A DNA stretch of 64,000 bases from a virus: positions 1 to 64,000 of the IMG/VR virus record IMGVR_UViG_3300017917_004390; one strand, written 5' to 3'. This document shows, piece after piece, positions 1 through 64,000 of this stretch. Both the position numbers and the translations under genes were made by a program. Numbering within the stretch: position 1 is the first letter of the stretch; the number at the start of each line of letters is the position of its first letter. The notes under the pieces were generated by a model. That model saw nothing but the letters and a program-made list of their open reading frames with translations. It ran no database searches and had not been told where the DNA came from.

Positions 1-12
1 AGTTTCATAATT

Positions 13-900
13 TTAAAGGTTGTATTTGATTTTATAGTATTGATGTAATGAATTTATTTGTTCTTCTGTTAATGCAGTTCTATATGATGCACAATATTCG
101 AGTAATTCCATATTGGTTTCTGACCTTACAGAGAATGATGTACCATCATAACCATTAGTAACAAATCTACCACCATTACTTGCGATTGAACCAACAATAG
201 GGTAGATATTAGTTATTGTTAATGCTGTAATGAATTGGTTATTAATATTAAGATAAAGATTATTATTAGAATCAACAGTAAAAGTATAGAACATATATCT
301 TTCACTAACTCTTTTAGGTGCATTACCAAAATCAATTGTTTGACTTGGATTAATTAATCTAAAACTATATTGGTTATCTGTTGTTGGTCTAACAAAAAAT
401 GGTACTAATTTATTACTTCTTAATCCACCAACTATATGTCCATTTGTATTATTTGTGTTTCCAAGTCTTATTACACCACTTTGGGTATATGCACTAATAA
501 CTTCTGACGATGTTGTTGTTGCTGAAACAGATTGTAAACTACCAAATTGAGCATTTACAGCACCACCTGTATAACTAAATATTGCACTATTTTTATTACT
601 ATTAACTGAGTTTCTTGAATAACTTAATACTGATTGTGTTGTACCTGTTGTTCCTGATGGTATTAATGATGTAAGATTATAATTACTATCATTACCTTTA
701 TTTAGTACACCTCTAATTATTTCTCCAGTATTTATAACATTTGTAGTAAATCCAGTATCAGAAAATAAACTTCTTGTATCATTAAAATCATACCAAATCC
801 ACAAATCATTTCCAAATATTTGTTGTGGATTTAAAATAATATTTGGAAATCCAGTATTTGTGGTATTTCTTGCGAAATTATTTGTTAAATCTCTAAGCAT
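13..900 (-). CDS. Virion structural protein, LamG/concanavalin-like beta-sandwich (tail-associated)
   Basis: 295-aa ORF; N-terminal LWIWYDFND and C-terminal 'ELLEY..Y.TALTEEQINSLHQYYKIKY' pattern typical of phage LamG-like domains; last gene of the fibre operon. Confidence 0.55.
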   Translation of the reverse strand: MLRDLTNNFARNTTNTGFPNIILNPQQIFGNDLWIWYDFNDTRSLFSDTGFTTNVINTGEIIRGVLNKGNDSNYNLTSLIPSGTTGTTQSVLSYSRNSVNSNKNSAIFSYTGGAVNAQFGSLQSVSATTTSSEVISAYTQSGVIRLGNTNNTNGHIVGGLRSNKLVPFFVRPTTDNQYSFRLINPSQTIDFGNAPKRVSERYMFYTFTVDSNNNLYLNINNQFITALTITNIYPIVGSIASNGGRFVTNGYDGTSFSVRSETNMELLEYCASYRTALTEEQINSLHQYYKIKYNL

Positions 901-2597
901 TAATTTAAAAATTCTAAGGTTGATTCATTTATTTCTAATAAATTATTCACATCAGCAACACTCCATTGTGCTGTTATATTAAATACTTTATCTGTTGTTG
1001 TGTCCAATGTTATGACACCCTGATTGTATATTCCAAATGTTGATATGCTACCCATATGGAAAGGTGATGAACAATTCAACATTCCACTACCAATTACACT
1101 ACCAGATGCACCTTGACTTCTAATAGTAAATGTAGTATCAATATCAAAAACATTTGGAAGGTTAACATTATTTGTTAATGTAATAGCTGATGTACTTGCA
1201 ATAACCGAACTTCCAAGATAAACCCTAATAGTTAAAGTTCCAGCAGCAGTATTTCTTGTAGTAATCTGACCTTTAGCTGTAAATCTAAACTTTTTACCTG
1301 ATACTAATTGAGGTTGTGTTATGTGTGTTGACGCATTTATTGTTGTTGTACCAATAATTGTAGTTAACCCTGTTGGTAATAATGTTAATTCAGATGTTGA
1401 ATTTGAAACTGTTATTGATGTGATAGAATTAAATATACCAAAATTAACTATATTTTGATTTGCTGATATAGTTCCACCACTATCAACTTGCATTACTCGG
1501 TTATTAGATGCACCCGATAAAGCTGTATTATTATGTATAAATAAAAAATCAGTTGTTTGAGTATTTTTTCTAAATTTAAGACTATCACCTGATGTATTAT
1601 ACCAAATCATACCATTAGCTAAAGTTGATGGTGTTGTTGACCCTTGCGTTAATAATATTTGAGCTAAACTACTACTAGCCGCTGGTAAAGTTAAACGACT
1701 ATTTGTGGCAGCAGCAATACCAATACCTAAACTACCAACACCATTATCTACTTGTAATGATAGACTATTAATTTGATTACCTGATGAATCACTTACATAA
1801 ACTCTATTTGGTGTTCTAGCTAACGGTCTAATTATAATAAGATTACCAGAAGTAGTAACTTCAGTACCGGATTGACCCGTAAAAGTCCTAAAAGTTAATT
1901 CTACTGTACTAGCACTAATATAATTAGTTGAACCACCACCCGTTGATGTTGCGCCAGTTATACCTCCGCCTGAACCGCCTGATGCTGTTGATGTAATTAA
2001 TATTATTCCATTAGAATTTTCAGTTATAGTTATGTTAGTTCCAGCGGAAATAGTTTTAAAAAATAAATTATTACCTGAAATACCTGAATAAACACTAACA
2101 CCACCCCCAAAATTAGTTGCACCAGTTAATGCCCCACCTGAACCGCCTGATGCTGTTGATGTAATTAATAATGTTCCATCAATACTTTCGGTTATAATTA
2201 TGTTAGTTCCAGCAGATATGCTTTTTTGTACTAAATTACCGTTAGTAAATGAACTTAATGTTAAAATATTACCAGTACCAGATGATGTTAATGAAATACT
2301 TAAAGGTGTTGATGTTGTCGCACTGAATAATATTAAACCCGGTGCGGTACTTGCTGTGTATATTAATAATGACGAAGGTGTTACACTACTAAATGTTCTA
2401 AAATTTATGTCAGTAGTTGTTGCTGAATTTATTATTGATATACCTCCACCGGTTTGTGTTGTTGATGTTATACCATTAAAAACACCTCCACCGGTTTGTG
2501 TTGTTGATGAAATAAATATGGTTGAACCTGTTTTATATACATTAACATTAGGTCCAGATTGTATTAAACCGTATATTTGATTACTAGATATTGGCAT
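900..2597 (-). CDS. Tail fibre-like protein, G/S/T-rich with internal ~56-aa repeats
   Basis: 565 aa; repeated 'K(S/T)ISAGTNI.ITE...G..LITSTASGGSGG.(L/I)TGAT' units; 'NGMIWYN' motif; translationally coupled to neighbours. Confidence 0.65.
   Translation of the reverse strand: MPISSNQIYGLIQSGPNVNVYKTGSTIFISSTTQTGGGVFNGITSTTQTGGGISIINSATTTDINFRTFSSVTPSSLLIYTASTAPGLILFSATTSTPLSISLTSSGTGNILTLSSFTNGNLVQKSISAGTNIIITESIDGTLLITSTASGGSGGALTGATNFGGGVSVYSGISGNNLFFKTISAGTNITITENSNGIILITSTASGGSGGGITGATSTGGGSTNYISASTVELTFRTFTGQSGTEVTTSGNLIIIRPLARTPNRVYVSDSSGNQINSLSLQVDNGVGSLGIGIAAATNSRLTLPAASSSLAQILLTQGSTTPSTLANGMIWYNTSGDSLKFRKNTQTTDFLFIHNNTALSGASNNRVMQVDSGGTISANQNIVNFGIFNSITSITVSNSTSELTLLPTGLTTIIGTTTINASTHITQPQLVSGKKFRFTAKGQITTRNTAAGTLTIRVYLGSSVIASTSAITLTNNVNLPNVFDIDTTFTIRSQGASGSVIGSGMLNCSSPFHMGSISTFGIYNQGVITLDTTTDKVFNITAQWSVADVNNLLEINESTLEFLN
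1969..2170. repeat. 34-bp exact direct repeat (1969-2002, 2137-2170) within the fibre gene, period 168 bp
   Basis: cctgaaccgcctgatgctgttgatgtaattaata occurs twice, marking a recent 56-codon module duplication. Confidence 0.85.
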
Positions 2598-2599
2598 AT

Positions 2600-5500
2600 T
2601 TATATATAGTTATTAATATTTATTTGATAATAAACTGAACCTACTCTTTTAAAAGTGATTGAGTCATTTGTACTACCATTAATAATAGCATCTAATCCAC
2701 CTTCTGTCTTTATTGTTGAACTATTTTTAAAAGTTACTGTATACGAACCATTAACGGTAAAAGTAATGTTTGGTTGATAAGTATATGTATTTGTTATTGT
2801 TGTGGCGGTCCTATTAGCTGATGATGTATCTAATAAAACTTCAGATGAAAAAAATTTATCAGAATCAGATAATGTTATTGTATCCGACACTAAATTTATT
2901 GTTGATTGTTTATCAGTATTTTTATTGAAAATACTGATACTATTCATACTCAAACTTTGATTTTCTATACTAAATGTAGAATCGTTTATATTTGAGTTAT
3001 AAACATTTATACTTGAAAACCCAATACTATCAAAAATAAAATTTGAAAGCTTAAAAAATGTATTCCCGTATAATCTCGCATCTGAACCAACATTTATAAT
3101 ATTTACTTGACCAGCTGTACTATGTATTATATTTTGATGAATATATTCTAAAGCAAAATTAAATGTATTTATATTATCAACACCAAAACTATGAACTTCA
3201 TTCATTTTTTCGTCTGACATATAATATATTGTATCATTAGTTAATGAATATTTAATTTTAAATAATTTATTTAAATAACCATTATTTGTTGTATAACTTT
3301 TAGGTAGTTCAGTACAATTGGCTAAAATATCACTTTCCGTATTAAGTGTAAATGTTGTTGTAACTCCATAATGTCTATTATTAAATATAATAATATTACC
3401 GGAACTATATGAATTACCAATTAATGGTGGTATTGCTGGTGAACTAAATGCTGCATCACTATAATCACCCACAGCATTATAATCAGCTAAAAATCCAAGT
3501 AAATAACAGTCGTATGATAATTCGTATGTTGATACCGCAAATGTTAAAATATCACCGTAAGTATTATTACCTGTATCACTTCTGTTTATAATTTTATACC
3601 ATTTACCAATTTTATATGTTGGTGTTTTTGAATTAAAAATATTTATAGCTTCTGATTGGTCTATTGTTTCATAATATGAAGTATCGGATGATATACCTAT
3701 TAAATTATCTTTATAAAAAATTGATGTACCATTATATCCTGATAAAGAATATAATTTCAGTTCTGTTGATGTTACAGATGATATTAATTTAACCCCATCA
3801 CCAACTGTTGTTGCGGTTGTAATACCACTAGAACCAATTACTGGTGCAGTTTGTGTTGTTGAACTAAATAATACTAAATTAGGTGCTGTCGAAGATGTAT
3901 AAATTAATAAATTAGGTGTTGTACTACTAAAAGTTTTAATACTTAAATCATGTGTTGTTGCACTATTAACAATACCTATACCACCACCGACTTGCGTTGT
4001 TGATGTTATACCACTAATATAAGTTCCTGTGATTGGTGATGAGGTTGAAGATGAAAAATAAATAACACCATTGTTTTCCCAAACACTAACGGAAGGTGTA
4101 CCAGAAAGTGTTTTCAATATTAAATTACTATCCGTAGCTGATGAAAATATACCTATACCATCACCAGTATTAATAGCACCTGTTATACCACTTAAACCAC
4201 CTGATGATGATAATAAATCTAAAGTACTACCACCTTTTCTAAAATATAAATTTGTACCATTATACCATAAGTCCCCATCAATAGGTGAACTTACATTTGT
4301 TCCAGCGGAAAAATTTATATGTGGTCTATTATTTTGCGATTGACCTATATCTAACCAAGAACCTCTTGTTGTTGATGATAATGTTAAACCACTACCCAAT
4401 ATTAATGTATTTCCAATAAAGGCTCTATCAGATTCAGCAAATATAGACCAAGGCCGATTTGTAAATGTTGTTTTACTATTACCACTGAAGAATGTATTAT
4501 TTAAAATATCTTTTGAGATGATACTATTATCTTTACCTGCAATATATATACCAGCAGCATTTCTAACTACAGGACCATTTAATGTTGATGATGATAAAAT
4601 GCAAACTTTATCAATATATAAATCAATTAAATTATCAATAGTATTTTGTACTAGTAATGAACTTACCGTCCTATAATAAGTATTAATTAAATCTCTATAA
4701 ACAGTGTTTACAGCATTTGATGTTAAATTAATATCTTTAAGATTACCTATAATATCCGAATTTTTGGTATTTTGGGTATCAAAACCTGTGATAGTATAAT
4801 TATCATAAGTACCTACAATTCTATGATTATTTGATGAAGGGGGTGTATTAGAAGCAGCTAAAAGTACTCTATATTTATTGAAATTTAAAATTAAATTATT
4901 ACTTTCAATTAATGGATTTAAAAAATTATATTCATTTTGTTTTAGAATGGTAAAATTATTACCACTTAATGAACCTAAAACTGGATTTTGTTGTGTTTCA
5001 TACATATACTCTTTAATATATGTTGCACCACTTATTTTTATTGAGGAAGCATTGTTTAATTGGTATAAAGGTTCAACTTTATTTGGTTGATATAAATTAT
5101 ATATATTAGACGCACCTATTGTGTCAAAATTATTATTAGAAATGTTTGTTCGACTACCAATTGTTATACCACTATAAAATTCTTTTTTACCATGTACAAT
5201 CTGATTATCTTGTGTCATTAAGAAATCAGCATTAGATTTAACATCTGGTATAGTATACACTCTATTAGACGTTGCTGAATGAGTACCTACTTTAACAAAT
5301 ATATTATCAACACTATCATGTACTTGTTCACCGGAATTTCTATATAAAGCTAAATTTCTAGTACCACCAGAATTCACTTCTACAGTACCTATAATATTTA
5401 TTAAACCTAAAGATGTTGAAATAGTATTTCTATTTGTTGCTGTTATAGTTCTGAATACTAATTCATTATTATTATAACCTGAATAAACTGGTACCCCACC

Positions 5501-7204
5501 ACCTAGAGATGTACCTGATGTTATAAAATTTGGAGATGATATTACTATAATATCACCTACTTGTGAAACAACAGTTCTGCCATTACCCGAAAAAGTCCTG
5601 AATTCAAAATTATCACTACTAACTTGTTTAAATACAGGTATAGCACCTCCAATATTTGTACCACTATAAGTTATTGATGGTCCACCGCCTGTAGATGCGC
5701 CACCTGATATAAGTAATGTACCACCTGATATTGATAACGAAACACTACCAAGACCTATAACACGTCTACTAACTATTTCTTTGTTTATTACACCTGTAAT
5801 AATATCAAAGCCACCAGTTAAACCTGTTGTTGTTGTACCAGTTATTCTAGTTGTTGAACTGATAAGAATATCGTTAACATTTTGTATCACATTGATATCA
5901 CCATCACCTCTTAAAGTTCTAAATTCAAATAAATCACCTATTCGTCTTTTAAATACAGAAGCAAAACCTCCTATATTAGTGCCTGATAATGCTAATGTAC
6001 TTATGTAAATAACACCATTTGATTCACTTATGTTAACACCTGAATTACCTGATAATGAAAATAATGAAATATTATTAGGTGTGCTACTACTAATCAATGA
6101 TTGACCGTTACCTACAGATGTGGCAGAATAATTAAAATCTGATGTATCTACATTAAACGTTAAAACATTATCTTGTTCACTTATATTAACATTACCACCA
6201 GATATATTTTTAACAAAAATAGTATTACCGCTAACATAAGATAATGAAATACCTGATGTAGCAGAACTTAAACTATCAAAAGTTTCTTTTGATGGTGTAT
6301 ATTTATTATTAATAAATTTTAAAACATTATTAGTTGTTGAACCTGTTAATTCAATCTCAACATTTTTAATAAACAACCTATTAAAAACATTTGTGTTACC
6401 TGAATAGTCAATAGAAAACGCATTTTTTCTATCAGAATTATTATTACCATTACCAACTAAAAAATAAGTATTTGTATTCGGAATATTAAATTGACCTACA
6501 ACAGTTTGACTATTAGCTGATGCTATTGTATCAAGACCTAATGTAGTACTATCTTGACCATATGCTATTGAATTTCTACCCGGTGCAAAAGAAAAAGGTC
6601 CAAAACCTCTTGAATTATAAACAGCTTGTCTTTGAATACCACCAGTTGAACCAGTTGTATATTCAAACACTTGTGTAGTTGAAGAATTACTAATAATTGT
6701 TGAACCAGTTGAACCACTAAAATAACCCGCTGGTATTAATAAAGTTGAAACTAATAATTGACCAGCTGATAATACAGGTACAGATGGTGAAGCCGCTGGT
6801 GAACCTTGTAATACTTGTACAGTTCCACCTGTAGTTATATAAAGCACATCAAACCTTGAATTAGTAGCATTACCGCTACTAACTAAAACATTACCACCTA
6901 AATATGGATATTTAACACCATTTATTTGATATAAACCATTTGCTATGTTATATTGAAGAGCATTTGTAGGTTCAACCGATACGTTCATACCAAATATAAT
7001 TTGGTCTAAACCTGAACCCGCTGGTTGAAATCTAACCTCAGTACCGTCATATATTAAAGCATAACCAACAACTGGATTTGATGTATTAATATTAATATTT
7101 TTAACGGCTATACCTTGCAAAAAAGATGTATATCCAGATAAAATAGCTGTTGTATCTGGATACTGGATTATTTGAGTACTGAAATTAGGTTTAGTATAAT
7201 ACAT
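2600..7204 (-). CDS. Large tail fibre/virion protein with repeated ~50-aa modules
   Basis: 1534 aa; multiple 'TNIGG..VF....FEFRTL.G...I.....I.IS' repeats, 'DGDLWYNG' motif, S/T/G-rich. Confidence 0.65.
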   Translation of the reverse strand: MYYTKPNFSTQIIQYPDTTAILSGYTSFLQGIAVKNININTSNPVVGYALIYDGTEVRFQPAGSGLDQIIFGMNVSVEPTNALQYNIANGLYQINGVKYPYLGGNVLVSSGNATNSRFDVLYITTGGTVQVLQGSPAASPSVPVLSAGQLLVSTLLIPAGYFSGSTGSTIISNSSTTQVFEYTTGSTGGIQRQAVYNSRGFGPFSFAPGRNSIAYGQDSTTLGLDTIASANSQTVVGQFNIPNTNTYFLVGNGNNNSDRKNAFSIDYSGNTNVFNRLFIKNVEIELTGSTTNNVLKFINNKYTPSKETFDSLSSATSGISLSYVSGNTIFVKNISGGNVNISEQDNVLTFNVDTSDFNYSATSVGNGQSLISSSTPNNISLFSLSGNSGVNISESNGVIYISTLALSGTNIGGFASVFKRRIGDLFEFRTLRGDGDINVIQNVNDILISSTTRITGTTTTGLTGGFDIITGVINKEIVSRRVIGLGSVSLSISGGTLLISGGASTGGGPSITYSGTNIGGAIPVFKQVSSDNFEFRTFSGNGRTVVSQVGDIIVISSPNFITSGTSLGGGVPVYSGYNNNELVFRTITATNRNTISTSLGLINIIGTVEVNSGGTRNLALYRNSGEQVHDSVDNIFVKVGTHSATSNRVYTIPDVKSNADFLMTQDNQIVHGKKEFYSGITIGSRTNISNNNFDTIGASNIYNLYQPNKVEPLYQLNNASSIKISGATYIKEYMYETQQNPVLGSLSGNNFTILKQNEYNFLNPLIESNNLILNFNKYRVLLAASNTPPSSNNHRIVGTYDNYTITGFDTQNTKNSDIIGNLKDINLTSNAVNTVYRDLINTYYRTVSSLLVQNTIDNLIDLYIDKVCILSSSTLNGPVVRNAAGIYIAGKDNSIISKDILNNTFFSGNSKTTFTNRPWSIFAESDRAFIGNTLILGSGLTLSSTTRGSWLDIGQSQNNRPHINFSAGTNVSSPIDGDLWYNGTNLYFRKGGSTLDLLSSSGGLSGITGAINTGDGIGIFSSATDSNLILKTLSGTPSVSVWENNGVIYFSSSTSSPITGTYISGITSTTQVGGGIGIVNSATTHDLSIKTFSSTTPNLLIYTSSTAPNLVLFSSTTQTAPVIGSSGITTATTVGDGVKLISSVTSTELKLYSLSGYNGTSIFYKDNLIGISSDTSYYETIDQSEAINIFNSKTPTYKIGKWYKIINRSDTGNNTYGDILTFAVSTYELSYDCYLLGFLADYNAVGDYSDAAFSSPAIPPLIGNSYSSGNIIIFNNRHYGVTTTFTLNTESDILANCTELPKSYTTNNGYLNKLFKIKYSLTNDTIYYMSDEKMNEVHSFGVDNINTFNFALEYIHQNIIHSTAGQVNIINVGSDARLYGNTFFKLSNFIFDSIGFSSINVYNSNINDSTFSIENQSLSMNSISIFNKNTDKQSTINLVSDTITLSDSDKFFSSEVLLDTSSANRTATTITNTYTYQPNITFTVNGSYTVTFKNSSTIKTEGGLDAIINGSTNDSITFKRVGSVYYQININNYI

Positions 7205-7206
7205 CT

Positions 7207-7638
7207 TTAGTCTGTAATAATTATATTTAATTTATTTTTAATCGGTACTATTAAAGTTTTGATTTCATTATTTTCAGTTATATGTATTTTAAATTCTCCA
7301 ATATAACTACCGGGTATTTTTGTTTCATTTTTATTAAAGAAATATCGAATTGAAAAATCTTTAATACTTCTACAAGTATCTTGATTTTCACTTACTTTAT
7401 TAGTATAAGTTTCTAAATTAATATTAATATATTTGTTTAAAATAGTATATGTGTTAGTTTTAATGTTAAGCATACTAAAACTAACCTTCATATTAGGTAA
7501 TAAATCTAATAAAACCTCAAAATTAGTAGTTGGGATTGGTTTGATTTCTAAAAAGGGTAATTCAGACCCTTTTTTAATGGTAAAGTCTGATACACTAAAA
7601 TCTAAATAATTACTTTTGTCAATATAAAAATCAAACAT
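7207..7638 (-). CDS. BppU-like baseplate/fibre attachment protein
   Basis: 'FTIKKGSELPFLEI ... PGSYIGEFKI ... LIVPIKNKLNIII' resembles the BppU N-terminal Ig-like fold; structural context. Confidence 0.45.
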   Translation of the reverse strand: MFDFYIDKSNYLDFSVSDFTIKKGSELPFLEIKPIPTTNFEVLLDLLPNMKVSFSMLNIKTNTYTILNKYININLETYTNKVSENQDTCRSIKDFSIRYFFNKNETKIPGSYIGEFKIHITENNEIKTLIVPIKNKLNIIITD

Positions 7639-7656
7639 TTTTATATTAAATAGTAT

Positions 7657-9546
7657 TTATTTTAATTTACTTAACTCAAAATCTAAAGCCTTTTTATTAT
7701 ATAAAGTTTTAATTTCAATAAAGTTTAAAGGTTTATCATAGATATTTAACATCTGTATTCTACCTATAAATGAGCCGTCAAAATTTTCTGCTATTTTAGA
7801 TTCAAAATTTGGTGTAAATAAATCATAGATTGTTGATGATGTTATACTATAACCAGTAAGTTGTATTTCAACATCAATTGGTACTACAACAGCCTCCTTT
7901 TTATATTTATTAACAGTTACATTATCAATATTAAACCCAAAAGAAGAATTAAAATCAGGTGTTATATTATCTGTTAATAATTCTAAAAAGGCTGTTTGGG
8001 TTCCAGATGTTAAGCCTTGTACTTCAAATTCATAATATAATCTATTCCAAGTGTTAGATGAATATGAATTATTATAATCCAATCTACTTATTGTTAATTT
8101 ATTTTCACTTGGTAAATTGGGTATATCAAAATAAACTCTTTTATCTGAGTTAAAAAATGAATCTCTATCATACAAATACGCTTCAGCTGAATATTTAGTA
8201 TTATTTTCAAAAATAATTGGAGTAGTGAATCTAAGTATATTTCCGTTAGTTGTTATAAATGAAGTACCTGCTGTTGTATTACTTATTTTTAACGATGCAT
8301 TTCCACCATAAAATAATGATATATCCTGTTCTAATACAACATCAATTATATCACTTGTTAAATCATTTATATCCAAATCAAATTGACCCGAATCTCCATC
8401 TAAAAATTGAAACCCATTATCAACTACATATACCGTACCTGCGGTATATGAACTACTAACTATCATCGTTGTTGATGTATATTCATACACACTACCGCCA
8501 GAGGTTAAAGCTGTGAATGTCATAGCACTTTCGACCACAGTTAAACCAGTTATAGTTGTTGCTGATTGTATTTGATAGTTTTTTAAACCTGAACTACCAC
8601 CACCCCAAGAAATAGTATAAGGTAAACCTACTTGATTTTCGGTACTAGTATTTAGGTTTTTATACCAAAATAATTCAGGAAATTCTTTATAATTATAAAA
8701 TAAACTACCATTGATATAAATATTTAAATCCCCATCACGTCTTTTAAAACAATCTATTAAATCATATTTATTAATCTTATCACCGGGTCTATCTTTTATT
8801 TTTTGACATGGGTTATACGACATAACAAAATGTGTCCAACCAGTTTTAATTGAATTGTCGGTTTTAATTTCTACTGTTTGGGCTGATGTTGTTAAATATC
8901 TAATCGAAATGGTTTTATCCTTGTTTAATTTGATACCTATAACGTTATTAGCTATATCATCATACAAATAATTAATATCATAAGTTGATGATGTTATATT
9001 TGTTAAACCTGAATAATAAATATTGTTAGGATTCTCCGCCCTTGCACCGAAATATAAGAAAAATCCATCGGTAAACCCTGTTATATTATCAAATGTATTT
9101 TGGTCAGTATATAACCAAGTTTCAATAGTAAACCCATCTAAATATCTATACGGTAGTAATTCATAATTATAACCATAATACTTAAAATTGGTAGTTAAAT
9201 AGCTTCCAGCTAGATTAAAATATGTATCACCTGAATTTGTAAGTCCACTGGTAATACCTGTTAATAGATATACAGTTTCACCTGAATTATTTTTAGTTCC
9301 TATTTGTTGAAATTTTAAATTTCTATCGGTGATAGATAGTGTTTTATTTTCAGTATAACTACTTGTTAGACCAAAACTGTATAAGTTTTTACCGTAACCA
9401 ATAACATTATCAGATAACAAATCATAACCTCTATAAAAAGTGTTTGATGTGATAGTATATGCCGTATTATTATCGTAGCAGTTAGTGTTACTAAGATTAA
9501 AAGAGGCTATTAAATTTTTATCTGATAAATTAGTACTGAATATCAT
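7657..9546 (-). CDS. Virion structural protein with LamG-like domain
   Basis: 629 aa; 'FTIETW', 'GWTHFVM', 'IYING', 'FIGRIQMLNIYDKPL..EIK.LY' LamG hallmarks. Confidence 0.6.
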   Translation of the reverse strand: MIFSTNLSDKNLIASFNLSNTNCYDNNTAYTITSNTFYRGYDLLSDNVIGYGKNLYSFGLTSSYTENKTLSITDRNLKFQQIGTKNNSGETVYLLTGITSGLTNSGDTYFNLAGSYLTTNFKYYGYNYELLPYRYLDGFTIETWLYTDQNTFDNITGFTDGFFLYFGARAENPNNIYYSGLTNITSSTYDINYLYDDIANNVIGIKLNKDKTISIRYLTTSAQTVEIKTDNSIKTGWTHFVMSYNPCQKIKDRPGDKINKYDLIDCFKRRDGDLNIYINGSLFYNYKEFPELFWYKNLNTSTENQVGLPYTISWGGGSSGLKNYQIQSATTITGLTVVESAMTFTALTSGGSVYEYTSTTMIVSSSYTAGTVYVVDNGFQFLDGDSGQFDLDINDLTSDIIDVVLEQDISLFYGGNASLKISNTTAGTSFITTNGNILRFTTPIIFENNTKYSAEAYLYDRDSFFNSDKRVYFDIPNLPSENKLTISRLDYNNSYSSNTWNRLYYEFEVQGLTSGTQTAFLELLTDNITPDFNSSFGFNIDNVTVNKYKKEAVVVPIDVEIQLTGYSITSSTIYDLFTPNFESKIAENFDGSFIGRIQMLNIYDKPLNFIEIKTLYNKKALDFELSKLK

Positions 9547-9591
9547 GTTTTCTAATAAATAGAATTTTTTAGATATTCAGTACTAAGTATT

Positions 9592-12159
9592 TTACTTAAA
9601 TGTTAATTTAGTATTATTATCTAAATCTTTTTCGGCTACTAAAAGAAAATCGGGTTCAATTAATTCACTATGAGCGTGTTCAATAATAATTACTTTATCA
9701 ATATACCGTCTAAGTTGTCTCATTAAACCAACAAATAAACCAGCATTTTTTTCTGAAAGTTTACCAAATAATTCATCTAATAACAATATGTTTGGTTTAG
9801 AATTACGATTTAACATTCTAAGTGCTAATCTAAGTGCTATACTACTAAACACTCTTTCCATACCTGAGCCTGATTTAACATCCATTAAAATATCTGGTGC
9901 ATATTTTTTAATCATCTTAAATTCTAAATCATCATTAAGATATACATCAAAATCAACGTCAATTAAATATTCACTTAAAACATTATTAATAGTAAAAAGT
10001 CGCTGTTTAAGTATTAAACTTGGAAGTCCTTCTCTATGTAGGATTTTTTCATAAAAATCACGTATTAATTCCTCATTTTGTTGTTTTTCAAACTTTTCAA
10101 TAGTTTCATTTTTTTGTTTAATACTTTGTTGTTCATTGACAATGTAAGTATTTTTTAATGATAATCTGCGCTCATTTTTACTATTTTTTTGTGTTAACAA
10201 CTCATTGATTCTGGCATCAATTTTTTGTAATTTAATATCTATTTTATCATTTTCTTCTTTATTTTGAAGATTTCTTTCATAATCAGTAATCCTTTTGTTT
10301 TCTAAATCTATTCTTAATTCAATATTTTCAATATCAGTTGGTTTATTTTCTAAATCTTTAATAAGAAGATTTTTCTCATTAATTTTTTCTTTTATATTAT
10401 CAAATTCATGAAGTTTATGATTGATAGTCTCAAAATCAAGTTGTTTTTTAATTATTTCAGCTTCAATAATAGAGATTTTCTCTTTGTTTTTTTCAATTTC
10501 ACTATTATATTCAGTAATTTTAGTTTGATATTGAGTAATTTGGTTATTTATCTTATCTAATTTATCTTTATAATTAAAATTAAATTTTAAACTACTGATT
10601 TCATGTTCTAATCCATTAATATTTAATCTAATATTACGAATTGTTTTTTCAATTTCTGAAATAGCATCTTTATTTTTAAGTTGTTTACAAGTTGGACATA
10701 CTTTACTATTTTCAAACTGAGCAATTTCTTTTTCTTTTATTTCAATTTGACTTTGAATGCGTTTTATTTCGGCTTCAAGCTCATTATCAAGAAATTTAAT
10801 ATTTCTTTCTTCTAATGAAATTAAACCATTAGTTTTAGAGATATCATTGAGTAATTGTTCATTTTCTAATTGTATTTTTTTGATTTCATGTTTTTTATTT
10901 GACATCAAATCTTTAAAAGTGTTAAATTCATTTAAAACTAAATCATATGATTCTTTATTAAATACATACTTTTCTAACCCCGCAATTTTTTCTTTTAGAG
11001 TTTCAATTTCATGTTCTTTATTTTTCTTTTTTTCTATTAAATTTAATATATTCGTTTTAATATCATTAACATTAGTATTTAAAAGAACTAAATCTACATC
11101 TTTTTTAGTGGATAATACTTCATCTCTATAAGAATTACCCTTGCTTAACGAATCATCTAAATTTTTAATCTCAGACTCTATTGTTTGAATTTCTTTTTCA
11201 TATTCAATAATATTTAATTTATGTGTTTCAATTTGATTTTGATAATCAAGTACATCAATTTTTAATTGGGTTTCCTTCTTATATTCATCTTTTTTCCACT
11301 TTTTAAATCTTTCTAATTTCTTCTCAAACATATCTAAACCAGAATCTTTTAATATAGCAGTTAAAAATTCAGCCCTATCCATAGATAATATATCGTTAAG
11401 ATTATCAGCATTAATTAATGATAATCTAAGAAAATCTTTAAATTCACCTACAATATTCTTAAGATATTCTTGTGTTTTATTTTTATCTTGGTCAGTTTCT
11501 TGATTGAGGATATTACCTAGTTCATCAACTAAATCATATTTAACTGTGGTTGAACATGATGTGATGGATGTTTTTTTTCTATCCCATTTTCTTTCAGTCC
11601 TTCTGGTAATACAATATTGTTTACCTTCAACTGAAATAAAAATCTTAACTTGGCAATAATCTAAATTCCTATTAAAATTGATGAATTTATTATCTCTATT
11701 GGATTCTCTATCAATAGTATCTAATGTTCTACCTTGTAGTCCATAAGTTATAGAATTTAAAATATTTGAGTTATGTGAAATAATTTCATCATTAACAAAA
11801 AATTCTGGATTACCTTCTACTTGAATATCATATAAATCAATTTTTTCGTTATTAACATATACAGTTTTAGGTGTTTTAAGACCATTCCTAGTTAAAACTG
11901 GTGTATTGTTCTTTAGTACATTCAACGCACTAGTATATACCTTGGTACCATCGCCACTATCAGTTTTAAAATAATGATTTTCACTTGAAGTGACTGAGTT
12001 ATCATCAAATTCAATTGTTATGGTTTCACTATCTTTAGCTGTTATATCAACTGATTTAATTTTTTGATAACCATTAGGAGTTTCAATTTCAATATCTAAG
12101 TCAGGATTATTTTTAAAAAGTTCATATAAACTTTTAAGGTCAATATTTTGTTCTGTCAT
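9592..12159 (-). CDS. sbcC: Split-intein C-fragment (aa 1-130) fused to the C-terminal part of an SbcC/Rad50 (gp46-like) ATPase
   Basis: aa 1-130 carry intein blocks B (SSENHYF), F (DLYDIQVEG) and G (ISHN|S); then coiled coil, CPTC zinc hook, SGSGME signature, LLLDE Walker B and IIEH; no complete Walker A in this ORF. Confidence 0.92.
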   Translation of the reverse strand: MTEQNIDLKSLYELFKNNPDLDIEIETPNGYQKIKSVDITAKDSETITIEFDDNSVTSSENHYFKTDSGDGTKVYTSALNVLKNNTPVLTRNGLKTPKTVYVNNEKIDLYDIQVEGNPEFFVNDEIISHNSNILNSITYGLQGRTLDTIDRESNRDNKFINFNRNLDYCQVKIFISVEGKQYCITRRTERKWDRKKTSITSCSTTVKYDLVDELGNILNQETDQDKNKTQEYLKNIVGEFKDFLRLSLINADNLNDILSMDRAEFLTAILKDSGLDMFEKKLERFKKWKKDEYKKETQLKIDVLDYQNQIETHKLNIIEYEKEIQTIESEIKNLDDSLSKGNSYRDEVLSTKKDVDLVLLNTNVNDIKTNILNLIEKKKNKEHEIETLKEKIAGLEKYVFNKESYDLVLNEFNTFKDLMSNKKHEIKKIQLENEQLLNDISKTNGLISLEERNIKFLDNELEAEIKRIQSQIEIKEKEIAQFENSKVCPTCKQLKNKDAISEIEKTIRNIRLNINGLEHEISSLKFNFNYKDKLDKINNQITQYQTKITEYNSEIEKNKEKISIIEAEIIKKQLDFETINHKLHEFDNIKEKINEKNLLIKDLENKPTDIENIELRIDLENKRITDYERNLQNKEENDKIDIKLQKIDARINELLTQKNSKNERRLSLKNTYIVNEQQSIKQKNETIEKFEKQQNEELIRDFYEKILHREGLPSLILKQRLFTINNVLSEYLIDVDFDVYLNDDLEFKMIKKYAPDILMDVKSGSGMERVFSSIALRLALRMLNRNSKPNILLLDELFGKLSEKNAGLFVGLMRQLRRYIDKVIIIEHAHSELIEPDFLLVAEKDLDNNTKLTFK
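11770..12159 (-). other. Intein C-fragment (IntC, 130 aa, no homing endonuclease)
   Basis: Ends in His-Asn followed by Ser+1 (11767-11769); lacks block A. Confidence 0.92.
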
Positions 12160-13247
12160 TAGTAATTATATGTTAATTTTTTAATTAATTCAATAGCTTC
12201 GGTGTATGATTTTAAAATAACCCTGTTATTTTTATTCAATTTAATGATATTATTAATACCAAGAAATTTAATGAAATCTTTAATATCAATTTGTTTAATA
12301 TTTTTATCATTTAATTTAGCATAATCAAGTATTTTAGTTTCTGGTAATAAAACATCATTTTCTTTTAATAAACCATTTTGATAAATTACTTTTAATAGAT
12401 TTAAATAACGATTATATTTATTATATGAATCTGAATTATATATCTCGTTAAAAGCTTTAAAGTCAAAAGAAACTACATTATATATACCCACCATAATCAT
12501 TGTTTCAATAAACAATGTTATAAACAATAATATAAAAATATTGGAGTTTTTCTTTTCGGAAATTTTTGATAACTGAGTTAAATATTCTGTTTTAAGTGTA
12601 TTTTTTTTATCAGTATGTTCGCTATTTAATTTACTTAAACTTTGTTTGGTTAAGTCAATATCTTTATTAAGTTGATTTATAAGTTGGGTTTCTTTTTTAG
12701 TTAATACTCTAATAGTATCTGATGAATATAAATACCCATTTTGTTTTTTAATTAAGATATTTAATTGTTTAGTAAGCGTATCTACATTAGATTTATGTGT
12801 TGAATCTAACAAATATTGATTTTTTTCATAGGTGCTAACTAAATTATTTTTATTTACATCAGTATTTTCTGTAATTTCAGTTATAGATTTAATGGCTATA
12901 AATCCTGAACCTACTACTAAAAATAAAACTAAAATGATATTTAAAATATTAAATGGTTTCTTTTTGAGAATATCAAAGAAAAGATTTATAGATACCATCC
13001 TCTTGATTACTTCCCAAAATGAAAGTATTAAAATACTAATGAAACCAAAAAAAACAGATTTCAAAGGAAAATTCTGTTCAATAAAAGAATTTAATAGATA
13101 ATATACACCGAAGAATGATATTAAAATATTAATTACTTGAAAACTTATAGACTGGCTATTCCAAATAAGTCTAGTATTTTTATTACTTCTAGTGTAAGAT
13201 TTTTCTAAAATCTTGTCTTCTAAATTTTTAATTTTTTCAATTTTCAT
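12159..13247 (-). CDS. Membrane protein with coiled-coil domain
   Basis: 362 aa; three N-terminal hydrophobic segments, a coiled coil and a fourth TM segment. Confidence 0.6.
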   Translation of the reverse strand: MKIEKIKNLEDKILEKSYTRSNKNTRLIWNSQSISFQVINILISFFGVYYLLNSFIEQNFPLKSVFFGFISILILSFWEVIKRMVSINLFFDILKKKPFNILNIILVLFLVVGSGFIAIKSITEITENTDVNKNNLVSTYEKNQYLLDSTHKSNVDTLTKQLNILIKKQNGYLYSSDTIRVLTKKETQLINQLNKDIDLTKQSLSKLNSEHTDKKNTLKTEYLTQLSKISEKKNSNIFILLFITLFIETMIMVGIYNVVSFDFKAFNEIYNSDSYNKYNRYLNLLKVIYQNGLLKENDVLLPETKILDYAKLNDKNIKQIDIKDFIKFLGINNIIKLNKNNRVILKSYTEAIELIKKLTYNY

Positions 13248-13785
13248 TTGTAAAAAGTTCTGAAATAAAATTAGGTTTGTATTTATCTTCTTCTAATATA
13301 ATAGTTTTTTCACATAAATCATTGGGAAATAACTGGTTTGATGTTAATATCACATCGAACATATCTTTTAACTCGGAGTAATTTTTAATAAAGACAACCC
13401 CATCCATTATTAACCTATTATCAGTTAAATAATTGAGAGTGAACATTCTAGCAGTTTCACCTTCTTTTGAGAAAAAGTATAACTTATAATCTGATAAAAT
13501 TTCTCTAATCTGTAGATGATTTATAGCTATATTTTGTTTACGCTTTGGATTTGCGTACATAACTGATACATAATCAATAATAAAATCATTAAAAGTATAC
13601 TTTGGTTTACTATCTGAATCAATTATTAGAAATTCAGAAATGTTGAAATGCGTTACATTATTGATATTATCAAGTAGATATTGCTTAGATTCACTTTTAA
13701 TTCTTGTTTCTTTTTTATATGATTCTATAACATTAGTTTTAAAATCTCTGATTAATCCATTTATTTCTATACCAATTTTTTTCAT
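13237..13785 (-). CDS. HAD-fold 5'(3')-nucleotidase-like protein, catalytic motif degenerate
   Basis: N-terminus KKIGIEINGLIRDF resembles the HAD motif I (IGIDIDGVL.D) with DxD changed to ExN. Confidence 0.4.
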   Translation of the reverse strand: MKKIGIEINGLIRDFKTNVIESYKKETRIKSESKQYLLDNINNVTHFNISEFLIIDSDSKPKYTFNDFIIDYVSVMYANPKRKQNIAINHLQIREILSDYKLYFFSKEGETARMFTLNYLTDNRLIMDGVVFIKNYSELKDMFDVILTSNQLFPNDLCEKTIILEEDKYKPNFISELFTNEN

Positions 13786-13832
13786 CTTTTTTAGCTAATA
13801 TAACTAAAAAACGTATTTTATTAAAAAAACTT

Positions 13833-14909
13833 ATGGAAAAAAAAGAGTTATTAAAAAGTATAGTAGATAAGATTAATGACAAAAAATTTAAAATCTATAT
13901 CTACGCACCAAACTTGACTGAGGCAAGTAATATCTATTCAATGGGTGTTGTTCAATTATATACTCATTGTAAACTTTTACGTGATTCAGGTTATGATGCT
14001 TATATCTTAAAAGAGGAAGAACAAAATAAAAGGTATGTAACACCTGAATATTTAGATGAAGAATTAAAATCATTACCATCAATATCAGCCATTGAAACTC
14101 CAATTAATATTGGGCCGGAGGACTTTTTAATTGTCCCTGAATATTTTACTAACGTAATGAATGAAATTTATAATTCAAATATTCCATGTGAAAAAATAGT
14201 ATTTTGTCAGTCTGAATACTATATGCTTGATTCATTAATGATTAGCGGTTCTTGGTCTCAATTTGGGTTTAAAAATGTAATAACAACAAGTCCTGAACTA
14301 GCAAAACATATCAATAGTTTATTCTATAATTTATATGATATTAAAAATTATACAATTGGTATACCAGATTATTTTCAAAGTAATGAAGATAAGAGGTTAG
14401 TTATAGGATTTTACAGTCGTTTTGAAAAGGATATCACTAGATTTATTAAAACATTCTACCTAAAACACCCTCATTTACGTTTTATTGGTTTTGAACCTAT
14501 TAATGGTTCTGGTATGGCTGTTGAACGTGAAGTTTTTGCTAAAAAACTAAGTAAATTACCAGCCATTGTTTGGTTAGATTCTGAAACGGGTTTTGGTACT
14601 ATCCCTCTTGAAGCTTTTAAATCTGGTTCAATTTTAGTTGGTTTCCAACCAAAAATCACAAAAGAATATGTTAAAGACGGTTCAGCTGTTTGGTCTAATG
14701 ACATAAACGATTTAGCGGAACAATTGGGTCAAGTACTAAACGCTTGGTTAGAAAATAGTCCTGAATTAGTTAGTGTTTATGAAAAAATGAAAGAAATTTC
14801 AAATTCATTTACTATTGAAAGGCAAAATCAAGAATTAAAATCATCTTATGAATATTTTTTCAATAAAAGAAAAGAAGCAATTAACAATTTAATTAACACA
14901 GAAGAATAA
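13833..14909 (+). CDS. GT-B fold glycosyltransferase (GT4-like)
   Basis: 'DFLIVPE', 'ETGFGTIPLEAFKSG' donor-binding motif; paralog of 25542-26501. Confidence 0.75.
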   Translation: MEKKELLKSIVDKINDKKFKIYIYAPNLTEASNIYSMGVVQLYTHCKLLRDSGYDAYILKEEEQNKRYVTPEYLDEELKSLPSISAIETPINIGPEDFLIVPEYFTNVMNEIYNSNIPCEKIVFCQSEYYMLDSLMISGSWSQFGFKNVITTSPELAKHINSLFYNLYDIKNYTIGIPDYFQSNEDKRLVIGFYSRFEKDITRFIKTFYLKHPHLRFIGFEPINGSGMAVEREVFAKKLSKLPAIVWLDSETGFGTIPLEAFKSGSILVGFQPKITKEYVKDGSAVWSNDINDLAEQLGQVLNAWLENSPELVSVYEKMKEISNSFTIERQNQELKSSYEYFFNKRKEAINNLINTEE

Positions 14910-14911
14910 TT

Positions 14912-15757
14912 ATGGAATTAACAGTTATATTACCAATAAACGGCTTAAAAAGTCAAGAAGAAAAAACATTATTTAGTAACGCAATAGTATCTGTTTTTAA
15001 TAGCAGTACTAAACCAAAAGAATTAATGGTTGTTATTGATGAATGTCGAGAAGATTTATCTGACATTATGTTGGAAACTACTAAATTAGTTGATGCATCT
15101 GAATATAAAGGTATTAAAATTAATTTATTAGATTTTAAAGGCGAAAATCATAACATTCAAGCTTCAATTAATTTTGGTGTGAAAAATTGTACAACAGAAT
15201 ATTTCACTATTTTAGGTTTTGATGATTCATTAACTAATTATTGGTTAAGTGAAGTGGAGAAAATTAAAGAAATTAAAGATGAACAAACCGTATTTCTGCC
15301 ATTAGTAGGTGATATGGTTGATGGAAATAATTTTTTACGCTTTGTTAATGAAACTGCATGGTCTTTAGGTTTTGAATCACATGAAGATGGTTTTGTTAAC
15401 TTTGCTTTACTTAACAACCCACAAATATTACCTGAAATGTTTACTATCTATGGTATAGTAATGCGAAAAGAAGATTTTATCAATCATGGAGGTCTTAAAG
15501 AATCTATGAAATACGCTTATTTTTATGAATTTTTACTTAGAATTACAAATAAAGATTTAAAACCATATTTAATACCGAAAATTGGTTATCTACATCTATG
15601 TAATAGAGAAAATTCAATATCTCACATGATTAGTAAAATGAGTGAAGATGAATTAAGGTGGTGGATAAATACTTCCAAAAAAGAATGTTATCATACAAAA
15701 GATAGGAACAAACAATATGTACCTTCAGTAACTACTACTGAGCAACCTATACTATAA
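14912..15757 (+). CDS. GT2-like (GT-A) glycosyltransferase
   Basis: 'LTVILP', 'INFGVKNCTTEYFTILGFDD', 'YEFLLR' pattern. Confidence 0.7.
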   Translation: MELTVILPINGLKSQEEKTLFSNAIVSVFNSSTKPKELMVVIDECREDLSDIMLETTKLVDASEYKGIKINLLDFKGENHNIQASINFGVKNCTTEYFTILGFDDSLTNYWLSEVEKIKEIKDEQTVFLPLVGDMVDGNNFLRFVNETAWSLGFESHEDGFVNFALLNNPQILPEMFTIYGIVMRKEDFINHGGLKESMKYAYFYEFLLRITNKDLKPYLIPKIGYLHLCNRENSISHMISKMSEDELRWWINTSKKECYHTKDRNKQYVPSVTTTEQPIL

Positions 15758-15779
15758 TTTTATTTAATAATTAGTATGA

Positions 15780-16580
15780 ATGGTCGTTGTAGAAAAAAAG
15801 AAAAGAGGTAGAAAACCTAAAAACAATGATAAGAGGTATTTTGATGAAGAAGTGGAAAAGGCTATTATTTTATATAATAGCCAATACACTTCGGACGAAG
15901 AAAGGACTAGATTATATGAAAAAATTATACACGGTCCTTTAAAAAAAATAGCGTCCATACAAGCAAGAACTTTTCATTATTATTTCACTGAAAGAGTGAC
16001 TATTGATGATATGATTGATGATGCTGTAATACATTTATATAACAATCTAGCATATTTTAAACCTGATGCTGTTAATAAAAATGGAGACCCTGTAAAAGCA
16101 TTTTCATATTTTTCGACTATATGTAAAAACCACTTAAAAAAACTAAGTGAAGAATCATATAATCATGATAAAAATAACGATTCTGTTGATATCTATTATA
16201 GTATGTTTGACCAAGATGTTAAACACAGTTATGAATTAGATATTGATAATGGTATTTCAAAAAATGATATGTTTTTTAGTAAGATAGCAAAAAATATGAT
16301 TGAAAAAATAAATCAACAATTGAATACTGGTAAATCTGTTAAAGAAAATGATTATAAAGTTGGTAGAGCTTTAATCACTATATTTGAAAATATTGGGGTT
16401 TTATATGAGCCGTCCGAAGAAGATTTCAGCAATCATTATATGAGAAAGAAAATAATTGAAATTATAAAAGAAATTACAGGTATTAAAACCAATAAAGAAG
16501 TTAATAACTCTTTAAAAACTTTCAAATCGTTATACTTCATTAGTAAAAATGAAAATAGTGATATTCTGGATAATGATTAA
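15780..16580 (+). CDS. Phage sigma factor, T4 gp55-like (late transcription)
   Basis: Basic N-terminus with 'RYF', 'DDMIDDAVIHL..F.P' and 'KAFSYFSTICKNHL', matching the gp55/sigma region 2 pattern. Confidence 0.7.
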   Translation: MVVVEKKKRGRKPKNNDKRYFDEEVEKAIILYNSQYTSDEERTRLYEKIIHGPLKKIASIQARTFHYYFTERVTIDDMIDDAVIHLYNNLAYFKPDAVNKNGDPVKAFSYFSTICKNHLKKLSEESYNHDKNNDSVDIYYSMFDQDVKHSYELDIDNGISKNDMFFSKIAKNMIEKINQQLNTGKSVKENDYKVGRALITIFENIGVLYEPSEEDFSNHYMRKKIIEIIKEITGIKTNKEVNNSLKTFKSLYFISKNENSDILDND

Positions 16581-16651
16581 CAATTGCAATCTTTATCAAC
16601 CTTTTTAGGATTTATCCTAACAAATAAACTAAAAATATAAACTAAGAATAT

Positions 16652-16677
16652 AAGCACCTGTATTAAGGTGCTTTTTT
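16652..16677 (+). terminator. Rho-independent terminator after the sigma gene
   Basis: AAGCACCT-gtatta-AGGTGCTT hairpin followed by a T run. Confidence 0.75.
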
Positions 16678-16745
16678 CATTGAAAAAATAACTATATATT
16701 ATATAGAGTAGATAAAATAATAAAGTTCTTTTAAGTAAAAATAAC

Positions 16746-17039
16746 ATGATAGATATAACAGATTATATAAATGATAATAATTTTAATTTGATACCTTTTA
16801 TCAAAATACCTATCAGTAATAGTGATTTATATGTAGAATATACACAATTTGATAGGCTTGATAAAATTTCTAATGATAATTATTCTACACCATTATATAG
16901 TAAATTAATATTGATGGCCAATCCAAGTTTTAAAAAAGAGTCAGATATAACACCCGGTAGTGTAATAAGAGTTCCTTTCCCTCTTGATAGTGCTAGACAA
17001 AGAGTTATTAACAGTATAGAATTATTAAAAAAATTCTAA
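16746..17039 (+). CDS. LysM/gp53/tail-X-like baseplate protein
   Basis: 'DRLDKIS...Y..P.Y..LILMANP......I.PG..IRVP' motif. Confidence 0.75.
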   Translation: MIDITDYINDNNFNLIPFIKIPISNSDLYVEYTQFDRLDKISNDNYSTPLYSKLILMANPSFKKESDITPGSVIRVPFPLDSARQRVINSIELLKKF

Positions 17040-17215
17040 CCATTAATTATCAATGTATAATTTTTTATCAATACATCAATAATTTTAGAATATATCTTGG
17101 AAGTATTAAAATTATAATAAGCATTTCTACTCATAACCAAATTTTTAATTTTCCTTTTTGGTAAAAATATATTAATATTTTTTAATTGTAAATCTCTATC
17201 TGATAATATCAACAT
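17036..17215 (-). CDS. Small hypothetical protein
   Basis: ATG 4 nt after the upstream stop; fills the gap to the convergent gene. Confidence 0.35.
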   Translation of the reverse strand: MLILSDRDLQLKNINIFLPKRKIKNLVMSRNAYYNFNTSKIYSKIIDVLIKNYTLIING

Positions 17216-17219
17216 ATTT

Positions 17220-18527
17220 TTATCTTTCAGATAAACCATATCTAATTTTTACTCTTGTTGAAGGGTGTAAACATTTACCTGCTTGATTTTCGCCTGATAT
17301 CTGTATAATACCATTTTTATCTGATAAATCTAACTCAAATTCTTCTCCATTTGATTTAAAATTATCAATAACTAATTTATCAATACTATAACTAACATCA
17401 CCTACATTAGTTGTTTCCATTTCAGTTAATTCAGTAATTTTCTTATCTAATAAAAGTATGTCGTTAATTAATTTTTCAGGACATTTATTATCTTGAAGGA
17501 ATTTAATCATTAATTTTTCAACCTCAACAGTATCTTGTAAATCTATTAAAGATGCTTCATCTTCAATTTTACTGTTTTTACTTAATAATTTAGTTTCATC
17601 AAATTTAACATCAGTAATATTAAAAGTATCTTTAAAATATTTAATAATTTTCTTTTTATTTTCAACGGTAGCATTAACTTTATAATCCAACCATCTAATC
17701 ATTATATAATTGTAAACACCTAATTCATCAAAACTAATAGTTATATCATCATAATCAAAATCAGGTTCAATTTTTACGTTAAAATACTTATAATCACTTT
17801 TAATTTCAATCGGTTCTAAATCCATAAGACTTAAATCCCATATTACATACCCATGAAATGAATTATTACCTTCGGAATATTTGGTGCAGTATAATGATGA
17901 TGGATAACAAAAGAAAGGCTTTTTATTCTTATATTCTACTTGAAATAAATGTATATCGCCAGCCATTACTATATCACCTTTGAAATCACTTAATGATACA
18001 GCATCACCATTCTCATAGATACTTCCTGTTTCAAGACTGCAACCTTGTATTGGGTCATGAAATATGTCAATATATGTTTTATTAGGGTCTCTTTCTTGTG
18101 TGAAATCTAACCAAGGACTTTTTCTGTCTGGATGATACCAACAAGCAAATACTAAATTGCCCATTTCATACATCTTAGTTTGATTGAGATAATGAATTTT
18201 AGGATTCTTCATTATATCAACTAAGTTTTTAATTGATGAATGTCTTTGAAGGTTTAACTTCATCAAATCGTGATTACCATCGGTAATAACAACTTCAGCT
18301 ATTTCAGTTAATTTATATAAAAAATCAGCAGCTAAGGCTCTAACTTCATTAAATGGTCTTACATAATCATGGAACAAATCACCTGATATAACTATTAAAT
18401 CAGGTGATTGTTCTTTAATTGATTCTACCGTTTTGTCAGCTACGTGTTTTTGTTCTGTTAAACGACTTAAATTGTTCATAAAATGAACATCAGCCATATG
18501 AGCTATTCTAGTATATTTTTTTTCCAT
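17220..18527 (-). CDS. sbcD: SbcD/Mre11 (gp47-like) nuclease fused to the SbcC N-terminus (to the Walker A Lys) and a 17-aa intein N-fragment
   Basis: ADVH, SGDLFH, GNHD, FH and GDIH phosphoesterase motifs; then 'IDKLVIDNFKS...IIQISGENQAGK' followed by 'CLHPSTRVKIRYGLSER*'. Confidence 0.92.
   Translation of the reverse strand: MEKKYTRIAHMADVHFMNNLSRLTEQKHVADKTVESIKEQSPDLIVISGDLFHDYVRPFNEVRALAADFLYKLTEIAEVVITDGNHDLMKLNLQRHSSIKNLVDIMKNPKIHYLNQTKMYEMGNLVFACWYHPDRKSPWLDFTQERDPNKTYIDIFHDPIQGCSLETGSIYENGDAVSLSDFKGDIVMAGDIHLFQVEYKNKKPFFCYPSSLYCTKYSEGNNSFHGYVIWDLSLMDLEPIEIKSDYKYFNVKIEPDFDYDDITISFDELGVYNYIMIRWLDYKVNATVENKKKIIKYFKDTFNITDVKFDETKLLSKNSKIEDEASLIDLQDTVEVEKLMIKFLQDNKCPEKLINDILLLDKKITELTEMETTNVGDVSYSIDKLVIDNFKSNGEEFELDLSDKNGIIQISGENQAGKCLHPSTRVKIRYGLSER
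17223..17273 (-). other. Intein N-fragment (IntN, 17 aa)
   Basis: Block A 'CLHPSTRV' directly after Walker A GK, then a stop codon. Confidence 0.9.
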
Positions 18528-18727
18528 TAAGCTAGTTTAATAATATTATCTAAATTTAAACCATCAAGATTGATATTGAGATTGACTGACTTTTGTATTC
18601 TGCCTATATATAATAGATATACACGAAAGAAATCTAATTCGTCAGCTGTCATATCCGATAACAATATATTAAATTTGCTATTCTCATTCAAAGGGGTATC
18701 ACCGCTTTTAGTAATTTTAAATTCCAT
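18527..18727 (-). CDS. Hypothetical protein
   Basis: 66 aa; stop overlaps the sbcD start; preceded by a TATATTAG motif. Confidence 0.55.
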   Translation of the reverse strand: MEFKITKSGDTPLNENSKFNILLSDMTADELDFFRVYLLYIGRIQKSVNLNINLDGLNLDNIIKLA

Positions 18728-18759
18728 AACTTTATTATTTTTAACTAATATACATTTTT

Positions 18760-19107
18760 TTAATTAAAACCTTTATAATGTTTAACAGAATCTTCAACCA
18801 AAGACCTGCCATTTACAATAGCACTATCAACCATTCTATTAATAGCTTGGACATACTTGGGTCTTTTCTGCTTAAAACAAATATCAATTTTTCGTTTTAC
18901 ATCCGCTAATACAGCATCATTATCAGTAGTTTTATATGAATCTTCCAAATACCACATTCTACAATGTAGAATACATAGTTTTTCAATGACTTCGCCTAGA
19001 TTATCAGTTTCAATTAAATCTTCCGGTAATTCTACTTTTTTATTTTTGTCTAGTAACTGTTTTACTATATTTCTAATATGTTCATCAAGTTGTTCTCCAA
19101 TATTCAT
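18760..19107 (-). CDS. DUF4254-like helical protein at the end of the glycosylation operon
   Basis: 'LCILHCRMWYLED ... ADVKRKID...QKR..YVQAI' pattern. Confidence 0.5.
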   Translation of the reverse strand: MNIGEQLDEHIRNIVKQLLDKNKKVELPEDLIETDNLGEVIEKLCILHCRMWYLEDSYKTTDNDAVLADVKRKIDICFKQKRPKYVQAINRMVDSAIVNGRSLVEDSVKHYKGFN

Positions 19108-19113
19108 TATATT

Positions 19114-19800
19114 TTAATTTAAAATTGTAATATTATTTAATCCGATACTATTAAGACAATCAGGATATTGCCTAACATAATTATGTGAAAATATTTTAGG
19201 TTTTGGTAATCTATAAGAATTAACTAATTCTTTAAAAGATGATTGCATCATATGAATTTCTTCCGCATTTTCAATGATTTTCATAAAATCAAAAACACTA
19301 TATTTCATATCATTTTCAATAATTTTATATTCAGTTGGTAATCTACTTCTATCAATTGAATAACCTCTACTACTATCGTCGTGTACAAATATGTACTTTT
19401 CATTGTTAGGGTTTAACTCGTTGTATACATTTTCCTCCCTTTGAAAATCTCTTTCTATATAAAATTCATTAAACCTAACAACAAAACTAATACCAGCTAT
19501 TTTATAAAATGCTTCATCAAAAGTAAATTTAGGCATATATGAATCTAAATGATTAAATCCTATCTTATGAACTAAAACATTATGTGTTGTTATAAAATTA
19601 TCAATTTCAGCATCACTACTCATAGGTTTTAGTTCAAATCTATTTAAGTCTCTATACATAAATTTAAGATTTTCAAGATTATGAGCATAGCAAAACAAAA
19701 TAATGTTATTATCACAATTTTTGTGTATATGCCTTACTAATCCATTGCAAATAATATGGTCACCTAAACCAAGGTGATGGTATATATATCTATTGTTCAT
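19114..19800 (-). CDS. Putative GT-B glycosyltransferase (GLGD motif)
   Basis: 'HHLGLGDHII', 'YIFVHD', 'IENAEEIHMMQSSF', resembling GT9/fucosyltransferase-like folds. Confidence 0.55.
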   Translation of the reverse strand: MNNRYIYHHLGLGDHIICNGLVRHIHKNCDNNIILFCYAHNLENLKFMYRDLNRFELKPMSSDAEIDNFITTHNVLVHKIGFNHLDSYMPKFTFDEAFYKIAGISFVVRFNEFYIERDFQREENVYNELNPNNEKYIFVHDDSSRGYSIDRSRLPTEYKIIENDMKYSVFDFMKIIENAEEIHMMQSSFKELVNSYRLPKPKIFSHNYVRQYPDCLNSIGLNNITILN

Positions 19801-20482
19801 ATCTTTCTATTATTGTTTCTCTTTGACCAGTAAATGTTGTATCATTTTCACTTATACACTCACCAATGAAAGCAAAATTATCTATTTTTCGGTCTCTTTT
19901 TATTTTTTCTCCAATTTTCTCATAATTATAATATTCATCATGTAAAAATAAATCTTTTATTGCCATAGGATATATAACATCTTTTAAAAAACATTGGTCA
20001 AATGATTTATCATTTTCTCTATAATTATTAGATAGATATTCGTAAAATAAATCATCATAATTAAGTATTGGTGTACCTTTAACACCCCACATACCTGCAT
20101 TCATTGGCCACCAATGTCCAACAGGGTGGTCTCTTATAATATGAAATGTCTTAGATGATTTAATCCATTCATCAACAGCACATTTATCTCTTTCCGATAA
20201 TCTACTATCAGCATCACGGCAAATTAATATATCAACAAAAGGGTCTGAAATTGGCCAAAATCTCCATGTACTATTTATAAAATTCTTATTTTCACTCATA
20301 TAAATGAGTTTGACGTTTAAATTATTTAGACTATCAATTGTTGTTTGAGGTACGGTATTATTATAATAAACCCACATTTCCCAATCAGGAAATATTTCTT
20401 TTGCTAATTCAGCATTTCTAATAACACCAATATTATATATAGGTTTATCACCATATAGACTAAAACTTATAACCTTTTTCAT
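19790..20482 (-). CDS. Putative GT-A fold glycosyltransferase (ISFSLYG...RDADSR...RDHP...GMWG family)
   Basis: DxD motif in CRDADSR; paralog of 21123-21830. Confidence 0.6.
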   Translation of the reverse strand: MKKVISFSLYGDKPIYNIGVIRNAELAKEIFPDWEMWVYYNNTVPQTTIDSLNNLNVKLIYMSENKNFINSTWRFWPISDPFVDILICRDADSRLSERDKCAVDEWIKSSKTFHIIRDHPVGHWWPMNAGMWGVKGTPILNYDDLFYEYLSNNYRENDKSFDQCFLKDVIYPMAIKDLFLHDEYYNYEKIGEKIKRDRKIDNFAFIGECISENDTTFTGQRETIIERYEQ

Positions 20483-21126
20483 ATCATATAATACGATAAA
20501 TGATTATCTAACCATGTTATTTTATAACCATTTTCAACTAATTCTCTATTAAAAAGTGAATCGGGGAACGGGTGATTAATATTATTCTGAAAGTTTTCTG
20601 TTATAGATTTAATAACAGTTACATGACCGTTTGCGTAGCAAACAATATTATCTTTATCAACAGGATATAAATGATTTGGATTTATTGTGTCAATAATATC
20701 AAGATGTAAATTGATATTTTCTTCTGATTTTAAAAAATCATAAGTATTTAATCTAAAATTTTTAAATGAAGTATTTTCTGAAATATCAAAATTATGTACA
20801 ACAACTTTAGCCCCTTTCAAAAAAGCTTCTCGTAGAAATTCAGTTCTTCTTGGATGCATCAAATCGTCACAATCAAAATAACTAACAATATCAGTATTTA
20901 AATTACTAACCGCAATATTTCTATTTTCAGCACCACCACATTTTCTAGGTGTGGTAATTACCGATATATTTAACCCGTAATCATTTTTAATTTTATAATC
21001 TTCTACCTCAGATATTGAAACGGATATTTCATCAGGTATGATAGTTTGTTTTGATATATTTTCAAATAATTTATCAAGATGATGTAAATGATTAATATAA
21101 CAAGGTATTGCTAAACCAAAAGTCAT
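20479..21126 (-). CDS. GT2-like glycosyltransferase
   Basis: 'AIPCY', 'GAENRN', 'YFDCDD'. Confidence 0.75.
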   Translation of the reverse strand: MTFGLAIPCYINHLHHLDKLFENISKQTIIPDEISVSISEVEDYKIKNDYGLNISVITTPRKCGGAENRNIAVSNLNTDIVSYFDCDDLMHPRRTEFLREAFLKGAKVVVHNFDISENTSFKNFRLNTYDFLKSEENINLHLDIIDTINPNHLYPVDKDNIVCYANGHVTVIKSITENFQNNINHPFPDSLFNRELVENGYKITWLDNHLSYYMI

Positions 21127-21830
21127 AATTGTCTGTAATGTTCTCCTCTAATATTATTTTCATCAAATATCTCACCAATAAAATGAGAATTAACTCTTTC
21201 TATAGTAAAATCCTTAGCCCAAAATTCATCCCTAAAATATGAAGCATTAATATAACTATTATGAGAATATTTATCATAAATAACATCTCGTAAAAAATTC
21301 ATATCCCACCATTTTTCATACCAAGATGTATTAGAGTTGTATGAATGATTTTTGTTATATATAACACAAGACTCTAACATATTAAAATCTTTTTGAGACC
21401 TCATACCCCACATACCACCTAAAATTTTATAATGATGATGTGGATGGTCTCTCATTATGTGTAATATCTTATTCGAATCAATCCATTCATTTACAGATTG
21501 AACTTCTCTTGATGTTATTCTTGAATCTATATCTCTTGATATAAATAATTCAACATCTTCATCATCATTAGGTAAAAATCTCCATTGCATTGCAGCAATA
21601 TCAAGATTATCAACAAGTTTCCATTCAAATTTATCGTAATCAATATTTATTTTACTAATGTCAAGGTCTTTATTATGATAAACATAAATCCACCAATCAG
21701 GATATAAAGTTTTTATTAAATCAATATTTTGTTTAAAACCATTAAAATATTTAATAAAACTTGTTAAATTTTCTTCTTCCCAAGTGTTTGGTGCTTTATA
21801 TAATGTAAAAGCTATAACTTTTTTTTTCAT
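21123..21830 (-). CDS. Putative GT-A fold glycosyltransferase, paralog of 19790-20482
   Basis: 'MQWRFLP', 'SRDIDSR', 'MRDHP', 'GGMWG'. Confidence 0.6.
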   Translation of the reverse strand: MKKKVIAFTLYKAPNTWEEENLTSFIKYFNGFKQNIDLIKTLYPDWWIYVYHNKDLDISKINIDYDKFEWKLVDNLDIAAMQWRFLPNDDEDVELFISRDIDSRITSREVQSVNEWIDSNKILHIMRDHPHHHYKILGGMWGMRSQKDFNMLESCVIYNKNHSYNSNTSWYEKWWDMNFLRDVIYDKYSHNSYINASYFRDEFWAKDFTIERVNSHFIGEIFDENNIRGEHYRQL

Positions 21831-22534
21831 AGGTATTCTAAGTTATCAGGTAATATTTTATTTTTATATTTTTCACGATTAATAATATAATAATTTTCTC
21901 CTTCAGAATCATGAAAAGCTTTTTTTTCAGTATTTAATGAACATACTTTAATATTCGGCAAATCTTTTATTTTATAACCAAAAATAAAAGCTCTATAAGC
22001 CATATCAGAATCACAATAATAATATTGGTAATCAGAATTATATAAACCTATTTCTTTAAAAATCTTTTTATTATAAATACCATAATTAACACAAATATCT
22101 TGTCCACCGTTTTTAGTATTATTTGCTAAACACCAACCATCAGTATATATAGAACCTTTTAACCAATTTTCATCATTCATATCTTTTTTATAACCATATT
22201 TCCAATTAAAAATATAAACATCAGATTCATCTATTTCAGATATAACTTCATTCCATTTATTAACTAATAAAACATCATCATTCCATTGGCAAATCCAATC
22301 ATATTTAGCTTCTCTAATTCCTAAATTCATAAAATGAGGGTACGAACTTCTACCACCAACTTCTATTAATTTAAAATTAGGATGTTTAACATTTTTAAGG
22401 AAATTAATACTACCATCAGTTGAACCACCATCTACTAATATTAATTCTACTTTATCGGAGGCATATATTGTGTTAGCTAATAAATCAGGTAATAGCTCTA
22501 TTCTATTTAATGTTCCACTTACAATACTTATCAT
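21827..22534 (-). CDS. GT2 glycosyltransferase
   Basis: 'LILVDGGSTDGS', 'NLGI', 'WNDD', 'YYCDSD'. Confidence 0.85.
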   Translation of the reverse strand: MISIVSGTLNRIELLPDLLANTIYASDKVELILVDGGSTDGSINFLKNVKHPNFKLIEVGGRSSYPHFMNLGIREAKYDWICQWNDDVLLVNKWNEVISEIDESDVYIFNWKYGYKKDMNDENWLKGSIYTDGWCLANNTKNGGQDICVNYGIYNKKIFKEIGLYNSDYQYYYCDSDMAYRAFIFGYKIKDLPNIKVCSLNTEKKAFHDSEGENYYIINREKYKNKILPDNLEYL

Positions 22535-23325
22535 AATGTTATTTTTTGGTATATTATATCTTCTAAAATTTTATAATTTTGAACTAAATTAAAGTTCTTT
22601 TTAATAGCATCTATTTTACTATTATACAATTCTTTATTTAATGATTTAAAATCAAAATCATCTGTTAATTTTATAATTCCATTCTCATCAAAAAATTCAT
22701 TTATATTATCACAACCTTTATAAATTGGTATAGTACCTGTTGCAAAACAATCTAAAATTTTTTCAGTAAAATAATTATCATAAAAGCTGTTTTCGATAAC
22801 AATTGAAAACATATAATGATTTAAAGCTATTTCTTTTTTTTGTATAGGTTTATAACCAAATCCAAATAAATCAAATTTATTTGGATTATTTCTTATAAAT
22901 TGATTTCTAAATCTATGTCCAGTTGTTAAATTTTTATTTGATGCTACCATAGAAATTAATTTATTTTTTTCATGTATAAAAGGGGTTTCAATCCAAAAAC
23001 TATTAGCAGGTATAAAACAAAAATTTAATCCTTTATCCAAAAGTTTTTTATTATGTGTGAATATTTTAGTATAAGAACAACTTAACAATTCAAATTCTTC
23101 AACAAAAAAATCAATATTGAAAATTTCTTCGCTTTCAAAAATCCAAGCATATTTTTTGTCTGGTGATTTTCCTAGATTATTATAAATTGAATTATCAATA
23201 AACATTTCAATATCTGAATTATTTTTTGTCCATATAAAATTTTTAGATTTGTAATTGTTTATATTAACACATTCTTGATGTTGGAAACCTCCGCCAATCA
23301 TTTTACATTGTAAAATTTTATCCAT
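22531..23325 (-). CDS. GT10 alpha-1,3-fucosyltransferase-like protein
   Basis: GT10 motif 'YMFSIVIENS...YFTEKI.DCF..GTIPIY.G'. Confidence 0.85.
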   Translation of the reverse strand: MDKILQCKMIGGGFQHQECVNINNYKSKNFIWTKNNSDIEMFIDNSIYNNLGKSPDKKYAWIFESEEIFNIDFFVEEFELLSCSYTKIFTHNKKLLDKGLNFCFIPANSFWIETPFIHEKNKLISMVASNKNLTTGHRFRNQFIRNNPNKFDLFGFGYKPIQKKEIALNHYMFSIVIENSFYDNYFTEKILDCFATGTIPIYKGCDNINEFFDENGIIKLTDDFDFKSLNKELYNSKIDAIKKNFNLVQNYKILEDIIYQKITL

Positions 23326-24007
23326 ATTTTATTATAAAATTAATATTATCAATATTTTCATATTTTATATAATTTATATTATTAATATGATTGAATTCAT
23401 TGTTATTATAATAATATAATTCATATCCATATGAATTAATATAACTTATTATATCAATTAAATTAATATTAGCATCTTTTGTTGTGTTACCATATTCAAT
23501 TTGAATATAACTTATTTTTTTTTCTTTTAAAAGTTTATTAGCACCTTTTAAAACTTTATATTCAGCACCTTCGACATCAATTTTTAAAAAATCAATATGA
23601 TTAATTTTTTCTTTTAAACAATAGTCATCCAAAGTTTGAGTTTTTACTTTATATTGTTTATATTCCCATTTTAATTCATCAAAAATATTTCGTTTAATTA
23701 TTGATGAACAACCATCTGTTATAGGGTCAACTAATTCAAAAAAATCAATTTCGTCATTAGTATCAGATATAGCAAAATTATTTAATTTTAGTTGTTGATA
23801 TTCTTCGTATTTATCAACTAAATCATCATATAAAGATTTAATAGGTTCAAAACAATGTGCCGTAATATTATTTTTACCTCTGTAAAATTCATCAATATAT
23901 AAACCTCTATTACACCCAACATCAATAAAAAATATTTCACTTTTTATTTGTTTTATATATTTTATAAAATTAATTTCGTTAATGTCTAGTTTATGATTTA
24001 TAGCCAC
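23318..24007 (-). CDS. FkbM-family SAM-dependent methyltransferase
   Basis: 'IDVGCNRG', 'FEP', 'TLDDY', 'LKIDVEGAE..VLKG'. Confidence 0.9.
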   Translation of the reverse strand: MAINHKLDINEINFIKYIKQIKSEIFFIDVGCNRGLYIDEFYRGKNNITAHCFEPIKSLYDDLVDKYEEYQQLKLNNFAISDTNDEIDFFELVDPITDGCSSIIKRNIFDELKWEYKQYKVKTQTLDDYCLKEKINHIDFLKIDVEGAEYKVLKGANKLLKEKKISYIQIEYGNTTKDANINLIDIISYINSYGYELYYYNNNEFNHINNINYIKYENIDNINFIIKYG

Positions 24008-24728
24008 GTTGTTTAAAAGGTGTTTTATTTGATATTATTCTATGACAATCCCATTGTAATTGTTGATTTTTTACGTGGTCAGAGATTGGATTAGAGAAAT
24101 TATACAAATATAATATATTATCATTATATTTAACATTTTCAAATCCGGCTATTTCAAGTATTGGATACATAACAGCAACATCACCAGCCATCATAAGAAA
24201 ATTTCCCTTTTCATCTTTATAACAATCAAAATTAGGGTCTTGATTAATCATTTCAATAAAAAGTTCATATTTAAATGACCTTAAATGTGAGCATATAAAC
24301 GGACCTTTTCTAAGGTTTTTAAATTCTTCCTTAGTATAAGCTCTAGCAAAACCTTTTTTACCATTAGTCCACATAGACTGACCATAAGAAACTAAACAAG
24401 AAGTTTCTTGATAAAATTGGTCTAATTTTAAAAGTGATTTACTATTATAAAGAGCATCATCACCATCTAATACTATGATAATATCTTCAGCTTTAGCATA
24501 TTTTGGTAAATAAGTAGCAAAATTATAAAGAAGACCTTTGTTTTGTTCATTTCTAATTTTAATAAAGCGTTCATCATCATCAATCAAATCTAAACTACCA
24601 TCAGTAGATGCGTCATCAACAAATAAAACACGATAATTTTGATAATCTTGTGATAAAATCGAACCAACACATCTTTCAATAAATTCGCTGGCATTATAAA
24701 AACAACTAATTATTAAAAAACTATTCAT
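23991..24728 (-). CDS. GT2 glycosyltransferase
   Basis: 'YNASEFI..C..SI..Q.Y', 'VDDASTDGS', 'LDGDD'. Confidence 0.9.
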   Translation of the reverse strand: MNSFLIISCFYNASEFIERCVGSILSQDYQNYRVLFVDDASTDGSLDLIDDDERFIKIRNEQNKGLLYNFATYLPKYAKAEDIIIVLDGDDALYNSKSLLKLDQFYQETSCLVSYGQSMWTNGKKGFARAYTKEEFKNLRKGPFICSHLRSFKYELFIEMINQDPNFDCYKDEKGNFLMMAGDVAVMYPILEIAGFENVKYNDNILYLYNFSNPISDHVKNQQLQWDCHRIISNKTPFKQRGYKS

Positions 24729-25545
24729 TTACTTTAAAATATAGTTTAAATTCTTGATGTGGTCCTATAACATTACTAAAATCAATATTATCAAGGTCAA
24801 TTATAAAATTTTCATCTAAATATAAATCATTTAAAATATCAGGTTGATAATTATGTACAGTTCCACTTATGTTATTAAATGTTGTTTGTACTCTATTAAT
24901 TGGGTTATTAACTAAACGACTATGTTTATGAGAACCTATCATTACATTTTTATTATTTGGTAATAAAGCTTCAAAAATATTAGGGTTAGTTATAGTATTT
25001 TCGATATTTTTTAATATATCATTAATATGGGTGGTTTTAAATATATGACCGTCTAATGAATATGGGTAAGCATAATCATTTGTTGATGTTTTTGTATTCC
25101 ATATAATATAATCATCTTCATATTTATTATATTTAATAAGTTTATTTTCTACTTTTTGTGTATAACACCAAATAGTATTTAAACCTAATCTAAGACTAAA
25201 AGTTGTTAAATCATTATCATCAAAAATACTATCTAATAAACCTTCTGTTAAAATAGTTTGTTTATATAAAATATCATCATCAACTAAATACATAATGTAT
25301 TTATATTTTGAATCTGTTAAATACCTTAATTGCGTATTAAAATCTACTTCATTAATAAAATTAATATTCTTAATATTTTTAAATGAAGATATTAATTTAA
25401 TATATGATAATTTAATATCTTCAGATGTATATTTATACAAAACATTTATATTAAAATGTTCAATATTTAAGTTTTCGTGTAGACTTTCAAGTAATAGATG
25501 TAGTTGTAAAGGTCTATCTTTTGAAAAGATTATAGTGTTAATCAT
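24721..25545 (-). CDS. Putative GT-A glycosyltransferase
   Basis: 'IIFSKDRPLQL', 'YLVDDD', 'YPYSLDGH'; operon context. Confidence 0.6.
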   Translation of the reverse strand: MINTIIFSKDRPLQLHLLLESLHENLNIEHFNINVLYKYTSEDIKLSYIKLISSFKNIKNINFINEVDFNTQLRYLTDSKYKYIMYLVDDDILYKQTILTEGLLDSIFDDNDLTTFSLRLGLNTIWCYTQKVENKLIKYNKYEDDYIIWNTKTSTNDYAYPYSLDGHIFKTTHINDILKNIENTITNPNIFEALLPNNKNVMIGSHKHSRLVNNPINRVQTTFNNISGTVHNYQPDILNDLYLDENFIIDLDNIDFSNVIGPHQEFKLYFKVNE

Positions 25546-26501
25546 AATTTTTTAAATATATCTAATATACTATTTATTTCATTTTCTTCACTATACCTAC
25601 TAACAGTTTCATCATAAAATAGAAATAAATATTCTTCATCAATTTCTTCATCCATATAACGATTAACTAAGTCGTTTAATTGTTGAGCTAGTGCAACGTA
25701 ATCTCCATTTTCAACAAAAAAATCGACATAACGCCCTGCATATTCATATTTATTACCAATATTAATAAAACCTATAACGTGTGTATGACAAGCCATAGCT
25801 TCAAGTGGTAAAGTACCAAATCCAGCTATTTCATCTGTATAAAGACAAAACGTTGCTTTACCTAATTCTTTAGCAAATTCAGTTCTGGAAAGACCTTTAA
25901 CGTGTTTAAATTGAATATTTTTGTAAGGTGATAATACTTTAAAAAGTTTAATAGCTGAATTAACTTTCATTTCATTTTCTGGTCCTCTTGAAACTGAATA
26001 AAGAACTGTTAATTCCTTTTCTAAAGGCTTAAATATGGGCGATATAGACTGTCTATAATTGTAGATAGTAATATTAGGGTCAAATAGTTTTATATACTTT
26101 GTGATACCCTCTGAAACACTTATAACAGTATTTACACCATAATCACTCCATTTGGCACCATCTTTCATGGATGTTAAGATATAAATCCAACTTTGGGCTA
26201 AAATAACTTTCTTACATTTAACATATTTTAACTCCTCAGCTAAGGAACCAAAACCTTCTGGAATAACAAATATGTCATTTGGTTGAATAGTTGTTAAGAT
26301 ATTTTGTGTTAAGATTTTTTTAGGTAAATGTTGAATACTAAATTCCATCCAAGTAGGATTAAAATCAGCTTCATTTGGTTGTTTATTGTACAATAAAACA
26401 ACCTCATAACCATTATCACTAAGTATCTTAGCTTGTTTTAGTAAAACGCCCATACCTCCACTAGGGAGGTTCATGTTTGGGCAATAATAATATACTTTCA
26501 T
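25542..26501 (-). CDS. GT-B glycosyltransferase (GT4-like)
   Basis: 'PSGG', 'FVIPE', 'AGFGTLPLEAMAC'. Confidence 0.8.
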   Translation of the reverse strand: MKVYYYCPNMNLPSGGMGVLLKQAKILSDNGYEVVLLYNKQPNEADFNPTWMEFSIQHLPKKILTQNILTTIQPNDIFVIPEGFGSLAEELKYVKCKKVILAQSWIYILTSMKDGAKWSDYGVNTVISVSEGITKYIKLFDPNITIYNYRQSISPIFKPLEKELTVLYSVSRGPENEMKVNSAIKLFKVLSPYKNIQFKHVKGLSRTEFAKELGKATFCLYTDEIAGFGTLPLEAMACHTHVIGFINIGNKYEYAGRYVDFFVENGDYVALAQQLNDLVNRYMDEEIDEEYLFLFYDETVSRYSEENEINSILDIFKKL

Positions 26502-27979
26502 TAAACTGCTGCGGCTATTGTTTCTCTTCTACTATTATTTGTTCTTTTAACAAAAGGTGTATTTTGTTGATAAGTTTTTTGATGTAATTCTTCTTCGGTT
26601 TTAGCGATAACCTTATCAAGGGTTTCATCTGACAAGTTCTTATCAAAAACATCGTTAGTATCTGATAAATCAACAGTCATTGTTTCCATATCAAATCTAG
26701 CACCATTGAAAATATGTCCTGATTTGGCGTAGTTACATTTCATAATTGAAAAATTTGCTAACCCGCTTTCTCTATCGGTAGCATCTCTACCAATACCGAT
26801 TACTAATTGAGATTTTTTAAGTTTAGCTACTGAACCACCACAATCTTGAAACTCTAATACTTTTTTATCATTAGAGGTTTTTTGTGCTTGGGTAGCAGTC
26901 CAACCTACAATATCAAGTTCAACAACAAGACTATGTAAAGCTTTCATTACATCAACCTGAGCATTCCAGATGTCATTATTATTTCGTTTATGTGATTCCA
27001 TTTCATCAACATAGTCAATAACAATCATATCAAATTTAAAACCGTAACTATTTTGTAGTTTTTCGATTTTATTTTTAAGTTTAGGCACTGTAAAACCTTC
27101 TGATGCAAATCGTTTAATAATTAACGCACCATTTTTCTTATCGACCTTTTCTTTATATTGAGCAACAAGTTTTTTAACTTCAGCTTTACGAGTTTTAAAT
27201 TCTTTACTTGGAATTTTACTCCATTTAATCATATTAAGTCTTTGAATATCACGAACTTCGTTTTCATCAAAAATAATATGAAGTACCTTTTTACCTTGGT
27301 CATAAGCACTACTAGCAATATAAGCTAATAAACTACTTTTACCAACACCTTGACCTGCAACGATTAAACCTAATTTTCCTTTTGGAACACCACCAATGAT
27401 ATCATCGATTTTCTTAATACCAGTTAGGATTGGGTCTTTTAGTTTATTTTCATAAACATCATCATCAATATCAAATACATTAACCCCTAAATCTTCATCT
27501 TCACCAATACTAATGATTTTTCTTAAATCATCTTGTAAATCATGTATTTTTTCAAGATTACCTGTAGAGATGATTTCATCAAACTTATTTTCTTTAAGAT
27601 TACTTAATTTTCTAGTTTGAATAAATTTAGTTACAGAAGATTTAACAAAATCTAAATCATTGTTTAATTCATTATTTTTAATTTTATTATTTTTAATAAA
27701 AATGTTCATTAATTTACTAATACACAGTTCTTTTTGTGCATCTGTTAATGTGTCAGAAGATTTAATAATTGCTTTTAAATTACTAATATCAGGTGTTTTT
27801 TTATACTGTTCACAATATTGTTTAATCTTAAAAAATAAGATTCTTAATATTTCATCTGAAAAAATATTAGTATCTAATTCTAATATTAGGTCAGATTTAA
27901 ACTCGGTTGAATATAATATTTGATGAATAAAATTGAATTGAAATTCACTTACATCAAATAATTTATTAATTTCAGACAT
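26501..27979 (-). CDS. Replicative DNA helicase, DnaB/T4 gp41-like
   Basis: Walker A 'AGQGVGKS', 'IVIDYVD', 'WTATQ'. Confidence 0.9.
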   Translation of the reverse strand: MSEINKLFDVSEFQFNFIHQILYSTEFKSDLILELDTNIFSDEILRILFFKIKQYCEQYKKTPDISNLKAIIKSSDTLTDAQKELCISKLMNIFIKNNKIKNNELNNDLDFVKSSVTKFIQTRKLSNLKENKFDEIISTGNLEKIHDLQDDLRKIISIGEDEDLGVNVFDIDDDVYENKLKDPILTGIKKIDDIIGGVPKGKLGLIVAGQGVGKSSLLAYIASSAYDQGKKVLHIIFDENEVRDIQRLNMIKWSKIPSKEFKTRKAEVKKLVAQYKEKVDKKNGALIIKRFASEGFTVPKLKNKIEKLQNSYGFKFDMIVIDYVDEMESHKRNNNDIWNAQVDVMKALHSLVVELDIVGWTATQAQKTSNDKKVLEFQDCGGSVAKLKKSQLVIGIGRDATDRESGLANFSIMKCNYAKSGHIFNGARFDMETMTVDLSDTNDVFDKNLSDETLDKVIAKTEEELHQKTYQQNTPFVKRTNNSRRETIAAAV

Positions 27980-27982
27980 AAA

Positions 27983-28588
27983 TTATTTTAATAGTTTTGA
28001 TTTTTCTTCTTCGGATAAATTTCTAATGTCTTTGATTGAAAGGGAATGTTTATCAATTAATTCCTTTTCTGAAAAAATTTGGTTAATATCATTGTTTCTA
28101 AGTAAATTTTCAATAGATAAAACCATGTCATTATTATTACAAAGAAATTCATAACTATTAAAAGCCTCTGGATTTAAATTATTAACAACAGTTTCACGTT
28201 CAATAACGATATTATTGTTATTATAAATAACCATTTTAACAATATTTTCTTCTTTATTGTTAGATTTTTTGGTTATCTTATCATTTAAATATGAAAATCT
28301 TTCTGTTGTTTTTTTGTATTTTGGATTTAGCGGGTATCCAAGATATTCAAATGTAAGATTTTTACTTACAGTCGTAAGTGTTGTTTTAATTACATCACGA
28401 TATGTATGATATAATGTTTTTAGATTTAAATTATTACGTGTATTTTGATTATATGCTAAAGAATCAAAGATTCTTTCATATAAAACATGGTCTTTATATT
28501 TAACAAGAAATTTAAAGGGTGTTTTCAAGTCTCTTGTATTAATATAAGAGCTAGGATTTTCAGTTTCTAATACTAATGTATCGTTCAT
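27983..28588 (-). CDS. Hypothetical protein
   Basis: 201-aa ORF in the replication cluster; apparent internal duplication (ERIFD / ERETV). Confidence 0.6.
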   Translation of the reverse strand: MNDTLVLETENPSSYINTRDLKTPFKFLVKYKDHVLYERIFDSLAYNQNTRNNLNLKTLYHTYRDVIKTTLTTVSKNLTFEYLGYPLNPKYKKTTERFSYLNDKITKKSNNKEENIVKMVIYNNNNIVIERETVVNNLNPEAFNSYEFLCNNNDMVLSIENLLRNNDINQIFSEKELIDKHSLSIKDIRNLSEEEKSKLLK

Positions 28589-28631
28589 TTATTTAATTTT
28601 AGTTAGTTAAACATTCTTTTACTAATATAAC

Positions 28632-29687
28632 CTATTTTTTTGGATTCTCTACTAAAATATGTGTAAAAAATGGTCGTACAAATTCTGTAAATCCTCCAGT
28701 ATTCAAATAATGTTTGAAAAATTCATCCTCATTCATTAATTTAATTAAATTTTTACTACCCCTACCTTCAGGGTCTAATTTTGTTTGAGTATACATCTCA
28801 ATTAATTCTTCTGTATCATCCTCTACTATAGGATTTAATAGGTTGACAATAGATTTATTCCTTTCATAACCTTCAATACCTAATTTTTTATTATCAAATA
28901 CACCATCTACTATGTTTTCTAATACTTTATAAGGTTTTTTCTTATTTTTTACACGTTCTTCATTAATACTTTTAGCTTTATCAATTACATATTGATAATC
29001 AATGGTTGTAGTTTTAAATTCAGGAAAATATTTATATAATGTTTCATCACCTAAGCCAGTTATACCGGGTATTTCATCTGAATTATCACCTAATAATATT
29101 TTATAAAGCGTAGAATTAGTATAATGATACTTAAATAAAAGATAAAAACTATGTTTATCAATTGTTAAAGGAGGTTCAACTTTAACTAATTTAATATAAA
29201 CATTATCATAGTTAACTAATTGACACATATCTCTATCATTAGTTAATATAATTATTTTTTCTGATTCGTGATAATTCTTACAATATACAGCTATTAAATC
29301 ATCACCTTCAATTTTTGGTTGTTCAAATTGTCTAATAAATAATTCTTCAAGGTATTGTTGTATTCGAATTTTTTGATATAGCTCAGATTCTTTCTCTCTT
29401 TCAAAATATTTAATTTCAGCCTCAGATAGTTCAATTTTTCTATACCAATCTTTATTTTTTCTATTAGATTTATAACCTTCATATAAATCATATTTATATT
29501 TACCAGAATTTTCACCATCCCAAAAAACTACAATTTTGGTTGGTTTAATTTCCTTTGCATATTTTCTTAATTTCATCATAAACATAAAAACAGCGGTTAT
29601 GTCTCTTCCACCAGACATAACCCTATTTTTACTGCTTAAAGAATTTTTAAATAGATAGGAACCGTCTACTACTAAGGTTTTATTCAT
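28632..29687 (-). CDS. 5'-3' exonuclease / flap endonuclease (PolI 5'-nuclease, T4 RNase H-like)
   Basis: 'VVDG', 'WDG', 'YKSNR', 'EGDDLIA', 'DRDMCQL', 'GDNSDEIPGITGLG'. Confidence 0.92.
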   Translation of the reverse strand: MNKTLVVDGSYLFKNSLSSKNRVMSGGRDITAVFMFMMKLRKYAKEIKPTKIVVFWDGENSGKYKYDLYEGYKSNRKNKDWYRKIELSEAEIKYFEREKESELYQKIRIQQYLEELFIRQFEQPKIEGDDLIAVYCKNYHESEKIIILTNDRDMCQLVNYDNVYIKLVKVEPPLTIDKHSFYLLFKYHYTNSTLYKILLGDNSDEIPGITGLGDETLYKYFPEFKTTTIDYQYVIDKAKSINEERVKNKKKPYKVLENIVDGVFDNKKLGIEGYERNKSIVNLLNPIVEDDTEELIEMYTQTKLDPEGRGSKNLIKLMNEDEFFKHYLNTGGFTEFVRPFFTHILVENPKK

Positions 29688-30747
29688 TATCTTCAGGTTC
29701 AGTTAATAAAACATCATCATCACCATCTTCAATATCAAATTCAAGTTTTTCATCAGCTGTTCCACCTAAAACTTGCATAAAATAATCTAAGTTTTTCTTT
29801 AGGTAAGCATCAATTTCTTTTTTATCATCTTTAATATAACCATCTGGAACTACAATTAATTTACCTGATAACGAAAGTCCAGTAACGTGATTTTTATCAA
29901 CAGCTACACTAACTCTACTACCGTAAGTAATAGTTTTACTACCCTTTTTAACTGTAATTTTATTTAAACCAGCGTTAGCAATATTTCCAAATTGAATTAC
30001 AAAAATTGAATCGTAATATTGGGTTGTTCCACCTTTTGGTTGCATTTTTGGTTTACCCATTGGGTTATCAGGTTTAGCAACCCAAACTTTGTTTACGCAA
30101 ATCAATGAATTAGTATATTCAGAGGTACTTCTTCTTGAAGCGGTAATTCTTTGGTTAACCGAACCACCGAATTGTGTTGACATCGCACCAGCATTCCACT
30201 CATTATTTGATTTACCTTTTTCAACAGACATTAAACAAGGTACTGAACCTACTGAATCCCAAAAGAAATCTAAATCATATGGTAGTTTACCTTTTTCTTG
30301 GTCATCTAATAATCTATTAATGAATTGAGCTACATCTTCAATAGTTTTCAATGTTGATTTATCAACATAAATAAAATTACCTTCATAATTAACTTCACCA
30401 GTTGTTTCATCAACTACCTCATCATATTGAACACCTAGCATTTTAGCGTGTCCCCAAGACCATTTCATCTCAGTAATAATAAATACGGGTAATCTACCTC
30501 TTCTTTGTGAATCAGCAGCCGCTAATAACATTGCGGTTGATTTTGATGTGTTTGAATGTCCCATTAATACGGTTACACCACCAATAGGTATCCCCGGTAC
30601 ACCAGTTAATTCTTTAAATGCTGAACCTAATTCAAACCATTCAACAGGTTTAAATGATGTATTATCTACATTAGTTTTCTTTTTATAATCAGATAATGAA
30701 AATGTTTTCTTTTTTAATGTTGGTTCTTTAGTAAATGTTGAAGCCAT
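29680..30747 (-). CDS. RecA/UvsX-like recombinase
   Basis: 'GIPIGGV..L.GHSNTSKST', 'FIITE', 'WDSVG', 'PKGG', 'KNH'; ATG at 30747 preferred because the GTG at 30771 lies in a terminator hairpin. Confidence 0.85.
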   Translation of the reverse strand: MASTFTKEPTLKKKTFSLSDYKKKTNVDNTSFKPVEWFELGSAFKELTGVPGIPIGGVTVLMGHSNTSKSTAMLLAAADSQRRGRLPVFIITEMKWSWGHAKMLGVQYDEVVDETTGEVNYEGNFIYVDKSTLKTIEDVAQFINRLLDDQEKGKLPYDLDFFWDSVGSVPCLMSVEKGKSNNEWNAGAMSTQFGGSVNQRITASRRSTSEYTNSLICVNKVWVAKPDNPMGKPKMQPKGGTTQYYDSIFVIQFGNIANAGLNKITVKKGSKTITYGSRVSVAVDKNHVTGLSLSGKLIVVPDGYIKDDKKEIDAYLKKNLDYFMQVLGGTADEKLEFDIEDGDDDVLLTEPEDNE

Positions 30748-30760
30748 AATATATGGGTAT

Positions 30761-30798
30761 AAAAAATCCACCCACTAACATTAGTGGTTAATGGGTGG
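30761..30798 (-). terminator. Rho-independent terminator/attenuator between ssb and recA
   Basis: Minus strand CCACCCATTAAC-cactaat-GTTAGTGGGTGG (12-bp stem with one G-U pair) followed by ATTTTTT. Confidence 0.75.
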
Positions 30799-30815
30799 TT
30801 ATAAAATTATTTTGT

Positions 30816-31688
30816 TTAGAACGGTAAATCGTCGTCCTCTAATGGTTTAGTAGTATTTTCTTCAAATGTAGAAGGGGGTACAAAACTAGCTGAATTTGAA
30901 TAAGCTCCGTGAATATCGTCGTCATCATCTTCATCATCTACGCTAGGTGCTGAGGAAGTGTATTGAGGTATTGAATTTTTATCAATACTGTATTGATTAT
31001 GAAATTGTTTAAGGTAATCATTAATTTTATTAATCATCTCAATAAAAAACGTTTGTTGTTTCTTAGTTTTATTGATTTCATTACCTTCTTCATCCGTTTC
31101 AAACGCCTTAGGGATTTCAGTAATTTTATAACCCCAATCAAATTTAGTATTTTCTTCTTTATATACACCATAATTTTTAGAATTAGCTACCCAATTAGCA
31201 GCATTTCTAACATACAATGCTATATTCTTTTTCTTAGGGTCTTTTTCATTATCACTTACATAGAAGTAGAATTTTAAATAACCAAAAGGTTTATTATCTT
31301 TTACATGACCATAAAATGAATTTAGAATACTAAACAACATTGGTTGTACAGATTTCTTTTGTGTAATAAAATCCATATCAAGTTGATAATTATTATCAGC
31401 ATCATCAACTAATACAAATTGTACTAATGGTTTAGGTTGTTTTTGACCATTTACTTCAATAAAATTATCAGCTTTATATTTAATTTCTTTCAGATAAGCG
31501 TATAAAACTAATGGGTTACCATTTTTATCTAATAATTTTTTATTTACCCATGTGCCATCAGATGTTCTTTCTGATGTTTCAAAATATTTACCTATAATAG
31601 GTGATTTTCTGTCGTCAGGTACAGCATACTTACTTTTAACTTTAATGTACGTTGTTTTTTTGTAATCGGATGTTGCTTCAAATCCCAT
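30816..31688 (-). CDS. Probable single-stranded DNA-binding protein
   Basis: Acidic tail ending DDDLPF; adjacent to recA, exonuclease and helicase. Confidence 0.7.
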   Translation of the reverse strand: MGFEATSDYKKTTYIKVKSKYAVPDDRKSPIIGKYFETSERTSDGTWVNKKLLDKNGNPLVLYAYLKEIKYKADNFIEVNGQKQPKPLVQFVLVDDADNNYQLDMDFITQKKSVQPMLFSILNSFYGHVKDNKPFGYLKFYFYVSDNEKDPKKKNIALYVRNAANWVANSKNYGVYKEENTKFDWGYKITEIPKAFETDEEGNEINKTKKQQTFFIEMINKINDYLKQFHNQYSIDKNSIPQYTSSAPSVDDEDDDDDIHGAYSNSASFVPPSTFEENTTKPLEDDDLPF

Positions 31689-31765
31689 GTTAATTTTTTT
31701 TTAATGTTAAAAATTTATTTTACGTTAAACTAATATAATGTTTATTTATTATAAATAGTATATTT

Positions 31766-33184
31766 TTATTCTATAATTTTAAAATTTGTTTTATTCGTAT
31801 CACCAATTAAATTATTAAATTCATCATAAAATCCAGCTTCAATAGTATAAAAATTTGGTATAAACCATTTTAAGTCTATAATATCATAAAAAGTATCATT
31901 TAATTTATTAGCAAGAGTCAAGGGTATTACATCTATTTGTTGAGTACCTTGTCTAACATATATTTTATATTTAAGATTTACTTTTAAATTTGTATATATT
32001 TTATTCTCATTTAAAAATTTTGAATTAAAAATTACTTTTTTAATTGAATCATTTCTTAAAACATCATTACTTTTAATACCATTAATACTAATATGAGTTT
32101 TAATACTACTATAATCAAATTCATCCTGATACTCCAATAAAGTGAATGAATTGGTTTGGTTTTTTAACTTGTTATTAATATTAAAATACCAAACATCATT
32201 ATAATTTTGATTTATTTCATAAATATCTGAATCAAAATTAACATCAATATAATAAGTTGAATTAAATTGTTTTTTTATGTTTTCAGTTATTGTTAAAGAT
32301 GTAGTAACAGTAGTTAAAGTTAATGAACTTACAACTTGGTATGTTAAACTTGATATAGTTTGAACTATTTCACCGTTTTGATTTAAGATTTCAACTCTAT
32401 CAACATTTGTTATCGGTTTTGAATAATTAAAAACTAATTTACTATTTGTATCAGAATATAAGTGGCACCTATCATCAATAATTGAGTTATCATATACTGT
32501 TTCAAGATAAGGTTCAAAAAAAGTATAAGTGTATTTACTAAAAAAACTAACTGTATTTCTTACTTGGTCTAATATATTTTCAGTTGAACTACTATATGCG
32601 ATACCAAAACCACTAGTAGTTCCAGCTGAAAATAATATACTATTTATTTTTTCAGTTATATCTAAATCTATATTTTCATTACCAATAACAAATCTTTGTG
32701 TATTTAAGATTGTTAAACCTGTTGATGTATTATCATAACAACCATTAATAGACCAAGGCTGATTATTTTTTCTATTAAACCAGTTTGGTGCTGTTTTATT
32801 AATATTTAAACTAATATTGTCAGTATAAATATAATCATATCCAGTACCTTCATCAAATTCCTCTGGAGATTCAAAAAGTATTAAATCAAAACCAGAAGAA
32901 CGTCTGGATTTAATCATATTAGTACCAATAAGTTCATCGTTAAGATTAATTACGTTTGTAAATTTTAATTTATGAGATAAAATTTTATTATTAGTTATTT
33001 CACCACTATTAATTTTTTCTATTAAAGGGTTTAAATCTATATTAAATAAATATCTACTAACATTAGTACTTGAACTAACAATTGAACCACCATAACTTAA
33101 CTCAATTACTGGGTTTCTACTATTATTAGAATATGAATTTTGTATAATGGTTGCTTGTTTATCAAAATAACTTCTGTGAATCAT
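31766..33184 (-). CDS. Virion structural protein
   Basis: 472 aa, beta-rich; 'SRYLF', 'FDEGTGYD', 'FFSKYT.TFFEPYLE'; preceded by a CTATTTA motif. Confidence 0.5.
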   Translation of the reverse strand: MIHRSYFDKQATIIQNSYSNNSRNPVIELSYGGSIVSSSTNVSRYLFNIDLNPLIEKINSGEITNNKILSHKLKFTNVINLNDELIGTNMIKSRRSSGFDLILFESPEEFDEGTGYDYIYTDNISLNINKTAPNWFNRKNNQPWSINGCYDNTSTGLTILNTQRFVIGNENIDLDITEKINSILFSAGTTSGFGIAYSSSTENILDQVRNTVSFFSKYTYTFFEPYLETVYDNSIIDDRCHLYSDTNSKLVFNYSKPITNVDRVEILNQNGEIVQTISSLTYQVVSSLTLTTVTTSLTITENIKKQFNSTYYIDVNFDSDIYEINQNYNDVWYFNINNKLKNQTNSFTLLEYQDEFDYSSIKTHISINGIKSNDVLRNDSIKKVIFNSKFLNENKIYTNLKVNLKYKIYVRQGTQQIDVIPLTLANKLNDTFYDIIDLKWFIPNFYTIEAGFYDEFNNLIGDTNKTNFKIIE

Positions 33185-33209
33185 TTATGTTTCTATTTTA
33201 TATAAATAG

Positions 33210-33476
33210 TTAAGAAGTTGTTTTAATGAAGTCAAATTTTTTAATAGCACCTTTAATTGTGGGTGATTTCGCCCATGCTCTATGTGTATTAGATATATAC
33301 CAAATTTTACCTTCCGTATCTGTTGATTTCCAAATAGCTATATCATTATCACTCCAAACAGCACCTCTTTCTTTACATATTTTTTTTTCATCATCAGTGA
33401 GTGCAATTTGATGTTTTCTGAATCGTTTTAAAGTGTTTTTTCTTTTATGTTCTAGTAAAAGTGTTCTTAAAAACAT
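33210..33476 (-). CDS. Hypothetical protein
   Basis: 88 aa, coupled to the upstream ORF. Confidence 0.6.
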   Translation of the reverse strand: MFLRTLLLEHKRKNTLKRFRKHQIALTDDEKKICKERGAVWSDNDIAIWKSTDTEGKIWYISNTHRAWAKSPTIKGAIKKFDFIKTTS

Positions 33477-34111
33477 TATAACATATTTTTTATATCATTA
33501 TCAGTTAATTGTCTTCCAATGGTATTATTCTGACCCTTTTGATTCTCATGATATTGAGGTGAATTATAATAGATATTAGGGTTTTCAGCTGAAACTCCAT
33601 TTCTCTTTAAATAGTTTGACCAGTATTCATCAGGTGTTAACCCACCACTAATTTTAACCATTGTATTAAGTTGTTCAATAGGTAGTGGAGGTTCAAGTTT
33701 TTCAACTCTTTTTTCAAGATTATCAACCTTAGGTTCAATAACTTGTTGGATTGAATCAATTTCCATTTTATTATCTTTAACTACATTAGTTAAACGATTT
33801 ACAAAATCAAAAAGTTGGTCAATTTTATTTGACTGTGTTTTTAATAAACTAACTGTAAGAGCATCAACATCATCATCCTTTTTTTCAATTTCAACATCAG
33901 TTTTATTTTCAATTGGCTCAGGAACAACTTGTTCGTTTTCAGTTTCATCTTCTACTGTTGATTCATCACCCATAGCTTTATTAAGATTACTAATAATCTT
34001 TTTATCAAGTTCTTCATTATCAAAGTCATCAGGTTTCTGATTAACTCCACTTTTTATTTGAAATTCAAAAAGGTAATTAAATTTGTCAATATCTGTTAGT
34101 TTTTTTTTCAT
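33476..34111 (-). CDS. Hypothetical acidic/coiled-coil protein (possibly head assembly)
   Basis: 211 aa; acidic linker and coiled coil. Confidence 0.55.
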   Translation of the reverse strand: MKKKLTDIDKFNYLFEFQIKSGVNQKPDDFDNEELDKKIISNLNKAMGDESTVEDETENEQVVPEPIENKTDVEIEKKDDDVDALTVSLLKTQSNKIDQLFDFVNRLTNVVKDNKMEIDSIQQVIEPKVDNLEKRVEKLEPPLPIEQLNTMVKISGGLTPDEYWSNYLKRNGVSAENPNIYYNSPQYHENQKGQNNTIGRQLTDNDIKNML

Positions 34112-34134
34112 CTATAATAATGTTATTATTAATA

Positions 34135-34308
34135 TTATTTATAGTATACTTCTTTTAGTAATTGACGACCATCACTAGTGACCATTTTTTTGTCTAATAA
34201 TTCATATCGTTCAATCAACCCATCTTTTTCAGTAATTATAACCTGCTCGTCATCAATATTTAGAGCCTGTTTTAATTTTTTTTCCATTTCTTTATCTTTA
34301 GGTTCCAT
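34135..34308 (-). CDS. Small protein missing from the ORF track (57 aa, MEPKDKEMEKKLKQ...DGRQLLKEVYYK)
   Basis: Translated by hand; ATG 14 nt downstream of a CTATTTA motif; same strand as its neighbours. Confidence 0.65.
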   Translation of the reverse strand: MEPKDKEMEKKLKQALNIDDEQVIITEKDGLIERYELLDKKMVTSDGRQLLKEVYYK

Positions 34309-34332
34309 AACTATTTTTATATTAAATAGTTA

Positions 34333-34965
34333 TTATTTTTTTAGATTTATAAAAAATGGTATATTTTTTTCTAATATAAAACGGTCCATGTTAGGAAATA
34401 AAGAAATGAAAAAATCTCTAACTTCACCCTTTTTATCTATAAGACAGTTAAAATTGTTATTAAGATATGTCAAAAATTCTAATTTAATATCTTCAAATAT
34501 TTGATAATTTCTAATATCTATTATATAAATTAAGTCCGTATAAATATATACGGTATTGTTATAATAATAAATATTTTTTACTGTTTCTTGATTAAAGAAG
34601 TCAATAACTTTGTCAATATTATCAAACTCAGGGGTAAAAAATGGGTCAATTATTTTAAATTTATTATCAACTATCAATAAATCAGGTATAACATTAAGAA
34701 ACTCTTTAAATCCATTAATAAAATAATTTAAAAATTCTTTAGGGTTAAAACACCAATATGTTTTATTATTAATTTTATAATTTTCAATTTCTATATTAGG
34801 ATAAATAGATTTAGCATATTCATAACCAACTATTAATGTTGGAATTTCATCATTAATATAATTAGAATGAAAATGTAAATATTTAAGCAATGAACTATAT
34901 TCATAAAAAGTATTTAAATAATTATCATCTTTTGATAAGCCGCAAACATTAGCTATTTTATACAT
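34333..34965 (-). CDS. Hypothetical protein
   Basis: 210 aa, coupled to the upstream gene. Confidence 0.6.
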   Translation of the reverse strand: MYKIANVCGLSKDDNYLNTFYEYSSLLKYLHFHSNYINDEIPTLIVGYEYAKSIYPNIEIENYKINNKTYWCFNPKEFLNYFINGFKEFLNVIPDLLIVDNKFKIIDPFFTPEFDNIDKVIDFFNQETVKNIYYYNNTVYIYTDLIYIIDIRNYQIFEDIKLEFLTYLNNNFNCLIDKKGEVRDFFISLFPNMDRFILEKNIPFFINLKK

Positions 34966-37900
34966 TATAATGAATTAATACGTTGATAATCATAAACTCC
35001 GTTTCTAATATACCCATATTTTTTCATAAATTTCTCAACTTGCATTATAACCCCTGATAATATTTCATCATAATTTGGTGCGGCTGCATATCCATCTAAT
35101 TTCATCATTTCAGCTATTTTATAATATAAATCAGGGTCAGAATATTGAGGTTCACCTTTATTTTGTAAATTATTATTTACTAATATATTAATATTTCTAT
35201 AGATGTTTGATTTAGGGTTTAATAATAAGTCACTTAATGCTTTCACACCTTCATACCTAGTTTTATAAGCTCTGAACTTGGCAATATAAACTACTATATA
35301 ATTATTAGTAGTACCTTTCATTTTCTGTGTTTGACCTATTTCTTTTTGTTTTAAATCAAAAATTACCGGTTCAGTTATTATATTACCGTTTTCAAAATAT
35401 TTTGAATCTGTAGTGATTCGGTTATTAACTGTCTTTACTAGTTCACCTTTATGATTATAAAAACCAAGTATATTATTTACTCCGGTATAATTAATATCGT
35501 TTGTTGATAAACTATCTTTATTTGATTTATATATATCACTATTTTCTTTAACTTTTGAGGCTTTTACTATATTAAAATAGATATTATATTTATCATCTGT
35601 TAATAATTTTTCATCACCGCTTTCAAGTATCATAGTAGCTAATGTATTTATAGCTGGAAATCCTGTTTGTTTTTGTACATCGAAAGCATCTTTAAGGTAT
35701 TTATTAATAACATTTTCTCTTCTATTACCACCAGTGTTTAAATCTTTATCTCTATCAGTTTTTATATTAGGTTTTCTAACAAAAATAGTACTATTAAAGG
35801 TAGAAAGAATATCCTCATTAATTTTATTAATAGTATTAGTATATTTATTATTTTTATTGTATAACATATAAGGTTGGTCAACAATAGGTAATGTGTTTCT
35901 ACTAATTCTATAAGCTTTAAATGATGTTTTTAACTGATTTGACGAATCAATTGAATGTGTTGTTGAATATAACATATAAAATCCATTGAAAAGCGGGTTA
36001 TTTGTTAAAACACAGTATTGTGTTGGCTGTATAGTCATACAGCCATGTGGTATTGTTGAAGAAATACTATAACTTCTTTTTTTATACAATGTTAATAAAG
36101 ATTGACCTTTTGGTAAACTAAAGCTATTACTCTGGTTATTAATAATACTAGATGTAATTCTTAAAGATTCATCAGTATTTTTATAATCTTCAGTACTAAA
36201 TCTAAAATCATTAAAAAATGCTTGATTTTGTATGCCAGTATAATTAATAATAAAACCTCTAACATTAGTATTTAGTAAATCAGAAGGTATATTATCAATT
36301 GTGACTCCATCATCAGGTATTAAATCATTTGTTTTAAGTGATTTGGACAGTCCTCCCACATAAATACATAAAAATTGTGGTTGAGTGTTTTGAACTTTAA
36401 TTTCATTTGATAACCGAAATCCATCTGACCATTTTTTAGGGTCATTAAATAAACCTAAATTTTGAAAAGGATAAAACCAAAAATTATTCTTGGTCAATAT
36501 ATTTGAAATAACTGAAAGTACTGACATTTTACTATCAGTTGAATCATCAATCATACTACTAAGGTCTAATATGCACTTTTTAGATATATCATTAAAGTTT
36601 CTATCAACAAAATTAAAAGTATCAATAGTTTTAGTATTATTACCATTAACCCTTGCATAATAATTCTCATATATCATCTGAAAACTATTATATAATTCAA
36701 GTTTTAAATCATTATCTAACACATTGGACTGAAATTCTTTACTTAATTCAGCTATTCTTTTATTATCTGATGTTATTTGAGAATTTAATTCCGTTAATAA
36801 ACTAAAAAAGTACTTATTAAATAAAGTATTACCCAATAAATTATTAGGTACAAATTTGTTTGTATCATCAACATAATTAATATTAGGTTCTGAATCACCA
36901 AAAACTGATGTATCATTAACCACAATATAATATTTACCCTCAAACCTGTTGGTTTCAGTATTAAAAACACCGAATATATCATTAATAATATCAGTTTCTT
37001 TTTTACTCCTATTTTTATTAAAGGCTATTAAAGTATCATTATTTATATTATAAGAAGATAAAAAATCAGAATAAACTTTAATACAGTTTTTGAAAAAATT
37101 ACTGCTCTTATAAAATATTAAACTTGAAGATAAAAATATATTTGATTTGATAGTGAAATATACATTATTATCTAATTGCTCAGATAAAAATCTATAACCT
37201 AAATTTAATATTAAACCTAATGGAACTTCTAAAATTGAATTTTTACTAAATCTAAAACTATTATACTTACCAAATAATAATATTAAATCTTTGAATTTAA
37301 TATTATTATCAATATTAATATCTTTTTCATTATAAATTTGAGTAATATCAGAACTTTCAACAATAAAATCACTTACTGTATCTACAGTAAGGTTATCTTT
37401 AACAAAAAGTATATTTTCCTTAGTGTAAACTTGTGATTTATTTTTAATAAATGTATTTAAAAGACTATTATCGTTAGTAGTTGTATTATCAACTAAATCA
37501 ATATTAATCTCATCATCTGAAAATAATAATAAACTATTAACATCGGATGAATAATTAGTGAAAGTTGTATTACCTATATTAATATTTGACGTGCCAAATT
37601 TTGTTGTTTGTGAATAAACTTCGGTTGTTGATGGGTTATTAAGTAAATAATTACCAACATTTGATTCACTACGAATATCTCTGTATAAATTACTAAAAAA
37701 ATTCTTAGTTTGTTTATTATCTTTAATTGATGTTAATATATTAATAGCTTCATCTTTAGATTTTTGTAATAAAAAATCATTATCAAACTCAATATGATTA
37801 GTTCCTTTATTAATAAAAACAATATATCTTAGTATTATTAATTTTAATAGTTCATTAACATTATTAGTATTACTAAGATAAGGATTTATTAATTCGGGTT

Positions 37901-39452
37901 CATTAAAAATATTATAGTTTTTGTAGTATTCATAAGGATTTAATGGGATATAATTATTAGGATTATTAATATTTGGATTGTTAAGTGTATCTTCATAGAG
38001 TTTTTCATTAATTTGTTCATTAACCATTGATTGAACAAATTTTTCAATAAATTGAACCTCAGGCCAAGTTTTAAAAGCTGGTATTGAACCAGGATAAACT
38101 AAATTATTATTGTTAACAACAGTGGGAAATCCTAACTTACCAATAATATTAGGTACATTTCTATTCTGATTAGAACCTAAATCACCAGAAGTTTTAATTT
38201 CATTAATCAAATAATCATAATCATTCATTAAAACTTTAAAAACATTATAGGCTGTTTGTTTTTCATTATCACCTAAAAATTTTCTAGTTACATTTGTAAT
38301 TTTAGTTTCTAATTCTTGATTAAAAGTTTTACTTTTATTTAATACCTCATTTCTAAGATTTTCGATATAAGAAAATAAATCTCTATATTCAAGAGTAATT
38401 TTATTATAAGATGTATTATATATAATTTGAATTAAATCCCTAGGTGCATCATTTTGTTCTAATGAATTTCTAAATGATTGTTGTATAGCATCAAAATAAG
38501 GTTTATATTCATCTTTATTTGTAGGATATTTTAGATTAACCAAATTAAAAATTAACTGTCTACCTTTATTTGAGTTTACAACATTATTAGTTATATCATT
38601 TATTATATTTTCATTTGGATTCAATATTTGAGTTAAATCCGATTTAATAGATTCTTTACTAATATATGAGTTTAATAAATCTGTTAAATTGTTATAAATA
38701 CTAGTTTTAGATTCTATTTCATTCCTTTTTCTTTTTTCTTCATCACTTTCTTCAATTCTCTTAATATTGTTATAAAGAGATTTTAATCTATAAAGTAAAT
38801 CGTAGACACTAACAACCTCACCATCTGATGTACTTTTAAGTCCTTTGTAAAAATGAACAGCCTTTAGATAATTGAAAAGTATATCAGTCATACTACTAAA
38901 TTTATCGCCAACAAATTTAGCTTTAATAATATGATTTCCACTATTTGAATCCACTTCAACTGTGGTGTTACCTTGAATCATTAATCTAAATTCAACAAGC
39001 GGTCCGTAAGCACCTTTAATTCTTAATTTAAAAATTGGAGGTGGTAAATCAAAAAGTGAATTAAATTTACTATTTGAATCTTGAATACTATTACCTTTTA
39101 CATCAATAAAAGTTATATTAACTATTGGTATTTTATTTGCATCAATATTTATATTGATATCTTGAATACCAAAACCTTCATATGTATCATTAGTTGTATC
39201 TGGTCCAACAATATATTCAGTATATCTAGTTGAATAATATTTATCATCAGAATTAATAAAACCTTGTAAATTAATAGTTTCTGGTTTAGAATTAGAAACA
39301 TCAATAGTATTATCTGAACCAATATTTATAATTGATTTACTTCTTTTATAAATTAATAATTCTACAAAAGGTTTAATATCTTCAATTTTATTGATAAGAT
39401 TATAGATATCAGTATTATCAATATCATTAGGATTTATTAAATAGTTATTCAT
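34965..39452 (-). CDS. Large baseplate hub/tail protein with C-terminal GH73 (FlgJ-like) peptidoglycan hydrolase
   Basis: 1495 aa; C-terminal 'LATMILESG', 'YFNI', 'FRAY', 'GYAAAPNY' GH73 motifs; near the tape measure gene. Confidence 0.7.
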   Translation of the reverse strand: MNNYLINPNDIDNTDIYNLINKIEDIKPFVELLIYKRSKSIINIGSDNTIDVSNSKPETINLQGFINSDDKYYSTRYTEYIVGPDTTNDTYEGFGIQDININIDANKIPIVNITFIDVKGNSIQDSNSKFNSLFDLPPPIFKLRIKGAYGPLVEFRLMIQGNTTVEVDSNSGNHIIKAKFVGDKFSSMTDILFNYLKAVHFYKGLKSTSDGEVVSVYDLLYRLKSLYNNIKRIEESDEEKRKRNEIESKTSIYNNLTDLLNSYISKESIKSDLTQILNPNENIINDITNNVVNSNKGRQLIFNLVNLKYPTNKDEYKPYFDAIQQSFRNSLEQNDAPRDLIQIIYNTSYNKITLEYRDLFSYIENLRNEVLNKSKTFNQELETKITNVTRKFLGDNEKQTAYNVFKVLMNDYDYLINEIKTSGDLGSNQNRNVPNIIGKLGFPTVVNNNNLVYPGSIPAFKTWPEVQFIEKFVQSMVNEQINEKLYEDTLNNPNINNPNNYIPLNPYEYYKNYNIFNEPELINPYLSNTNNVNELLKLIILRYIVFINKGTNHIEFDNDFLLQKSKDEAINILTSIKDNKQTKNFFSNLYRDIRSESNVGNYLLNNPSTTEVYSQTTKFGTSNINIGNTTFTNYSSDVNSLLLFSDDEINIDLVDNTTTNDNSLLNTFIKNKSQVYTKENILFVKDNLTVDTVSDFIVESSDITQIYNEKDINIDNNIKFKDLILLFGKYNSFRFSKNSILEVPLGLILNLGYRFLSEQLDNNVYFTIKSNIFLSSSLIFYKSSNFFKNCIKVYSDFLSSYNINNDTLIAFNKNRSKKETDIINDIFGVFNTETNRFEGKYYIVVNDTSVFGDSEPNINYVDDTNKFVPNNLLGNTLFNKYFFSLLTELNSQITSDNKRIAELSKEFQSNVLDNDLKLELYNSFQMIYENYYARVNGNNTKTIDTFNFVDRNFNDISKKCILDLSSMIDDSTDSKMSVLSVISNILTKNNFWFYPFQNLGLFNDPKKWSDGFRLSNEIKVQNTQPQFLCIYVGGLSKSLKTNDLIPDDGVTIDNIPSDLLNTNVRGFIINYTGIQNQAFFNDFRFSTEDYKNTDESLRITSSIINNQSNSFSLPKGQSLLTLYKKRSYSISSTIPHGCMTIQPTQYCVLTNNPLFNGFYMLYSTTHSIDSSNQLKTSFKAYRISRNTLPIVDQPYMLYNKNNKYTNTINKINEDILSTFNSTIFVRKPNIKTDRDKDLNTGGNRRENVINKYLKDAFDVQKQTGFPAINTLATMILESGDEKLLTDDKYNIYFNIVKASKVKENSDIYKSNKDSLSTNDINYTGVNNILGFYNHKGELVKTVNNRITTDSKYFENGNIITEPVIFDLKQKEIGQTQKMKGTTNNYIVVYIAKFRAYKTRYEGVKALSDLLLNPKSNIYRNINILVNNNLQNKGEPQYSDPDLYYKIAEMMKLDGYAAAPNYDEILSGVIMQVEKFMKKYGYIRNGVYDYQRINSL

Positions 39453-39551
39453 CTTATTGTTAATATACTATATTTAGTTAAAATATGATTTAATAAACAG
39501 TTGGGTATTTTTTTTTAATAAACCAAGGTTTATATGGTTCACGTTTTGTCA

Positions 39552-40463
39552 TTAAAAAATCAAAGGTCTTTTCGTTAAAATTATATTAGTTTCAATTCTA
39601 TCATACATTTGTTCAAATACACCAATACCGTTAGAAGTTTTTAAAAATCTAAGTTTGTGATATATATCTGGATGTGCTTCTGAAATTAAATGTCTTTGAG
39701 AATCATCTTTGATGTTGAAATGATGTTTTACAACTTGTTCTCTTTTAAGCAGATTTTTTCTTTCGGAACTATGTTTGTATTTAACACCCCAAGATTTACT
39801 TCTATTAAATGTTGAAGATATTAAGCTATTTGAAACACCTAAGTATGCTAAATCGTTATCAATTACTGTTATCTTACAAAGTTTTTTTGGAACACCAAGT
39901 TTATATTCTCGTTTTGCTGATTTACAGTAGAATTCTTTAATAACGTTATCTTTATACTTATGTTTATTTTTTAATTTTTCATAAATGTCCTTTTCTTTTG
40001 GATTATCAGTAAAATATGTCTCTAAGATTTGTTCTTCTTTTGTATATTTTTGATTTTTAATTAACAAAGCCTCCTTAGCTGTGAAAATTAATTCTTTTAG
40101 ATTTTTAATTTCATTTTTATACAAAATAAAACTATAACGGTTGATAATCTCATAATTACCTGTTAAGTTATAAAATTTCTTTCTTAACTTATCCAAACCT
40201 ATTAGAAAATAAACACCGTTATGATTTTTAGTTATTAAACCTAAATCCAATAAAATGTCAAAATTTCTGTTAAACGTTCTAATTGAAATGTCAAGATAAT
40301 TTGAAACGTCCTCTTTTATTTTTTTATTTAATTTGAAATTCCCTGATGTACAAAAATTAATACCCACATACAATTTGTATGAGTTGAATAACTTAGTACT
40401 ACCACTCATAAAATGAGATGATAGACCAATAGGTATTTTTATGTAATCTTTATTAAATTTCAA
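39552..40463 (-). CDS. Hypothetical basic protein with possible winged HTH
   Basis: 'VSNYLDISIRTFNRNFDILLDLGLI' HTH-like segment; TTG start. Confidence 0.45.
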   Translation of the reverse strand: MKFNKDYIKIPIGLSSHFMSGSTKLFNSYKLYVGINFCTSGNFKLNKKIKEDVSNYLDISIRTFNRNFDILLDLGLITKNHNGVYFLIGLDKLRKKFYNLTGNYEIINRYSFILYKNEIKNLKELIFTAKEALLIKNQKYTKEEQILETYFTDNPKEKDIYEKLKNKHKYKDNVIKEFYCKSAKREYKLGVPKKLCKITVIDNDLAYLGVSNSLISSTFNRSKSWGVKYKHSSERKNLLKREQVVKHHFNIKDDSQRHLISEAHPDIYHKLRFLKTSNGIGVFEQMYDRIETNIILTKRPLIF

Positions 40464-40496
40464 ATTCCAATATTTTTACTAAGATACGATTTTTAT

Positions 40497-43127
40497 TTAT
40501 CTTCCGTATTTATCTTTTTTAAGTTGTACTACAACTTCACGTGTAATTTTTTTAATAATTTTTTCATCGCCAATATCTATAGTGTTGTTAATCACAAAAT
40601 TAGCTTTCATTTTTTCATCAAATTGTACCTTCAAAGGTTCTTTAAGAATTTTTTGTAAATTGTCTAATTTATTACTTTCAAGCGTTTTAATATCACTAAT
40701 AAGACTTTGAATTGCAGCTGCTTTTTTAGTGTCTATATTTATAAAATCATTTAAAACTTTAATTTGATTTAAATTATTAAAATTAATTTTACTAATATCA
40801 TATAGTATTTTAGAGACAACACTAAGTTTATTTATACTTTCAAAAACACTGTTTATACTTGAGAAATTTTTAAAATCAATACTCATATCAGATAAATCAC
40901 CAAATGCTTCTGACAAATCAGAAATTTTAGATAGATTTAGACCTGATATATTATTTAAAGATTGATATATATTATTTAAATTTATTGGTATATTGGGGTT
41001 ACCTAATAAAGATAAATTTTTAGCTGCAAATCCAACGGCTGATGTCATCATCGTAAATTCTACCGCTAACAATGAAACAGTTGCTAATAAAGCACCAAAA
41101 CCTAAAGCACCATAACCAGTTGCTAGTATAGCACCAAAACTTTCAGCTGCAACAGCAAGTATACCTGTAAAACCGATAATACCAATACCTAATCTTGTTA
41201 TAGTACCATTTAATAAATCTATTTGTTCAGGTGATAATTCTTTAAATGATTTGGCCATAGAACTAACACCCTCAGATGCCAATTTAAAACCATAACCCAT
41301 ACCAATCGCTGCAACACCTAAACCAGCTAATTTTGCTGCCGAACCAAAACCGCCAAGCATCATATCTTTACCAGAACCTAACATACCACCAGCAGACCCG
41401 ATAGAACTACTTGCTTTTGATAATGGTAATATTTTACTTAATAAGTTTGAAAATTTACCAGTAAAAATATTTAACATACCACCAAAACCAGCAAACACAG
41501 CTTTAAGAAGACCAGCACCAGTTATAATACCAGCAATCATAGCAATAGCCACACCTTTGCTACCAAAAGTTTCTTTTATTGATGTAGTAGCGGTCCTAAG
41601 TGTGGATAAACTACTATTAAGTAATTCAATAACAGGTAATAACAAACTTTTGGTTTCTTCAACTAAATCAGATAAAGCTTCATTAAAACTTCTACTATCA
41701 ACAGCCCTATCCTCAAGCGTTTTTTGTTGAGCGTCAAACAATTTCAATTGTTCTTTTGTTAAGTCTTTAAGAGCGACTTCATTACCATCAATTTTAATAA
41801 CAGCAACACCATTTCTTTTTGATGATAATTCAGCCAAATTAGCTAACATTTCTCTTTGTTTTTCATTACCAATAAATATCTGACTCTTATTAAAATTAAC
41901 TTGTGCCGCTTTTTTTGCTGCCTCAGTTAGTTCATTTAAAGGTATTGAAGTCGCCTCAGCAACAGCACGTAATCTATCAAAATCAATATCACTTATTTTA
42001 TCAAATGAATTAGTTTCTTTGTTAAAACTAGCGATATTTGATGTTAGTTTACCCAATTCTTTATTAAACTCAGCCGGATTATTTCTAGCTAAAAATGAAA
42101 ATTTAAATGGGTCAATTTTAGCGAATTCACCACCTAAAACCATTAGTTGTGCTGAAGCATCTAACATACCTTCAATAGTTCTAAATTTTTCAATAACTGA
42201 AAAAGTAGAATTCATTGAAATTCTTGTTTGTTCAGCAAACTGAGCTAATTTTTTGAAATCTTCAATACCATTTTGAAATCTAAACTTTTTATATTGTTCT
42301 AAATTTTGAGATATATTTTTTAAAATTTTACCTGAATTTAACCCTAAACTATCAAATTCATTAACAGAGTTTTCTATACCAGTTTTAATATCGTTAACAC
42401 CATAACCCATTAAACTAAATTCACCTACTAATTTAGATGCCTCATCAACCCCTAAACTAGTACCTTTAGCTATTGCAACGATATTTTTTAGTTGGTCTGA
42501 TGTATAATTCCTAGTTAAACCATTTATATCAGCAATATTTTGTTGTATTTTAACAACATCTTCCAATCTACCACCCATTTCAGCAATAAGGATATTAGTA
42601 TTGAAGGTTTCATTTTTAATATTAGAAGCTGATACGCCTGAATCACCAAAATTTAGAATTAATTGTTTTGTTAATTCATCGGCTTTATTAAGATAACTCC
42701 ATAATTCAGATACAGCAAATGTTGTAGCTGCAAATGCTATTAAGTTTGTTTGTAATGATGTACCAATTGATTTTGTCAATGAAACATTTTCTTGTAAAAC
42801 ACTAATTGAACGTTCATTTAATCTAAGAGTTTTTTGAACAGTTTCATAGTGCCTTTCCAATTCAGCTAAACGTCTTTTTTCTATTTCACTTAACTGTTGT
42901 TCATTAGCTTTATATTCTTCAATTGAATCACTTAGAGCTGAAATATACTCATTCATTTTTTTCTGCGACTTAATCATTTGATTAAGTTCTTTTTTTGCAG
43001 AAAAATAACCTTTCAGTGTTGATGATTGTTGTTCTAAAATACTAGACAGTTTTTCTTCAAGCTCAATTTGTTCTTGAACTGCACGAATATTCTCATATCT
43101 TTTATTTAATTCATCACCAATAGCCAT
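40497..43127 (-). CDS. Tail tape measure protein
   Basis: 876 aa, helical, coiled-coil N-terminus, A/G-rich hydrophobic central region; downstream of the chaperone genes. Confidence 0.8.
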   Translation of the reverse strand: MAIGDELNKRYENIRAVQEQIELEEKLSSILEQQSSTLKGYFSAKKELNQMIKSQKKMNEYISALSDSIEEYKANEQQLSEIEKRRLAELERHYETVQKTLRLNERSISVLQENVSLTKSIGTSLQTNLIAFAATTFAVSELWSYLNKADELTKQLILNFGDSGVSASNIKNETFNTNILIAEMGGRLEDVVKIQQNIADINGLTRNYTSDQLKNIVAIAKGTSLGVDEASKLVGEFSLMGYGVNDIKTGIENSVNEFDSLGLNSGKILKNISQNLEQYKKFRFQNGIEDFKKLAQFAEQTRISMNSTFSVIEKFRTIEGMLDASAQLMVLGGEFAKIDPFKFSFLARNNPAEFNKELGKLTSNIASFNKETNSFDKISDIDFDRLRAVAEATSIPLNELTEAAKKAAQVNFNKSQIFIGNEKQREMLANLAELSSKRNGVAVIKIDGNEVALKDLTKEQLKLFDAQQKTLEDRAVDSRSFNEALSDLVEETKSLLLPVIELLNSSLSTLRTATTSIKETFGSKGVAIAMIAGIITGAGLLKAVFAGFGGMLNIFTGKFSNLLSKILPLSKASSSIGSAGGMLGSGKDMMLGGFGSAAKLAGLGVAAIGMGYGFKLASEGVSSMAKSFKELSPEQIDLLNGTITRLGIGIIGFTGILAVAAESFGAILATGYGALGFGALLATVSLLAVEFTMMTSAVGFAAKNLSLLGNPNIPINLNNIYQSLNNISGLNLSKISDLSEAFGDLSDMSIDFKNFSSINSVFESINKLSVVSKILYDISKINFNNLNQIKVLNDFINIDTKKAAAIQSLISDIKTLESNKLDNLQKILKEPLKVQFDEKMKANFVINNTIDIGDEKIIKKITREVVVQLKKDKYGR

Positions 43128-44026
43128 TATACTACAATATGAAAGGTTTGAACATCTAATCTTATATTATTAAACTTATGTTGAGTATTATTTCTATCAC
43201 TATAAATAATTTCATTTACAGTATAAGCATTAGGTGAAGTAATGACTTTAGAAATATCAAAAATAACTTTTTCGTTGTTACCTGATTTACCGATTATATA
43301 TTTAAATTTACCATTATTTGGTACAATTCTTACTGGTCTATTAACAATATAACCAGAATTCAAGAATTTAGCCATTTTCTTAAAATCAGTATTATTATTA
43401 TAAATACTATTAGAACTACTAGCTACTATATTAATTGAATACATAATTTCAGAGGAAGTATCTTCAATCTCATACGCATCTGAAATACTAACAACATAAC
43501 ACACCCAATTTTTTTCATTTTCTTGGATTGTTTTTAAATTTTTAATAGTTGGATTTCTTAAATCATTTTGTGTTATATTATCATAAGTTAAATCATAATA
43601 ATAAGCATTTTTAATTGTTTTTTGTTGGATTTTATTTTCAATATCAACAGCTACCATCCCACCGTTTCTTGTTGGTTGATACAATTGTAAAGATATTTTA
43701 TTTCTTAACTGTTGAGGTGTTATTCTATTATCACCAATAAAATTATACGGAGCTAAATTTATTATATTTTGTTCAATAGTAAAAATAAAATTACCATTTA
43801 AATAAACTCCTTTTGGAAAATCAACTGGATTATTACTATTTTGTGAAGCTGCAACAACATAATTGTTATAACTATTTCTATCTAAAAAGATAAAACCAAA
43901 TTTTCTATAATTTGAAAAATTATCAATATTACCTATTTTATCAATAGTTTGATTACCTAACTTTCTAGTTGAATCATTAAAATCCTTATATAAAGTGTGT
44001 AATTTACTTGCTTCTAAAATTTTCAT
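43127..44026 (-). CDS. Hypothetical protein
   Basis: 299 aa, coupled to the tape measure gene. Confidence 0.6.
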   Translation of the reverse strand: MKILEASKLHTLYKDFNDSTRKLGNQTIDKIGNIDNFSNYRKFGFIFLDRNSYNNYVVAASQNSNNPVDFPKGVYLNGNFIFTIEQNIINLAPYNFIGDNRITPQQLRNKISLQLYQPTRNGGMVAVDIENKIQQKTIKNAYYYDLTYDNITQNDLRNPTIKNLKTIQENEKNWVCYVVSISDAYEIEDTSSEIMYSINIVASSSNSIYNNNTDFKKMAKFLNSGYIVNRPVRIVPNNGKFKYIIGKSGNNEKVIFDISKVITSPNAYTVNEIIYSDRNNTQHKFNNIRLDVQTFHIVV

Positions 44027-44042
44027 TTTTAATATAATTAGT

Positions 44043-44070
44043 AAAAAAAAATCCGTATTACTACGGATTT
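44043..44070 (-). terminator. Rho-independent terminator
   Basis: AAATCCGTA-gtaa-TACGGATTT followed by a T run, overlapping the stop codon at 44061. Confidence 0.75.
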
Positions 44071-44253
44071 CTTATTTTATCATATTCAGCCTTTTCTTTC
44101 ATTTTTTCTTCGTATAATGTATTGTGTATATATTTCCTTTCATATGTAGGCATTAAATATTTAACAGCTTGATAATCATAATTTCTAAGAGAAACTAAGT
44201 TATCAATTTCTCTAACTAATAGTTCTTCGTAATTAGAATCTTGGATAAAAAAA
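44061..44253 (-). CDS. Tail assembly chaperone C-terminal extension (probable frameshift product)
   Basis: 'EIDNL...YDYQAV..MPTYERKY' overlaps the end of the upstream chaperone in the +1 frame at a T7 run. Confidence 0.55.
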
Positions 44254-45039
44254 CTTAGGGCCGAGGCGAAATTTACTACGAAAAAATTCTCCGTTTTCAC
44301 TTTGAAACTCATATTCAAGTTTATACTTTGGTTCAGCTGATAACATATTTAATCTTAAATCAGCAATATCACTTGGATTACTTTTAGTGATGTATTCACG
44401 AATAATAACGGGGTCATTTGTTGTTTGATTTGATTTAACACTTTCAATCATAATTACTCTACCAATTACTTCTTCAATTAACTCAAACAAATCATCAGTA
44501 TTTTTTAAAGTTTTACGCCTTTTTTCAATTTTCTCATCTAAATCGTCAGTTTCTTTTTTATTTAATATTCTATATGTAATAACATCTTTTTGTTTAGGTA
44601 GTGTAAAACTATAAAATCCATTAACATCACTTTCAATTTCAGCATCTAAAAATTGAATTTTATTAATATCGATAGTTTGTTTTATTTTTTTATCAGTAAA
44701 TGGGTCAATAACTTCCACTTCAACCTCAGGTCCATAAGCTGTTATTCTAAGATGAAATAAAATTGCATCAATATCGCATTGCATTAAATTATTTATATCA
44801 AATTCACCACCATTATGTTTAAAGAAAGAATCTTTAACTTTTCGTTTAAGAAGATTTTCAATATTTTTACCACTTGATAAATGTTTTAGTGATACTAAAT
44901 ATTGTTCATCAATAGCTGTCATATCTTCAACTGATACCGTATCAAATTCATAAAACCTTTTGTTAGATGGTAATTTAACTTGGTCAGTCATAATAACTGG
45001 CATAAAAGCTTGTTTATTAAATGTGCCTATATTTTCCAT
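44233..45039 (-). CDS. T4 gp26-like baseplate hub/tail assembly chaperone
   Basis: 'LPS..FY', 'MTAIDE', 'D.DAILFHLRITAYG', 'F.LP', C-terminal 'FFYP'. Confidence 0.75.
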   Translation of the reverse strand: MENIGTFNKQAFMPVIMTDQVKLPSNKRFYEFDTVSVEDMTAIDEQYLVSLKHLSSGKNIENLLKRKVKDSFFKHNGGEFDINNLMQCDIDAILFHLRITAYGPEVEVEVIDPFTDKKIKQTIDINKIQFLDAEIESDVNGFYSFTLPKQKDVITYRILNKKETDDLDEKIEKRRKTLKNTDDLFELIEEVIGRVIMIESVKSNQTTNDPVIIREYITKSNPSDIADLRLNMLSAEPKYKLEYEFQSENGEFFRSKFRLGPKFFYPRF

Positions 45040-45089
45040 AAATTTTTTATAATATAATACGTTTTATCTATTTATAATAAAAATTAAAT

Positions 45090-45932
45090 ATGAATAAGCT
45101 ACCACAAATTAACGAACAAAATATAGAACGTATCTTAACTGAATTGTACAACCAAAATATACCTATGGAAGTTGTGACTGAACAACCTAAGAAAATGATA
45201 CCAATTCAAAGAACGGTTAGTAAATCAAAAGTTAATGAATTTTATGAAAAAATTGATAATAATGAAGACTTACCACATAGTTGGATAGATAAAGATAATA
45301 ATATTATTGACGGTCATAATAGAAATTTCGCTTATAAAAATCACCCTGATGTTGAAAGTGCTTCATATATAAAAATATGTTTACCAAAGGATGAAGCTAT
45401 AAATATTTTAAACAAAATTATTGATAGAATTAACTTTGAAGATGAATATGCGATAAACCCTAAAACTGCTATCTATGGGACTGACAATAATCTGAATGAG
45501 ATTAAACAAATTGAATCTTCTAAAAATATAGATGATGAAATTGAATATCCAAATGAATATGAAAAAATCTACGAATTGTATAGTTCAAAAGAGTTCACAC
45601 CTAGAGTAAAATCTGCCGGTGGAATATTTATGTTAATGAGAAAAACTGATACTCATAGATTTAAAAATAAAATACAATTTGATAATCTAATGGAATTAAG
45701 TTCAGTTGAAATACAAGGGTTTACCCCAGTTACTAGATGTGCATTATATAAATTAGATGGTAGATTCATTGAAAAAGATAGTAAAGCTGAAATAAAAGAA
45801 ATGGCTAATGCCAAAGGTATTAGTGAAGAACAATATATTCGTGAATTAGTTAATACATTAGCATATCACCAAGGATATGATGGAATTAAATATGACGATA
45901 TGTTCATTCAAATTATAACACCAAATAAATAA
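45090..45932 (+). CDS. Protein with ParB/Srx-like N-terminal domain
   Basis: 'WIDKDNNIIDGHNR'. Confidence 0.6.
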   Translation: MNKLPQINEQNIERILTELYNQNIPMEVVTEQPKKMIPIQRTVSKSKVNEFYEKIDNNEDLPHSWIDKDNNIIDGHNRNFAYKNHPDVESASYIKICLPKDEAINILNKIIDRINFEDEYAINPKTAIYGTDNNLNEIKQIESSKNIDDEIEYPNEYEKIYELYSSKEFTPRVKSAGGIFMLMRKTDTHRFKNKIQFDNLMELSSVEIQGFTPVTRCALYKLDGRFIEKDSKAEIKEMANAKGISEEQYIRELVNTLAYHQGYDGIKYDDMFIQIITPNK

Positions 45933-46306
45933 TGATATCTATAAAATATCCAATAAAGGATTCTCCTGATGATAAATTGTTTGATTTAAACAAACTATCA
46001 ATTGATGATGTAAAATCATCAATATACTTTGTATTGTCAACTAGAAAAGGTGAAAGATGGATGAATCCAGATTTTGGTTGTGATTTTTATGAATACTTAT
46101 TTGATTTAAATGACCAAATAAGTTATGACTCTATCATTAATTCTATTAAAAGGGATATTAAAAGTTTTGTAAGTAATGTTGAAATTTCTAATGTTGAAAT
46201 ACTACCCGATTATAATGAAAAACTTATTGACATTAGAATAATTTTTTCATATAGTGAAGCCAACTCAGTTAAACAAGATACGTTATTATATACTATTCAA
46301 CTTTAA
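45932..46306 (+). CDS. Baseplate wedge protein, gp25/GPW-like
   Basis: 'LSTRKGER.MNPDFGC....LFD'. Confidence 0.9.
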   Translation: MISIKYPIKDSPDDKLFDLNKLSIDDVKSSIYFVLSTRKGERWMNPDFGCDFYEYLFDLNDQISYDSIINSIKRDIKSFVSNVEISNVEILPDYNEKLIDIRIIFSYSEANSVKQDTLLYTIQL

Positions 46307-46329
46307 TAACGTATTTTATTTAAAAAAGT

Positions 46330-47799
46330 ATGAAAAAATTAAATGTGCTTATCACCAACATGGATGTTCATGGGGTTAATTTTTATCGTTCAGAACAACC
46401 AGCAATAGCTTTATCTGATTATTTTGATGATTTAATTAATGTTGAATATACTAAAGAAGTTGATTGGAATGACGATACGTTCCTTAAACAATTTGATATA
46501 ATCCATTCACATAGAACATTTACTAATGATTATAGTAAAATGCCTGAACTTGTTGCTAAATTAAGAAGTTTTGGTATTATAACAATTTTAGATATAGATG
46601 ATTATTGGGAAGTTTCAAAAGAACACCCAATGTATCATATGATTAAAATGGAAAATTTTGATGTTAATATTAAAAATAATTTAAAACTTGTTGATTATAT
46701 AACAACAACTACACCAGTTTTTGCTGAATATATTAAACCTTATAATAAAAATGTTTTTGTTATTGAAAATGGTATTAATGATTTATTAGATGAATTCAAA
46801 TTTTCAACAGATAAATGTAGTAAAGATAAACTAAGACTTATGTACTTAGCTGGTTCATCACACTTACAAGATTTAAATTTAGTTAAAGATAGTTTTACTA
46901 GATTATGTAATGATAAAACATTAGAAAATAAATTTCAATTACATTTAGCTGGATTTGACCTTAGAGGTAATACTTCAAACTACAATATAAATCCTGATTT
47001 AATAAGAGTGTTACAAGCTAGAAAATTAACTACACCTGAAATAAATAAAAAATTATTGGCAGTTAATTATAACCTAGATAAAATATCTGAAATACCTGAT
47101 GATATTAAAGAAAGATTTAGAGGTAAATCAATTATTAAAGAAACAAAAGATATTAAACCTTATGAAACTGTTTGGGCTAGATACGAGGAAATATTTACTA
47201 ATAATTATAACCTAATTAAAGACCCTGAATATTTAAAATATCTTAAAAAATTTGATTTAGATACTAAGTATCCAAATACTGAAAAACAGGATTATATTAG
47301 ACATAAAACCAAAGGTTTATACTCATTTGCTAAAAACTATCAATTCGCTGATATAGCTATTGCACCGATTAAAACGTATGGTGATGTATCAAAAGATACA
47401 CCAGATAATAGATACCAATTTGCTAAATCAAACCTAAAAGTTATTGAAGCTGCTTTTCATAAAGTTCCGGTAATAGCATCTAATGTACCAATTTATAACT
47501 TTGATAAAGATTGGGTTGATGGTTATAATATTTTATTTATTGACTCTGATAGACAAGAAAAAGACTGGTATAAAAAAATTAAATATTGTATTAATAATCC
47601 TGAGTATGTTAAGGAATTAGGTGAAAATGCTTACAAAACAGCTGTTAAAAAATACCATGTAAAAACTCTAGCGGAAAAAAGAATGAACTTCTATAATGAA
47701 TTATTTCAAAATAAAGAACTTATTCATGCAGAGAAAAATATCAAACCAAAAGAAGAAACTAAACCAAATAATCTCTTAAAATTATTAAAAAGAAAATAA
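46330..47799 (+). CDS. GT-B glycosyltransferase (GT4-like)
   Basis: 'FYR..QP', 'DIDDYW', 'DIAIAP', 'KSNLKVIEAA...PVIAS'. Confidence 0.8.
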   Translation: MKKLNVLITNMDVHGVNFYRSEQPAIALSDYFDDLINVEYTKEVDWNDDTFLKQFDIIHSHRTFTNDYSKMPELVAKLRSFGIITILDIDDYWEVSKEHPMYHMIKMENFDVNIKNNLKLVDYITTTTPVFAEYIKPYNKNVFVIENGINDLLDEFKFSTDKCSKDKLRLMYLAGSSHLQDLNLVKDSFTRLCNDKTLENKFQLHLAGFDLRGNTSNYNINPDLIRVLQARKLTTPEINKKLLAVNYNLDKISEIPDDIKERFRGKSIIKETKDIKPYETVWARYEEIFTNNYNLIKDPEYLKYLKKFDLDTKYPNTEKQDYIRHKTKGLYSFAKNYQFADIAIAPIKTYGDVSKDTPDNRYQFAKSNLKVIEAAFHKVPVIASNVPIYNFDKDWVDGYNILFIDSDRQEKDWYKKIKYCINNPEYVKELGENAYKTAVKKYHVKTLAEKRMNFYNELFQNKELIHAEKNIKPKEETKPNNLLKLLKRK

Positions 47800-48260
47800 T
47801 GGAAACCAACTCAAAAATTTTTAATTTAAAATTCAAAGATGGTAATGATTTTCAATTATCAGTAGACCCATTTGACCCTTTAGAATATACTAATGATGAA
47901 TGGGATGGTAAATTTGATATTAAAACCAAAGATATGACTGATGATGAGTATAGAGAATACTCTAAAAATAAGATTATTGAGAATGGTCTTTCAGAAGGTA
48001 GATTATTATTAGAAGATTCTTTTTTAATGCATATTGATAATCCTTACTGTTTGAATATTATTGAAGCAAAGAAAAAAAATGGACTAACTACTGTTGCAAC
48101 AAATATTAGTCCTGATACACCTGAATTGGAGTTAATTTCTTTAATTAAAGATGAAAATATTAATCCTCCCACAGATGAAGTAATAACTGAATTAAAAACT
48201 TTTATTAGTAATTCAAATAATATTACACCTGAACTTTTAGATAAATTAAAAAATTTATAA
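47799..48260 (+). CDS. Hypothetical protein
   Basis: 153 aa, coupled to the upstream gene. Confidence 0.6.
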   Translation: METNSKIFNLKFKDGNDFQLSVDPFDPLEYTNDEWDGKFDIKTKDMTDDEYREYSKNKIIENGLSEGRLLLEDSFLMHIDNPYCLNIIEAKKKNGLTTVATNISPDTPELELISLIKDENINPPTDEVITELKTFISNSNNITPELLDKLKNL

Positions 48261-48261
48261 T

Positions 48262-49149
48262 ATGGATATAAATACATTTTTAAAAAAACTAGCTTCATTA
48301 CCTGAAAATATAAGAGATGGTTTTATAACACAACTAACGAATCTTTCAACAGCTGCGGCTGCATCTGAAACTGATTTATTAAAAGCACAAGCCAAAGCTT
48401 TGTCAACCGAAACAAAACAAACCCATAAGATTTATAACAATAAACATCAGTTTGTTTTAGACATGAAAGAGGGTCGTTTAAATGAAGAATATGTTAAACA
48501 TTATTACGCTGTTTTAAATTTAGCCGAAGAAATTGCTGGTAGAATGAATCCCGATAATTTTGATTTTACAAGCTATATGAATGAAAATGATAGTAACGCT
48601 AAATTAATCCTAGATAGAGATGGTAATTCAACTCAAACTTATGACTATGGTGATGGTAAAGTTAATTACGGCGATAAATCTAAAAACTTTTTTAATGATG
48701 CTGAATATTTTAAACGACAGAATGTTCGTAATTTTCAAAATAAAACCCCTGTAATTAGTGTACAAAATAAAAAAATTATAACTAATGTTGGTTCTGGAAT
48801 AGAAGAACAACTAGGGTTATATTCAAACACAATTAAAAAAGAGGTTTTTAAAAACGTAATTTTAAATGGTTGTTTCAATCCAAATTATAGTAATTTAATA
48901 ACATCAGTTAATGTTTTTGAAATACCAAATTCAACTTTATATAATGTTGAAATAAACACAAATATTTCAAGTTATCAATATAAAGATACTGAAGAAATTC
49001 TAAAAGCTTTATTACATACTAGTGTTATTTTGAAATACCAACCAAAATATGATGATATACAAAACTACATTTTTTTACTTAAAAGCGAATTAAGTGTAGG
49101 GGTTTATGCTAATAATTACTATATAAAAGGTGAATATAAATTAAATTAA
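48262..49149 (+). CDS. Hypothetical protein
   Basis: 295 aa, coupled to the upstream gene. Confidence 0.6.
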   Translation: MDINTFLKKLASLPENIRDGFITQLTNLSTAAAASETDLLKAQAKALSTETKQTHKIYNNKHQFVLDMKEGRLNEEYVKHYYAVLNLAEEIAGRMNPDNFDFTSYMNENDSNAKLILDRDGNSTQTYDYGDGKVNYGDKSKNFFNDAEYFKRQNVRNFQNKTPVISVQNKKIITNVGSGIEEQLGLYSNTIKKEVFKNVILNGCFNPNYSNLITSVNVFEIPNSTLYNVEINTNISSYQYKDTEEILKALLHTSVILKYQPKYDDIQNYIFLLKSELSVGVYANNYYIKGEYKLN

Positions 49150-49232
49150 TAAAATAATGTCTAATTAAACACTATTATTATGGAAAATAAACGTAAAAAT
49201 TTTTTAAGAATATTTACTGATTGGTTAAGAAA

Positions 49233-49496
49233 TTAAATGTTAGGGGTTTCTATGTTGTCTTTATTAGTGAAATTTTTTAGACCTAGTAAAGCCATTAGAA
49301 ACCCAAAACATTCACCTAATAAAATATGGTCAATTTCTTGTTTAGTAATCATAATACTAATACATTTGTAAAGTAAAAATACTAAGAACAAAAAGAAAAC
49401 ATTTCCAATTATTTTAGTTTGACTAATTTTGTTTGAATTAGAATCTCTGTTTGTATCAAAAATGAATTTTTTTATGAAATTGATTAACTGTACCAT
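49233..49496 (-). CDS. Small two-TM membrane protein (holin-like)
   Basis: 87 aa, two hydrophobic helices, charged termini; preceded by a CTATTTA motif. Confidence 0.45.
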   Translation of the reverse strand: MVQLINFIKKFIFDTNRDSNSNKISQTKIIGNVFFLFLVFLLYKCISIMITKQEIDHILLGECFGFLMALLGLKNFTNKDNIETPNI

Positions 49497-49508
49497 AATA
49501 TAATTTGT

Positions 49509-49525
49509 CTATTTATAATAAATAG
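49509..49525. promoter_or_regulatory. Palindromic pair of CTATTTA motifs (candidate divergent late promoters)
   Basis: CTATTTA-TAA-TAAATAG between divergent genes 49496(-) and 49534(+). Confidence 0.5.
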
Positions 49526-49533
49526 AAAAATAG

Positions 49534-51555
49534 ATGGCTTTTATACAAAAAAACGACTCAATAATTATAAATACTAAACTAACCAACATTGGAAGAATGT
49601 TACTTTCATCGGGAAGTTTAAATTTTAGCAAAGTTGAATTGGGAGATTCAGAGATTGATTATAATTATATCAGGGATAACTCTGATTTAGTGTCAGGTAA
49701 AGATTTGATGGTTCTTAGACCAAAAGATTTAAATCCCGTAATCAAAACACCTATTAAAATAACTGATAACTCTGATTTAACAAAAACCACAGATTTTCAG
49801 TTGATTAGTGGGACAGAGTTAGTGAGTAATAAAGCAAAAACAAGAGGATTTTTTAGTGGTTCATCTGAATCATATACTGCTATAACAAATACTAATTATT
49901 TTAAATATATAACAACCACAGATATTATAAATGCTGTCGGTACAACTAATTTAGTTTTAACCGATACAAGTATTTTAAATGTAGGTGATTATCTATTAGT
50001 AGATTGGTTGAATCCTAATATAACAGCAACAACGTTTAATAGTGGTTCAGGTGTTATTAAAGAAAATAGACCAAGACCGTTTTTATGGTATAAAGTTCTT
50101 GATATAAATTTAAATGATGTTACTGTTGATAGAAATTTACCAAATTTTAGTGGTTTAACATCTTTAGAAAGTACTGTTTATGTTTTTAATAGTGGTGATA
50201 CTATAAATACATATTATTCAACTGGAACAACATTAGGTTATTGGAATGAAAATACACTTGCTTTTAATAGTAATTGTAATATATCAGATGATGATGTTTT
50301 GGTTTGGAATTTTAATAACGTAAGTAATATAACTCAGGCTGGTACATTAAGTACTTATACTAGTAAATACTATAATTCAGCAAAATACAATGGTTTTGTT
50401 GATTATGTTAGAAATTCAACAAATTATAATTTAAAAAACAATGTCGGCATAATACACTATACCAATAACAGTATATCAAATTATTATGGTGAAGGTTTTA
50501 AACAAAATACCTTTAAAATATCTCTACCAACAATAATGTATCATGCTAAAACCGCTAATACAATGGGTATTGAAATAGTTAGTGATACAGTAAAAAAGGT
50601 TTTACCGACAACATACACAGGTTTCACAACGGAATATCAGGATTTATTTGAAAGTACTAGTAGAAATGTGGTTGGTAAAGTTTTTAATGATTTAAAAATT
50701 GCTATTATTGAAGATTCTGAGATAACAACTGCATTATCTTATAAATCAAATAGAAATTGGACTTTACCTAATATAAATTTTGCTTCTGATACTGCTACAC
50801 CAGCTGAAGTATCAGCAAATAATTATTTCCCTTCCAAAATTCTAACTTTATCATATTTATTTGGTAATAATACCGATTATAATCCAACTAAGAATCTAGG
50901 TTTCCAAACACCTATACATTCAACATATTTAACTGAAATAGTGATGACAGGTATTAATTCAAATATTAAGTTTAATTTTAATCTTAGTGATTTGAAATTT
51001 ATGTCTTCACCTAGTACAATTAGTGCTGGTACAGGTTTCAATGCTAATGAATTCAAGATTTTAATGAATATTAGAGATATAGGTGATGAATTAGACCCAA
51101 CACAATGGAAAGTTTTTAATTATACAAATAAACTAAATCAATTTAATGTTTGGTCATCAAAAACTATTGATTCAAATAGTATTTCTTCACAGATATATAG
51201 ACTTACATATGAAAATTATCTTAGTGCTAGTACTTATGATATTGAAACATATTTACCTCTACCAACACCTAGTAATTTATCATCCTTAGGTTTCGGTGAA
51301 GAAACATTTTTATTTGGTAATATTAATACTGATATTAAAGCCGAAGTTTTTAAAACATCAGTTAGTATTTCACTTAGTACTGATAAATATAACACATCAA
51401 AAAATCCTACATGGATTGAAGGTGATGATGTTTATGTTAGTGAGGTTGGTATATATGATACAAACGACAATTTAGTTATGGTAGGTAAATTAAATAACCC
51501 TATTAAAAAAAATAATGATACATTTAGAATAATATTACTTGATTTAGACTTTTAA
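49534..51555 (+). CDS. Baseplate/tail-collar structural protein
   Basis: N-terminal 'KLTNIGR..L..G...F....LGDSEIDY' and C-terminal 'VYVSEVGIYD..DNLV.VGKL..PIKK' tail-collar-like motif. Confidence 0.7.
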   Translation: MAFIQKNDSIIINTKLTNIGRMLLSSGSLNFSKVELGDSEIDYNYIRDNSDLVSGKDLMVLRPKDLNPVIKTPIKITDNSDLTKTTDFQLISGTELVSNKAKTRGFFSGSSESYTAITNTNYFKYITTTDIINAVGTTNLVLTDTSILNVGDYLLVDWLNPNITATTFNSGSGVIKENRPRPFLWYKVLDINLNDVTVDRNLPNFSGLTSLESTVYVFNSGDTINTYYSTGTTLGYWNENTLAFNSNCNISDDDVLVWNFNNVSNITQAGTLSTYTSKYYNSAKYNGFVDYVRNSTNYNLKNNVGIIHYTNNSISNYYGEGFKQNTFKISLPTIMYHAKTANTMGIEIVSDTVKKVLPTTYTGFTTEYQDLFESTSRNVVGKVFNDLKIAIIEDSEITTALSYKSNRNWTLPNINFASDTATPAEVSANNYFPSKILTLSYLFGNNTDYNPTKNLGFQTPIHSTYLTEIVMTGINSNIKFNFNLSDLKFMSSPSTISAGTGFNANEFKILMNIRDIGDELDPTQWKVFNYTNKLNQFNVWSSKTIDSNSISSQIYRLTYENYLSASTYDIETYLPLPTPSNLSSLGFGEETFLFGNINTDIKAEVFKTSVSISLSTDKYNTSKNPTWIEGDDVYVSEVGIYDTNDNLVMVGKLNNPIKKNNDTFRIILLDLDF

Positions 51556-51556
51556 A

Positions 51557-52351
51557 ATGGGTTTTATAGCTGAAAATAATACAATACAAATTAAAACATA
51601 CTTAACTCAATTAGGTAGAAAATATATTTTAGATGGGAATAAAGAAGATTTCCAAATAGAATTTTTTACCTTACATGATGATGATATTAACTACCAAATT
51701 TCTAGTAATATTGTTGACGGATTTTATAATACAACACCATCAGGGTTTATACCTGATTTAACTGGTGATGATGATACTTGTATTAAAAGTGTTGCTTATG
51801 GCGTAGAACCTAATCCAGATAGTTATTTAACTGGAAGTACGATTAGTGTCAATGGTTTATTTTCTGTTGGTGAAATTGGTACTGACGGACAAATAAATTC
51901 AAGAAAAGTAGAACTAGGTTTTAATACTAATACTACAAGCGTTAGTAGAAATCAAGCTAATGCTAGTTCTGTGTATTCAACTGTAAATATACCAATCACT
52001 ATAAACAGTAGTAATTTAACAACAGCTGAAAAAACAAATTTAAAACTTAAAGCTAGTGTTAAAATTATTGATTCACAAGGTATTGAAGTATTAGTTAATG
52101 ATTCTGTAAATTCAAGTATTATTGATTTTACTAATTTAACAACTAACACGATAAATATACCAGTAAAATATCGTTTTAACTCAGCAAAAATAACACCTTC
52201 TGATATAACATATAATATTGAATTAACAATAAAAACCTATAAATCATTTGCTAATTTAGTAGATAGTAAACATACAATTAGTATTGTTAGAAGCGGATTT
52301 ATTAATCCAAATAATCAAAACAATAACCCAACTAATAATAGTAGTAATTAA
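51557..52351 (+). CDS. Structural protein, paralogous N-terminus to 49534
   Basis: 'YLTQLGRKYI.......I.FF.L.DDDINY'. Confidence 0.6.
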   Translation: MGFIAENNTIQIKTYLTQLGRKYILDGNKEDFQIEFFTLHDDDINYQISSNIVDGFYNTTPSGFIPDLTGDDDTCIKSVAYGVEPNPDSYLTGSTISVNGLFSVGEIGTDGQINSRKVELGFNTNTTSVSRNQANASSVYSTVNIPITINSSNLTTAEKTNLKLKASVKIIDSQGIEVLVNDSVNSSIIDFTNLTTNTINIPVKYRFNSAKITPSDITYNIELTIKTYKSFANLVDSKHTISIVRSGFINPNNQNNNPTNNSSN

Positions 52352-52352
52352 A

Positions 52353-53720
52353 ATGGAATTTAAAAGAATAGAGAAAAACCAAACAAATAACGGATTTCAA
52401 AAAGTAGTAAATCAAAATGGTGAAACAAATATTTCAGCATCGGATATACTATATACTTACTGTGATTTATCTGATAAAACAGACAGACCGTATGGTAATT
52501 TATTTAAATCTTTTAAATTACCCATAACCAATAATGAATCACTATTATTCAATAATACTTTTAAAGACACATCATTTGAATATTTCAGTAATGTAAATAA
52601 ACTTATTGTTGCTGAGATACCAAAAGGTTCCTATGGTGAGTTAATTGATGGTAAAACATTTTCACTTAATGTACCATATAATACAGGTTTTACAACTTTA
52701 TATGCTACATATTTCAACTTTAATCAAAGTTTAAATAGTCAAATAAGTGATAATAATACTTTTTCAAGTGTTTTTGGTATTGAACCTAATGAAGATAATG
52801 GATTTAATAGTAACGTTGCATATCTTTTTTCAAATGATATATCTAAGGCTAATTTAACTCCAACAGAAAATTTAGTGTACGAAACCACAATAAGATTTGA
52901 CTCAGGTGTTAGTAGTATTGTTTTACCTAGTGGTTTAACAACAGGTCAATTTTATAGAATTGATTTAACAATTACGTCAAGACGTTTTACATCACTTGAT
53001 TTAGATAATTATTATGCAACATCACCTTTAAATTCAGGTAATACAACAGGTGATATTAAAATAAATACTTTATCAAAATATGAGGGTTTAACAAATATAA
53101 ATCGTATTATATTAAAACGTAATTCATCAGTGATAACAGAAGATATATATATTAAACTTTATACTTATACTCAAAATACTGCGAATTGGAGTAGATATAC
53201 TACAAGTAATAAATTCCCTTCAACAGCGCAAAGTATTTCAGGTAAAAGATATGCAACTTTTAATGGTACAACTAAAGATAAACCCGTTGGAATTATTTAT
53301 CTCGATAAAGGTCTAGCCGTCATTACTGATAGTACATTAATAAATAACTTTAATTATTCAGCTGGTAGTTATTCAACTGGATATAATGGTATACCATCTG
53401 GACAAAGCTATACATCTGATACTAAGTTTAGTAAAATATATTTTAGTAGTTCAACCAATTCACAAGCAACATACAATAGTATTACAACTGAATATTCTCA
53501 ACAAATTGTGTGTTTAGCTTTACCCGGTGAATTTAATGGTACAACAAATCCAACTTTTGTTGATAGTTATGATGAATCGACAACAAAAAAACCTGTTTTT
53601 ATTACTAAAATAGGTATGTACAATAAATTTGGTGAATTAATAGCTATTAGCGTATTAAGTGAACCATATCAAAAAAATAATCAAATACCAGCATTTTTTA
53701 GTGCTAAATTAAAAATATAA
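52353..53720 (+). CDS. Structural protein, paralogous C-terminus to 49534
   Basis: 'FNGTTNPTF', 'VFITKIGMYN..GELIAI..LSEP'; ATG at 52353 follows the upstream stop. Confidence 0.65.
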   Translation: MEFKRIEKNQTNNGFQKVVNQNGETNISASDILYTYCDLSDKTDRPYGNLFKSFKLPITNNESLLFNNTFKDTSFEYFSNVNKLIVAEIPKGSYGELIDGKTFSLNVPYNTGFTTLYATYFNFNQSLNSQISDNNTFSSVFGIEPNEDNGFNSNVAYLFSNDISKANLTPTENLVYETTIRFDSGVSSIVLPSGLTTGQFYRIDLTITSRRFTSLDLDNYYATSPLNSGNTTGDIKINTLSKYEGLTNINRIILKRNSSVITEDIYIKLYTYTQNTANWSRYTTSNKFPSTAQSISGKRYATFNGTTKDKPVGIIYLDKGLAVITDSTLINNFNYSAGSYSTGYNGIPSGQSYTSDTKFSKIYFSSSTNSQATYNSITTEYSQQIVCLALPGEFNGTTNPTFVDSYDESTTKKPVFITKIGMYNKFGELIAISVLSEPYQKNNQIPAFFSAKLKI

Positions 53721-53723
53721 AAT

Positions 53724-53876
53724 ATGGAAAAATCAAAATCTTTTATCGTCAGTCCTGATGTGCATCAAATGGTTAAAAAGTATTGTGATAAATATGGATA
53801 TAAAATTCAATCTTTTGTAGAGAAAACTTTAATTAAAGAAATAAAAACGTTAACAAACGATGGTAATAAAGAATAA
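53724..53876 (+). CDS. Ribbon-helix-helix-like DNA-binding protein missing from the ORF track (50 aa)
   Basis: MEKSKSFIVSPDVHQMVKKYCDKYGYKIQSFVEKTLIKEI..., an RHH-like pattern; translated by hand. Confidence 0.6.
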   Translation: MEKSKSFIVSPDVHQMVKKYCDKYGYKIQSFVEKTLIKEIKTLTNDGNKE

Positions 53877-54462
53877 AGTATTTTTAAGTTTTGATATCTC
53901 AACAACTTGTATAGGTCTTAGTATATTTGATATAGATTTTAATTTATTAGATGTGAGAGCTATTAAATTAAAAGTTAATAAAGATATTAAAAAAGAATTA
54001 GACCCTATATTAGTTAAAGCTGACTTTTTTAAACAATATCTTGATACTTTAAATCCAGAGTATGAGATAGTAAATGTTTTTATTGAAGAACCTTTATTAT
54101 CAAGTAATAATGTTTTTACTGTTAATAAACTTCTTAGATTTAATGGTATATGTAGTTGGATACTTAAAGAAAAATATAATTTATATCCAATATTAATGTC
54201 TGTACATGATGTTAGGGTTATACTTAATCCTGAAATGTGTACGTTTAATAGTAAGAAAAATGAATACACTCTTAATTTTAGAAAAAGAGGTGTAGACCCC
54301 AAAGAATATATATTTAATAAAATACATAAACATTATGGGGATAAATTAATCGTTACTAGAAACAGAAATAATAAAATAAACACCGAAAATTATGATATTA
54401 CAGATTCAATTGCGTTAGCATATAGTTGTTTTAAAAAATATTATAATAAAAAACTTTTTTAA
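53860..54462 (+). CDS. RuvC-like Holliday junction resolvase
   Basis: 'LSFDISTTCIG', 'VFIEEP', 'YDITDSIALA' acidic RNase H-fold motifs. Confidence 0.8.
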   Translation: MVIKNKVFLSFDISTTCIGLSIFDIDFNLLDVRAIKLKVNKDIKKELDPILVKADFFKQYLDTLNPEYEIVNVFIEEPLLSSNNVFTVNKLLRFNGICSWILKEKYNLYPILMSVHDVRVILNPEMCTFNSKKNEYTLNFRKRGVDPKEYIFNKIHKHYGDKLIVTRNRNNKINTENYDITDSIALAYSCFKKYYNKKLF

Positions 54463-54464
54463 TT

Positions 54465-54944
54465 ATGGATGATAATTTATTTTTAGCAATTTCATTTTTA
54501 AATACAAAAACGTTCTTTAATTATACAACAATAGAACCAGAAGGTTTTGAAGATACAATAAATTTTTTAATAGAATCTGGTATTGAAATAGAGGATGTTG
54601 AGGCTGAATATCAGACCATGACTCAGGCTGAAAAGGTTGTGATAGTTTCATTTGCCGGGAATAAAACTGAGGTTAAAAATTTATTACTTTCCTTAGGTAT
54701 GACAAAAGAGTTCGTTGGCCAACAACTAAAAAATCAAATGTTACTTTTTAGGTGTATGATTAAATATGATGATTGCTATATTTATCATATATTAGATATT
54801 GAAATTATTAAAGTAAGAGGCCATAAAAAAACAGAAGAAGAACTAACATTTGAGTTAAACCAAGCCTTAAAACAAGAAGATTATCATTTAGCGGCTAAAT
54901 TACGTGATAAAATTAAGAAAAAAAGTGGAATTAATAAAAAATAA
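54465..54944 (+). CDS. Hypothetical protein with C-terminal UVR (UvrB/UvrC) coiled-coil motif
   Basis: 'LNQALKQEDYHLAAKLRDKI'. Confidence 0.7.
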   Translation: MDDNLFLAISFLNTKTFFNYTTIEPEGFEDTINFLIESGIEIEDVEAEYQTMTQAEKVVIVSFAGNKTEVKNLLLSLGMTKEFVGQQLKNQMLLFRCMIKYDDCYIYHILDIEIIKVRGHKKTEEELTFELNQALKQEDYHLAAKLRDKIKKKSGINKK

Positions 54945-54971
54945 TGTATTTTAGAGAAATACATTTTAAAT

Positions 54972-56531
54972 ATGGTTATAAAAACTGAAACTAAATATTC
55001 TACCGTTTTAGACATATTAAAGACTTCAATTAAACAGGGAGTATCTTATAAAGATATTCTAAATGAAAGAGAACTAAGCCCTTCTTATATAAATGATTAT
55101 ATATATGATATTAAAAGAGGTAAAGTTAAATATTTAAATGAAGATGAAAAAAATGAAGTAGTTAAATTATTCGAGTCTCAAATTCCAATTCCAAAAACTT
55201 CTAATAATAAAAGTTTAGATTTAAATAATGAAGTTGATTTTGAAAAAAGAAGTAAATGCTGGCAAGAAAGAGATGAAGATGGTAAGATACTTCGTTATCA
55301 TTATGAAATTCATGTCCGTGATGAAAAACCACTTGAAGGTTATTTAACTAGACAAGAGTATGATACTATAGTTGAGAACTATCCATTCTTAACTCGGAAT
55401 ACTGTTTCACAAATGTTTCCAACTTTAACATTTGTGGATTTTAAAAGAATTATTAGATGTTTTAATATTACAAAAGATGTTGTTTTTTCACCTCACACAT
55501 TAGAAGAAAATCCACCAGAAAAAATTGCTGAATTTCATCTAAAAGCTAAAGCTAAATCAGCTTATAGAAAAATAACTGAAGAAAGAGGTGCTTTTAATGA
55601 GAAAGTTATTAAAGATTTAGTGAGAGAAAATCTTGATTTAAAAGATATTAGAACATTTATTGATGATACAGTAAATAAATATATTAAAACTGGTTCATCA
55701 GTTAAATTAACTAGAAAGCATCCAGAAATTAAAACTGGTGATATTGGTTATTTATTTTATAGTGATATTCACTATGGTAAAAAATATGAAAGCCCGATTT
55801 TTGGTAGGGGATGTGATAAAGATATATTACATGATAGAATGATTCAAATTGCTGATGAAACAATCAAATATGTAGAATTTAATCAAATTAAAAAATTAAA
55901 AAGTTTTTTTGCTGGTGATATTGTTGAAAGTATTTTAGAAGAAGGTATGCATCCCGGACATTTTAAAGAAATGGACCTAAGGGGTGATGAACAAATTATG
56001 TTTGCTATTGATTCACAAATCAATTTTATACAAAGAATACTTGATAATACAACAATACCTCTTGAATTTACATTTATTGGTGGTAATCACGATAGAATAG
56101 GTGATGATAGACAAAAAGATAAAGCTAGAACAGCATCTTTATTAATATTCAAATTAATTAAAAAACATTTTCAAGATAACGAAAGAGTTGTTATTAATGT
56201 AGGTACAAATACACTAACAAAAGATAATGAAAATGGCTTATGCGTATTAATGTTTCATGGTGATAATAGTCTAATTAAAAAACAACCACATGAATTAGTT
56301 AATCTACATGGGATTGGTACAACAGGATATCATTTAGTAGTGTCAGGCCATTTCCATAGTGGAGATATTAAACAAAAAACTGGTACTAATTATATGAGTA
56401 TATCTTTACCATCGGTTTGTAGTACAGATAATTTTGTATTAAATGAATTAGGTAACAATGACCTACCCGGATTTGTTATAGGAAAGAAACAAAACTCAGG
56501 TTTTAGTTTTAATTATAACATCCTTCATTAA
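54972..56531 (+). CDS. Calcineurin-like metallophosphoesterase with N-terminal extension
   Basis: SDIHYG, GDIVE, GNHDR, FHGD and GHFH motifs all present. Confidence 0.85.
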   Translation: MVIKTETKYSTVLDILKTSIKQGVSYKDILNERELSPSYINDYIYDIKRGKVKYLNEDEKNEVVKLFESQIPIPKTSNNKSLDLNNEVDFEKRSKCWQERDEDGKILRYHYEIHVRDEKPLEGYLTRQEYDTIVENYPFLTRNTVSQMFPTLTFVDFKRIIRCFNITKDVVFSPHTLEENPPEKIAEFHLKAKAKSAYRKITEERGAFNEKVIKDLVRENLDLKDIRTFIDDTVNKYIKTGSSVKLTRKHPEIKTGDIGYLFYSDIHYGKKYESPIFGRGCDKDILHDRMIQIADETIKYVEFNQIKKLKSFFAGDIVESILEEGMHPGHFKEMDLRGDEQIMFAIDSQINFIQRILDNTTIPLEFTFIGGNHDRIGDDRQKDKARTASLLIFKLIKKHFQDNERVVINVGTNTLTKDNENGLCVLMFHGDNSLIKKQPHELVNLHGIGTTGYHLVVSGHFHSGDIKQKTGTNYMSISLPSVCSTDNFVLNELGNNDLPGFVIGKKQNSGFSFNYNILH

Positions 56532-56534
56532 TAT

Positions 56535-56981
56535 ATGAATTATACACAAGAACAGAAAGACCTATTACTTGATAAATTATTTGATGGAGTTGTTTGTCTC
56601 AATATTTATCGTAGAATTGATATTATACATAAAAATAATAAAATTTCATGGTACAAACCAAAATATAATTTTTTTTGGTTAAATTACCATCAAATATGGC
56701 AATTTTTTGAAAACAAAAATGGTTCTAATTACCAAGAAATCAAAGACTTAACTGAGGGTATCCTGAAAGACCTTATAAAACAAAAGGAACTCACAACTGC
56801 ACCCGACCGGACCTTTTGGCATATAGACCTGAAAGACCTTATAAAACAAAAGGAACTCACAACAACCGAACCATTTGTACACTCCGCTCAACTCCTGAAA
56901 GACCTTATAAAACAAAAGGAACTCACAACGCTTCCTGAATTACTTTTTGATTTTCTTAACCTGAAATACCTTACAATATGA
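56535..56981 (+). CDS. Repeat-terminated small protein, paralog 1 (reads through 3 repeats and 3 spacers)
   Basis: MNYTQEQKDLLLDKLFDGV core; LKDLIKQKELT occurs three times, separated by spacer-encoded peptides. Confidence 0.8.
   Translation: MNYTQEQKDLLLDKLFDGVVCLNIYRRIDIIHKNNKISWYKPKYNFFWLNYHQIWQFFENKNGSNYQEIKDLTEGILKDLIKQKELTTAPDRTFWHIDLKDLIKQKELTTTEPFVHSAQLLKDLIKQKELTTLPELLFDFLNLKYLTI
56762..56976. CRISPR. CRISPR mini-array inside paralog 1: three identical 36-bp repeats, three 30-bp spacers and a truncated terminal repeat
   Basis: CCTGAAAGACCTTATAAAACAAAAGGAACTCACAAC at 56762, 56828 and 56894; unique spacers 56798-56827, 56864-56893, 56930-56959; partial repeat 56960-56976. Confidence 0.88.
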
Positions 56982-57265
56982 ATTATACCCAAGAACAGAA
57001 ACAATTATTACTCGATAATCTCTTTGATGGGGTTGTTTATTTTAATATTTTTGAAGATATCAATATTATTCATAGAAATCGTTTTTTTTCAATATATCAA
57101 CTAAAATATAACAAGTTTTGGTTAAGTCAACCTAACATTTGGAGATTTTTTGAAAATGAAAAAAGAAATAACTTCTATCAAATCATTGAATTAACACAAA
57201 ATATCCTGAAAGACCTTACAAAACAAAAAAATATTAGAACTGAAAACTTACGACTGAAAATTTAG
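56978..57265 (+). CDS. Repeat-terminated small protein, paralog 2
   Basis: Same core; degenerate repeat at 57205-57240 encodes LKDLTKQKNIR. Confidence 0.8.
   Translation: MNYTQEQKQLLLDNLFDGVVYFNIFEDINIIHRNRFFSIYQLKYNKFWLSQPNIWRFFENEKRNNFYQIIELTQNILKDLTKQKNIRTENLRLKI
57205..57240. repeat. Degenerate copy of the 36-bp CRISPR-like repeat
   Basis: CCTGAAAGACCTTACAAAACAAAAAAATATTAGAAC. Confidence 0.7.
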
Positions 57266-57295
57266 AACAATAGTTCTAATACTCATAATTAATAT

Positions 57296-57649
57296 ATGAC
57301 CTACACACAAGAACAAAAAGACCTCTTACTTGATAAACTCTTTGATGGAGTAATTTGTCTGGATATCTATAATAATATTGAAATTATACATAAAAATAGT
57401 AATATATCATATTATATATTTGGAAGTAATACTTTTAGATTAAGTTGGAGTAATATTTGGAAATTTTTTGAGAATGAAAAAAATGATAATCAACAAGAAA
57501 TTGAAGAATTAACATCTAATATCTTAATAGACCTTACAAAACGAGAGGGAATTAAAACACATCAACGCTATACTTCAATAGAATGGAGCGAATATCGACT
57601 TAAAAATCCGAATATTACAATTCAAGAAATAATTTTTCGTTATTTTTAA
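57296..57649 (+). CDS. Repeat-terminated small protein, paralog 3
   Basis: Same core; degenerate repeat at 57523-57558. Confidence 0.8.
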   Translation: MTYTQEQKDLLLDKLFDGVICLDIYNNIEIIHKNSNISYYIFGSNTFRLSWSNIWKFFENEKNDNQQEIEELTSNILIDLTKREGIKTHQRYTSIEWSEYRLKNPNITIQEIIFRYF

Positions 57650-57707
57650 GACCATGTTTTTCGAAAAGAAACGAATAATATCTATTACCCTAATAGACCT
57701 TACAAAA
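57523..57707. repeat. Degenerate repeat (57523-57558) and partial repeat (57689-57707)
   Basis: CTTAATAGACCTTACAAAACGAGAGGGAATTAAAAC; CCTAATAGACCTTACAAAA just before the next ATG. Confidence 0.6.
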
Positions 57708-57716
57708 TAATATTAT

Positions 57717-58040
57717 ATGAAATACACACAAGAACAAAAAGACCTACTACTTGACCGTCTCTTTGATGGAGTTGTTTTTTTTAATATATATGATACAATT
57801 CGTATTACACATATAAATAATAAAAAATCATGGTACAACCCAAAAACTAGTCTATTTTGGTTAAGCTATAGTAATATTTGGCATTTTTTTGAGAATGAAA
57901 ATATATATAATTTTCAAGAAATCAAATACTTAATTGAGCCTATCCTGAGAGACACTACAGAACGAAAGGAACTCACAACTAACGCTTGGATGGATATTGC
58001 TCGATGCTGTCTAAAAAGAAAGGAACTTACAAAACAATAA
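57717..58040 (+). CDS. Repeat-terminated small protein, paralog 4
   Basis: Same core; repeat encodes LRDTTERKELT. Confidence 0.8.
   Translation: MKYTQEQKDLLLDRLFDGVVFFNIYDTIRITHINNKKSWYNPKTSLFWLSYSNIWHFFENENIYNFQEIKYLIEPILRDTTERKELTTNAWMDIARCCLKRKELTKQ
57944..58037. CRISPR. Repeat-spacer-degenerate repeat unit in paralog 4
   Basis: CCTGAGAGACACTACAGAACGAAAGGAACTCACAAC (57944-57979), 30-bp spacer TAACGCTTGGATGGATATTGCTCGATGCTG (57980-58009), scrambled repeat remnant. Confidence 0.7.
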
Positions 58041-58043
58041 AAT

Positions 58044-58325
58044 ATGACTTACACACAAGAACAAAAAGAACTACTACTTGACAAACTCTTTGATGGAGTT
58101 GTTTGTATGGATATCTACTATGATATTGATATTATTCATAGAAGTTATGGGTTATCATACTACAACCCAAAAACTAATGAATTTGTGTTAAGCTATAATT
58201 ATATTTGGAAGTTTTTTGAGAATGAAAATAGAGATAATTACTATGAAATCGAAGAATTAATATCTAGTATCCTGAGAGACACTACAGAACGAAAGGAACT
58301 TATAACAAATTATTGGCGGGGCTGA
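58044..58325 (+). CDS. Repeat-terminated small protein, paralog 5
   Basis: Same core; the stop codon lies inside the spacer. Confidence 0.8.
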   Translation: MTYTQEQKELLLDKLFDGVVCMDIYYDIDIIHRSYGLSYYNPKTNEFVLSYNYIWKFFENENRDNYYEIEELISSILRDTTERKELITNYWRG

Positions 58326-58372
58326 AATCGAAGACCACTGAGAGACCTTACAAAACAAAAGGAACTCACAAC
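58271..58372. CRISPR. Repeat-spacer-repeat unit in and after paralog 5
   Basis: 36-bp repeats at 58271-58306 and 58337-58372 flank an exactly 30-bp spacer AAATTATTGGCGGGGCTGAAATCGAAGACC. Confidence 0.82.
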
Positions 58373-58415
58373 AATAGATAATTATTAAGAAAAAAAAGTA
58401 TATTAGAAAAAAAGT

Positions 58416-59108
58416 ATGTTTAAAACAGTTGAATTAGATAAATATGTAACGATTGATATTGAGTGCGTTACTGGATATAAAAATATATATGAATTAGAAA
58501 GAATTAAACCTAATTTGTATAAAATTTTTCAAAAAAGGTTTGAAAAAGATATAAATGAGGTTTTAAAAAATGTTGATTCGGTGCTTGAAGCTGAAGAAAA
58601 AGTATATAAAGAAAAAGCTGTTTTTATGGCTGAATTTTCAAAAATAATTTGTATTTGTGTTGCTGGTTATTTAAATGGGGAAATACAAACTAAATCATTT
58701 TTAGGTAATGAAAAAGATATTATTAGCAAATTTTATACTTTTATTGCTGGTAAACCTAGAATTATTTGTGGACATAACATAGTTAAATTTGATATACCTT
58801 TTATTAATAAAAGAGCTTATCTTTATAATATTCAGATACCTTCTATACTTCAGATTCATGATAAAAAACCTTGGGAATTATCTGCTAGTATAAGAGATAC
58901 ACAAACTTTATGGGCATTTGGTGGAATGAATAATATATCACTTGAACTTCTATGTGAATTTTTAGGTATTGAAACATCAAAAGATGATATTGATGGTTCC
59001 CAAGTCGATTCAATATACTATATATATAATGATATAGATAGAATTGTACAATATTGTACAAAAGACGTAACTTCAAATTTATTGGTAATCAAAAGATTAT
59101 GCAATTAG
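58416..59108 (+). CDS. DEDD 3'-5' exonuclease (PolB/DnaQ-like exonuclease domain)
   Basis: ExoI 'IDIEC', ExoII 'GHNIVKFDIPFI', ExoIII 'YCTKDV'. Confidence 0.9.
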   Translation: MFKTVELDKYVTIDIECVTGYKNIYELERIKPNLYKIFQKRFEKDINEVLKNVDSVLEAEEKVYKEKAVFMAEFSKIICICVAGYLNGEIQTKSFLGNEKDIISKFYTFIAGKPRIICGHNIVKFDIPFINKRAYLYNIQIPSILQIHDKKPWELSASIRDTQTLWAFGGMNNISLELLCEFLGIETSKDDIDGSQVDSIYYIYNDIDRIVQYCTKDVTSNLLVIKRLCN

Positions 59109-59734
59109 AATTAGAAATTAATCGAAAATATTTACAGAAAGGCGATTTTAATACAACATCAGTTAGGAAATCAATATTATTATATAATACACCTGTTAAA
59201 GATATTGAAAAATATATTGAAATTTTAAATTGGAATAAAAAACATCCTAATTTCATTATAAATGATGATGGTGTTGTTTATAAGATATTAGAAGAAAATC
59301 AATATTCTAATTATTTTGCTGAATTTAAAGAATTTGATACTTATAATAAAGAATTTATATTAATAGCATTAACTAATTCAGGTTATATAGAAGAAAATCA
59401 ATATAATAATGAGGATAAAACTTTTTCAAGTTGGTGTGGAGAGAAAATACCTTTAGAAAAAGTAAAAACTGGTTTATTTAAAACACATACAAATAAAACT
59501 TACAATAGATGTGAAATGTATACTGAAAAACAGTATGATTCACTAGCTAATTTAAGTTATTACCTAATTAATAAATATAAAATTAATTTAAATTTTGTTT
59601 TTAATAGAAATCCAATTAATCTAACAATAGATAGCGGTATTTATGAAGATAGGACATTATCTTTGTTTAAAACATCATTAACTAATTGTTTTGATTATGA
59701 AAAATATCGAAATAAAGTAAAGGAGTTATTTTAA
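59099..59734 (+). CDS. Amidase_2 (N-acetylmuramoyl-L-alanine amidase)-fold protein, Zn ligands apparently lost
   Basis: 'ILLYNT', 'PNFIINDDGVVY', 'YTEKQYDSLANL..YL..KY.I'; expected His residues absent. Confidence 0.55.
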   Translation: MQLELEINRKYLQKGDFNTTSVRKSILLYNTPVKDIEKYIEILNWNKKHPNFIINDDGVVYKILEENQYSNYFAEFKEFDTYNKEFILIALTNSGYIEENQYNNEDKTFSSWCGEKIPLEKVKTGLFKTHTNKTYNRCEMYTEKQYDSLANLSYYLINKYKINLNFVFNRNPINLTIDSGIYEDRTLSLFKTSLTNCFDYEKYRNKVKELF

Positions 59735-60145
59735 ACCATCAAGTAACTCCTTTAAACTTTTTTGGTCATCTAATGACATTACACCAGTACTTTCAGTTTC
59801 TTTATCTTTTGGTGCATCTTTATTTTTCTTAAATTCAACCTCCTCTTTAATTTTAATAGCAGTCTTCATAACATCAACAAACTTTAAACTATTATTATTA
59901 ATATCATTAAGACATTTAAGAGCGTTACTACTTGAATTTTCAAGTGCTTGCATAATTTGTAGTTGAGTTTCACCATTATCATCTTCTAAGTCACTAGAAG
60001 TAAGTTCGCTTTGAATAGTTTCTATTACATTCAACTTCTTAATAGCAGTTAAACGTGTGTATTCTTGTTCACGACGAACCCTATTCAATTCCTTTTCGAG
60101 AGATTCAAAAGTTAATGTGATATTTTCTCTTTTATTTCTAGGCAT
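59726..60145 (-). CDS. Hypothetical helical protein
   Basis: 139 aa; preceded by a CTATTTA motif. Confidence 0.6.
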   Translation of the reverse strand: MPRNKRENITLTFESLEKELNRVRREQEYTRLTAIKKLNVIETIQSELTSSDLEDDNGETQLQIMQALENSSSNALKCLNDINNNSLKFVDVMKTAIKIKEEVEFKKNKDAPKDKETESTGVMSLDDQKSLKELLDGLK

Positions 60146-60197
60146 ATTTTTATTATAAATAGTAAAAAAATAAAATTCTATTTACAATAAAACTAGT

Positions 60198-62012
60198 ATG
60201 AAATTTAATTATAATAAGCGTAATTTTATTGAAATTAAAGAGGATATTAAAAACAATATTAAATTGAATTATCCGGATGTTTTTAATAATTTTGAGGATA
60301 ATTCTGTAGGTAGTGTTTTTATTGATATTTTGGCTGCATCAAGTGAAGCTTTATATTATAATTTAGATAGAAGTGTTCAAGAAACACAAATTGAAAACGC
60401 TCAATTAAAAAAATCTCTTTTTAACATAGCTCAAACTTTAGGTGTTAAACTTTTCAATAAAAAAGCTGCTATTACATTAGTTGATATTACAGTTAGAGTA
60501 CCCGCAAATGGTGATACATATTCAAGAGAGTATTTACCAATAATTAAAGCTGGTACACAATTTAACAGTAATAATACAGTAGCGTTTGAATTAATTGATG
60601 ATGTTGATTTTAGTAATGAATATTCTACTGATGGTTTACCTAATAGAACTATCATACCTGAAACAAATAATTTAAACCAAATAGTGAATTATGTTATAAC
60701 TAAAAGAGAAATTGTTTATAATGGTAGTACAAAAATAGCGAATGTTTTAATTGATGAAAATCTTAGTAGACCATTTGCTACATATATTTTACCAGATTTG
60801 AATGTTTTATCAATTGAAAGTGTTATACTTAAAACAGGTGTTATAACCGAAACACCTACTCAGACAGAATTTAATGATACTAGTTTAAGATACTTTGAGG
60901 TTGATTCATTAGCTCAACCAAATGTTTTTATTGATGACCAATCTTTCCAATCCAATCAATCTTTTAAAAAGGGTAAATGGTATGCTGCAACTAAAAAATT
61001 CATTAAAGAATTCAACGAAAACGGTGTATGTCGATTAACTTTTGGTGGTGGTAATGGTGATTTACCTAATTTTACTGATAGTCTCAACAATATTAAAACG
61101 ACTAGTAAAATAGCCAATTATCTTTACAATACTGCATTAGGTGAAACACTTCCAATTAATTCGACTTTATTTATAAAATATAGGATAGGTGGTGGTGCAG
61201 AAACTAACGTACCTGCTGGTAGTATTAATTCTATATCAAATCCAATAATTGAAATTAATGGTATTAACCCTACTTTAAATGAAACGGTTAGAAATAGTAT
61301 AACAGTTAATAACCCAATTCCTAGTTTTGGTGGTAGAGATTCTTTAACCGTTGATGAATTAAGAAATTTCATAAAATATAATAATTTAGCCCAATACAGA
61401 AGTGTTACTCTTTTAGATTATTATAGTAATATTTATAATATGCCGGGTAAATATGGTATGCCATTTAAATTTATCGCTTCAAAAGAAGATAATAAGGTTA
61501 TAATTTCAATATTGGGGTTAGATTCGGAAAATAAACTTAATAATACATCAACAAATTTATTAAAAGAGAATATTTCCGAATATTTATCTGATAATAGAAT
61601 GTTAAATGATTATGTAGAAGTTAGGGACGGTAGAATTTATAATTTAGGTTATGAAATAACAGTTTTAGTTGATAATAATACATCAAATGACTTTAATATC
61701 ATAACAAATGTAACGAAAGAGTTATATAAATTTCATTCAATTTATAAAAATAATATGGGTGAAAATATTTATGTAGGTAAATTATATGAAGTTATCAATA
61801 ATATACCAAATGTGATTAACATAAACGGTTTTAAAATATTCAACTTAGTTGGTAATGGTTATTCAGATGATACCTTAAGTATTGGTATTAAAGATAGTAC
61901 AACTAATGAAATAGATACGAATGAAGGTATTATATATAATACAAATGATGGTATGTTTGAGATAAAATATACCACAGATATTAAGGTAACAATAAAAAAA
62001 TTAGGTAGATAA
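60198..62012 (+). CDS. Baseplate wedge protein, T4 gp6/baseplate J-like
   Basis: 'F.EIK..I...I...YPD..N.F...SVG..FIDILA', 'LTFG.G', 'YRIGGG..TN', 'GGRD', 'AQYRSVTL.DY'. Confidence 0.9.
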   Translation: MKFNYNKRNFIEIKEDIKNNIKLNYPDVFNNFEDNSVGSVFIDILAASSEALYYNLDRSVQETQIENAQLKKSLFNIAQTLGVKLFNKKAAITLVDITVRVPANGDTYSREYLPIIKAGTQFNSNNTVAFELIDDVDFSNEYSTDGLPNRTIIPETNNLNQIVNYVITKREIVYNGSTKIANVLIDENLSRPFATYILPDLNVLSIESVILKTGVITETPTQTEFNDTSLRYFEVDSLAQPNVFIDDQSFQSNQSFKKGKWYAATKKFIKEFNENGVCRLTFGGGNGDLPNFTDSLNNIKTTSKIANYLYNTALGETLPINSTLFIKYRIGGGAETNVPAGSINSISNPIIEINGINPTLNETVRNSITVNNPIPSFGGRDSLTVDELRNFIKYNNLAQYRSVTLLDYYSNIYNMPGKYGMPFKFIASKEDNKVIISILGLDSENKLNNTSTNLLKENISEYLSDNRMLNDYVEVRDGRIYNLGYEITVLVDNNTSNDFNIITNVTKELYKFHSIYKNNMGENIYVGKLYEVINNIPNVININGFKIFNLVGNGYSDDTLSIGIKDSTTNEIDTNEGIIYNTNDGMFEIKYTTDIKVTIKKLGR

Positions 62013-62013
62013 A

Positions 62014-63216
62014 ATGTTATTAAATTCAAAACAAAATATAATAGACACAATTAAATTTTATTCAACAATCGTTGATAGAAATGATATTGACTATAGTTTT
62101 GATAGTTTAAACACTAATAATCCTTTTGATTTTTTGTTATATATAATAGAAACAATTGTAGGTTCCGCTAATATTGATGAAATACTAAACGAAATATTAA
62201 CAAAATTAACACCAACACTTAATCAATCGGTTAAATCTATATTTTTTAATATTTTAAGTAAAGGAATTGATGAAAATCAAAAAATTAACCCAATATTTAC
62301 TAATATACCAATAGAAATACCACTATCATTTATTGATAAAATAGGTTTATTCCGTGATAATAATTTTATACCGGATGAATTGAATAATTTAATATATACA
62401 TCACTTAAATCACCTAATATTGATGTTGAAAATACCTTTTTTAAATTAAATTTTGATATTATAAATCAAAAAATAAGAGTATTACTAAAAAATGAGTTTA
62501 ATCTGCTTACATTAATAGAAGATTTATTGGTTAATTCTAATTTAGTCTTTTTAGATAAAGAAATTACTTTAAAATATTTATTTAATATACTTTTTGGTAG
62601 TATATTCAAGTTAAGTACATCTGATAATAAGTTAAATTATAGTATGATTAATAAAATTAGCGATAATTATATTAATGATGTTGAAAAACAGTTCTATAAA
62701 ATTAATTTAAAAACAGTTTTAAGTGATTATGATGACTTGATTAATAAAGTTGGTTTAGATATATTAGTTAATTGTGAAGTTGAACAAATAAATGTTTCAC
62801 AAGAAACCATTAATTTAGTTAATAATAGCGAAAGTCCTGTTAGTGTTATTACTGAGCAAATAAGTAATGTTATTAGTAATGAAAATGTTAATAAAAATAT
62901 AAAAAAAAATCTAATTAAAAATATATTAAAGTCGATTTTAATAGCAATTTTATCAGACCCTAAATTTAATTTTATTTTATATATTGTGAGTAAATTAAAA
63001 ACTCCCGATATAAATATAAACCCTAGAATAGATATATTTTATACAGAATTTTCAACGTTTTTTACTGATATTTTTGACCAAATAAGTGATATAATTAATT
63101 GTTTTCTACTTAACAAAGTATTAGCGATATTAAAAACTCTTACAAAACAAGTTATAACTAAATTATTAAGGGAAAGAACTGAAAATAGAATTAATATTAT
63201 TAACTCTTTATATTAA
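62014..63216 (+). CDS. Hypothetical protein (structural operon)
   Basis: 400 aa, coupled to the gp6-like gene. Confidence 0.6.
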   Translation: MLLNSKQNIIDTIKFYSTIVDRNDIDYSFDSLNTNNPFDFLLYIIETIVGSANIDEILNEILTKLTPTLNQSVKSIFFNILSKGIDENQKINPIFTNIPIEIPLSFIDKIGLFRDNNFIPDELNNLIYTSLKSPNIDVENTFFKLNFDIINQKIRVLLKNEFNLLTLIEDLLVNSNLVFLDKEITLKYLFNILFGSIFKLSTSDNKLNYSMINKISDNYINDVEKQFYKINLKTVLSDYDDLINKVGLDILVNCEVEQINVSQETINLVNNSESPVSVITEQISNVISNENVNKNIKKNLIKNILKSILIAILSDPKFNFILYIVSKLKTPDININPRIDIFYTEFSTFFTDIFDQISDIINCFLLNKVLAILKTLTKQVITKLLRERTENRINIINSLY

Positions 63217-63217
63217 A

Positions 63218-63613
63218 ATGATAAGTAATAAAAACAATGTTAAAGAAATTAATAAGGTATTAAAAAGAAAATCACCTATTAAATTAAATGAAATACCTGA
63301 CCAATTGATTGTTAATAGTCAAAATAGGAATGGTATGTCTGTTAATGTTGTTTTTGAAAAATATATTAATTTAAAAAAAGAACTTGGTTTACCAGTTGGT
63401 AATCTTGATGATGGTTCATTAAATATAGAAGATAAAATAGTTTATAATTTAATAAAATATATTTTAGAAGAAATACAAGTTAATTCAGCAATAACAACAT
63501 CTATTAAACCGGGTATAGCTATTGAGGCTCAGGGTGCAACTGCTGATGGTACACCAGTATTTGTCAAAGGACAAACGATTTCATTTGGTAATGGCGGTGC
63601 TGTTATCGAATAA
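63218..63613 (+). CDS. Hypothetical structural protein
   Basis: 131 aa, Gly-rich beta C-terminus. Confidence 0.55.
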   Translation: MISNKNNVKEINKVLKRKSPIKLNEIPDQLIVNSQNRNGMSVNVVFEKYINLKKELGLPVGNLDDGSLNIEDKIVYNLIKYILEEIQVNSAITTSIKPGIAIEAQGATADGTPVFVKGQTISFGNGGAVIE

Positions 63614-63629
63614 TTATGTATATTAGATT

Positions 63630-63929
63630 ATGAATGATAAAGCTATTGAGATTTTAAGAACTCCTAAATTTGATTTAGAAAAAATGAATAACGCTACTTT
63701 GGTAGAGTATGTTAATACATTAGCTGATTTCGAAGAAAAACTAAAAACGGAGTATCTTACCCAAGTAAAGAATGTTAAAGATTCTATAACAGAAAATACC
63801 TCTATGTTTCATATTGAAAAAAATAAAGAGTATCTTTTAAATTTGAGTAACATTTTAGATAATCAAGTTGTTTTAATAGAAAACAAATGGTTAGAATGTA
63901 TAACAATTTTACAAGAGAGAGCTAAATGA
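63630..63929 (+). CDS. Hypothetical protein
   Basis: 99 aa; preceded by TATATTAG. Confidence 0.55.
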   Translation: MNDKAIEILRTPKFDLEKMNNATLVEYVNTLADFEEKLKTEYLTQVKNVKDSITENTSMFHIEKNKEYLLNLSNILDNQVVLIENKWLECITILQERAK

Positions 63930-64000
63930 AACAACTTAACACTAAAAACGTTAAAATAACTAACAGAACCGAAAATACCGTTAGATTATTCAATGATTTA

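Follow-up and report, generated by a model that had tools for sequence, protein, structure and literature searches.

The window, a 64,000-nt stretch of viral DNA (positions 1 to 64,000 of IMG/VR record IMGVR_UViG_3300017917_004390), comes from an uncultured, large, low-GC (~25%) phage, and its contig represents about 30% of the genome. It encodes an SbcCD (Mre11-Rad50) protein in two separate genes, which lie on the same strand 5,060 nt apart and enclose oppositely oriented genes. The features of the locus are listed below.

17220-18527, minus strand: N-half ORF, 435 aa; SbcD/Mre11 and the Rad50 N-terminus as far as GENQAGK, then the 17-aa IntN and a stop
17274-18527, minus strand: N-extein, 418 aa; SbcD/Mre11 metallophosphoesterase, Rad50 N-terminal strands and the first Walker A part
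17274-17294, minus strand: GENQAGK, first part of Walker A
17223-17273, minus strand: IntN, 17 aa (CLHPSTRVKIRY followed by GLSER), with its stop at 17220-17222
12159-17239, both strands: intervening block (Pfam/PHROG annotation), comprising the next seven ORFs
17036-17239, minus strand: ORF67
16746-17039, plus strand: 97-aa wedge-like protein
15780-16580, plus strand: 266-aa protein
14912-15757, plus strand: GT2
13833-14909, plus strand: GT1-like
13237-13785, minus strand: 182-aa protein
12159-13247, minus strand: 362-aa membrane protein
9592-12159, minus strand: C-half ORF, 855 aa; IntC, then SbcC/Rad50
11770-12159, minus strand: IntC, 130 aa, no Cys; blocks B, F and G
9592-11769, minus strand: C-extein, 725 aa plus stop; rest of Rad50/SbcC

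The N-half's C-terminus reads IIQISGENQAGK/CLHPSTRVKIRYGLSER before the stop, with the Cys1 codon (17273-17271) directly after that of the P-loop Lys (GK/CLHPSTRV). A preliminary description of this DNA had placed a 17-aa IntN at the end of one gene and a 130-aa IntC with blocks B, F and G, but no cysteine, at the head of another about 5 kb away. Both ORFs, the IntN stop and the three motifs were located accordingly, as were the codons of the two splice-site residues it had named, Cys1 and Ser+1 (the latter at 11767-11769). The C-half starts at 12159 with an ATG that shares bases with the stop codon of the gene upstream (TAATG), and the MTE start is kept in relatives.

Together the two halves have the content of an Mre11-Rad50 fusion, with the nuclease domain in the N-half and AAA_23, CPxC and SbcC_Walker_B in the C-half. 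The N-extein matches Pfam Metallophos (E 3e-12) and TIGR00619 (sbcd), and its nuclease motifs are invariant in alignment A2. It also covers positions 5-481 of the 1376 of phrog_35725, a family that spans both halves. The C-extein holds the remainder of the Rad50/SbcC ATPase head, the coiled coil, the CPxC zinc hook, the signature motif, Walker B and the H-loop; it matches phrog_77 (SbcC-like, E 1e-23) as well as AAA_23 and SbcC_Walker_B, and C488/C491, LLLDE and EH are invariant in alignment A1.

An uninterrupted 1202-aa homologue (LR756501.1; L001:3989-7597) aligns over residues 5-413 with the N-half and from T414 to its end with the C-extein, and reads GENQQGK/TTIIDAI at the insertion point. 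By this alignment the extein junction falls exactly at K413/T414 of the homologue, and the colinearity agrees with the earlier proposal that Walker A is rebuilt as GENQAGK-S. SbcD and SbcC would be found in one chain only after splicing. The unspliced ATPase cannot be active, since the P-loop Lys and the following Ser/helix are on separate polypeptides.

Intein motifs, fold and synteny

In the IntC, block B is S59-E-N-H62, where Ser replaces the Thr of TxxH, block F is D108-L-x-D111-IQVEG (DLYDIQVEG), and block G is H129-N130, the end of ...EIISHN, after which the extein continues as SNILNSITYGL. Across 49 diverse representatives G30, H62, D111, H129 and N130 never change, and the +1 residue is Ser or Thr in SbcC-type family members. 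The TIGR01443 intein_Cterm model scores 20.5 bits on the IntC against a cutoff of 15.6, and phmmer against the PDB returned the gp41-1 (6e-4), PolB and VidaL inteins, with CatC as a weak match. Sequence similarity to VidaL has an E-value of 0.11 for the window's IntC and 1.3e-3 for family member P0038. Pfam Intein_splicing (PF14890) stays below its gathering score (15 bits versus 35.8) and matches over the C-terminal 32 positions only, as expected because the IntC is a fragment that lacks block A; the same model is matched at E<1e-3 by 22 of the 49 family members.

The AF2 model of the IntC alone (pLDDT 75) has a HINT fold in which only the first strands are missing. VidaL is its top Foldseek match (E 1e-5, TM 0.64), and VIA-align gave the same best match, superposing model residues 1-133 on residues 20-144 of the VidaL chain with Z 11.6 and rmsd 3.0 over 124 residues. 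The top 50 Foldseek and VIA matches are inteins, BIL domains or hedgehog Hint domains, the best being inteins. In other inteins the alignment begins only at residue 11-14, so what the model lacks has the length of the IntN. The first helix of the model comprises residues 8-17, and the VidaL alignment begins at chain residue 20-24; the modeled break thus separates beta2 from helix alpha1, which is the 'S1' position also found in VidaL. Given the profile scores, the phmmer matches and the predicted fold, chance similarity does not account for the assignment to inteins.

Related loci were not retrieved with a single 200-aa query but were found with an alignment query. Seven independent IMG/VR contigs from different metagenomes place the N-half upstream of the C-half at a distance of 4.0-5.8 kb and have the same genes in between. 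Five genes of the window's block show this synteny in L005-L011, with 25-45% identity. The window sequence is itself a single metagenomic contig, and misassembly could in principle have produced the short IntN junction or the 5 kb between the halves. This reading was rejected, and we consider it very improbable, because both the distance between the halves and the order of the genes within it recur in the seven contigs; in addition, the junction preserves the frame of the N-half and the overlapping start of ORF67, which has a homologue in L009. Within this phage clade, both the split and its spacing are ancient. We also considered and rejected a homing endonuclease between the SbcCD halves, none being detected in the seven intervening ORFs (Pfam E<=0.1, PHROG E<=0.01).

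On these grounds the locus encodes a class-1 mini-intein that is naturally and atypically split (17 aa / 130 aa), a reading supported by the fold, profile, junction and synteny evidence.

The wider family and the origin of the short IntN

Metagenomic SbcC proteins that start with a related IntC form at least 43 clusters (50% identity). Contiguous mini-inteins occur at the same site (P0067, P0088, P0074 and P0089) and align across the split point. TerL-type proteins with Cys+1 are also among the sequence relatives of the IntC (three Terminase_6N members in alignment A4). It appears that a large family of such inteins at the SbcC/Rad50 site in uncultured phages has gone undescribed. The preliminary description knew of no split intein in SbcC, and our literature search likewise found no paper that joins 'split intein' with SbcC, nothing relevant for Rad50 and phage, and nothing for intein with gp46, SbcCD or Mre11. 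SbcC/Rad50 inteins are not mentioned in Dassa 2009 (PMC2677866; gp46 is also absent), Novikova 2016 or Pinto 2020, and as far as we could find in the literature, this is the first intein in SbcC/Rad50.

Against a PSSM made from 12 further members of the family, the first 12 residues of the IntN reach 22.7 bits, which places them alone at the top of the 21,802 12-mers in the long ORFs of the window (runner-up 8.4). Relatives share the C, H, P, T and I of the IntN without exception, and Cys1 is invariant across nine N-half clusters. When a profile of five contiguous family inteins was compared with the joined IntN and IntC, the IntN added only 2.8 bits, a gain matched by 23 of 200 shuffles, because the local alignment ended at the 12-residue deletion. 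Residues 376-435 of the N-half, used as a homologue query, returned only the window's own protein.

All eight other N-half clusters (32-54% identity) keep a 29-aa IntN whose tail is conserved as ...LG[YF][LI]Px[EF]L[KL], and the 17-aa form of the window is unique. DNA comparison with these relatives locates a deletion junction inside or directly after IntN codon 12:

17237-17239, minus strand: deletion junction

To the left of it the DNA resembles the IntN of relatives, and to the right the start of a small downstream gene. Thus IntN codons 1-12 share 25 of 36 nt with the L009 IntN, and the next 30 nt share 13. From ATGGTTTA (17239), 39 of 60 nt are identical to the start of L009 ORF64, whereas the 30 nt leftward share just 3; at the protein level ORF67 matches L009 ORF64 with a BLASTP E of 2e-6. 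None of the three frames downstream of the stop holds a remnant of the lost tail. A deletion later than the split removed the last 17 codons of the 29-aa IntN together with the neighboring gene or genes. By these comparisons the window's IntN consists of 12 ancestral residues plus five adventitious ones contributed by a lineage-specific deletion, which joined it to the beginning of the adjacent small gene. The clipped lineage is represented by one genome.

The preliminary description had put the IntN at the short end of the known range, and at 17 aa it is short. The idea of a record-short IntN was rejected: natural atypical IntNs range from 15 to 37 aa, those of PolB16 (15 aa) and VidaL (16 aa) are shorter and splice, and an engineered 11-aa IntN (M86) splices as well (PMC13014065).

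Predicted trans-splicing and its alternatives

In the proposed mechanism, the 435-aa protein would dock its 17-residue IntN tail, as the missing N-terminal beta-hairpin, into the 130-residue IntC of the 855-aa protein. A thioester would then form between Cys1 and Lys418, Ser+1 would attack to give a branched ester, and cyclization of Asn130 would release the intein. The final O-N shift would produce a single Mre11-Rad50 chain of 1143 aa whose P-loop, GENQAGK-S, is intact. Splicing of this kind is already known; the host gene, the wide spacing and the clipped IntN are the new details. We regard this as a real and probably functional atypically split intein. The activity of a phage DNA-end-processing machine would then hinge on a post-translational ligation within its P-loop.

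Only 12 IntN residues are homologous, which casts some doubt on splicing efficiency, and loss of the IntN tail could weaken fragment affinity or splicing. There is a small chance that the intein, although genuinely split, was crippled by the clipping from 29 to 12 homologous residues, and that SbcCD was recently inactivated and has not yet decayed. The conserved tail in all eight other N-half clusters fits this, as do the GFLPxELK-like segment in three of five contiguous forms (P0047, P0074 and P0089), the clear deletion junction and the failure to find a second N-half copy in the 93-kb record. However, both halves are intact long ORFs that retain every nuclease, ATPase, zinc-hook and intein catalytic motif. 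Neutral decay in AT-rich DNA brings stops quickly, and here ORFs of 435 and 855 codons persist at ~25% GC, at which a random frame meets a stop after roughly a dozen codons. Recent inactivation would further require that the deletion be very recent, although the branch is long (the nearest relatives have 40-55% identity). What was lost is moreover the most variable part of the contiguous mini-inteins (such as P0067 and P0088), and it is absent from VidaL, which splices with 16 aa.

Alternatively, the intein fragments could serve purely as a non-covalent dimerization module, the two polypeptides acting as a complex with no peptide bond between them, like fragmented phage enzymes that carry no intein. 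Assembly of a fragmented phage NrdA without splicing is documented (PMC3045599). We regard this as very unlikely for SbcCD, where Cys1, the block B His, the block F Asp, His-Asn and Ser/Thr+1 are conserved across dozens of clusters, which is unexpected for mere docking, and where a 147-residue domain left in the P-loop would part the Lys from the following Ser/helix.

If the intein does splice, the location of its halves in different transcription units, set apart by oppositely oriented glycosyltransferase and regulator-like genes and conserved throughout the clade, may turn trans-splicing into a switch for timing or dosage, with the 12 ancestral IntN residues sufficing for the reaction; we consider this combination unlikely. 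Were it true, the Mre11-Rad50 nuclease-ATPase would be active only when both units are expressed, and the 12-residue core would be the shortest natural homologous IntN core known. A scan for sigma-70 promoters gave 87 sites versus 89 expected, and the late box TATAAATA was counted 41 times versus 39 expected.

Relation to known split inteins

The closest known system is VidaL, naturally atypically split with a 16-aa IntN (PDB 6vgv/6vgw; Burton et al. 2020, as cited in PMC13014065). Besides being the best structural match and a detectable sequence relative of the IntC, it shares the S1 split, the block G context GIVSH-x-S, Cys1 dependence and Ser+1. The two differ in that identity is only 21-23%, the host gene is another one, and the window's IntN was clipped from a 29-aa form and lies 5 kb from its partner. 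VidaL activity has been measured, whereas that of the window intein is predicted. AceL-TerL and GOS-TerL, with the consensus 'Cat' (Thiel 2014; Bachmann & Mootz 2015; Dassa 2009, PMC2677866), likewise combine a short IntN with an IntC of about 122 aa that contains all motifs but N1. These are split after helix alpha1 ('S2', 25-37 aa IntN; PMC13014065), use Cys+1 and reside in phage large terminases, whereas the window intein is split before alpha1, uses Ser+1 and resides in SbcCD. PolB16 OarG (15-aa IntN, cysteine-less; PMC10189870) is another natural S1 split in which a long IntC is paired with a very short IntN, but it has Ser1/Ser+1 chemistry, a 168-aa IntC and a PolB host, unlike the Cys1-dependent intein described here.

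The arrangement of the locus recalls the fractured genes of Dassa et al. 2009 (PMC2677866), in which a phage DNA-metabolism gene is divided into two ORFs with an intein half each. A textbook example is present in the RNR gene of the same contig, where a second, canonical split intein has a long IntN, a free-standing 344-aa homing-endonuclease-type ORF and a 34-aa IntC. The SbcCD halves differ in enclosing a conserved 4-6 kb of unrelated genes, partly on the other strand, with no homing endonuclease gene. A phage 'fractured gene' can therefore persist with kilobases of unrelated conserved genes between its halves. In Synechocystis, the DnaE halves are hundreds of kilobases apart. Wide spacing as such is not new, since the cyanobacterial split DnaE also trans-splices from distant loci, although it is canonically split (IntN ~100-123 aa, IntC ~36 aa) and has a cellular host (Wu et al. 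1998, as cited in PMC13014065). Single-chain Mre11-Rad50 has precedents as well in the Mre11/Rad50 (SbcD/SbcC) fusion proteins of Yoshida, Claverie & Ogata 2011 (PMC3175470). Uninterrupted fusions include the 1202-aa protein of megaphage LR756501.1 and those of Tenacibaculum phages pT24/PTm1, whereas the fusion predicted for the window would exist solely after protein splicing.

Split inteins with a short IntN are sought-after tools in protein semisynthesis and labelling, since their N-fragment can be produced as a peptide, and only a handful of natural ones have been characterized (AceL-TerL, GOS-TerL, VidaL and PolB16). This locus supplies a VidaL-like Cys1/Ser+1 intein with a cysteine-free IntC. 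The 29-aa and 12+5-aa IntNs on homologous IntCs form a natural truncation series that offers a direct test of which IntN residues are needed, and the at least 43 clusters, with the contiguous versions, provide a large pool of orthologous pairs for engineering.

The two open reading frames and their exteins

The window's source is a large tailed phage whose lineage is represented by one known genome only. The window forms the first 64 kb of a 93,192-bp IMG/VR viral record (CheckV completeness ~30%), has a G+C content of ~25%, and also encodes a DnaB-like helicase, exonucleases, and baseplate wedge proteins. The ORF listing places both minus-strand ORFs exactly at the coordinates of the preliminary description, 5,060 nt apart:

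17220-18527, minus strand: N-half ORF, 435 aa, ending ...IIQISGENQAGK then CLHPSTRVKIRYGLSER (the IntN), then stop
17273-17271, minus strand: Cys1 codon of the IntN
9592-12159, minus strand: C-half ORF, 855 aa, whose first 130 residues (the IntC) end ...NDEIISHN and are followed by SNILNSITYGLQGRT

As had also been claimed, the IntC is free of cysteine, with 0 Cys in its 130 residues.

By its profile matches (Pfam Metallophos, E 3e-12; TIGR00619), the N-half belongs to the calcineurin-type nucleases of the SbcD/Mre11 kind; it leads without a break into the N-terminal strands of Rad50 and the opening portion of Walker A, matching AAA_23 at positions 1-32. The C-half is an SbcC/Rad50 homolog (phrog_77, E 1e-23; AAA_23; SbcC_Walker_B), and the two halves match opposite ends of a single 1376-position PHROG profile, phrog_35725. 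In the closest database phage, the 735-kb uncultured phage LR756501.1, the homolog is one uninterrupted ORF of 1202 aa (L001:3989-7597). The N-half aligns to this protein as far as ...IGGENQQGK413, and the C-extein from T414 (TTIIDAICFILYGTT) through its end. Because the extein alignments meet at K413/T414, the 17 + 130 residues represent an insertion at exactly one P-loop peptide bond. Without them, the halves make up a 1143-aa single-chain Mre11-Rad50, a type of fusion protein already described as a family (Yoshida et al. 2011, PMC3175470).

Intein identity and family

The IntC scores above the cutoff of the NCBIfam intein_Cterm model (20.5 versus 15.6 bits). Pfam Intein_splicing matches it below threshold and over the last 32 positions only, as expected because the IntC is a fragment. 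Among PDB sequences, phmmer recovers the gp41-1 intein (E 6e-4), the Aes123 PolB1 split intein (9hth, which is not the same intein as PolB16), and VidaL, the last aligned from residue 23 of its fused crystal construct. An AlphaFold2 model of the IntC plus 10 extein residues (pLDDT 75, from a 7-sequence alignment) retrieves only inteins and other HINT domains in Foldseek, with VidaL the best (6vgv, E 1e-5, TM 0.64). In VIA-align, model residues 1-133 superpose on chain residues 20-144 of VidaL (Z 11.6, rmsd 3.0 Å, 124 residues), and alignments to the remaining inteins begin no earlier than their residue 11-14. Since those inteins align only from that point onward, the IntC is a HINT domain lacking just its first beta-hairpin, a missing piece of IntN size. 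Scored against a PSSM of 12 other family members, IntN residues 1-12 reach 22.7 bits, the highest of 21,802 12-mers in the window's long ORFs (second best, 8.4 bits). When five contiguous relatives are combined into an hmmsearch profile, the IntN adds only 2.8 bits, because the local alignment halts at a deletion.

An exhaustive phmmer search with the 130-aa IntC against 1.84 billion representatives yielded 60 clusters at E<=1e-3, four of them spurious repeat proteins. In at least 43 clusters, a 120-127-aa IntC starts within the first 25 residues and is followed by Ser/Thr and a Rad50-type helix (xILDAxxFxLFGK). Five members are contiguous mini-inteins of 152-160 aa located at GK/C:

P0067 and P0088: host is a stand-alone SbcC
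P0074 and P0089: host is a fused SbcD-SbcC
P0047: 367-aa sequence, ~195 residues ahead of the intein

A few clusters carry Cys+1 and terminase exteins (three Terminase_6N), with T4-type large terminase exteins in P0048, P0090, and P0092, and these tie the SbcC inteins to the known atypically split inteins of TerL. The family member P0038 matches VidaL across the whole IntC (E 1.3e-3). The columns invariant in 49 diverse members, G30, H62, D111, H129, and N130, are structural and catalytic intein positions. A separate 520-aa metagenomic protein, P0108, is an SbcD-like metallophosphoesterase homolog with a Pfam Intein_splicing domain, so inteins occur in the nuclease part of the SbcD-SbcC family as well.

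Conservation of the split and origin of the short IntN

When the IntC region was used in a word-indexed search, 33 additional clusters (90% identity) came up, their 841-856-aa proteins sharing the window's IntC+SbcC architecture at 40-44% identity, and an alignment scan of IMG/VR found seven loci, each from a different metagenome. Each of the seven has its N-half on the strand of the C-half and 4.0-5.8 kb upstream of it, and the window shares with them spacer genes for a 97-aa wedge-like protein, a 266-aa protein, GT2, GT1, and a 182-aa protein (25-45% protein identity), all but the last on the opposite strand. The separation of about 5 kb reported earlier is thus genuine, as both the spacing and the intervening genes recur, and misassembly of the spacing is ruled out by the same arrangement in seven metagenomes. 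An assembly artefact of any kind is the least probable of the explanations weighed here. The shared arrangement and spacer genes place the split and the intervening block before these phages diverged. Pfam and PHROG profiles detected no homing-endonuclease family in the block. Identity to the relatives is 40-46% for the IntC, ~40% for the whole C-half, and ~54% for the whole N-half, and this similar divergence of intein and exteins fits vertical co-inheritance.

Judged by gene orientation, the halves would belong to separate transcription units. The GT1-like and GT2 genes and the gene for the 266-aa basic protein (window 13833-16580, plus strand) keep their arrangement in all relatives, in a neighborhood that may resemble the 46-47 / a-gt / 55 region of T4. 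Directly upstream of the C-half, and coupled to it translationally through a TAATG overlap, is a gene for a 362-aa predicted membrane/coiled-coil protein (12159-13247, minus strand), with no homolog in the related loci and no family match.

Each of the eight other N-half clusters, which share 32-54% identity with the window's N-half, has a 29-aa IntN at its end, for example CVHPETKINIRY + NEEEIIAKLGYLPEFLK. Of the five contiguous relatives, P0047, P0074, and P0089 have a GFLPxELK-like segment and P0067 and P0088 are divergent there; nowhere does the intein vary more than in this region of 13-26 residues. Codons 1-12 of the window's IntN are identical to those of the related locus L009 at 25/36 nt, and the following 30 nt at 13/30. 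Starting with ATGGTTTA at 17239, which shares bases with codon 12 (TAT/GG), the DNA instead matches the start of a small L009 gene (39/60 nt, versus 3/30 nt to the left of 17239) that sits ~2 kb further downstream in L009. The window's copy forms the right side of the deletion junction:

17036-17239, minus strand: ORF67, 67 aa, homologous to L009:6200-6394 (E 2e-6), without family assignment; begins within IntN codon 12 and has a 20-nt overlap with the N-half stop

Between the IntN and the equivalent point, relatives carry an 80-86-aa gene, and some add genes for an AAA+ ATPase and an FkbM-like protein. On the simplest reading, the 17-aa IntN derives from a 29-aa one by clipping: a deletion would have taken the last 17 IntN codons and the neighboring gene or genes, so that Tyr12 now runs into five codons (GLSER) and a stop, read out of frame from the 5′ end of ORF67. 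Neither a second N-half nor the lost IntN tail was found elsewhere in the 93-kb record. In relatives (L005:5071-6171 and L009:4249-5956) the N-half is immediately followed by a gene for a BCS1-like AAA+ ATPase (GPPGTGKS), to which L009 adds one for a 202-aa FkbM-like methyltransferase. Neither the window nor L006 has these genes, which marks the spot beside the IntN as an indel hotspot.

Probable splicing and relation to known inteins

Widely separated split halves are known from DnaE. Atypically split inteins, with an IntN of 15-37 aa, are likewise established, both S1-type (VidaL, PolB16) and S2-type (AceL/GOS TerL) (PMC13014065, PMC10189870); a terminase split with a 122-aa IntC was already noted by Dassa et al. 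2009 (PMC2677866), and the P-loop is a classic intein site (PMC4760082). The preliminary description was aware of no such short IntN in SbcC. Our literature search, which covered only part of the subscription papers, found no published description of an intein, split or not, in SbcC/Rad50/gp46. This is a new case of an established intein type. Particular to it are the fused Mre11-Rad50 host, the conserved multi-gene spacer without a homing endonuclease, and an IntN apparently truncated by nature.

Established are two ORFs, a HINT domain split behind beta2, the full set of class-1 catalytic residues, an exact P-loop junction, conservation, and synteny. From these we infer docking of the IntN hairpin to the IntC, followed by the standard four steps: Cys1 would form a thioester, transesterification would transfer it onto Ser+1, Asn130 would cyclize, and an O-N shift would complete a 1143-aa enzyme with GENQAGK-S (junction ...NQAGK-SNILNSITYGLQGR). 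Functional trans-splicing is quite probable; purely non-covalent assembly of the halves, with no splicing, seems highly improbable.

The principal uncertainty is the function of the clipped IntN. The gene could be recently crippled, the deletion having impaired splicing, which we consider unlikely. Four points speak for a working IntN. The lost segment is a variable, family-specific extension without counterpart in VidaL, and natural IntNs of 15-16 aa and an engineered one of 11 aa splice (PMC13014065). Both halves are long intact ORFs that keep every nuclease, ATPase, and zinc-hook motif; since random frames in the window's DNA close within about a dozen codons, such integrity would be unlikely had splicing been lost long ago on a long branch. 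The phage also relies on a second, canonical split intein, past the window's end:

L003:1-2610 (= G000:C1:69522-72131): fractured ribonucleotide reductase gene with canonical split intein

Its N-part ends SSNL/CLSEDTVLDV... with a long IntN (~105 aa) and is followed by a free-standing 344-aa ORF with a PD-(D/E)xK-like C-terminus; the 34-aa IntC ends DILVHN/CIEIVQYS and matches TIGR01443 at 45.9 bits.

Follow-up and report, generated by a model that had tools for sequence, protein, structure and literature searches.

A cas-less CRISPR-type array of type VI-B style that begins inside a small phage gene

Five tandem paralogs lie on the + strand of a phage of 25.6% GC (56535-58325), each with a 36-nt repeat at its end, and this arrangement raises the question of whether the repeat belongs to a protein or to a CRISPR array and, if to an array, what use a phage would make of it. 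We analysed the surrounding stretch of 64,000 nucleotides, called the window hereafter, together with related phage loci, in order to follow up a reading made from the sequence only.

Small genes that run in frame into repeats

The window holds eight copies of the 36-nt repeat (Table 1), and chance matches are expected to be practically absent (0 in 100 shuffles). The ORF starts and the repeat copies bear out the claim that five paralogs run in frame into the repeat, although the inventory of five units has to be extended by the 3′ fragment of a sixth. The paralogs align to unit 1 without gaps over 87 aa at 59-66% identity, and similarity between units ends where the repeat ends, as had been noticed. 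The unit 1 ORF passes in frame through three repeats, identical as claimed, and three spacers, and its TGA stop overlaps the ATG of unit 2, which has neither a spacer nor a second repeat downstream of its embedded copy. The copies inside units 4 and 5 represent one common variant. Unit 5 is indeed a repeat-spacer-repeat, its second repeat matching the degenerate consensus of the sequence-only reading at 35/36 positions and the unit 1 repeat at 33/36.

All five unique units that had been placed downstream of the repeats (s1 to s5) are exactly 30 nt long. Four of the five have 14-16 G+C, which places them in the top 0.4-1.8% of the 30-mers of this genome, and their composition is foreign, with GC-rich third codon positions. 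Counted by hand, s4 and s5 agree at 13 of their 30 positions, a weak likeness, and the first five codons of s5 with the stop (NYWRG, then stop) are also the tail of a homolog on a different contig, P0011.

The fivefold tandem duplication of the gene-plus-array unit probably arose by unequal recombination at the repeats. The genes neighbouring the block are an exonuclease, a PolB-exo and an amidase. The phage has no Shine-Dalgarno signal, as in Bacteroidota, and an alternative genetic code was considered and rejected, since code 11 already yields dense coding.

Table 1. Coordinates of the gene, repeat and spacer features of the tandem block in the window
Feature	Start	End	Strand	Remarks
Unit 1 ORF	56535	56981	+	148 aa; domain 56535-56761
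Unit 1 repeat 1	56762	56797	+	embedded in gene; encodes (I)LKDLIKQKELTT
Spacer s1	56798	56827	+	30 nt, 16 G+C
Unit 1 repeat 2	56828	56863	+	identical to repeat 1
Spacer s2	56864	56893	+	30 nt, 14 G+C
Unit 1 repeat 3	56894	56929	+	identical to repeat 1
Spacer s3	56930	56959	+	30 nt, 8 G+C, phage-like composition
Unit 1 terminal repeat	56960	56977	+	degenerate, first 18 nt only; abuts unit 2 ATG
Unit 2 ORF	56978	57265	+	95 aa; embedded repeat 57205-57240 decayed (81%)
Unit 3 ORF	57296	57649	+	117 aa; embedded repeat 57523-57558 decayed (73%)
Fragment of a further unit	57663	57707	+	last ~26 nt of gene body and 5′ half of repeat; joined to unit 4 start region
Unit 4 ORF	57717	58040	+	107 aa; embedded repeat variant 57944-57979
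Spacer s4	57980	58009	+	30 nt, 14 G+C
Unit 4 terminal repeat remnant	58010	58035	+	internal 12-nt in-frame deletion
Unit 5 ORF	58044	58325	+	93 aa; embedded repeat variant 58271-58306; TGA stop within spacer s5
Spacer s5	58307	58336	+	30 nt, 14 G+C
Unit 5 repeat 2	58337	58372	+	past stop codon, untranslated

Arrays and spacer turnover in related phages

In 12 other phage loci encoding the same protein family, the final 12 codons of the gene also form repeat 1 in a series of 2-6 identical 36-nt repeats. The relatives L022, L037 and L044-L052 have 2-6 such repeats separated by unique 29- or 30-nt spacers, up to five in each array, and end in a degenerate last repeat. Each of the approximately 31 spacers of the relatives, all 29 or 30 nt, has a match only to itself or to its counterpart in a sister phage; neither freely varying distances between repeats nor mutually homologous spacers, either of which would have spoken against the sequence-only reading, were seen. 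Because the length is 29 or 30 nt, many spacers break the reading frame (9 of ~36, about a quarter, are 29 nt), and in L048, L049 and L051 already the first spacer does so, while the arrays continue to 3-6 repeats. The repeats remain identical past stop codons (unit 5 repeat 2 of the window; positions 338-373 of L037), and in L052 the repeat is read in another frame with its GTTG...ACACC ends retained.

The spacers also turn over in a polarised manner. L047 and L051 have their two gene-distal spacers in common and differ in the gene-proximal ones, and the same applies to L044 and L048; polarised gain was scored on these two pairs, which are not the closest relatives of the window. Spacers that are common far from the gene and different beside it indicate that the gene occupies the leader position. 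In addition, exactly one 66-bp unit of spacer plus repeat separates the paralogs L022 and L027.

Homologs, among them distant ones at 25-40% identity, generally have a 36-nt repeat at the gene end followed by 29-30-nt unique units, and the check that had been proposed thus came out in favour of the sequence-only reading. The overlap of gene and repeat persists over this distance, and each lineage has its own repeat. Tandem amplification of the gene-plus-guide unit characterizes this phage lineage; elsewhere the unit occurs singly or at dispersed sites. Proteins P0004-P0026 are encoded by the three closest related contigs (87,252, 67,223 and 46,565 nt), of which the two longer ones have 10-11 units, one family member is located in a Bacteroidia MAG, and a search for related loci of the close family returned nothing from IMG/VR or JGI metagenome contigs.

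The relatives show that we are dealing with an authentic CRISPR-type array rather than a repeat within a protein: we found near-identical repeats at a regular period (three in unit 1, with a period of 66 nt), unique spacers of nearly constant length and, in the relatives, polarised gain.

Comparison with type VI-B arrays and with known viral repeats

Type VI-B arrays have a 36-nt repeat and 30-nt spacers in a 66-nt unit (10.1101/092577), and the window and its relatives, with a 36-nt repeat and 29-30-nt spacers, fit this geometry. When the direct repeat of PspCas13b, the one reference used for this measurement, was compared with the family repeats in gene-sense orientation, 22-26 of 36 positions were identical (p ≤ 0.002), and the best score, 26/36, was unequalled in 2000 shuffles. 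Within the family, the repeat of the window resembles VI-B repeats least; it scored 19/36 in the forward direction (p 0.03), and its reverse complement scored better. In place of the complementary GUUG/CAAC ends and the poly-U loop that characterize VI-B repeats, it has CCUG...CAAC and an A-rich centre, and it does not fold stably. The repeats of the relatives fit partially, with GUUG or GGUG starts and CAAC or CACC ends. The GTTGT motif is common to II-C and VI-B repeats (PMC8092290), and the conserved repeat end distal to the gene is its complement. With its 36-nt repeat, 29-30-nt spacers, gene body in the leader position, spacer gain beside the gene and decayed terminal repeat, the array is in the style of Bacteroidota type VI-B (Cas13b); its geometry and polarity are as in VI-B/II-C arrays, in agreement with the sequence-only reading.

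The likeness to Bacteroidota VI-B arrays extends to polarised gain, to the lack of adjoining cas1/cas2, and to transcription, which would start on the leader side and proceed through the array. The arrays differ in that those described here are phage-borne, with cas13b not found in the record; the phage "leader" is a translated gene whose last 12 residues are encoded by the first repeat; and the 5′-GUUG/CAAC-3′ pairing is incomplete (CCUG in the window), with neither a poly-U loop nor a leader-repeat hairpin.

No cas genes were found elsewhere in the sequence at hand, and since the phage records are 15-81% complete, cas-less status applies to that sequence. Cas1 (PF01867) was absent from G000, G001 and G002, and the large ORFs of G000 and of G409 (81% complete) gave no Cas match in PADLOC, Pfam or NCBIfam. 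A tracrRNA-like anti-repeat was rejected, as the 93-kb record contains no reverse-strand copy of the repeat.

Similarly, a search of 185,579 species genomes, JGI metagenome contigs and IMG/VR brought up no host array bearing this repeat; the query, an exact, slightly degenerate pattern of only the 3′ 21-mer of the repeat, gave single chance matches. BLAST for the repeat in 301 Bacteroidia genomes, a sample that includes the unpublished genomes G098 and G184, on neither of which a positive claim is based, returned nothing. A sequence-only model of 13 repeats matched only the phage contig itself when run against 151 Bacteroidia genomes, and is weakly informative because its own members score only ~21 bits and there was no positive control. 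Rfam gave no CRISPR-DR and no other credible match.

The spacers were searched for as well. INPHARED phages yielded no source, the single match falling on the repeat; exact 24-mers of s1, s2 and the L022 spacer had no source in IMG/VR; five related phage records had none; 301 Bacteroidia and 401 Flavobacteriaceae genomes gave chance-level matches only; and the available genome of the phage itself was matched by no spacer.

Viral mini-arrays and solitary repeats (Racrs) likewise are viral CRISPR repeats without cas genes that presumably depend on host Cas proteins (PMC6858448; PMC10651486; PMC11656645). Racr candidates have been reported adjacent to acr genes (same references), and in the present case the repeat is physically continuous with the gene of a conserved small protein. 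The known cases, however, are non-coding and match a known host repeat either fully or at 90% identity or more, whereas here the first repeat is coding and no matching array was found in three public collections; moreover, the present arrays hold at most five spacers, show turnover, lie within an ORF and have undergone tandem amplification in this phage. The large Racr survey has no type VI representative, and predicted ORFs were masked before its search (same references), so that survey had no means of detecting the present layout. Our literature search found no description of small genes ending in coding CRISPR repeats and spacers. What is known already is viral cas-less repeats and mini-arrays of other CRISPR types; in the present case a whole family of phage genes carries a Cas13b-style array whose start lies within the coding sequence and whose spacer gain is ongoing.

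Possible functions of the array and of the protein

How would a phage benefit from such an array? The reading that we prefer, and to which we give about an even chance, is that a cas-less VI-B-style array is filled by the host and that its transcripts supply host Cas13b with crRNAs that work as decoys or hijack it. During infection, the host adaptation machinery would recognise the gene-repeat junction and insert spacers there. II-C Cas1-Cas2 is the candidate machinery because Flavobacterium columnare VI-B arrays gain spacers in trans through it (10.1101/092577; PMC8092290). The mRNA of the gene would carry the repeat and spacers in the sense orientation required for Cas13b crRNAs (spacer 5′, repeat 3′), and host Cas13b would be loaded with the phage-made guides, which would have no target in the phage.

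One such guide would be "extraneous", made up of the final 30 nt of the gene and repeat 1. Its form, 30 nt derived from the leader plus the first repeat, is that of the extraneous crRNA (ecrRNA) of type VI arrays (PMC13187072). Expressed ecrRNA competes for Cas13b and weakens defence, its overexpression raising plaque counts ~1000-fold, and host VI-B loci block it by a leader-repeat hairpin (PMC13187072). Unlike the host loci, the phage loci have no such pairing, and their "leader" is coding sequence; no leader-repeat hairpin was found in any of 16 phage loci; with the first repeat thus unmasked, host Cas13b would load the phage guides. The most likely benefit is that Cas13b is titrated away from the anti-phage crRNAs of the host, that is, an RNA anti-CRISPR. 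In addition, spacer integration might be drawn off by the many repeat junctions that replicating phage DNA offers, which would then work as a sink. Both a crRNA-mimic or hijack module and an integration decoy had been proposed beforehand, and both fit the polarised gain, the sense orientation and the lack of a hairpin, while the function itself we infer. It may be noted that a pure decoy has no need for diverse spacers.

Should Cas13b prove to be its target, the array would amount to a natural counter, based on RNA, to type VI-B immunity. The host adaptation machinery would be writing into phage genomes, and the spacers would then record DNA present in infected cells, which could reveal the hosts of uncultured jumbo phages.

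An offensive use seems unlikely to us, though it comes next to the decoy reading; here the spacers would direct host Cas13b (or Cas9) to rival phages, to other mobile elements or to transcripts of the host, those of defence genes for instance. Such a use has a parallel in Sulfolobus virus mini-arrays, and viral mini-arrays mostly target related viruses (review PMC11656645). The spacers are real, diverse and turning over, and the failure of any to match the own available genome is expected if self-targeting is avoided. However, a protospacer was found for none of the tested spacers in INPHARED, IMG/VR, related phages, Bacteroidia or Flavobacteriaceae, and collateral RNA damage by Cas13b would hurt the phage as well (10.1101/092577).

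Somewhat less probable again is that the arrays are functionless by-products, neutral scars left where the 3′ end of the gene resembles a leader-repeat junction and host Cas1-Cas2 integrates ectopically. Within the window the embedded repeat evolves like coding sequence, its synonymous-site conservation among the five paralogs being no better than that of the rest of the gene, and in units 2 and 3 the protein is kept while the repeat has decayed freely. First spacers are free of stops at near the chance rate (9/15 DNA loci, about 17/26 protein tails), which also agrees with neutral scars. Nevertheless, the overlap kept at 25-40% identity with lineage-specific repeats, the identity of the untranslated downstream repeats and the preserved ends of L052 in a different frame indicate selection on the nucleotide sequence and not an accident.

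We consider it equally improbable that protein and array form one functional module, with either the protein using guides from its own mRNA or spacer capture rewriting a C-terminal cassette of 10 residues. Either version, if true, would be an undescribed use of CRISPR adaptation, and in the first the protein would be a previously unknown CRISPR-associated or anti-CRISPR factor. The omega-RNA of TnpB/IscB overlaps the 3′ end of its own ORF, and a guide-RNA scaffold inside the 3′ end of a protein gene is common to both cases. The resemblance is one of layout only, as the protein here is ~90 aa with no RuvC/HNH features and no fold match. For these reasons, and because the repeats of units 2 and 3 decay, the earlier suggestion of a TnpB-like guide cut from the own mRNA found no support.

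The family protein is predicted to be a ~90-aa alpha/beta domain. It has no sequence match in Pfam, PHROG or PDB; neither PDB nor BFVD offered a convincing match to the fold of the structure model (pLDDT 85), with a best Foldseek E-value of 0.03 (an uncharacterised phage protein) and a best VIA-align Z of 4.0, and the ESM Atlas returned only unnamed viral clusters, below 0.9. The protein seems to have a function separable from the array, overlapping the repeat, and may be an anti-CRISPR or accessory factor. As a candidate Cas13b anti-CRISPR it would be of practical interest for controlling Cas13 tools.

That the variable tails matter as peptides is a still more doubtful explanation. Since 36 + 30 = 66 nt preserves the frame, each captured spacer would rewrite a 10-residue C-terminal cassette, and the unit 1 ORF does pass through three spacers. 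P0027 is a single 760-aa ORF of five fused units with some nine spacers, all stop-free, and P0031 and P0036 are similar. The tails are enriched in Trp (5.8% vs 1.6% expected, p 7e-5) and also in Tyr and Phe, a frame-specific signal, but this aromatic excess may partly reflect shared tail ancestry (NYW, NAW, RYW and GRW at positions 1-3). Against diversification of the tail stand the 29-nt spacers, including those that break the frame from the first spacer on, the chance rate of stops in first spacers, and the repeats unchanged after stops.

The conserved ~76-aa "leader" followed by conserved 12-aa motifs flanking hypervariable 10-aa segments resembles cyanobactin or prochlorosin precursors in layout. 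An ordinary protein tandem repeat or a RiPP-like multi-core precursor unrelated to CRISPR is very improbable, as the large ORFs scanned, with the neighbours named above, gave no match to a maturation enzyme in Pfam, PADLOC or NCBIfam, some periods are 65 nt, stops occur in spacers within arrays, the repeats are nucleotide-identical past stops, the relatives gain unrelated 29-30-nt inserts in a polarised fashion, and the window spacers are foreign in composition.

Five tandem genes and their terminal repeats

The + strand carries a head-to-tail run of five small paralogous ORFs, each terminated by a 36-nt element. Aligned with unit 1, the first of these genes, the other paralogs showed 59-66% identity over 87 residues without any gap. 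The three repeat copies of unit 1 are identical, units 4 and 5 have one repeat variant in common, and the copies in units 2 and 3 are decayed (81% and 73%). Terminal repeats are damaged: the one closing unit 4 carries an internal 12-nt deletion, and that of unit 1 is reduced to an 18-nt stump directly before the unit 2 ATG. Past the stop codon of unit 5, another repeat (58337-58372) is one position off the degenerate consensus proposed in the sequence-only reading. That reading had also claimed that all five paralogs end in a 36-nt repeat and that the unique sequence after the repeats is 30 bp wherever a downstream repeat or remnant can be placed; the former was confirmed by the alignment, the repeat copies and a control in which shuffled sequence gave no matches of this kind, and the latter agreed with five stretches of exactly 30 nt each. 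Because a repeat and a spacer (the unique stretch after a repeat) together make 66 nt, or 22 codons, the reading frame of unit 1 passes through all three of its spacers. Among the five paralogs, neither the encoded residues nor the synonymous sites of the embedded repeat were better conserved than elsewhere in the gene, and the window sequence alone does not decide between a protein repeat and a CRISPR array.

Features of the window around the five-gene locus and elsewhere
Feature	Position	Strand	Remark
Very large ORF	2600-7204	-	1533 aa
SbcC/Rad50-like ORF	9592-12159	-	AAA_23 and Walker B matches
Very large ORF	34965-39452	-	1494 aa
SbcD-like exonuclease gene	54972-56531		Upstream flank of five-gene locus
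Fragment of sixth unit	57663-57707
PolB-type 3'-5' exonuclease gene	58416-59108		Downstream flank of five-gene locus

Arrays in distant relatives

When 1.84 billion representative proteins were searched with a profile, distant relatives turned up whose repeats differ in sequence but whose architecture is the same, as in one where LEQHLKLKGVTT is followed by 10 residues and then by LEQHLKLKGVTT again. The DNA of 12 more loci was read, taken from contigs of IMG/VR and from a single Bacteroidia MAG contig. The first repeat copy forms the last 12 codons of the gene in all 12, and the maximal identical block is 36 nt, once 37. Each array contains 2-6 identical repeats, with a degenerate copy at the gene-distal end, and unique spacers of 29 or 30 nt, about one quarter of them 29 nt and frame-breaking. 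In L048, L049 and L051 it is the first spacer that breaks the frame, and the arrays still continue for 3-6 repeats. In L037, the MAG locus, the ORF ends precisely where spacer 1 meets repeat 2, and repeat 2 equals repeat 1 at 36/36 positions.

Two loci with the same repeat, L047 and L051, have two gene-distal spacers and a decayed terminal repeat in common and differ in their gene-proximal spacers, one versus three; L044 and L048 showed the same pattern of shared distal and differing proximal spacers. The difference between L022 and L027, recent paralogs in one phage, is exactly one 66-bp spacer-plus-repeat unit. At L052 (1633-1668) the repeat is in another reading frame than all others and encodes VVSTHNIEVKHT where a LEEHFKLKGVTT-like motif is usual, with the GTTG...ACACC ends kept. 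The frame-breaking spacers, the repeats past stop codons, the polarised gain of spacers and the frame of L052 indicate that this is very probably a genuine CRISPR-type array and that constraint acts on the nucleotide sequence of the repeat; the gene occupies the leader position of the array. The identical repeats, unique spacers and polarity of the relatives thus bear out the early claim that the genes run into CRISPR-type repeats. A multi-core peptide precursor, which on the protein architecture of the distant relatives looked as likely as a CRISPR array, is contradicted by their DNA.

L037 is a three-repeat array on a 633-bp contig (G062:C91), and since no other copy of its repeat was found in its MAG, the contig is probably of phage origin and was binned together with the host. 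In published accounts, the mini-arrays and solitary repeats of viruses are non-coding and their repeats match those of the host (PMC11656645), and a survey of RNA anti-CRISPRs (Racrs), in which ORFs were masked before the search, recovered all CRISPR types but type VI (PMC10651486). No description of arrays starting inside a gene was found in the literature searched. Type VI counter-defence and the capture of spacers into phage DNA become directly testable.

CRISPR type and possible role

Type VI-B (Cas13b) loci have 36-nt repeats with GUUG/CAAC ends and a poly-U loop, 30-nt spacers, and a 66-nt crRNA in which the spacer precedes the repeat on the 5' side (10.1101/092577). With the PspCas13b direct repeat as reference (10.1101/2023.03.10.532141), family repeats showed up to 26/36 identities in gene-sense orientation, and for L022, L044 and L048 none of the shuffles scored as well (0/2000). 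Positions T3, G4, G25, A32, C33, A34 and C36 are invariant in the family alignment, so part of the terminal pairing is retained. In Flavobacterium columnare, II-C and VI-B repeats are both 36 bp with GTTGT at the leader-distal end, and VI-B acquires spacers via the II-C Cas1-Cas2 (PMC8092290). The gene-distal repeat end of the phage loci is the complement of GTTGT. From these comparisons the array is probably VI-B-related. However, the window repeat differs from VI-B in starting with CCUG, in its A-rich centre and in having no stable fold on either strand, and it matches the Psp repeat at only 19/36 positions (p 0.03); because of this incomplete fit, it is labelled VI-B-style, short of a proven VI-B repeat.

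The array gained spacers next to the gene and is in sense orientation relative to it, with no cas genes in the sequence available. Cas1 was absent from three records, and no Cas family of Pfam, PADLOC or NCBIfam was found among the large unannotated ORFs of the record and of a 212-kb relative (81% complete, largest ORF 861 aa). The 93 kb contained no further repeat copy and no anti-repeat, and the 3' 21-mer of the repeat occurred in no array of IMG/VR, of 185,579 species (one genome each) or of JGI metagenome contigs.

In host VI-B loci the first repeat is hidden by a leader-repeat hairpin, because the extraneous crRNA that otherwise results competes for Cas13b; its expression increased plaque formation ~1000-fold (PMC13187072). 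Across 16 phage loci, pairing between the first repeat and the 40 nt before it did not exceed that of shuffles (all p >= 0.2), so that crRNA of the extraneous type should form from them. For other CRISPR types it is established that repeat RNAs of phages titrate Cas proteins, and Racr candidates reportedly lie next to anti-CRISPR genes (PMC10651486). Given the missing hairpin and these known RNAs, a Cas13b decoy is the best-fitting reading, though a tentative one of somewhat less than even chance. A host adaptation complex would insert spacers at the gene-repeat junction, the mRNA of the gene would provide Cas13b-type guides, and the phage RNA would act as the decoy, possibly while the phage DNA, as it replicates, also served as a sink for spacer integration; with five tandem copies the dose would be higher.

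That the spacers are offensive guides is unlikely. No spacer match was found in cultured phages, IMG/VR (three 24-mers), related phage records, the phages' own genomes, or 301 Bacteroidia and 401 Flavobacteriaceae genomes. One L051 spacer (1831-1860) gave an 18/19 opposite-strand match in its own and a sister phage (G406:35355-35373, G405:28924-28942; E 0.005-0.012), which may reflect a partial regulatory target or have arisen by chance, the DNA being AT-rich. A neutral by-product is a quite unlikely account of the array. Protein and repeat are two overlapping, separable elements, as the protein persists in units 2 and 3 despite a decaying repeat, and the repeat persists in L052 despite its different frame.

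Translated spacers, the protein and the phage

Diversification of the protein tail is a quite unlikely role for the array: 9/15 of the 30-nt first spacers are without stop, against a chance expectation of ~52-62%, and hence no general selection for translatable arrays is seen. Lineages such as that of P0027 are the exception, where arrays must stay open in frame; this family protein (760 aa) fuses five units in one ORF, with ~nine 10-residue variable segments and no stop, and fused multi-unit ORFs also encode P0031 (346 aa) and P0036 (281 aa). Close homologs were found only on three JGI contigs, two of which carry 10-11 paralogs, and every one of their tails after '...KELTT' is different. Across 26 family proteins and the window spacers, tail composition is that of random DNA at ~48% G+C, unlike the phage proteome. 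Four of the five window spacers have 14-16 G+C, the top 0.4-1.8% of 30-mers in the genome, and third codon positions within them are GC-rich, which indicates a foreign composition beyond mere amino-acid choice. Trp is in excess among spacer-encoded residues (5.8% vs 1.6%, p 7e-5), as are Tyr and Phe, and occupies position 3 in four tails (NYW, NAW, RYW, GRW); shared tail ancestry or peptide selection may account for this excess. The unit 5 tail 'LITNYWRG*' (58307-58325) is identical in P0011, a homolog on another contig with only 62% protein identity, and the repeat-encoded residues just upstream differ, so that the old spacer start is better conserved than the repeat itself.

The AlphaFold model of the small protein (pLDDT 85) consists of a helix, four strands and two helices, the repeat-encoded part being the end of the last helix and the tail; searches for a related family or fold gave no match.

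The window covers the initial 64 kb of a 93,192-bp IMG/VR virus record, ~30% complete according to CheckV, from a phage of 25.6% G+C. Coding in the window is dense with the standard code, and no tRNA genes were found there. A Shine-Dalgarno-like 4-mer precedes 3/82 window ORFs, which is the background level, and upstream of all window ORF starts A is enriched and G depleted, as in Bacteroidota. Absence of a Shine-Dalgarno signal is typical for Bacteroidota and their phages. The window also holds two very large ORFs. For the 1533-aa one, Pfam, PADLOC and NCBIfam gave no match; the sole match of the 1494-aa one is a weak C-terminal glucosaminidase, so that a role as a tail protein or virion-associated lysin is possible.

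Follow-up and report, generated by a model that had tools for sequence, protein, structure and literature searches.

CRISPR-type repeats and foreign-composition inserts at the 3' ends of tandem phage genes

The five-unit cassette and its repeat

The window examined comprises the first 64,000 nt of the IMG/VR phage record IMGVR_UViG_3300017917_004390. The full record of 93,192 nt (93 kb) has 25.6% GC. Positions 56,535-58,372 on the plus strand carry five tandem paralogous genes, u1 to u5, whose last 12-13 codons consist of a 36-nt repeat. Segments of 30 nt, here termed spacers s1 to s5, follow several of the repeat copies.

The open frame of gene u1 (56,535-56,981; 148 aa) continues across three repeats with their three spacers and closes in a TGA that shares bases with the u2 ATG. 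The gene-side, "leader-proximal" repeat r1 (56,762-56,797) encodes the conserved C-terminal motif of u1. Repeats r2 (56,828-56,863) and r3 (56,894-56,929) are each identical to r1 at 36 of 36 positions. The accompanying spacers are s1 (56,798-56,827), s2 (56,864-56,893), and s3 (56,930-56,959), which takes what would be the oldest array position. A truncated terminal repeat, r4 (56,960-56,977), retains the gene-side half only and abuts the start of u2.

The remaining units are less regular. The repeat of u2 (gene, 56,978-57,265, 95 aa; repeat, 57,205-57,240) is 81% like r1, with a decayed far half and no GC-rich insert. That of u3 (gene, 57,296-57,649, 117 aa; repeat, 57,523-57,558) is 73% like r1, and is followed by decayed repeat and insert material and a half repeat at 57,689-57,708. 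Inserts in units 2 and 3 are AT-rich or decayed only. Gene u4 (57,717-58,040; 107 aa) ends in a repeat (57,944-57,979) that is 84% like r1 and precedes s4 (57,980-58,009); the right edge of s4 is assumed, as the repeat remnant downstream (58,019-58,033; far half only) lacks its first 14 nt. Finally, u5 (58,044-58,325; 93 aa) has an in-gene repeat (58,271-58,306) that is 78% like r1, and its stop codon lies within s5 (58,307-58,336). A second repeat (58,337-58,372) matches r1 at 33 of 35 positions and is outside any gene.

Unit 1 has the geometry of a CRISPR array: 100% identical repeats, an exact 66-nt period (36+30), and unique spacers. A further 66-nt unit is present in u5. The polarity also is that of an array, with the conserved gene 3' end beside the first repeat and the truncated repeat at the far end. 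Gene bodies of the paralogs differ by 25-35%, yet r1 to r3 are 100% identical; this contrast points to recent unit gain.

Several features bear on what the repeat is conserved for. Throughout the diverged paralogs it retains rare codons: CTG and CTC, at 0.7% of Leu codons apiece, along with GAC (12%) and AAG (10%). Such retention shows that the repeat is constrained at the nucleotide level, not through its peptide alone. Moreover, in unit 5 the second repeat, which lies outside any reading frame, has kept its sequence better than the copy within the gene. Folding is weak on both strands, with a 4-bp internal stem. A terminus of the GTTG...CAAC type is present at one end of the repeat only; on the plus strand this is the CAAC end.

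By its sequence, the phage repeat is shown to be a version of the Bacteroidota type II-C / VI-B CRISPR repeat group. Read on the minus strand, the repeat opens with 12 nt that also begin the repeats in 14 real metagenomic arrays and in one array of Empedobacter falsenii. The phage consensus has its first 15 nt in common with those arrays, and the u4 and u5a variants share 16; with the best array the consensus agrees at 24 of 36 positions (z=5). The E. falsenii array adjoins cas2 and type II cas1, and has a truncated repeat at the end distant from cas2 and the leader. In plus-strand orientation, the phage repeat can be aligned with the 36-nt CRISPR-2 repeat of F. columnare (Table 4 of PMC5395568; z=3.1, a score reached by 21 of 2000 shuffles).

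The two array types are matched to different extents. Repeats in the II-C arrays measure 46-50 nt, with a shared 16-mer start and an ACAAC end; the phage repeat measures 36 nt and has a different second half, its gene-side half being unlike II-C repeats. Its 36-nt repeat, its 30-nt spacers, and the lack of cas1/2 at the locus are all as in VI-B arrays. Searches of 185,579 species genomes, of the metagenome collection, and of sampled sets of 401 and 151 Flavobacteriales genomes turned up no cellular array built on the phage 36-nt repeat, and a pattern search of the 151 genomes returned no VI-B-like repeat. Another virus in IMG/VR (28% GC; locus L038) carries a cas-less mini-array of the same repeat group, in which one spacer has 15/30 G+C.

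Could this kinship be fortuitous? The 36-nt element might be a site for recombination or regulation within a system of gene cassettes, its II-C/VI-B likeness having arisen by chance. The lack of an identical cellular repeat, the motif terminus at only one repeat end, and a protein without known fold or family (see below) would all suit such an element. Nevertheless, this explanation is very improbable, given the opposing observations: exact identity over 15-16 nt where the repeats of a widespread array family begin; spacers of 30 nt and a truncated-repeat polarity, both as in that family; the exact 36+30 geometry; and inserts that are unique and foreign in composition.

Insert composition and the search for a source

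Spacers s1 to s5 contain 16, 14, 8, 14, and 14 G+C, respectively, in 30 nt. These values are exactly those of the initial annotation, which set four GC-rich spacers and a fifth, phage-like one (s3) against a background of about one-quarter GC. Only 1.8% of all 30-nt windows across the 93,192-nt record reach 14 G+C. The binomial probability that at least four of five segments have at least 14 G+C is 5e-8 for a source of 25.6% GC, 1e-3 for 35%, 0.03 for 40%, and 0.5 for 50%. Because they are far G+C-richer than the phage, the inserts resemble real captured spacers. The set is unusual even beside cellular arrays of its repeat group (p ~0.003), since spacers there average 10-12.5 G+C and 16.5% have at least 14. 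Composition by itself is a robust, database-free mark of foreign inserts. By itself it gave neither target nor host.

The inserts also are unrelated to their surroundings. The longest matches between spacers and the rest of the 93-kb record are 10-13 nt, which is the noise level and bears out the initial impression, formed by eye, that no spacer recurs elsewhere. In local alignment the spacers score against one another just as shuffled controls do, indicating no mutual relatedness; neither of these two kinds of match, which the initial annotation had named as evidence against acquisition, was found. One pair, s4 and s5, agrees at 13 of 30 positions in register, against 4-10 for other pairs (p ~0.04, uncorrected), and the independence of these two may be incomplete.

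The initial annotation further expected the spacers to identify target and host. In this it was disappointed: neither was identified, and every protospacer search was negative. Exact 20-mers gave no protospacer in IMG/VR for any spacer, and blastn (E up to 10) found none in phage and plasmid collections. Protospacers for s1 and s2 were absent from 121 sampled Bacteroidia genomes. Reciprocally, the 257 spacers from cellular arrays of the same repeat group did not match the phage. No spacer matched Rfam below E=1.9. The host is placeable at the Bacteroidota level only.

Two candidate sources were considered and rejected. The first was rRNA, represented by one LSU and four SSU loci from Flavobacteriales: the start of s4 matches the complement of a conserved 16S stretch at 12 of 12 nt (E 0.018 in this small set) and s2 matches at 12 of 13 nt at best, but these matches fail to extend and were taken as chance. 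The second was an intergenic stretch of Vibrio megaplasmids, matched by s3 at 28 of 30 positions with one gap (E 0.1); the match is AT-rich and also was judged to be chance. (This Vibrio stretch sits upstream of a radical SAM gene.)

Genes for CRISPR function were sought in the 93 kb, which represents about 30% of the phage genome. Large open reading frames there include no Cas family and no Cas9 match (Pfam, PADLOC), and no tracrRNA anti-repeat occurs outside the units within the 93 kb; copies of these in the host might serve instead.

Homologues and variable protein tails

Searches of Pfam, PHROG, and PADLOC placed the small protein in no family. Foldseek gave no match, the best VIA Z was 5.1, the ESM Atlas provided no usable match, and protein-pattern scans of IMG/VR and the metagenome collection returned no relatives. 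A sigma-70 promoter scan was not above shuffles.

Homologues nevertheless reveal a shared design. Three other JGI contigs, 87, 67, and 47 kb long, encode 24 close homologues, in which a 12-aa motif is followed by a 10-aa variable part and then by the motif again. Distant homologues (P0040, P0033, P0037, and P0030) share this layout with a different repeat. Gly, Ala, Arg, and Pro make up 27% of tails versus 8% of bodies, and the homologue tails are rich in GC-rich codons. Unrelated tails are found on gene bodies that are 77-78% identical. This observation, along with the GC-rich codons of the tails, the 66-nt period of identical repeats, and the homology of the repeat to II-C arrays, supports the initial proposal of genuine spacer acquisition rather than intragenic duplication. 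A diversity-generating retroelement was rejected as the source of variation because the variable parts show no template-like similarity.

Do the inserts matter as protein? In this alternative, CRISPR-type insertion or some other unit-wise process supplies a random 10-residue C-terminal tail or loop, selection acts on the peptide, and the RNA is irrelevant. The 66-nt period preserves the reading frame, and units 1 and 4 read through their spacers. Trp accounts for 5.8% of residues in translated tails versus 1.6% expected (3.5-fold, p=1e-4). The translated start of s5, NYWRG followed by a stop, is identical in homologue P0012 on another contig, although the body is only 60% identical. P0030 continues in one open frame for 760 aa, taking in five domains and, without a stop, nine variable inserts. 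In an AlphaFold model (pLDDT 87), the first residues of the tail belong to a final beta-strand, and distant relatives retain the peptide motif K-[EG]-[LV]-T-[TP]. On the other side, 13 of about 25 tails in the close family, or about half, have a stop within the 10 codons, as in random sequence, and the P0030 frame may be an ascertainment effect or may serve only the expression of downstream domains. The very rare codons of the repeat, and the well-conserved second repeat of unit 5 outside the frames, likewise are not what selection on the peptide predicts. As the whole explanation, a purely protein role is unlikely. Peptide conservation across homologues, which the initial annotation had set against its own reading, was thus encountered in part, in the NYWRG tail of one homologue; this conservation and the Trp enrichment together leave room for a protein role of the inserts.

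The homologues also bear on a second alternative, namely that a host array fragment was captured once, fused to the gene, and multiplied by unequal crossing-over, leaving roleless spacers to decay towards AT. Units 2 and 3, with their decayed repeats and AT-rich inserts, have the appearance of such a relic, as does the AT-rich s3; the missing spacer targets and the lack of cas genes in the 93 kb fit as well. A relic would not, however, account for three 100% identical repeats beside gene bodies that differ by 25-35%, for unrelated tails on closely related bodies, or for the preservation of rare codons. Nor would it explain why the design persists in distant homologues that have a different repeat, or why the s5 tail is conserved. 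We regard this alternative as improbable, more so than the purely protein role.

Interpretation and likeness to known systems

Unit-wise, CRISPR-type insertion of foreign DNA is the probable origin of the inserts. The segments would be DNA pieces of roughly 45-50% GC, each inserted singly with a fresh 36-nt repeat copy. The insertion site would lie beside the repeat that closes, on the 3' side, a small phage gene amplified in tandem. The conserved gene end does occupy the leader position, and decayed or truncated repeats mark the opposite end, a layout also seen in a real II-C array. Insertion would presumably fall to the Cas1-Cas2 of a host type II system, working in trans.

What the units then do is a more tentative matter. 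A role at the RNA level is conceivable, at somewhat less than even likelihood. The units may be transcribed with the gene from the leader side (the VI-B polarity), or antisense towards the gene (the II-C polarity). The resulting crRNA-like RNAs might act as decoys, or serve in a conflict with some other element, by occupying or redirecting a host effector. That the spacers are also translated would be a side effect, partly shaped by selection. The candidate functions, then, may be those of guide RNA, decoy RNA, or protein tail, and the phage repeat would be a putative substrate for integrase or effector. Several results count against the explanation: the negative searches for protospacers and for cellular arrays with this repeat, the lack of cas genes and anti-repeats in the 93 kb, the motif terminus at one repeat end only, the gene-side half unlike II-C repeats, the weak folding, and the signs of selection on the protein. 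Taken as a whole, this explanation (genuine CRISPR-type spacers, a host integrase in trans, and crRNA-like interference with an effector) is the best available, and we give it an even chance of being correct.

If these are true acquisitions, the phage offers its own genes as an integration site for the host CRISPR integrase, without cas genes of its own, and a single unit is both part of a protein and, possibly, a guide RNA. Viral mini-arrays and repeat-mimic RNAs would then extend to the Bacteroidota II-C/VI-B systems. This provokes the question of whether CRISPR adaptation can diversify proteins. In a broader, speculative, and less likely form, a group of large Bacteroidota phages would let a CRISPR integrase write 30-nt pieces of foreign DNA into the coding 3' end of a small multicopy gene; each acquisition would yield a crRNA-like unit along with a 10-residue tail under selection, and acquisition would act as a protein diversifier.

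Precedent for integration in trans comes from F. columnare, in which the VI-B (Cas13b) arrays have 36-nt repeats, lack cas1/2, and are filled in trans by the II-C Cas1-Cas2 (Hoikkala et al. 2021, PMC8092290). The II-C and VI-B arrays have opposite transcription polarities (PMC8092290). The phage units resemble the Flavobacteriales VI-B arrays (PMC8092290) in repeat length, in 30-nt spacers, and in having no adjoining cas1/2. Further similarities are the leader-distal GTTGT motif, common also to II-C, and an apparent blockwise likeness to the CRISPR-2 repeat of F. columnare; if read from the leader side, the phage units would be transcribed together with the gene. Unlike in VI-B, the array resides on a phage, no cas13b was seen, and the crRNA-sense strand of the repeat is without the GTTG end. 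Moreover, the phage "leader" consists of coding sequence, namely the 3' end of a protein gene, translation takes in the first repeat, and many units of one to three spacers replace a single array.

Bacteroidota II-C arrays (the E. falsenii Q1655 locus L005 and the metagenome loci L015-L034) share with the phage the first 15-16 nt of the repeat, the 30-nt spacer length, and a truncated repeat at the leader-far end. Differences lie in the longer, ACAAC-ending cellular repeats with their other second half; in the cas9 and tracrRNA anti-repeat, neither of which was found in the phage; and in the GC-richer phage spacers.

Viruses are known to carry cas-less mini-CRISPR arrays, which are free-standing and have spacers that match related viruses (Medvedeva et al. 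2019, PMC6858448). These arrays and the L038 locus resemble the phage units in their viral location, one to three spacers, lack of cas genes, and host-related repeat. Compared with the published mini-arrays (PMC6858448), the phage units are distinct in forming an in-frame part of a multicopy gene, and the searches revealed no viral target for them.

Finally, repeat mimics occupy or redirect host effectors: Racr, which are solitary repeat units (PMC10651486); Cracr, which are viral crRNA-like arrays (bioRxiv 10.1101/2024.10.29.618823); and viral scaRNAs/sgRNAs, which act against Cas9 (bioRxiv 10.64898/2026.06.01.729453). Like the phage units, Racr, Cracr, and scaRNA are host-type repeats encoded by phages; certain of these mimics carry short guides, and others form multiplexed arrays. 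The mimics are non-coding, often lie beside acr/aca genes, and have guides that match cas promoters, whereas the phage repeat is coding and its putative guides are full length and GC-rich.

Gene-anchored repeats and GC-rich spacers

The first 64 kb of an IMG/VR virus record (93,192 nt; 25.6% GC; about 30% complete by CheckV) make up the window, which carries five plus-strand tandem paralogs: u1 (56535–56981), u2 (56978–57265), u3 (57296–57649), u4 (57717–58040), and u5 (58044–58325). They lie between an exonuclease-like gene (54972–56531) and a DnaQ-type 3'-5' exonuclease gene (58416–59108), and encode proteins of 93–148 residues with 50–60% identity. A 36-nt element (reference copy, 56762–56797) encodes the final 12–13 codons of every paralog. 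The u1 gene has three copies, 36/36 identical and spaced at exactly 66 nt, and beyond them a truncated fourth copy. The in-gene element of u5 is followed by 30 nt and a second full copy, and that of u4 by a repeat remnant; u2 and u3 have decayed elements with decayed sequence behind them. Directly past the u2 stop codon, where other units have a spacer, is a perfect hairpin (57262–57279; 7-bp stem, 4-nt loop). The u1 stop codon overlaps the u2 start codon (ATGA, 56978–56981), so the 148-residue u1 frame, which runs through three spacers, ends exactly at the u2 start; this suggests translational coupling. The window yielded no tRNA genes.

The five 30-nt spacers, s1 through s5 (56798–56827, 56864–56893, 56930–56959, 57980–58009, and 58307–58336), contain 16, 14, 8, 14, and 14 G+C, respectively, exactly as counted in the initial annotation. 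Across the entire record, 30-nt windows reach at least 14 G+C in just 1.8% of cases. With 25.6% GC in the source, the probability that at least four of five segments reach 14 is 5e-8; it stays below 3% for sources up to 40% GC, and the result becomes ordinary only near 45–50% GC. Spacers from cellular arrays with a related repeat average 10–12.5 G+C (16.5% reach 14), and the phage set is GC-rich even against these (p about 0.003). The spacers also lack matches elsewhere in the record, as first noted by eye for the window: nothing exceeds 10–13 nt across the 93 kb. Likeness among the five is no greater than among shuffled sequences. Compared in register, s4 with s5 gives 13/30 identical positions (other pairs, 4–10), a weak hint of common history for these two.

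Repeat relationships, polarity, and the protein family

The exact 36-nt repeat was absent from 185,579 species genomes searched. A tandem search for its terminal 12-mer identified an Empedobacter falsenii array with 69 copies of a 47-nt repeat and 30-nt spacers, adjoining cas2 and a type II cas1 (TIGR03639, 310 bits). At L005, 1796–2091, two adjacent spacers of this array are identical and another is abnormally short (18 nt); it was the short spacer that let the first tandem search detect the array. Among metagenomes, the same 12-mer search picked up 21 loci, including 14 arrays with repeats of 46–50 nt and periods of 76–80 nt. On the minus strand, the first 15–16 nt of the phage repeat are identical to the E. 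falsenii and metagenome array repeats (u4 copy, GTTGTGAGTTCCTTTC). The best array repeat agrees at 24/36 positions, and 0/2000 shuffles aligned as well, although these loci had been pre-selected through the 12-mer. The second half of the phage repeat differs from II-C repeats, and the cellular repeats are 46–50 nt whereas the phage repeat is 36.

Against the Flavobacterium columnare CRISPR-2 repeat, also 36 nt (Table 4, PMC5395568), the plus-strand phage repeat gives a block alignment (z=3.1; 21/2000 shuffles reach the score). In that species, II-C and VI-B repeats are both 36 bp and have a leader-distal GTTGT motif in common; the VI-B array, without cas1/2, acquires spacers through the II-C integrase acting in trans; and VI-B is transcribed from the leader, II-C towards it (Hoikkala et al., PMC8092290). 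Together, the II-C-like start, the CRISPR-2 block alignment, and these F. columnare repeat properties argue that the phage element is a member of the II-C/VI-B repeat group, and a candidate substrate of either effector type.

Polarity is shared as well. In E. falsenii the truncated repeat lies at the end distant from cas2 and the leader, which adjoins a perfect repeat; in the phage units, likewise, truncated copies are gene-distal and the perfect copy sits within the gene. This puts the conserved 3' part of the gene in the leader position. AT-rich s3 is at the oldest array position, and GC-rich s1 and s2 are at the newest. The repeat also retains, in u1, u4, and u5, codons that are rare in the phage (CTG and CTC, each 0.7% of Leu; GAC, 12% of Asp; AAG, 10% of Lys), while the gene bodies have a GC3 of 0.15–0.24 and have diverged by 25–35%. 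Purely peptide-level constraint would not be expected to yield such retention.

A profile search of 5.8 billion proteins identified 24 homologues on three JGI contigs of 87, 67, and 47 kb; the 87-kb and 67-kb contigs each hold about a dozen. All have the same terminal motif followed by a differing tail of 3–12 residues, and some have a second motif copy after 9–10 residues. Unrelated tails occur on gene bodies 77–78% identical. The foreign composition first noted for the spacers thus extends to the family, since tails contain 27% Gly/Ala/Arg/Pro and bodies 8%. The small protein is confidently predicted to form a small α/β domain (pLDDT 87), matching no known family or fold in family and structure searches.

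There are signs that the tails matter as protein, which could stand against an RNA-level role of the units or alongside it. Trp is enriched in translated tails (5.8% vs 1.6%, p=1e-4), and the u5 tail, NYWRG plus stop, is conserved in P0012, a homologue whose body is only 60% identical. Distant members (from a profile search of 1.84 billion representatives) have a different motif sequence in the same layout of 12, 10 variable, and 12 residues, and include proteins with two, three, or five domain copies in a single frame; one of these, P0030 (760 residues, five domain copies), maintains a long stop-free frame through nine units of 12-residue motif and 10-residue variable insert. However, half of the close-family tails end early at a stop, as random sequence would.

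Searches for spacer source and host

The initial annotation expected the spacers to identify target and host, an expectation that the searches did not bear out. Exact 20-mers of s1, s2, s4, and s5 were absent from IMG/VR; blastn against 50,697 phage and 72,556 plasmid records (E up to 10) gave only noise; and s1-r2-s2 (r2, the second u1 repeat) against 121 sampled Bacteroidia genomes gave a best per-genome E of 0.003, with most alignments on the AT-rich repeat. (That set includes the unpublished genome G494, on which no claim is based.) Ribosomal RNA and Rfam checks of the spacers were negative, and spacers of cellular arrays with a related repeat did not match the phage.

Two short resemblances were noted. 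An AT-rich intergenic stretch present in several Vibrio megaplasmids matches s3 at 28/30 positions with one gap, with alignment limits exactly at the spacer borders (L037, 4001–4029, V. vulnificus FORC_036); at an E of 0.1, this probably is chance. The first 12 nt of s4 (57980–57991) are exactly complementary to part of 16S rRNA that is conserved, in two Flavobacteriales genomes (L040, L041), with no extension.

Only a broad host placement is possible, with the repeat group pointing to Bacteroidota (Flavobacteriales-type). Across the whole record, a Shine-Dalgarno-like motif precedes 3/77 long ORFs, not above random positions; missing Shine-Dalgarno usage is typical of Bacteroidota. The closest match of the phage helicase is an uncultured huge phage (26% identity).

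Origin, possible role, and known systems

As first proposed, the spacers likely are genuine acquisitions: geometry, repeat homology, polarity, identical new repeats, unit-wise tail replacement, and foreign composition together argue for foreign DNA inserted by a CRISPR-type process. In the favoured mechanism, a host type II integrase would work in trans on the gene-anchored repeat. Expression of the units might then yield crRNA-like RNAs by which a host effector is occupied or redirected; we infer such an RNA-level role only tentatively. Where phage and host are both AT-rich, a GC-rich guide would also offer a safe decoy of non-self sequence.

Occupation or redirection of effectors by phage repeat mimics and guide-repeat units has precedents among other CRISPR types and with Cas9 (PMC10651486; bioRxiv 10.1101/2024.10.29.618823; bioRxiv 10.64898/2026.06.01.729453). 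Viral cas-less mini-arrays also are already known; the searchable literature yielded no description of one that is joined in frame to a multicopy gene whose end serves as leader. In one IMG/VR virus (UViG_2894445195; 53.9 kb, 28% GC), a free-standing cas-less mini-array (L038, 3238–3460) sits between an antirepressor-like gene, which it closely follows, and a terminator-like hairpin. It consists of three 45-nt repeats, again of this II-C group, and two 30-nt spacers with 15/30 and 8/30 G+C. It shares the repeat group and an AT-rich viral genome with the u1–u5 units; unlike them, it has no in-frame fusion to the neighbouring gene.

Follow-up and report, generated by a model that had tools for sequence, protein, structure and literature searches.

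A small phage protein gene that ends in a CRISPR-like repeat, and the probably incidental translation of its spacers

CRISPR arrays are composed of near-identical direct repeats of 23-55 nt and unique spacers of nearly constant length. Typically, a non-coding AT-rich leader lies upstream of the first repeat, the repeats at the leader end are intact and the terminal repeat is degenerate. Here, we analyzed a viral locus in which an array of this appearance begins inside a protein-coding gene and continues its reading frame, which raises the question of whether captured spacers are used to diversify the protein or are read through incidentally. Both options had been put forward in an earlier note on this DNA, made from the letters alone, according to which the 66-bp repeat-spacer period keeps the frame and each new spacer rewrites the C-terminus.

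A cluster of five paralogous genes with CRISPR-like repeats

The window, that is, the whole stretch of 64,000 nucleotides under analysis, covers the initial 64 kb of an IMG/VR virus record of 93,192 bp (IMGVR_UViG_3300017917_004390), which has a G+C content of 25.6% and is estimated to be ~30% complete. Its genes include those for a contractile tail sheath, a T4-type major head protein and a DnaB-like helicase as well as a split NrdA, and the closest relatives of its head protein, with 31-35% identity, belong to an uncultured 484-kb phage and to Flavobacterium phage immuto. The record thus represents a fragment of a large myovirus, possibly one with a Bacteroidota host.

Five tandem paralogous ORFs of 93-148 aa are located on the + strand at 56535-58325, between a metallophosphatase/exonuclease gene (54972-56531) and a gene for a PolB-type 3'-5' exonuclease (58416-59108). 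Similarity among the five units ends exactly where a 36-nt element ends. Details of the units and their repeats are shown in Table 1.

Table 1. Genes, repeats and spacers of the paralog cluster (positions are those of the window)
Feature	Position	Strand	Description
Paralog 1, 148 aa	56535-56981	+	88-aa core and tail from three repeat-spacer units; from the ORF list and the five-paralog alignment
Repeat 1 of unit 1, 36 nt	56762-56797	+	Reference copy; encodes domain residues 77-88; phase 1 nt + 11 codons + 2 nt
Spacer 1, 30 nt, 16 G+C	56798-56827	+	No stop in the gene frame
Repeat 2	56828-56863	+	Identical to repeat 1 (36/36)
Spacer 2, 30 nt, 14 G+C	56864-56893	+	
Repeat 3	56894-56929	+	Identical to repeat 1 (36/36)
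Spacer 3, 30 nt, 8 G+C, AT-rich	56930-56959	+	
Degenerate terminal repeat of unit 1	56960-56995	+	13 mismatches; 5' half kept; holds the ATG of paralog 2
Paralog 2, 95 aa	56978-57265	+	Solitary degenerate repeat at 57205-57240
Paralog 3, 117 aa	57296-57649	+	Degenerate repeat at 57523-57558; partial repeat at 57689
Paralog 4, 107 aa	57717-58040	+	Repeat at 57944-57979; spacer at 57980-58009 (30 nt, 14 G+C); truncated repeat from 58010
Paralog 5, 93 aa	58044-58325	+	Repeat at 58271-58306; spacer at 58307-58336 (30 nt, 14 G+C), in which an in-frame TGA terminates the ORF
Last repeat of the cluster	58337-58372	+	Differs from the unit-1 repeat at 3 positions; not within an ORF

The basic description in the earlier note was borne out. 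Three 36-nt repeats and unique 30-nt spacers follow one another in frame with a 66-nt period at 56762-56981, the ORF of paralog 1 (56535-56981) is open through all three spacers and yields the peptides that had been quoted, and paralog 4 is open through its 30-nt spacer. Paralogs 2 and 5 terminate early, as described, with stops 7 and 5 codons past the repeat, respectively. The degenerate repeats that had been placed on the gene-distal side of units 1, 3 and 4 were seen in units 1 and 4, whereas the remnant of unit 3 at 57689 is 130 nt away from the repeat of that unit and not 30 nt.

Using a threshold of ≤13 mismatches, we identified 10 repeat-like sites within 56.7-58.4 kb and four, with 12-13 mismatches, elsewhere in the 93-kb record, whereas each shuffled genome contained 0-2. 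Outside the cluster, no additional true copy of the repeat was present in the 93 kb. Thus, the clustered sites are more than could be expected by chance. Four of the five window spacers are compositionally foreign: they have 14-16 G+C in 30 nt, and just 1.8% of the 30-mers of the genome reach 14. With identical repeats, foreign spacers of 30 nt (29-30 nt when the spacers of all relatives are pooled) and intact repeats next to the gene followed by decayed ones gene-distally, unit 5 being the exception, the locus behaves like a CRISPR array. This polarity also fits the idea of the earlier note that new spacers are inserted next to the gene. The locus departs from the general picture in its leader, the position of which is occupied, as had been noted, by a conserved ORF whose last 12 residues are encoded by the first repeat.

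A regular period that is a multiple of three inside an ORF is also a property of protein tandem repeats that are mistaken for CRISPR, and an ordinary coding repeat of 12 conserved and 10 variable residues would account for the 22-codon period and for the openness of paralog 1 throughout. However, such a repeat is contradicted by the identity of the repeats at the nucleotide level (36/36) and by the unrelated, foreign spacers, as well as by the 29-nt spacers, out-of-frame repeats, repeats past stops and truncated terminal repeats that are found in the family (see below). We thus regard a non-CRISPR origin as extremely improbable.

The stop codon of paralog 1 overlaps the start codon of paralog 2 (ATGA at 56978-56981) inside the degenerate fourth repeat, an arrangement that suggests translational coupling between units.

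The small protein and its junction with the repeat

Several lines of evidence indicate that the small gene encodes a real protein. The five paralogs share an 88-aa core with 59-66% identity in their alignment, a single frame out of six is free of stops in each of the five units (the remaining frames contain 2-19), and the dN/dS of the core among the window paralogs is 0.25-0.5. A profile search revealed 23 further proteins (52-77% identity) on three JGI contigs of 87, 67 and 47 kb, with 11, 11 and 1 close homologs per contig; among 1.8 billion representatives, 25 profile matches were obtained, some of them far more distant. The AlphaFold2 model of the core, which is based on a 42-sequence alignment, is confident (pLDDT 92.9) and predicts an alpha/beta domain in which a helix precedes a four-stranded sheet and two further helices. 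The final helix of the model (residues 66-81) extends into the repeat-encoded part, and the first repeat is thus predicted to encode folded residues. No family for the paralogs was found in Pfam or PHROGs, tblastn against GenBank phages detected no related sequences, and IMG/VR contained no close relatives. When the core model was compared with known structures, Foldseek against the PDB returned only matches with E>1 and the best Z of VIA-align against 48,161 chains was 4.7, which is at noise level.

The 5-aa tail and the stop that the spacer of unit 5 (58307-58336) encodes are identical in a homolog on the 67-kb contig (P0011), the core of which is ~60% identical. This sharing between contigs marks the unit 5 spacer as old and inherited, not recently captured, as judged from the sequences.

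To examine how far the coupling of gene and repeat extends, we used two IMG/VR scans with family alignments, which led to the DNA of 14 additional phage records ranging from 5 to 365 kb. Arrays could be read in 11 of these, and together with the three of the window they amounted to 19 arrays with 40 spacers. Distant homologs of the 88-aa domain end in a 36-nt repeat of their own in at least 12 other phage records, several of them jumbo-sized, and a search of five of the 14 records revealed 9, 2, 2, 1 and 1 family units. In 19/19 arrays, the first repeat is 36 nt long, has the phase 1 nt + 11 codons + 2 nt and forms the last 12 codons of the domain; after it, additional repeats alternate with spacers of 29 or 30 nt. 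The resulting pattern of 12 conserved and 10 unrelated residues is repeated at the C-termini of distant homologs, for example, P0043, P0046, P0031 and P0027. In eight arrays (window units 1 and 4 and those of G002, G004, G005, L045, L046 and L047), the last repeat is decayed or truncated on the gene-distal side.

The sequence of the repeat itself is strongly divergent between phages. When 16 family repeats were compared, they loosely shared GGAA close to the 5' end and ACA(A/C)C as the 3' end. The ACA codon at positions 32-34 of the repeat hardly varies (14/16 repeats); no consensus RNA fold was predicted for these 16 repeats. Among the window paralogs, the mean synonymous divergence (pS) is 0.26 in the repeat codons vs 0.47 in the core, approximately half, which points to selection on the nucleotide sequence of the repeat as well as on the protein. 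Common descent of the gene-repeat fusion explains why the phase is fixed, but not why it has persisted.

One of the arrays of G002 (L014:2608-2841) has four repeats that differ from one another at 4-7 positions, with all spacers still 30 nt long. It resembles an older array that is drifting apart, and is located beside a young one with identical repeats.

Reading frame and translation of the spacers

As the earlier note had argued, any 30-nt insertion after the first repeat necessarily rewrites the C-terminal tail. A repeat and a spacer together measure 36+30=66 nt, a multiple of three; with the first repeat in frame, this geometry by itself gives rise to the translated spacer tails of paralog 1, and, more generally, a stop-free spacer of 30 nt would be translated as a new C-terminal tail. 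The crucial question is whether spacer capture is itself the function, with CRISPR adaptation supplying ever-new C-terminal peptides. At first sight, several observations are in favor of such diversification: the first repeat is in frame and its phase is fixed in all 19 arrays, four of the five window spacers are open in the gene frame, and three distant homologs (P0027, P0031 and P0036) are long ORFs that run through whole arrays. On the other hand, the fixed phase is explained by the common descent mentioned above, and the remaining points can be compared with the behavior of all 40 spacers.

First, 31 of the spacers have a length of 30 nt and nine (22%) of 29 nt, which shows that insertion does not preserve the frame. 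Second, a depletion of stops in the gene frame relative to the other five frames, the comparison proposed in the earlier note, is not seen: 11/40 spacers contain a stop in the gene frame vs 71/200 in the other five (Fisher p=0.37), and the values for the gene-adjacent spacers are 5/19 and 32/95 (p=0.60), the power of the test being limited with 40 spacers and 19 first spacers. A shuffle null for stops (11.2/23) was rejected, all six frames falling below it, and the other five frames served as the control. Third, the gene frame is lost before the second repeat in 7/19 arrays by a stop, a 29-nt spacer or both; it reaches the second repeat in 12/19 arrays, somewhat more than the ~9.6 that are expected (0.775 x 0.65), and this excess would be in favor of diversification. 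Finally, distal spacers past the stop keep a perfect array structure: perfect repeats and spacers go on beyond the end of the ORF or in another frame in L045, L046, L056, L057 and one array of G002.

The close paralogs (n=28, that is, five from the window and 23 from the three JGI contigs) present a similar picture. About 44% of them stop inside the first 30 nt past the repeat (12/28 within nine codons), and none of the relatives reads through more than one spacer. Four more of the 28 have a ten-residue tail that ends in Pro or Thr and is followed by a stop; judging from the protein sequences, these tails would fit a 29-nt spacer after which the next repeat is read CC-TGA. In addition, the array-encoded tail in the full-length model of the 148-aa paralog 1 has no confident structure (pLDDT 30-43, with a shallow alignment).

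Based on these results, the use of spacer capture as a protein-diversifying mechanism appears to be without support, and we consider it improbable. The alternative in the earlier note, incidental read-through, is favored by the frame test, and the best reading of the sequences is that translation of the spacers is a geometric by-product and not selected diversification. This case may also serve as a warning: an in-frame array is no evidence of protein diversification, and geometry alone explains what is seen in the window.

The most striking long ORF is P0027, a distant homolog of 760 aa with five fused units, in which a single ORF passes through eight spacer segments of 10 aa and the junction between the last repeat and the next unit is conserved five times. 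Such read-through would have a probability of roughly 0.01 under pure neutrality, unless it is due to how the hits were picked. The protein looks like an array that has been fossilized as coding sequence, and it hints that array translation might be tolerated or used in some lineages.

Comparison with known systems and possible role of the arrays

No cas gene adjoins the arrays in the window's record or in five relatives, and no Cas1 was detected anywhere in the 93-kb record or in the five relatives, which include a complete 365-kb genome with terminal repeats. None of the large ORFs in the window's record and the relatives examined matched PADLOC or a defence family, and no ORF of G002, a record that is 81% complete, exceeds 861 aa. 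It should be noted that the window's record is only ~30% complete and that cas genes could be located in its missing part. Since Cas1 is absent from the phages searched, the arrays must depend on host proteins or on something unknown. In Rfam, the window repeat matched neither CRISPR-DR nor any other family. Within the 93 kb, we found no complementary copy with <12 mismatches that could represent an anti-repeat or tracrRNA, the best being one site with 12 mismatches, which is at chance level.

One way to do without Cas1 would be a system of the phage's own that has not been described, in which the small protein recognizes the 3' end of its own gene, in the form of DNA or RNA, and helps to insert or process the 30-nt units without canonical Cas proteins. 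The strict coupling of gene and first repeat across homologs of only 24-40% identity would agree with such autonomy, and so would the co-variation of the repeat sequence with the C-terminus of the protein and the lack of Cas1 in the complete 365-kb relative. The core has no clear fold match, and its weak top matches include small winged-helix-like DNA binders (with the best Z of 4.7, which is not significant). However, these matches are no better than noise, the 88-aa domain has no plausible catalytic site, and duplication of 36 nt with inserts of 29-30 nt is the known signature of the Cas1-Cas2 ruler. An autonomous phage system thus appears to be very improbable.

Close parallels were found among type VI-B and II-C systems. 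Type VI-B arrays have a 36-nt repeat, a 30-nt spacer and a 66-nt mature crRNA (10.1101/092577), and the window array has the same 36/30/66-nt geometry. In Flavobacterium columnare, the II-C and VI-B repeats are both 36 bp and share a leader-distal GTTGT (PMC8092290); the window repeat ends in ACAAC gene-distally, in the same orientation as this leader-distal ACAAC/GTTGT. The F. columnare VI-B array, which lacks cas1/cas2, gains its spacers via the II-C proteins (PMC8092290), and the window array, likewise without cas1/cas2 of its own, would need to be filled in trans. Moreover, the VI-B array is transcribed from the leader and the II-C array towards it (PMC8092290), and leader-side transcription as in VI-B matches the direction of the window gene.

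There are also differences. VI-B direct repeats have complementary 5'-GUUG and CAAC-3' ends and a poly-U loop (10.1101/092577), whereas the window repeat in gene orientation reads CCUG...CAAC with an A-rich center; its other strand has GUUG and a U-rich center, but ends in CAGG. Both GTTG and CAAC are present in the repeats of two relatives, L051 and one copy of L045. In addition, no Cas13b, Cas9 or tracrRNA-like anti-repeat was found in the window's record, and the leader is coding sequence instead of a non-coding AT-rich region.

With regard to the leader, a W-x-F-F-E-N motif (56697-56720), which occupies the same place in all five units, is encoded by a run of T6-7 and a subsequent A-rich stretch, which are located upstream of the first repeat at a distance of ~45-65 nt. 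Leaders of F. columnare are reported to share poly(T)/poly(A) tracts ≤100 bp from the junction (PMC8092290). By analogy, this stretch may be of dual use, as protein-coding and as leader-like sequence.

Taken together, the locus is probably a Cas-less, gene-anchored viral CRISPR mini-array that resembles VI-B or II-C arrays and is served by host Cas proteins, with incidental read-through. The 36-nt duplication, the foreign inserts of 29-30 nt and the distal decay match an array that has been filled by a Cas1-Cas2 ruler. According to this model, a real protein gene would fill the leader position, and 29-30-nt spacers would be added next to it by a Cas1-Cas2 integrase from outside the phage genome. 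The integrase would most likely be that of the host acting in trans, like the II-C Cas1-Cas2 on the F. columnare VI-B array, and a Bacteroidota II-C system, as named in the earlier note, is plausible. The array would be co-transcribed with the gene and a host effector, either Cas13b-like (in the gene direction) or Cas9 II-C-like (on the other strand), would cut the transcript into guide RNAs. Such guides could be used against rival phages or host transcripts, or might simply occupy the host effector.

Viral mini-arrays and solitary repeats are already known, and among known systems they come closest to the present locus. Like the mini-arrays and single repeat units described before (PMC11656645, PMC10651486), the present arrays belong to a cas-less virus, contain one to few spacers, occur alongside solitary repeats and presumably rely on host Cas, and a spacer of one related phage matches a phage gene. 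The mini-arrays described carry the repeat of the host itself (PMC11656645), whereas we found no host array with the window repeat (zero exact matches of its 19-20-nt core in 185,579 GTDB species genomes); exact repeat and core scans of JGI metagenomes and IMG/VR gave nothing or chance matches in unrelated DNA. Furthermore, the first repeat of each array here belongs to a conserved protein gene, always in frame and at one codon phase; a genome contains 5-11 copies of the cassette, and the repeat varies between units. What sets the present arrays apart is thus that they are invariably anchored in frame in a protein gene that is conserved and multiplied. In the literature searched, we found no description of a conserved protein family in which the 3' end of the coding sequence is at the same time the first CRISPR repeat.

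The many copies, together with the solitary repeats of units 2 and 3, make a decoy role, like that of RNA anti-CRISPRs, a serious rival. In this case, many highly expressed repeats would soak up the effector or adaptation complex of the host, and the spacers would be mere filler from the host integrase. Units 2 and 3 hold only solitary degenerate repeats, as the single repeat units of phages do (PMC10651486, PMC11656645), the copy number is high (5-11 per genome), no cas genes were found in the phages and no targets were found for the window's spacers. However, the Racrs that have been described are solitary repeats that are expressed as small non-coding RNAs and mimic the repeat of the host (PMC10651486), whereas the repeats here are coding, those of units 2 and 3 sitting inside ORFs, and differ between the units of one genome, and the scans above gave no host array with the window repeat. 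Working guides also fit better with arrays of up to five spacers and precise geometry, one spacer of which is complementary to a phage mRNA. For these reasons, the decoy reading is taken seriously, but considered unlikely.

A different view of the locus is that the small protein and the array form one undescribed functional unit, in which either spacer capture generates new C-terminal peptides on a conserved scaffold or the protein is a phage-borne CRISPR-associated factor with which a virus could build and use arrays in the absence of its own cas genes or a leader of host type. We regard this as distinctly doubtful. The retention of one codon phase across very divergent jumbo phages bears on how a gene can replace a leader and on how Cas1-Cas2 recognizes the gene-repeat junction in trans. 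A further question is whether cleavage of the transcript at the first repeat links the production of guide RNAs to the fate of the mRNA and the protein.

Finally, we searched for targets of the spacers. The five spacers of the window had no target in their own 93-kb record, GenBank phages or PLSDB plasmids, and a 20-mer of spacer 1 had none in IMG/VR. A gapped match (28/30, E=0.1) between spacer 3 (56930-56959) and a Vibrio intergenic stretch was judged to be due to chance; the stretch lies upstream of a radical-SAM gene on ~0.9-Mb replicons. Among the relatives, the second spacer of G005 matches, at 27/30 positions and in antisense, the gene immediately upstream (L017:2405-2434 vs L017:3234-3263), and a gene-direction transcript of this spacer would be complementary to the mRNA of that gene. 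Although a single case, the match fits RNA-guided targeting of the homolog in a related phage, as for viral mini-arrays (PMC11656645). The matched gene (2343-2780 in L017) encodes 145 aa and adjoins the genes for SSB and a YqaJ-like exonuclease.
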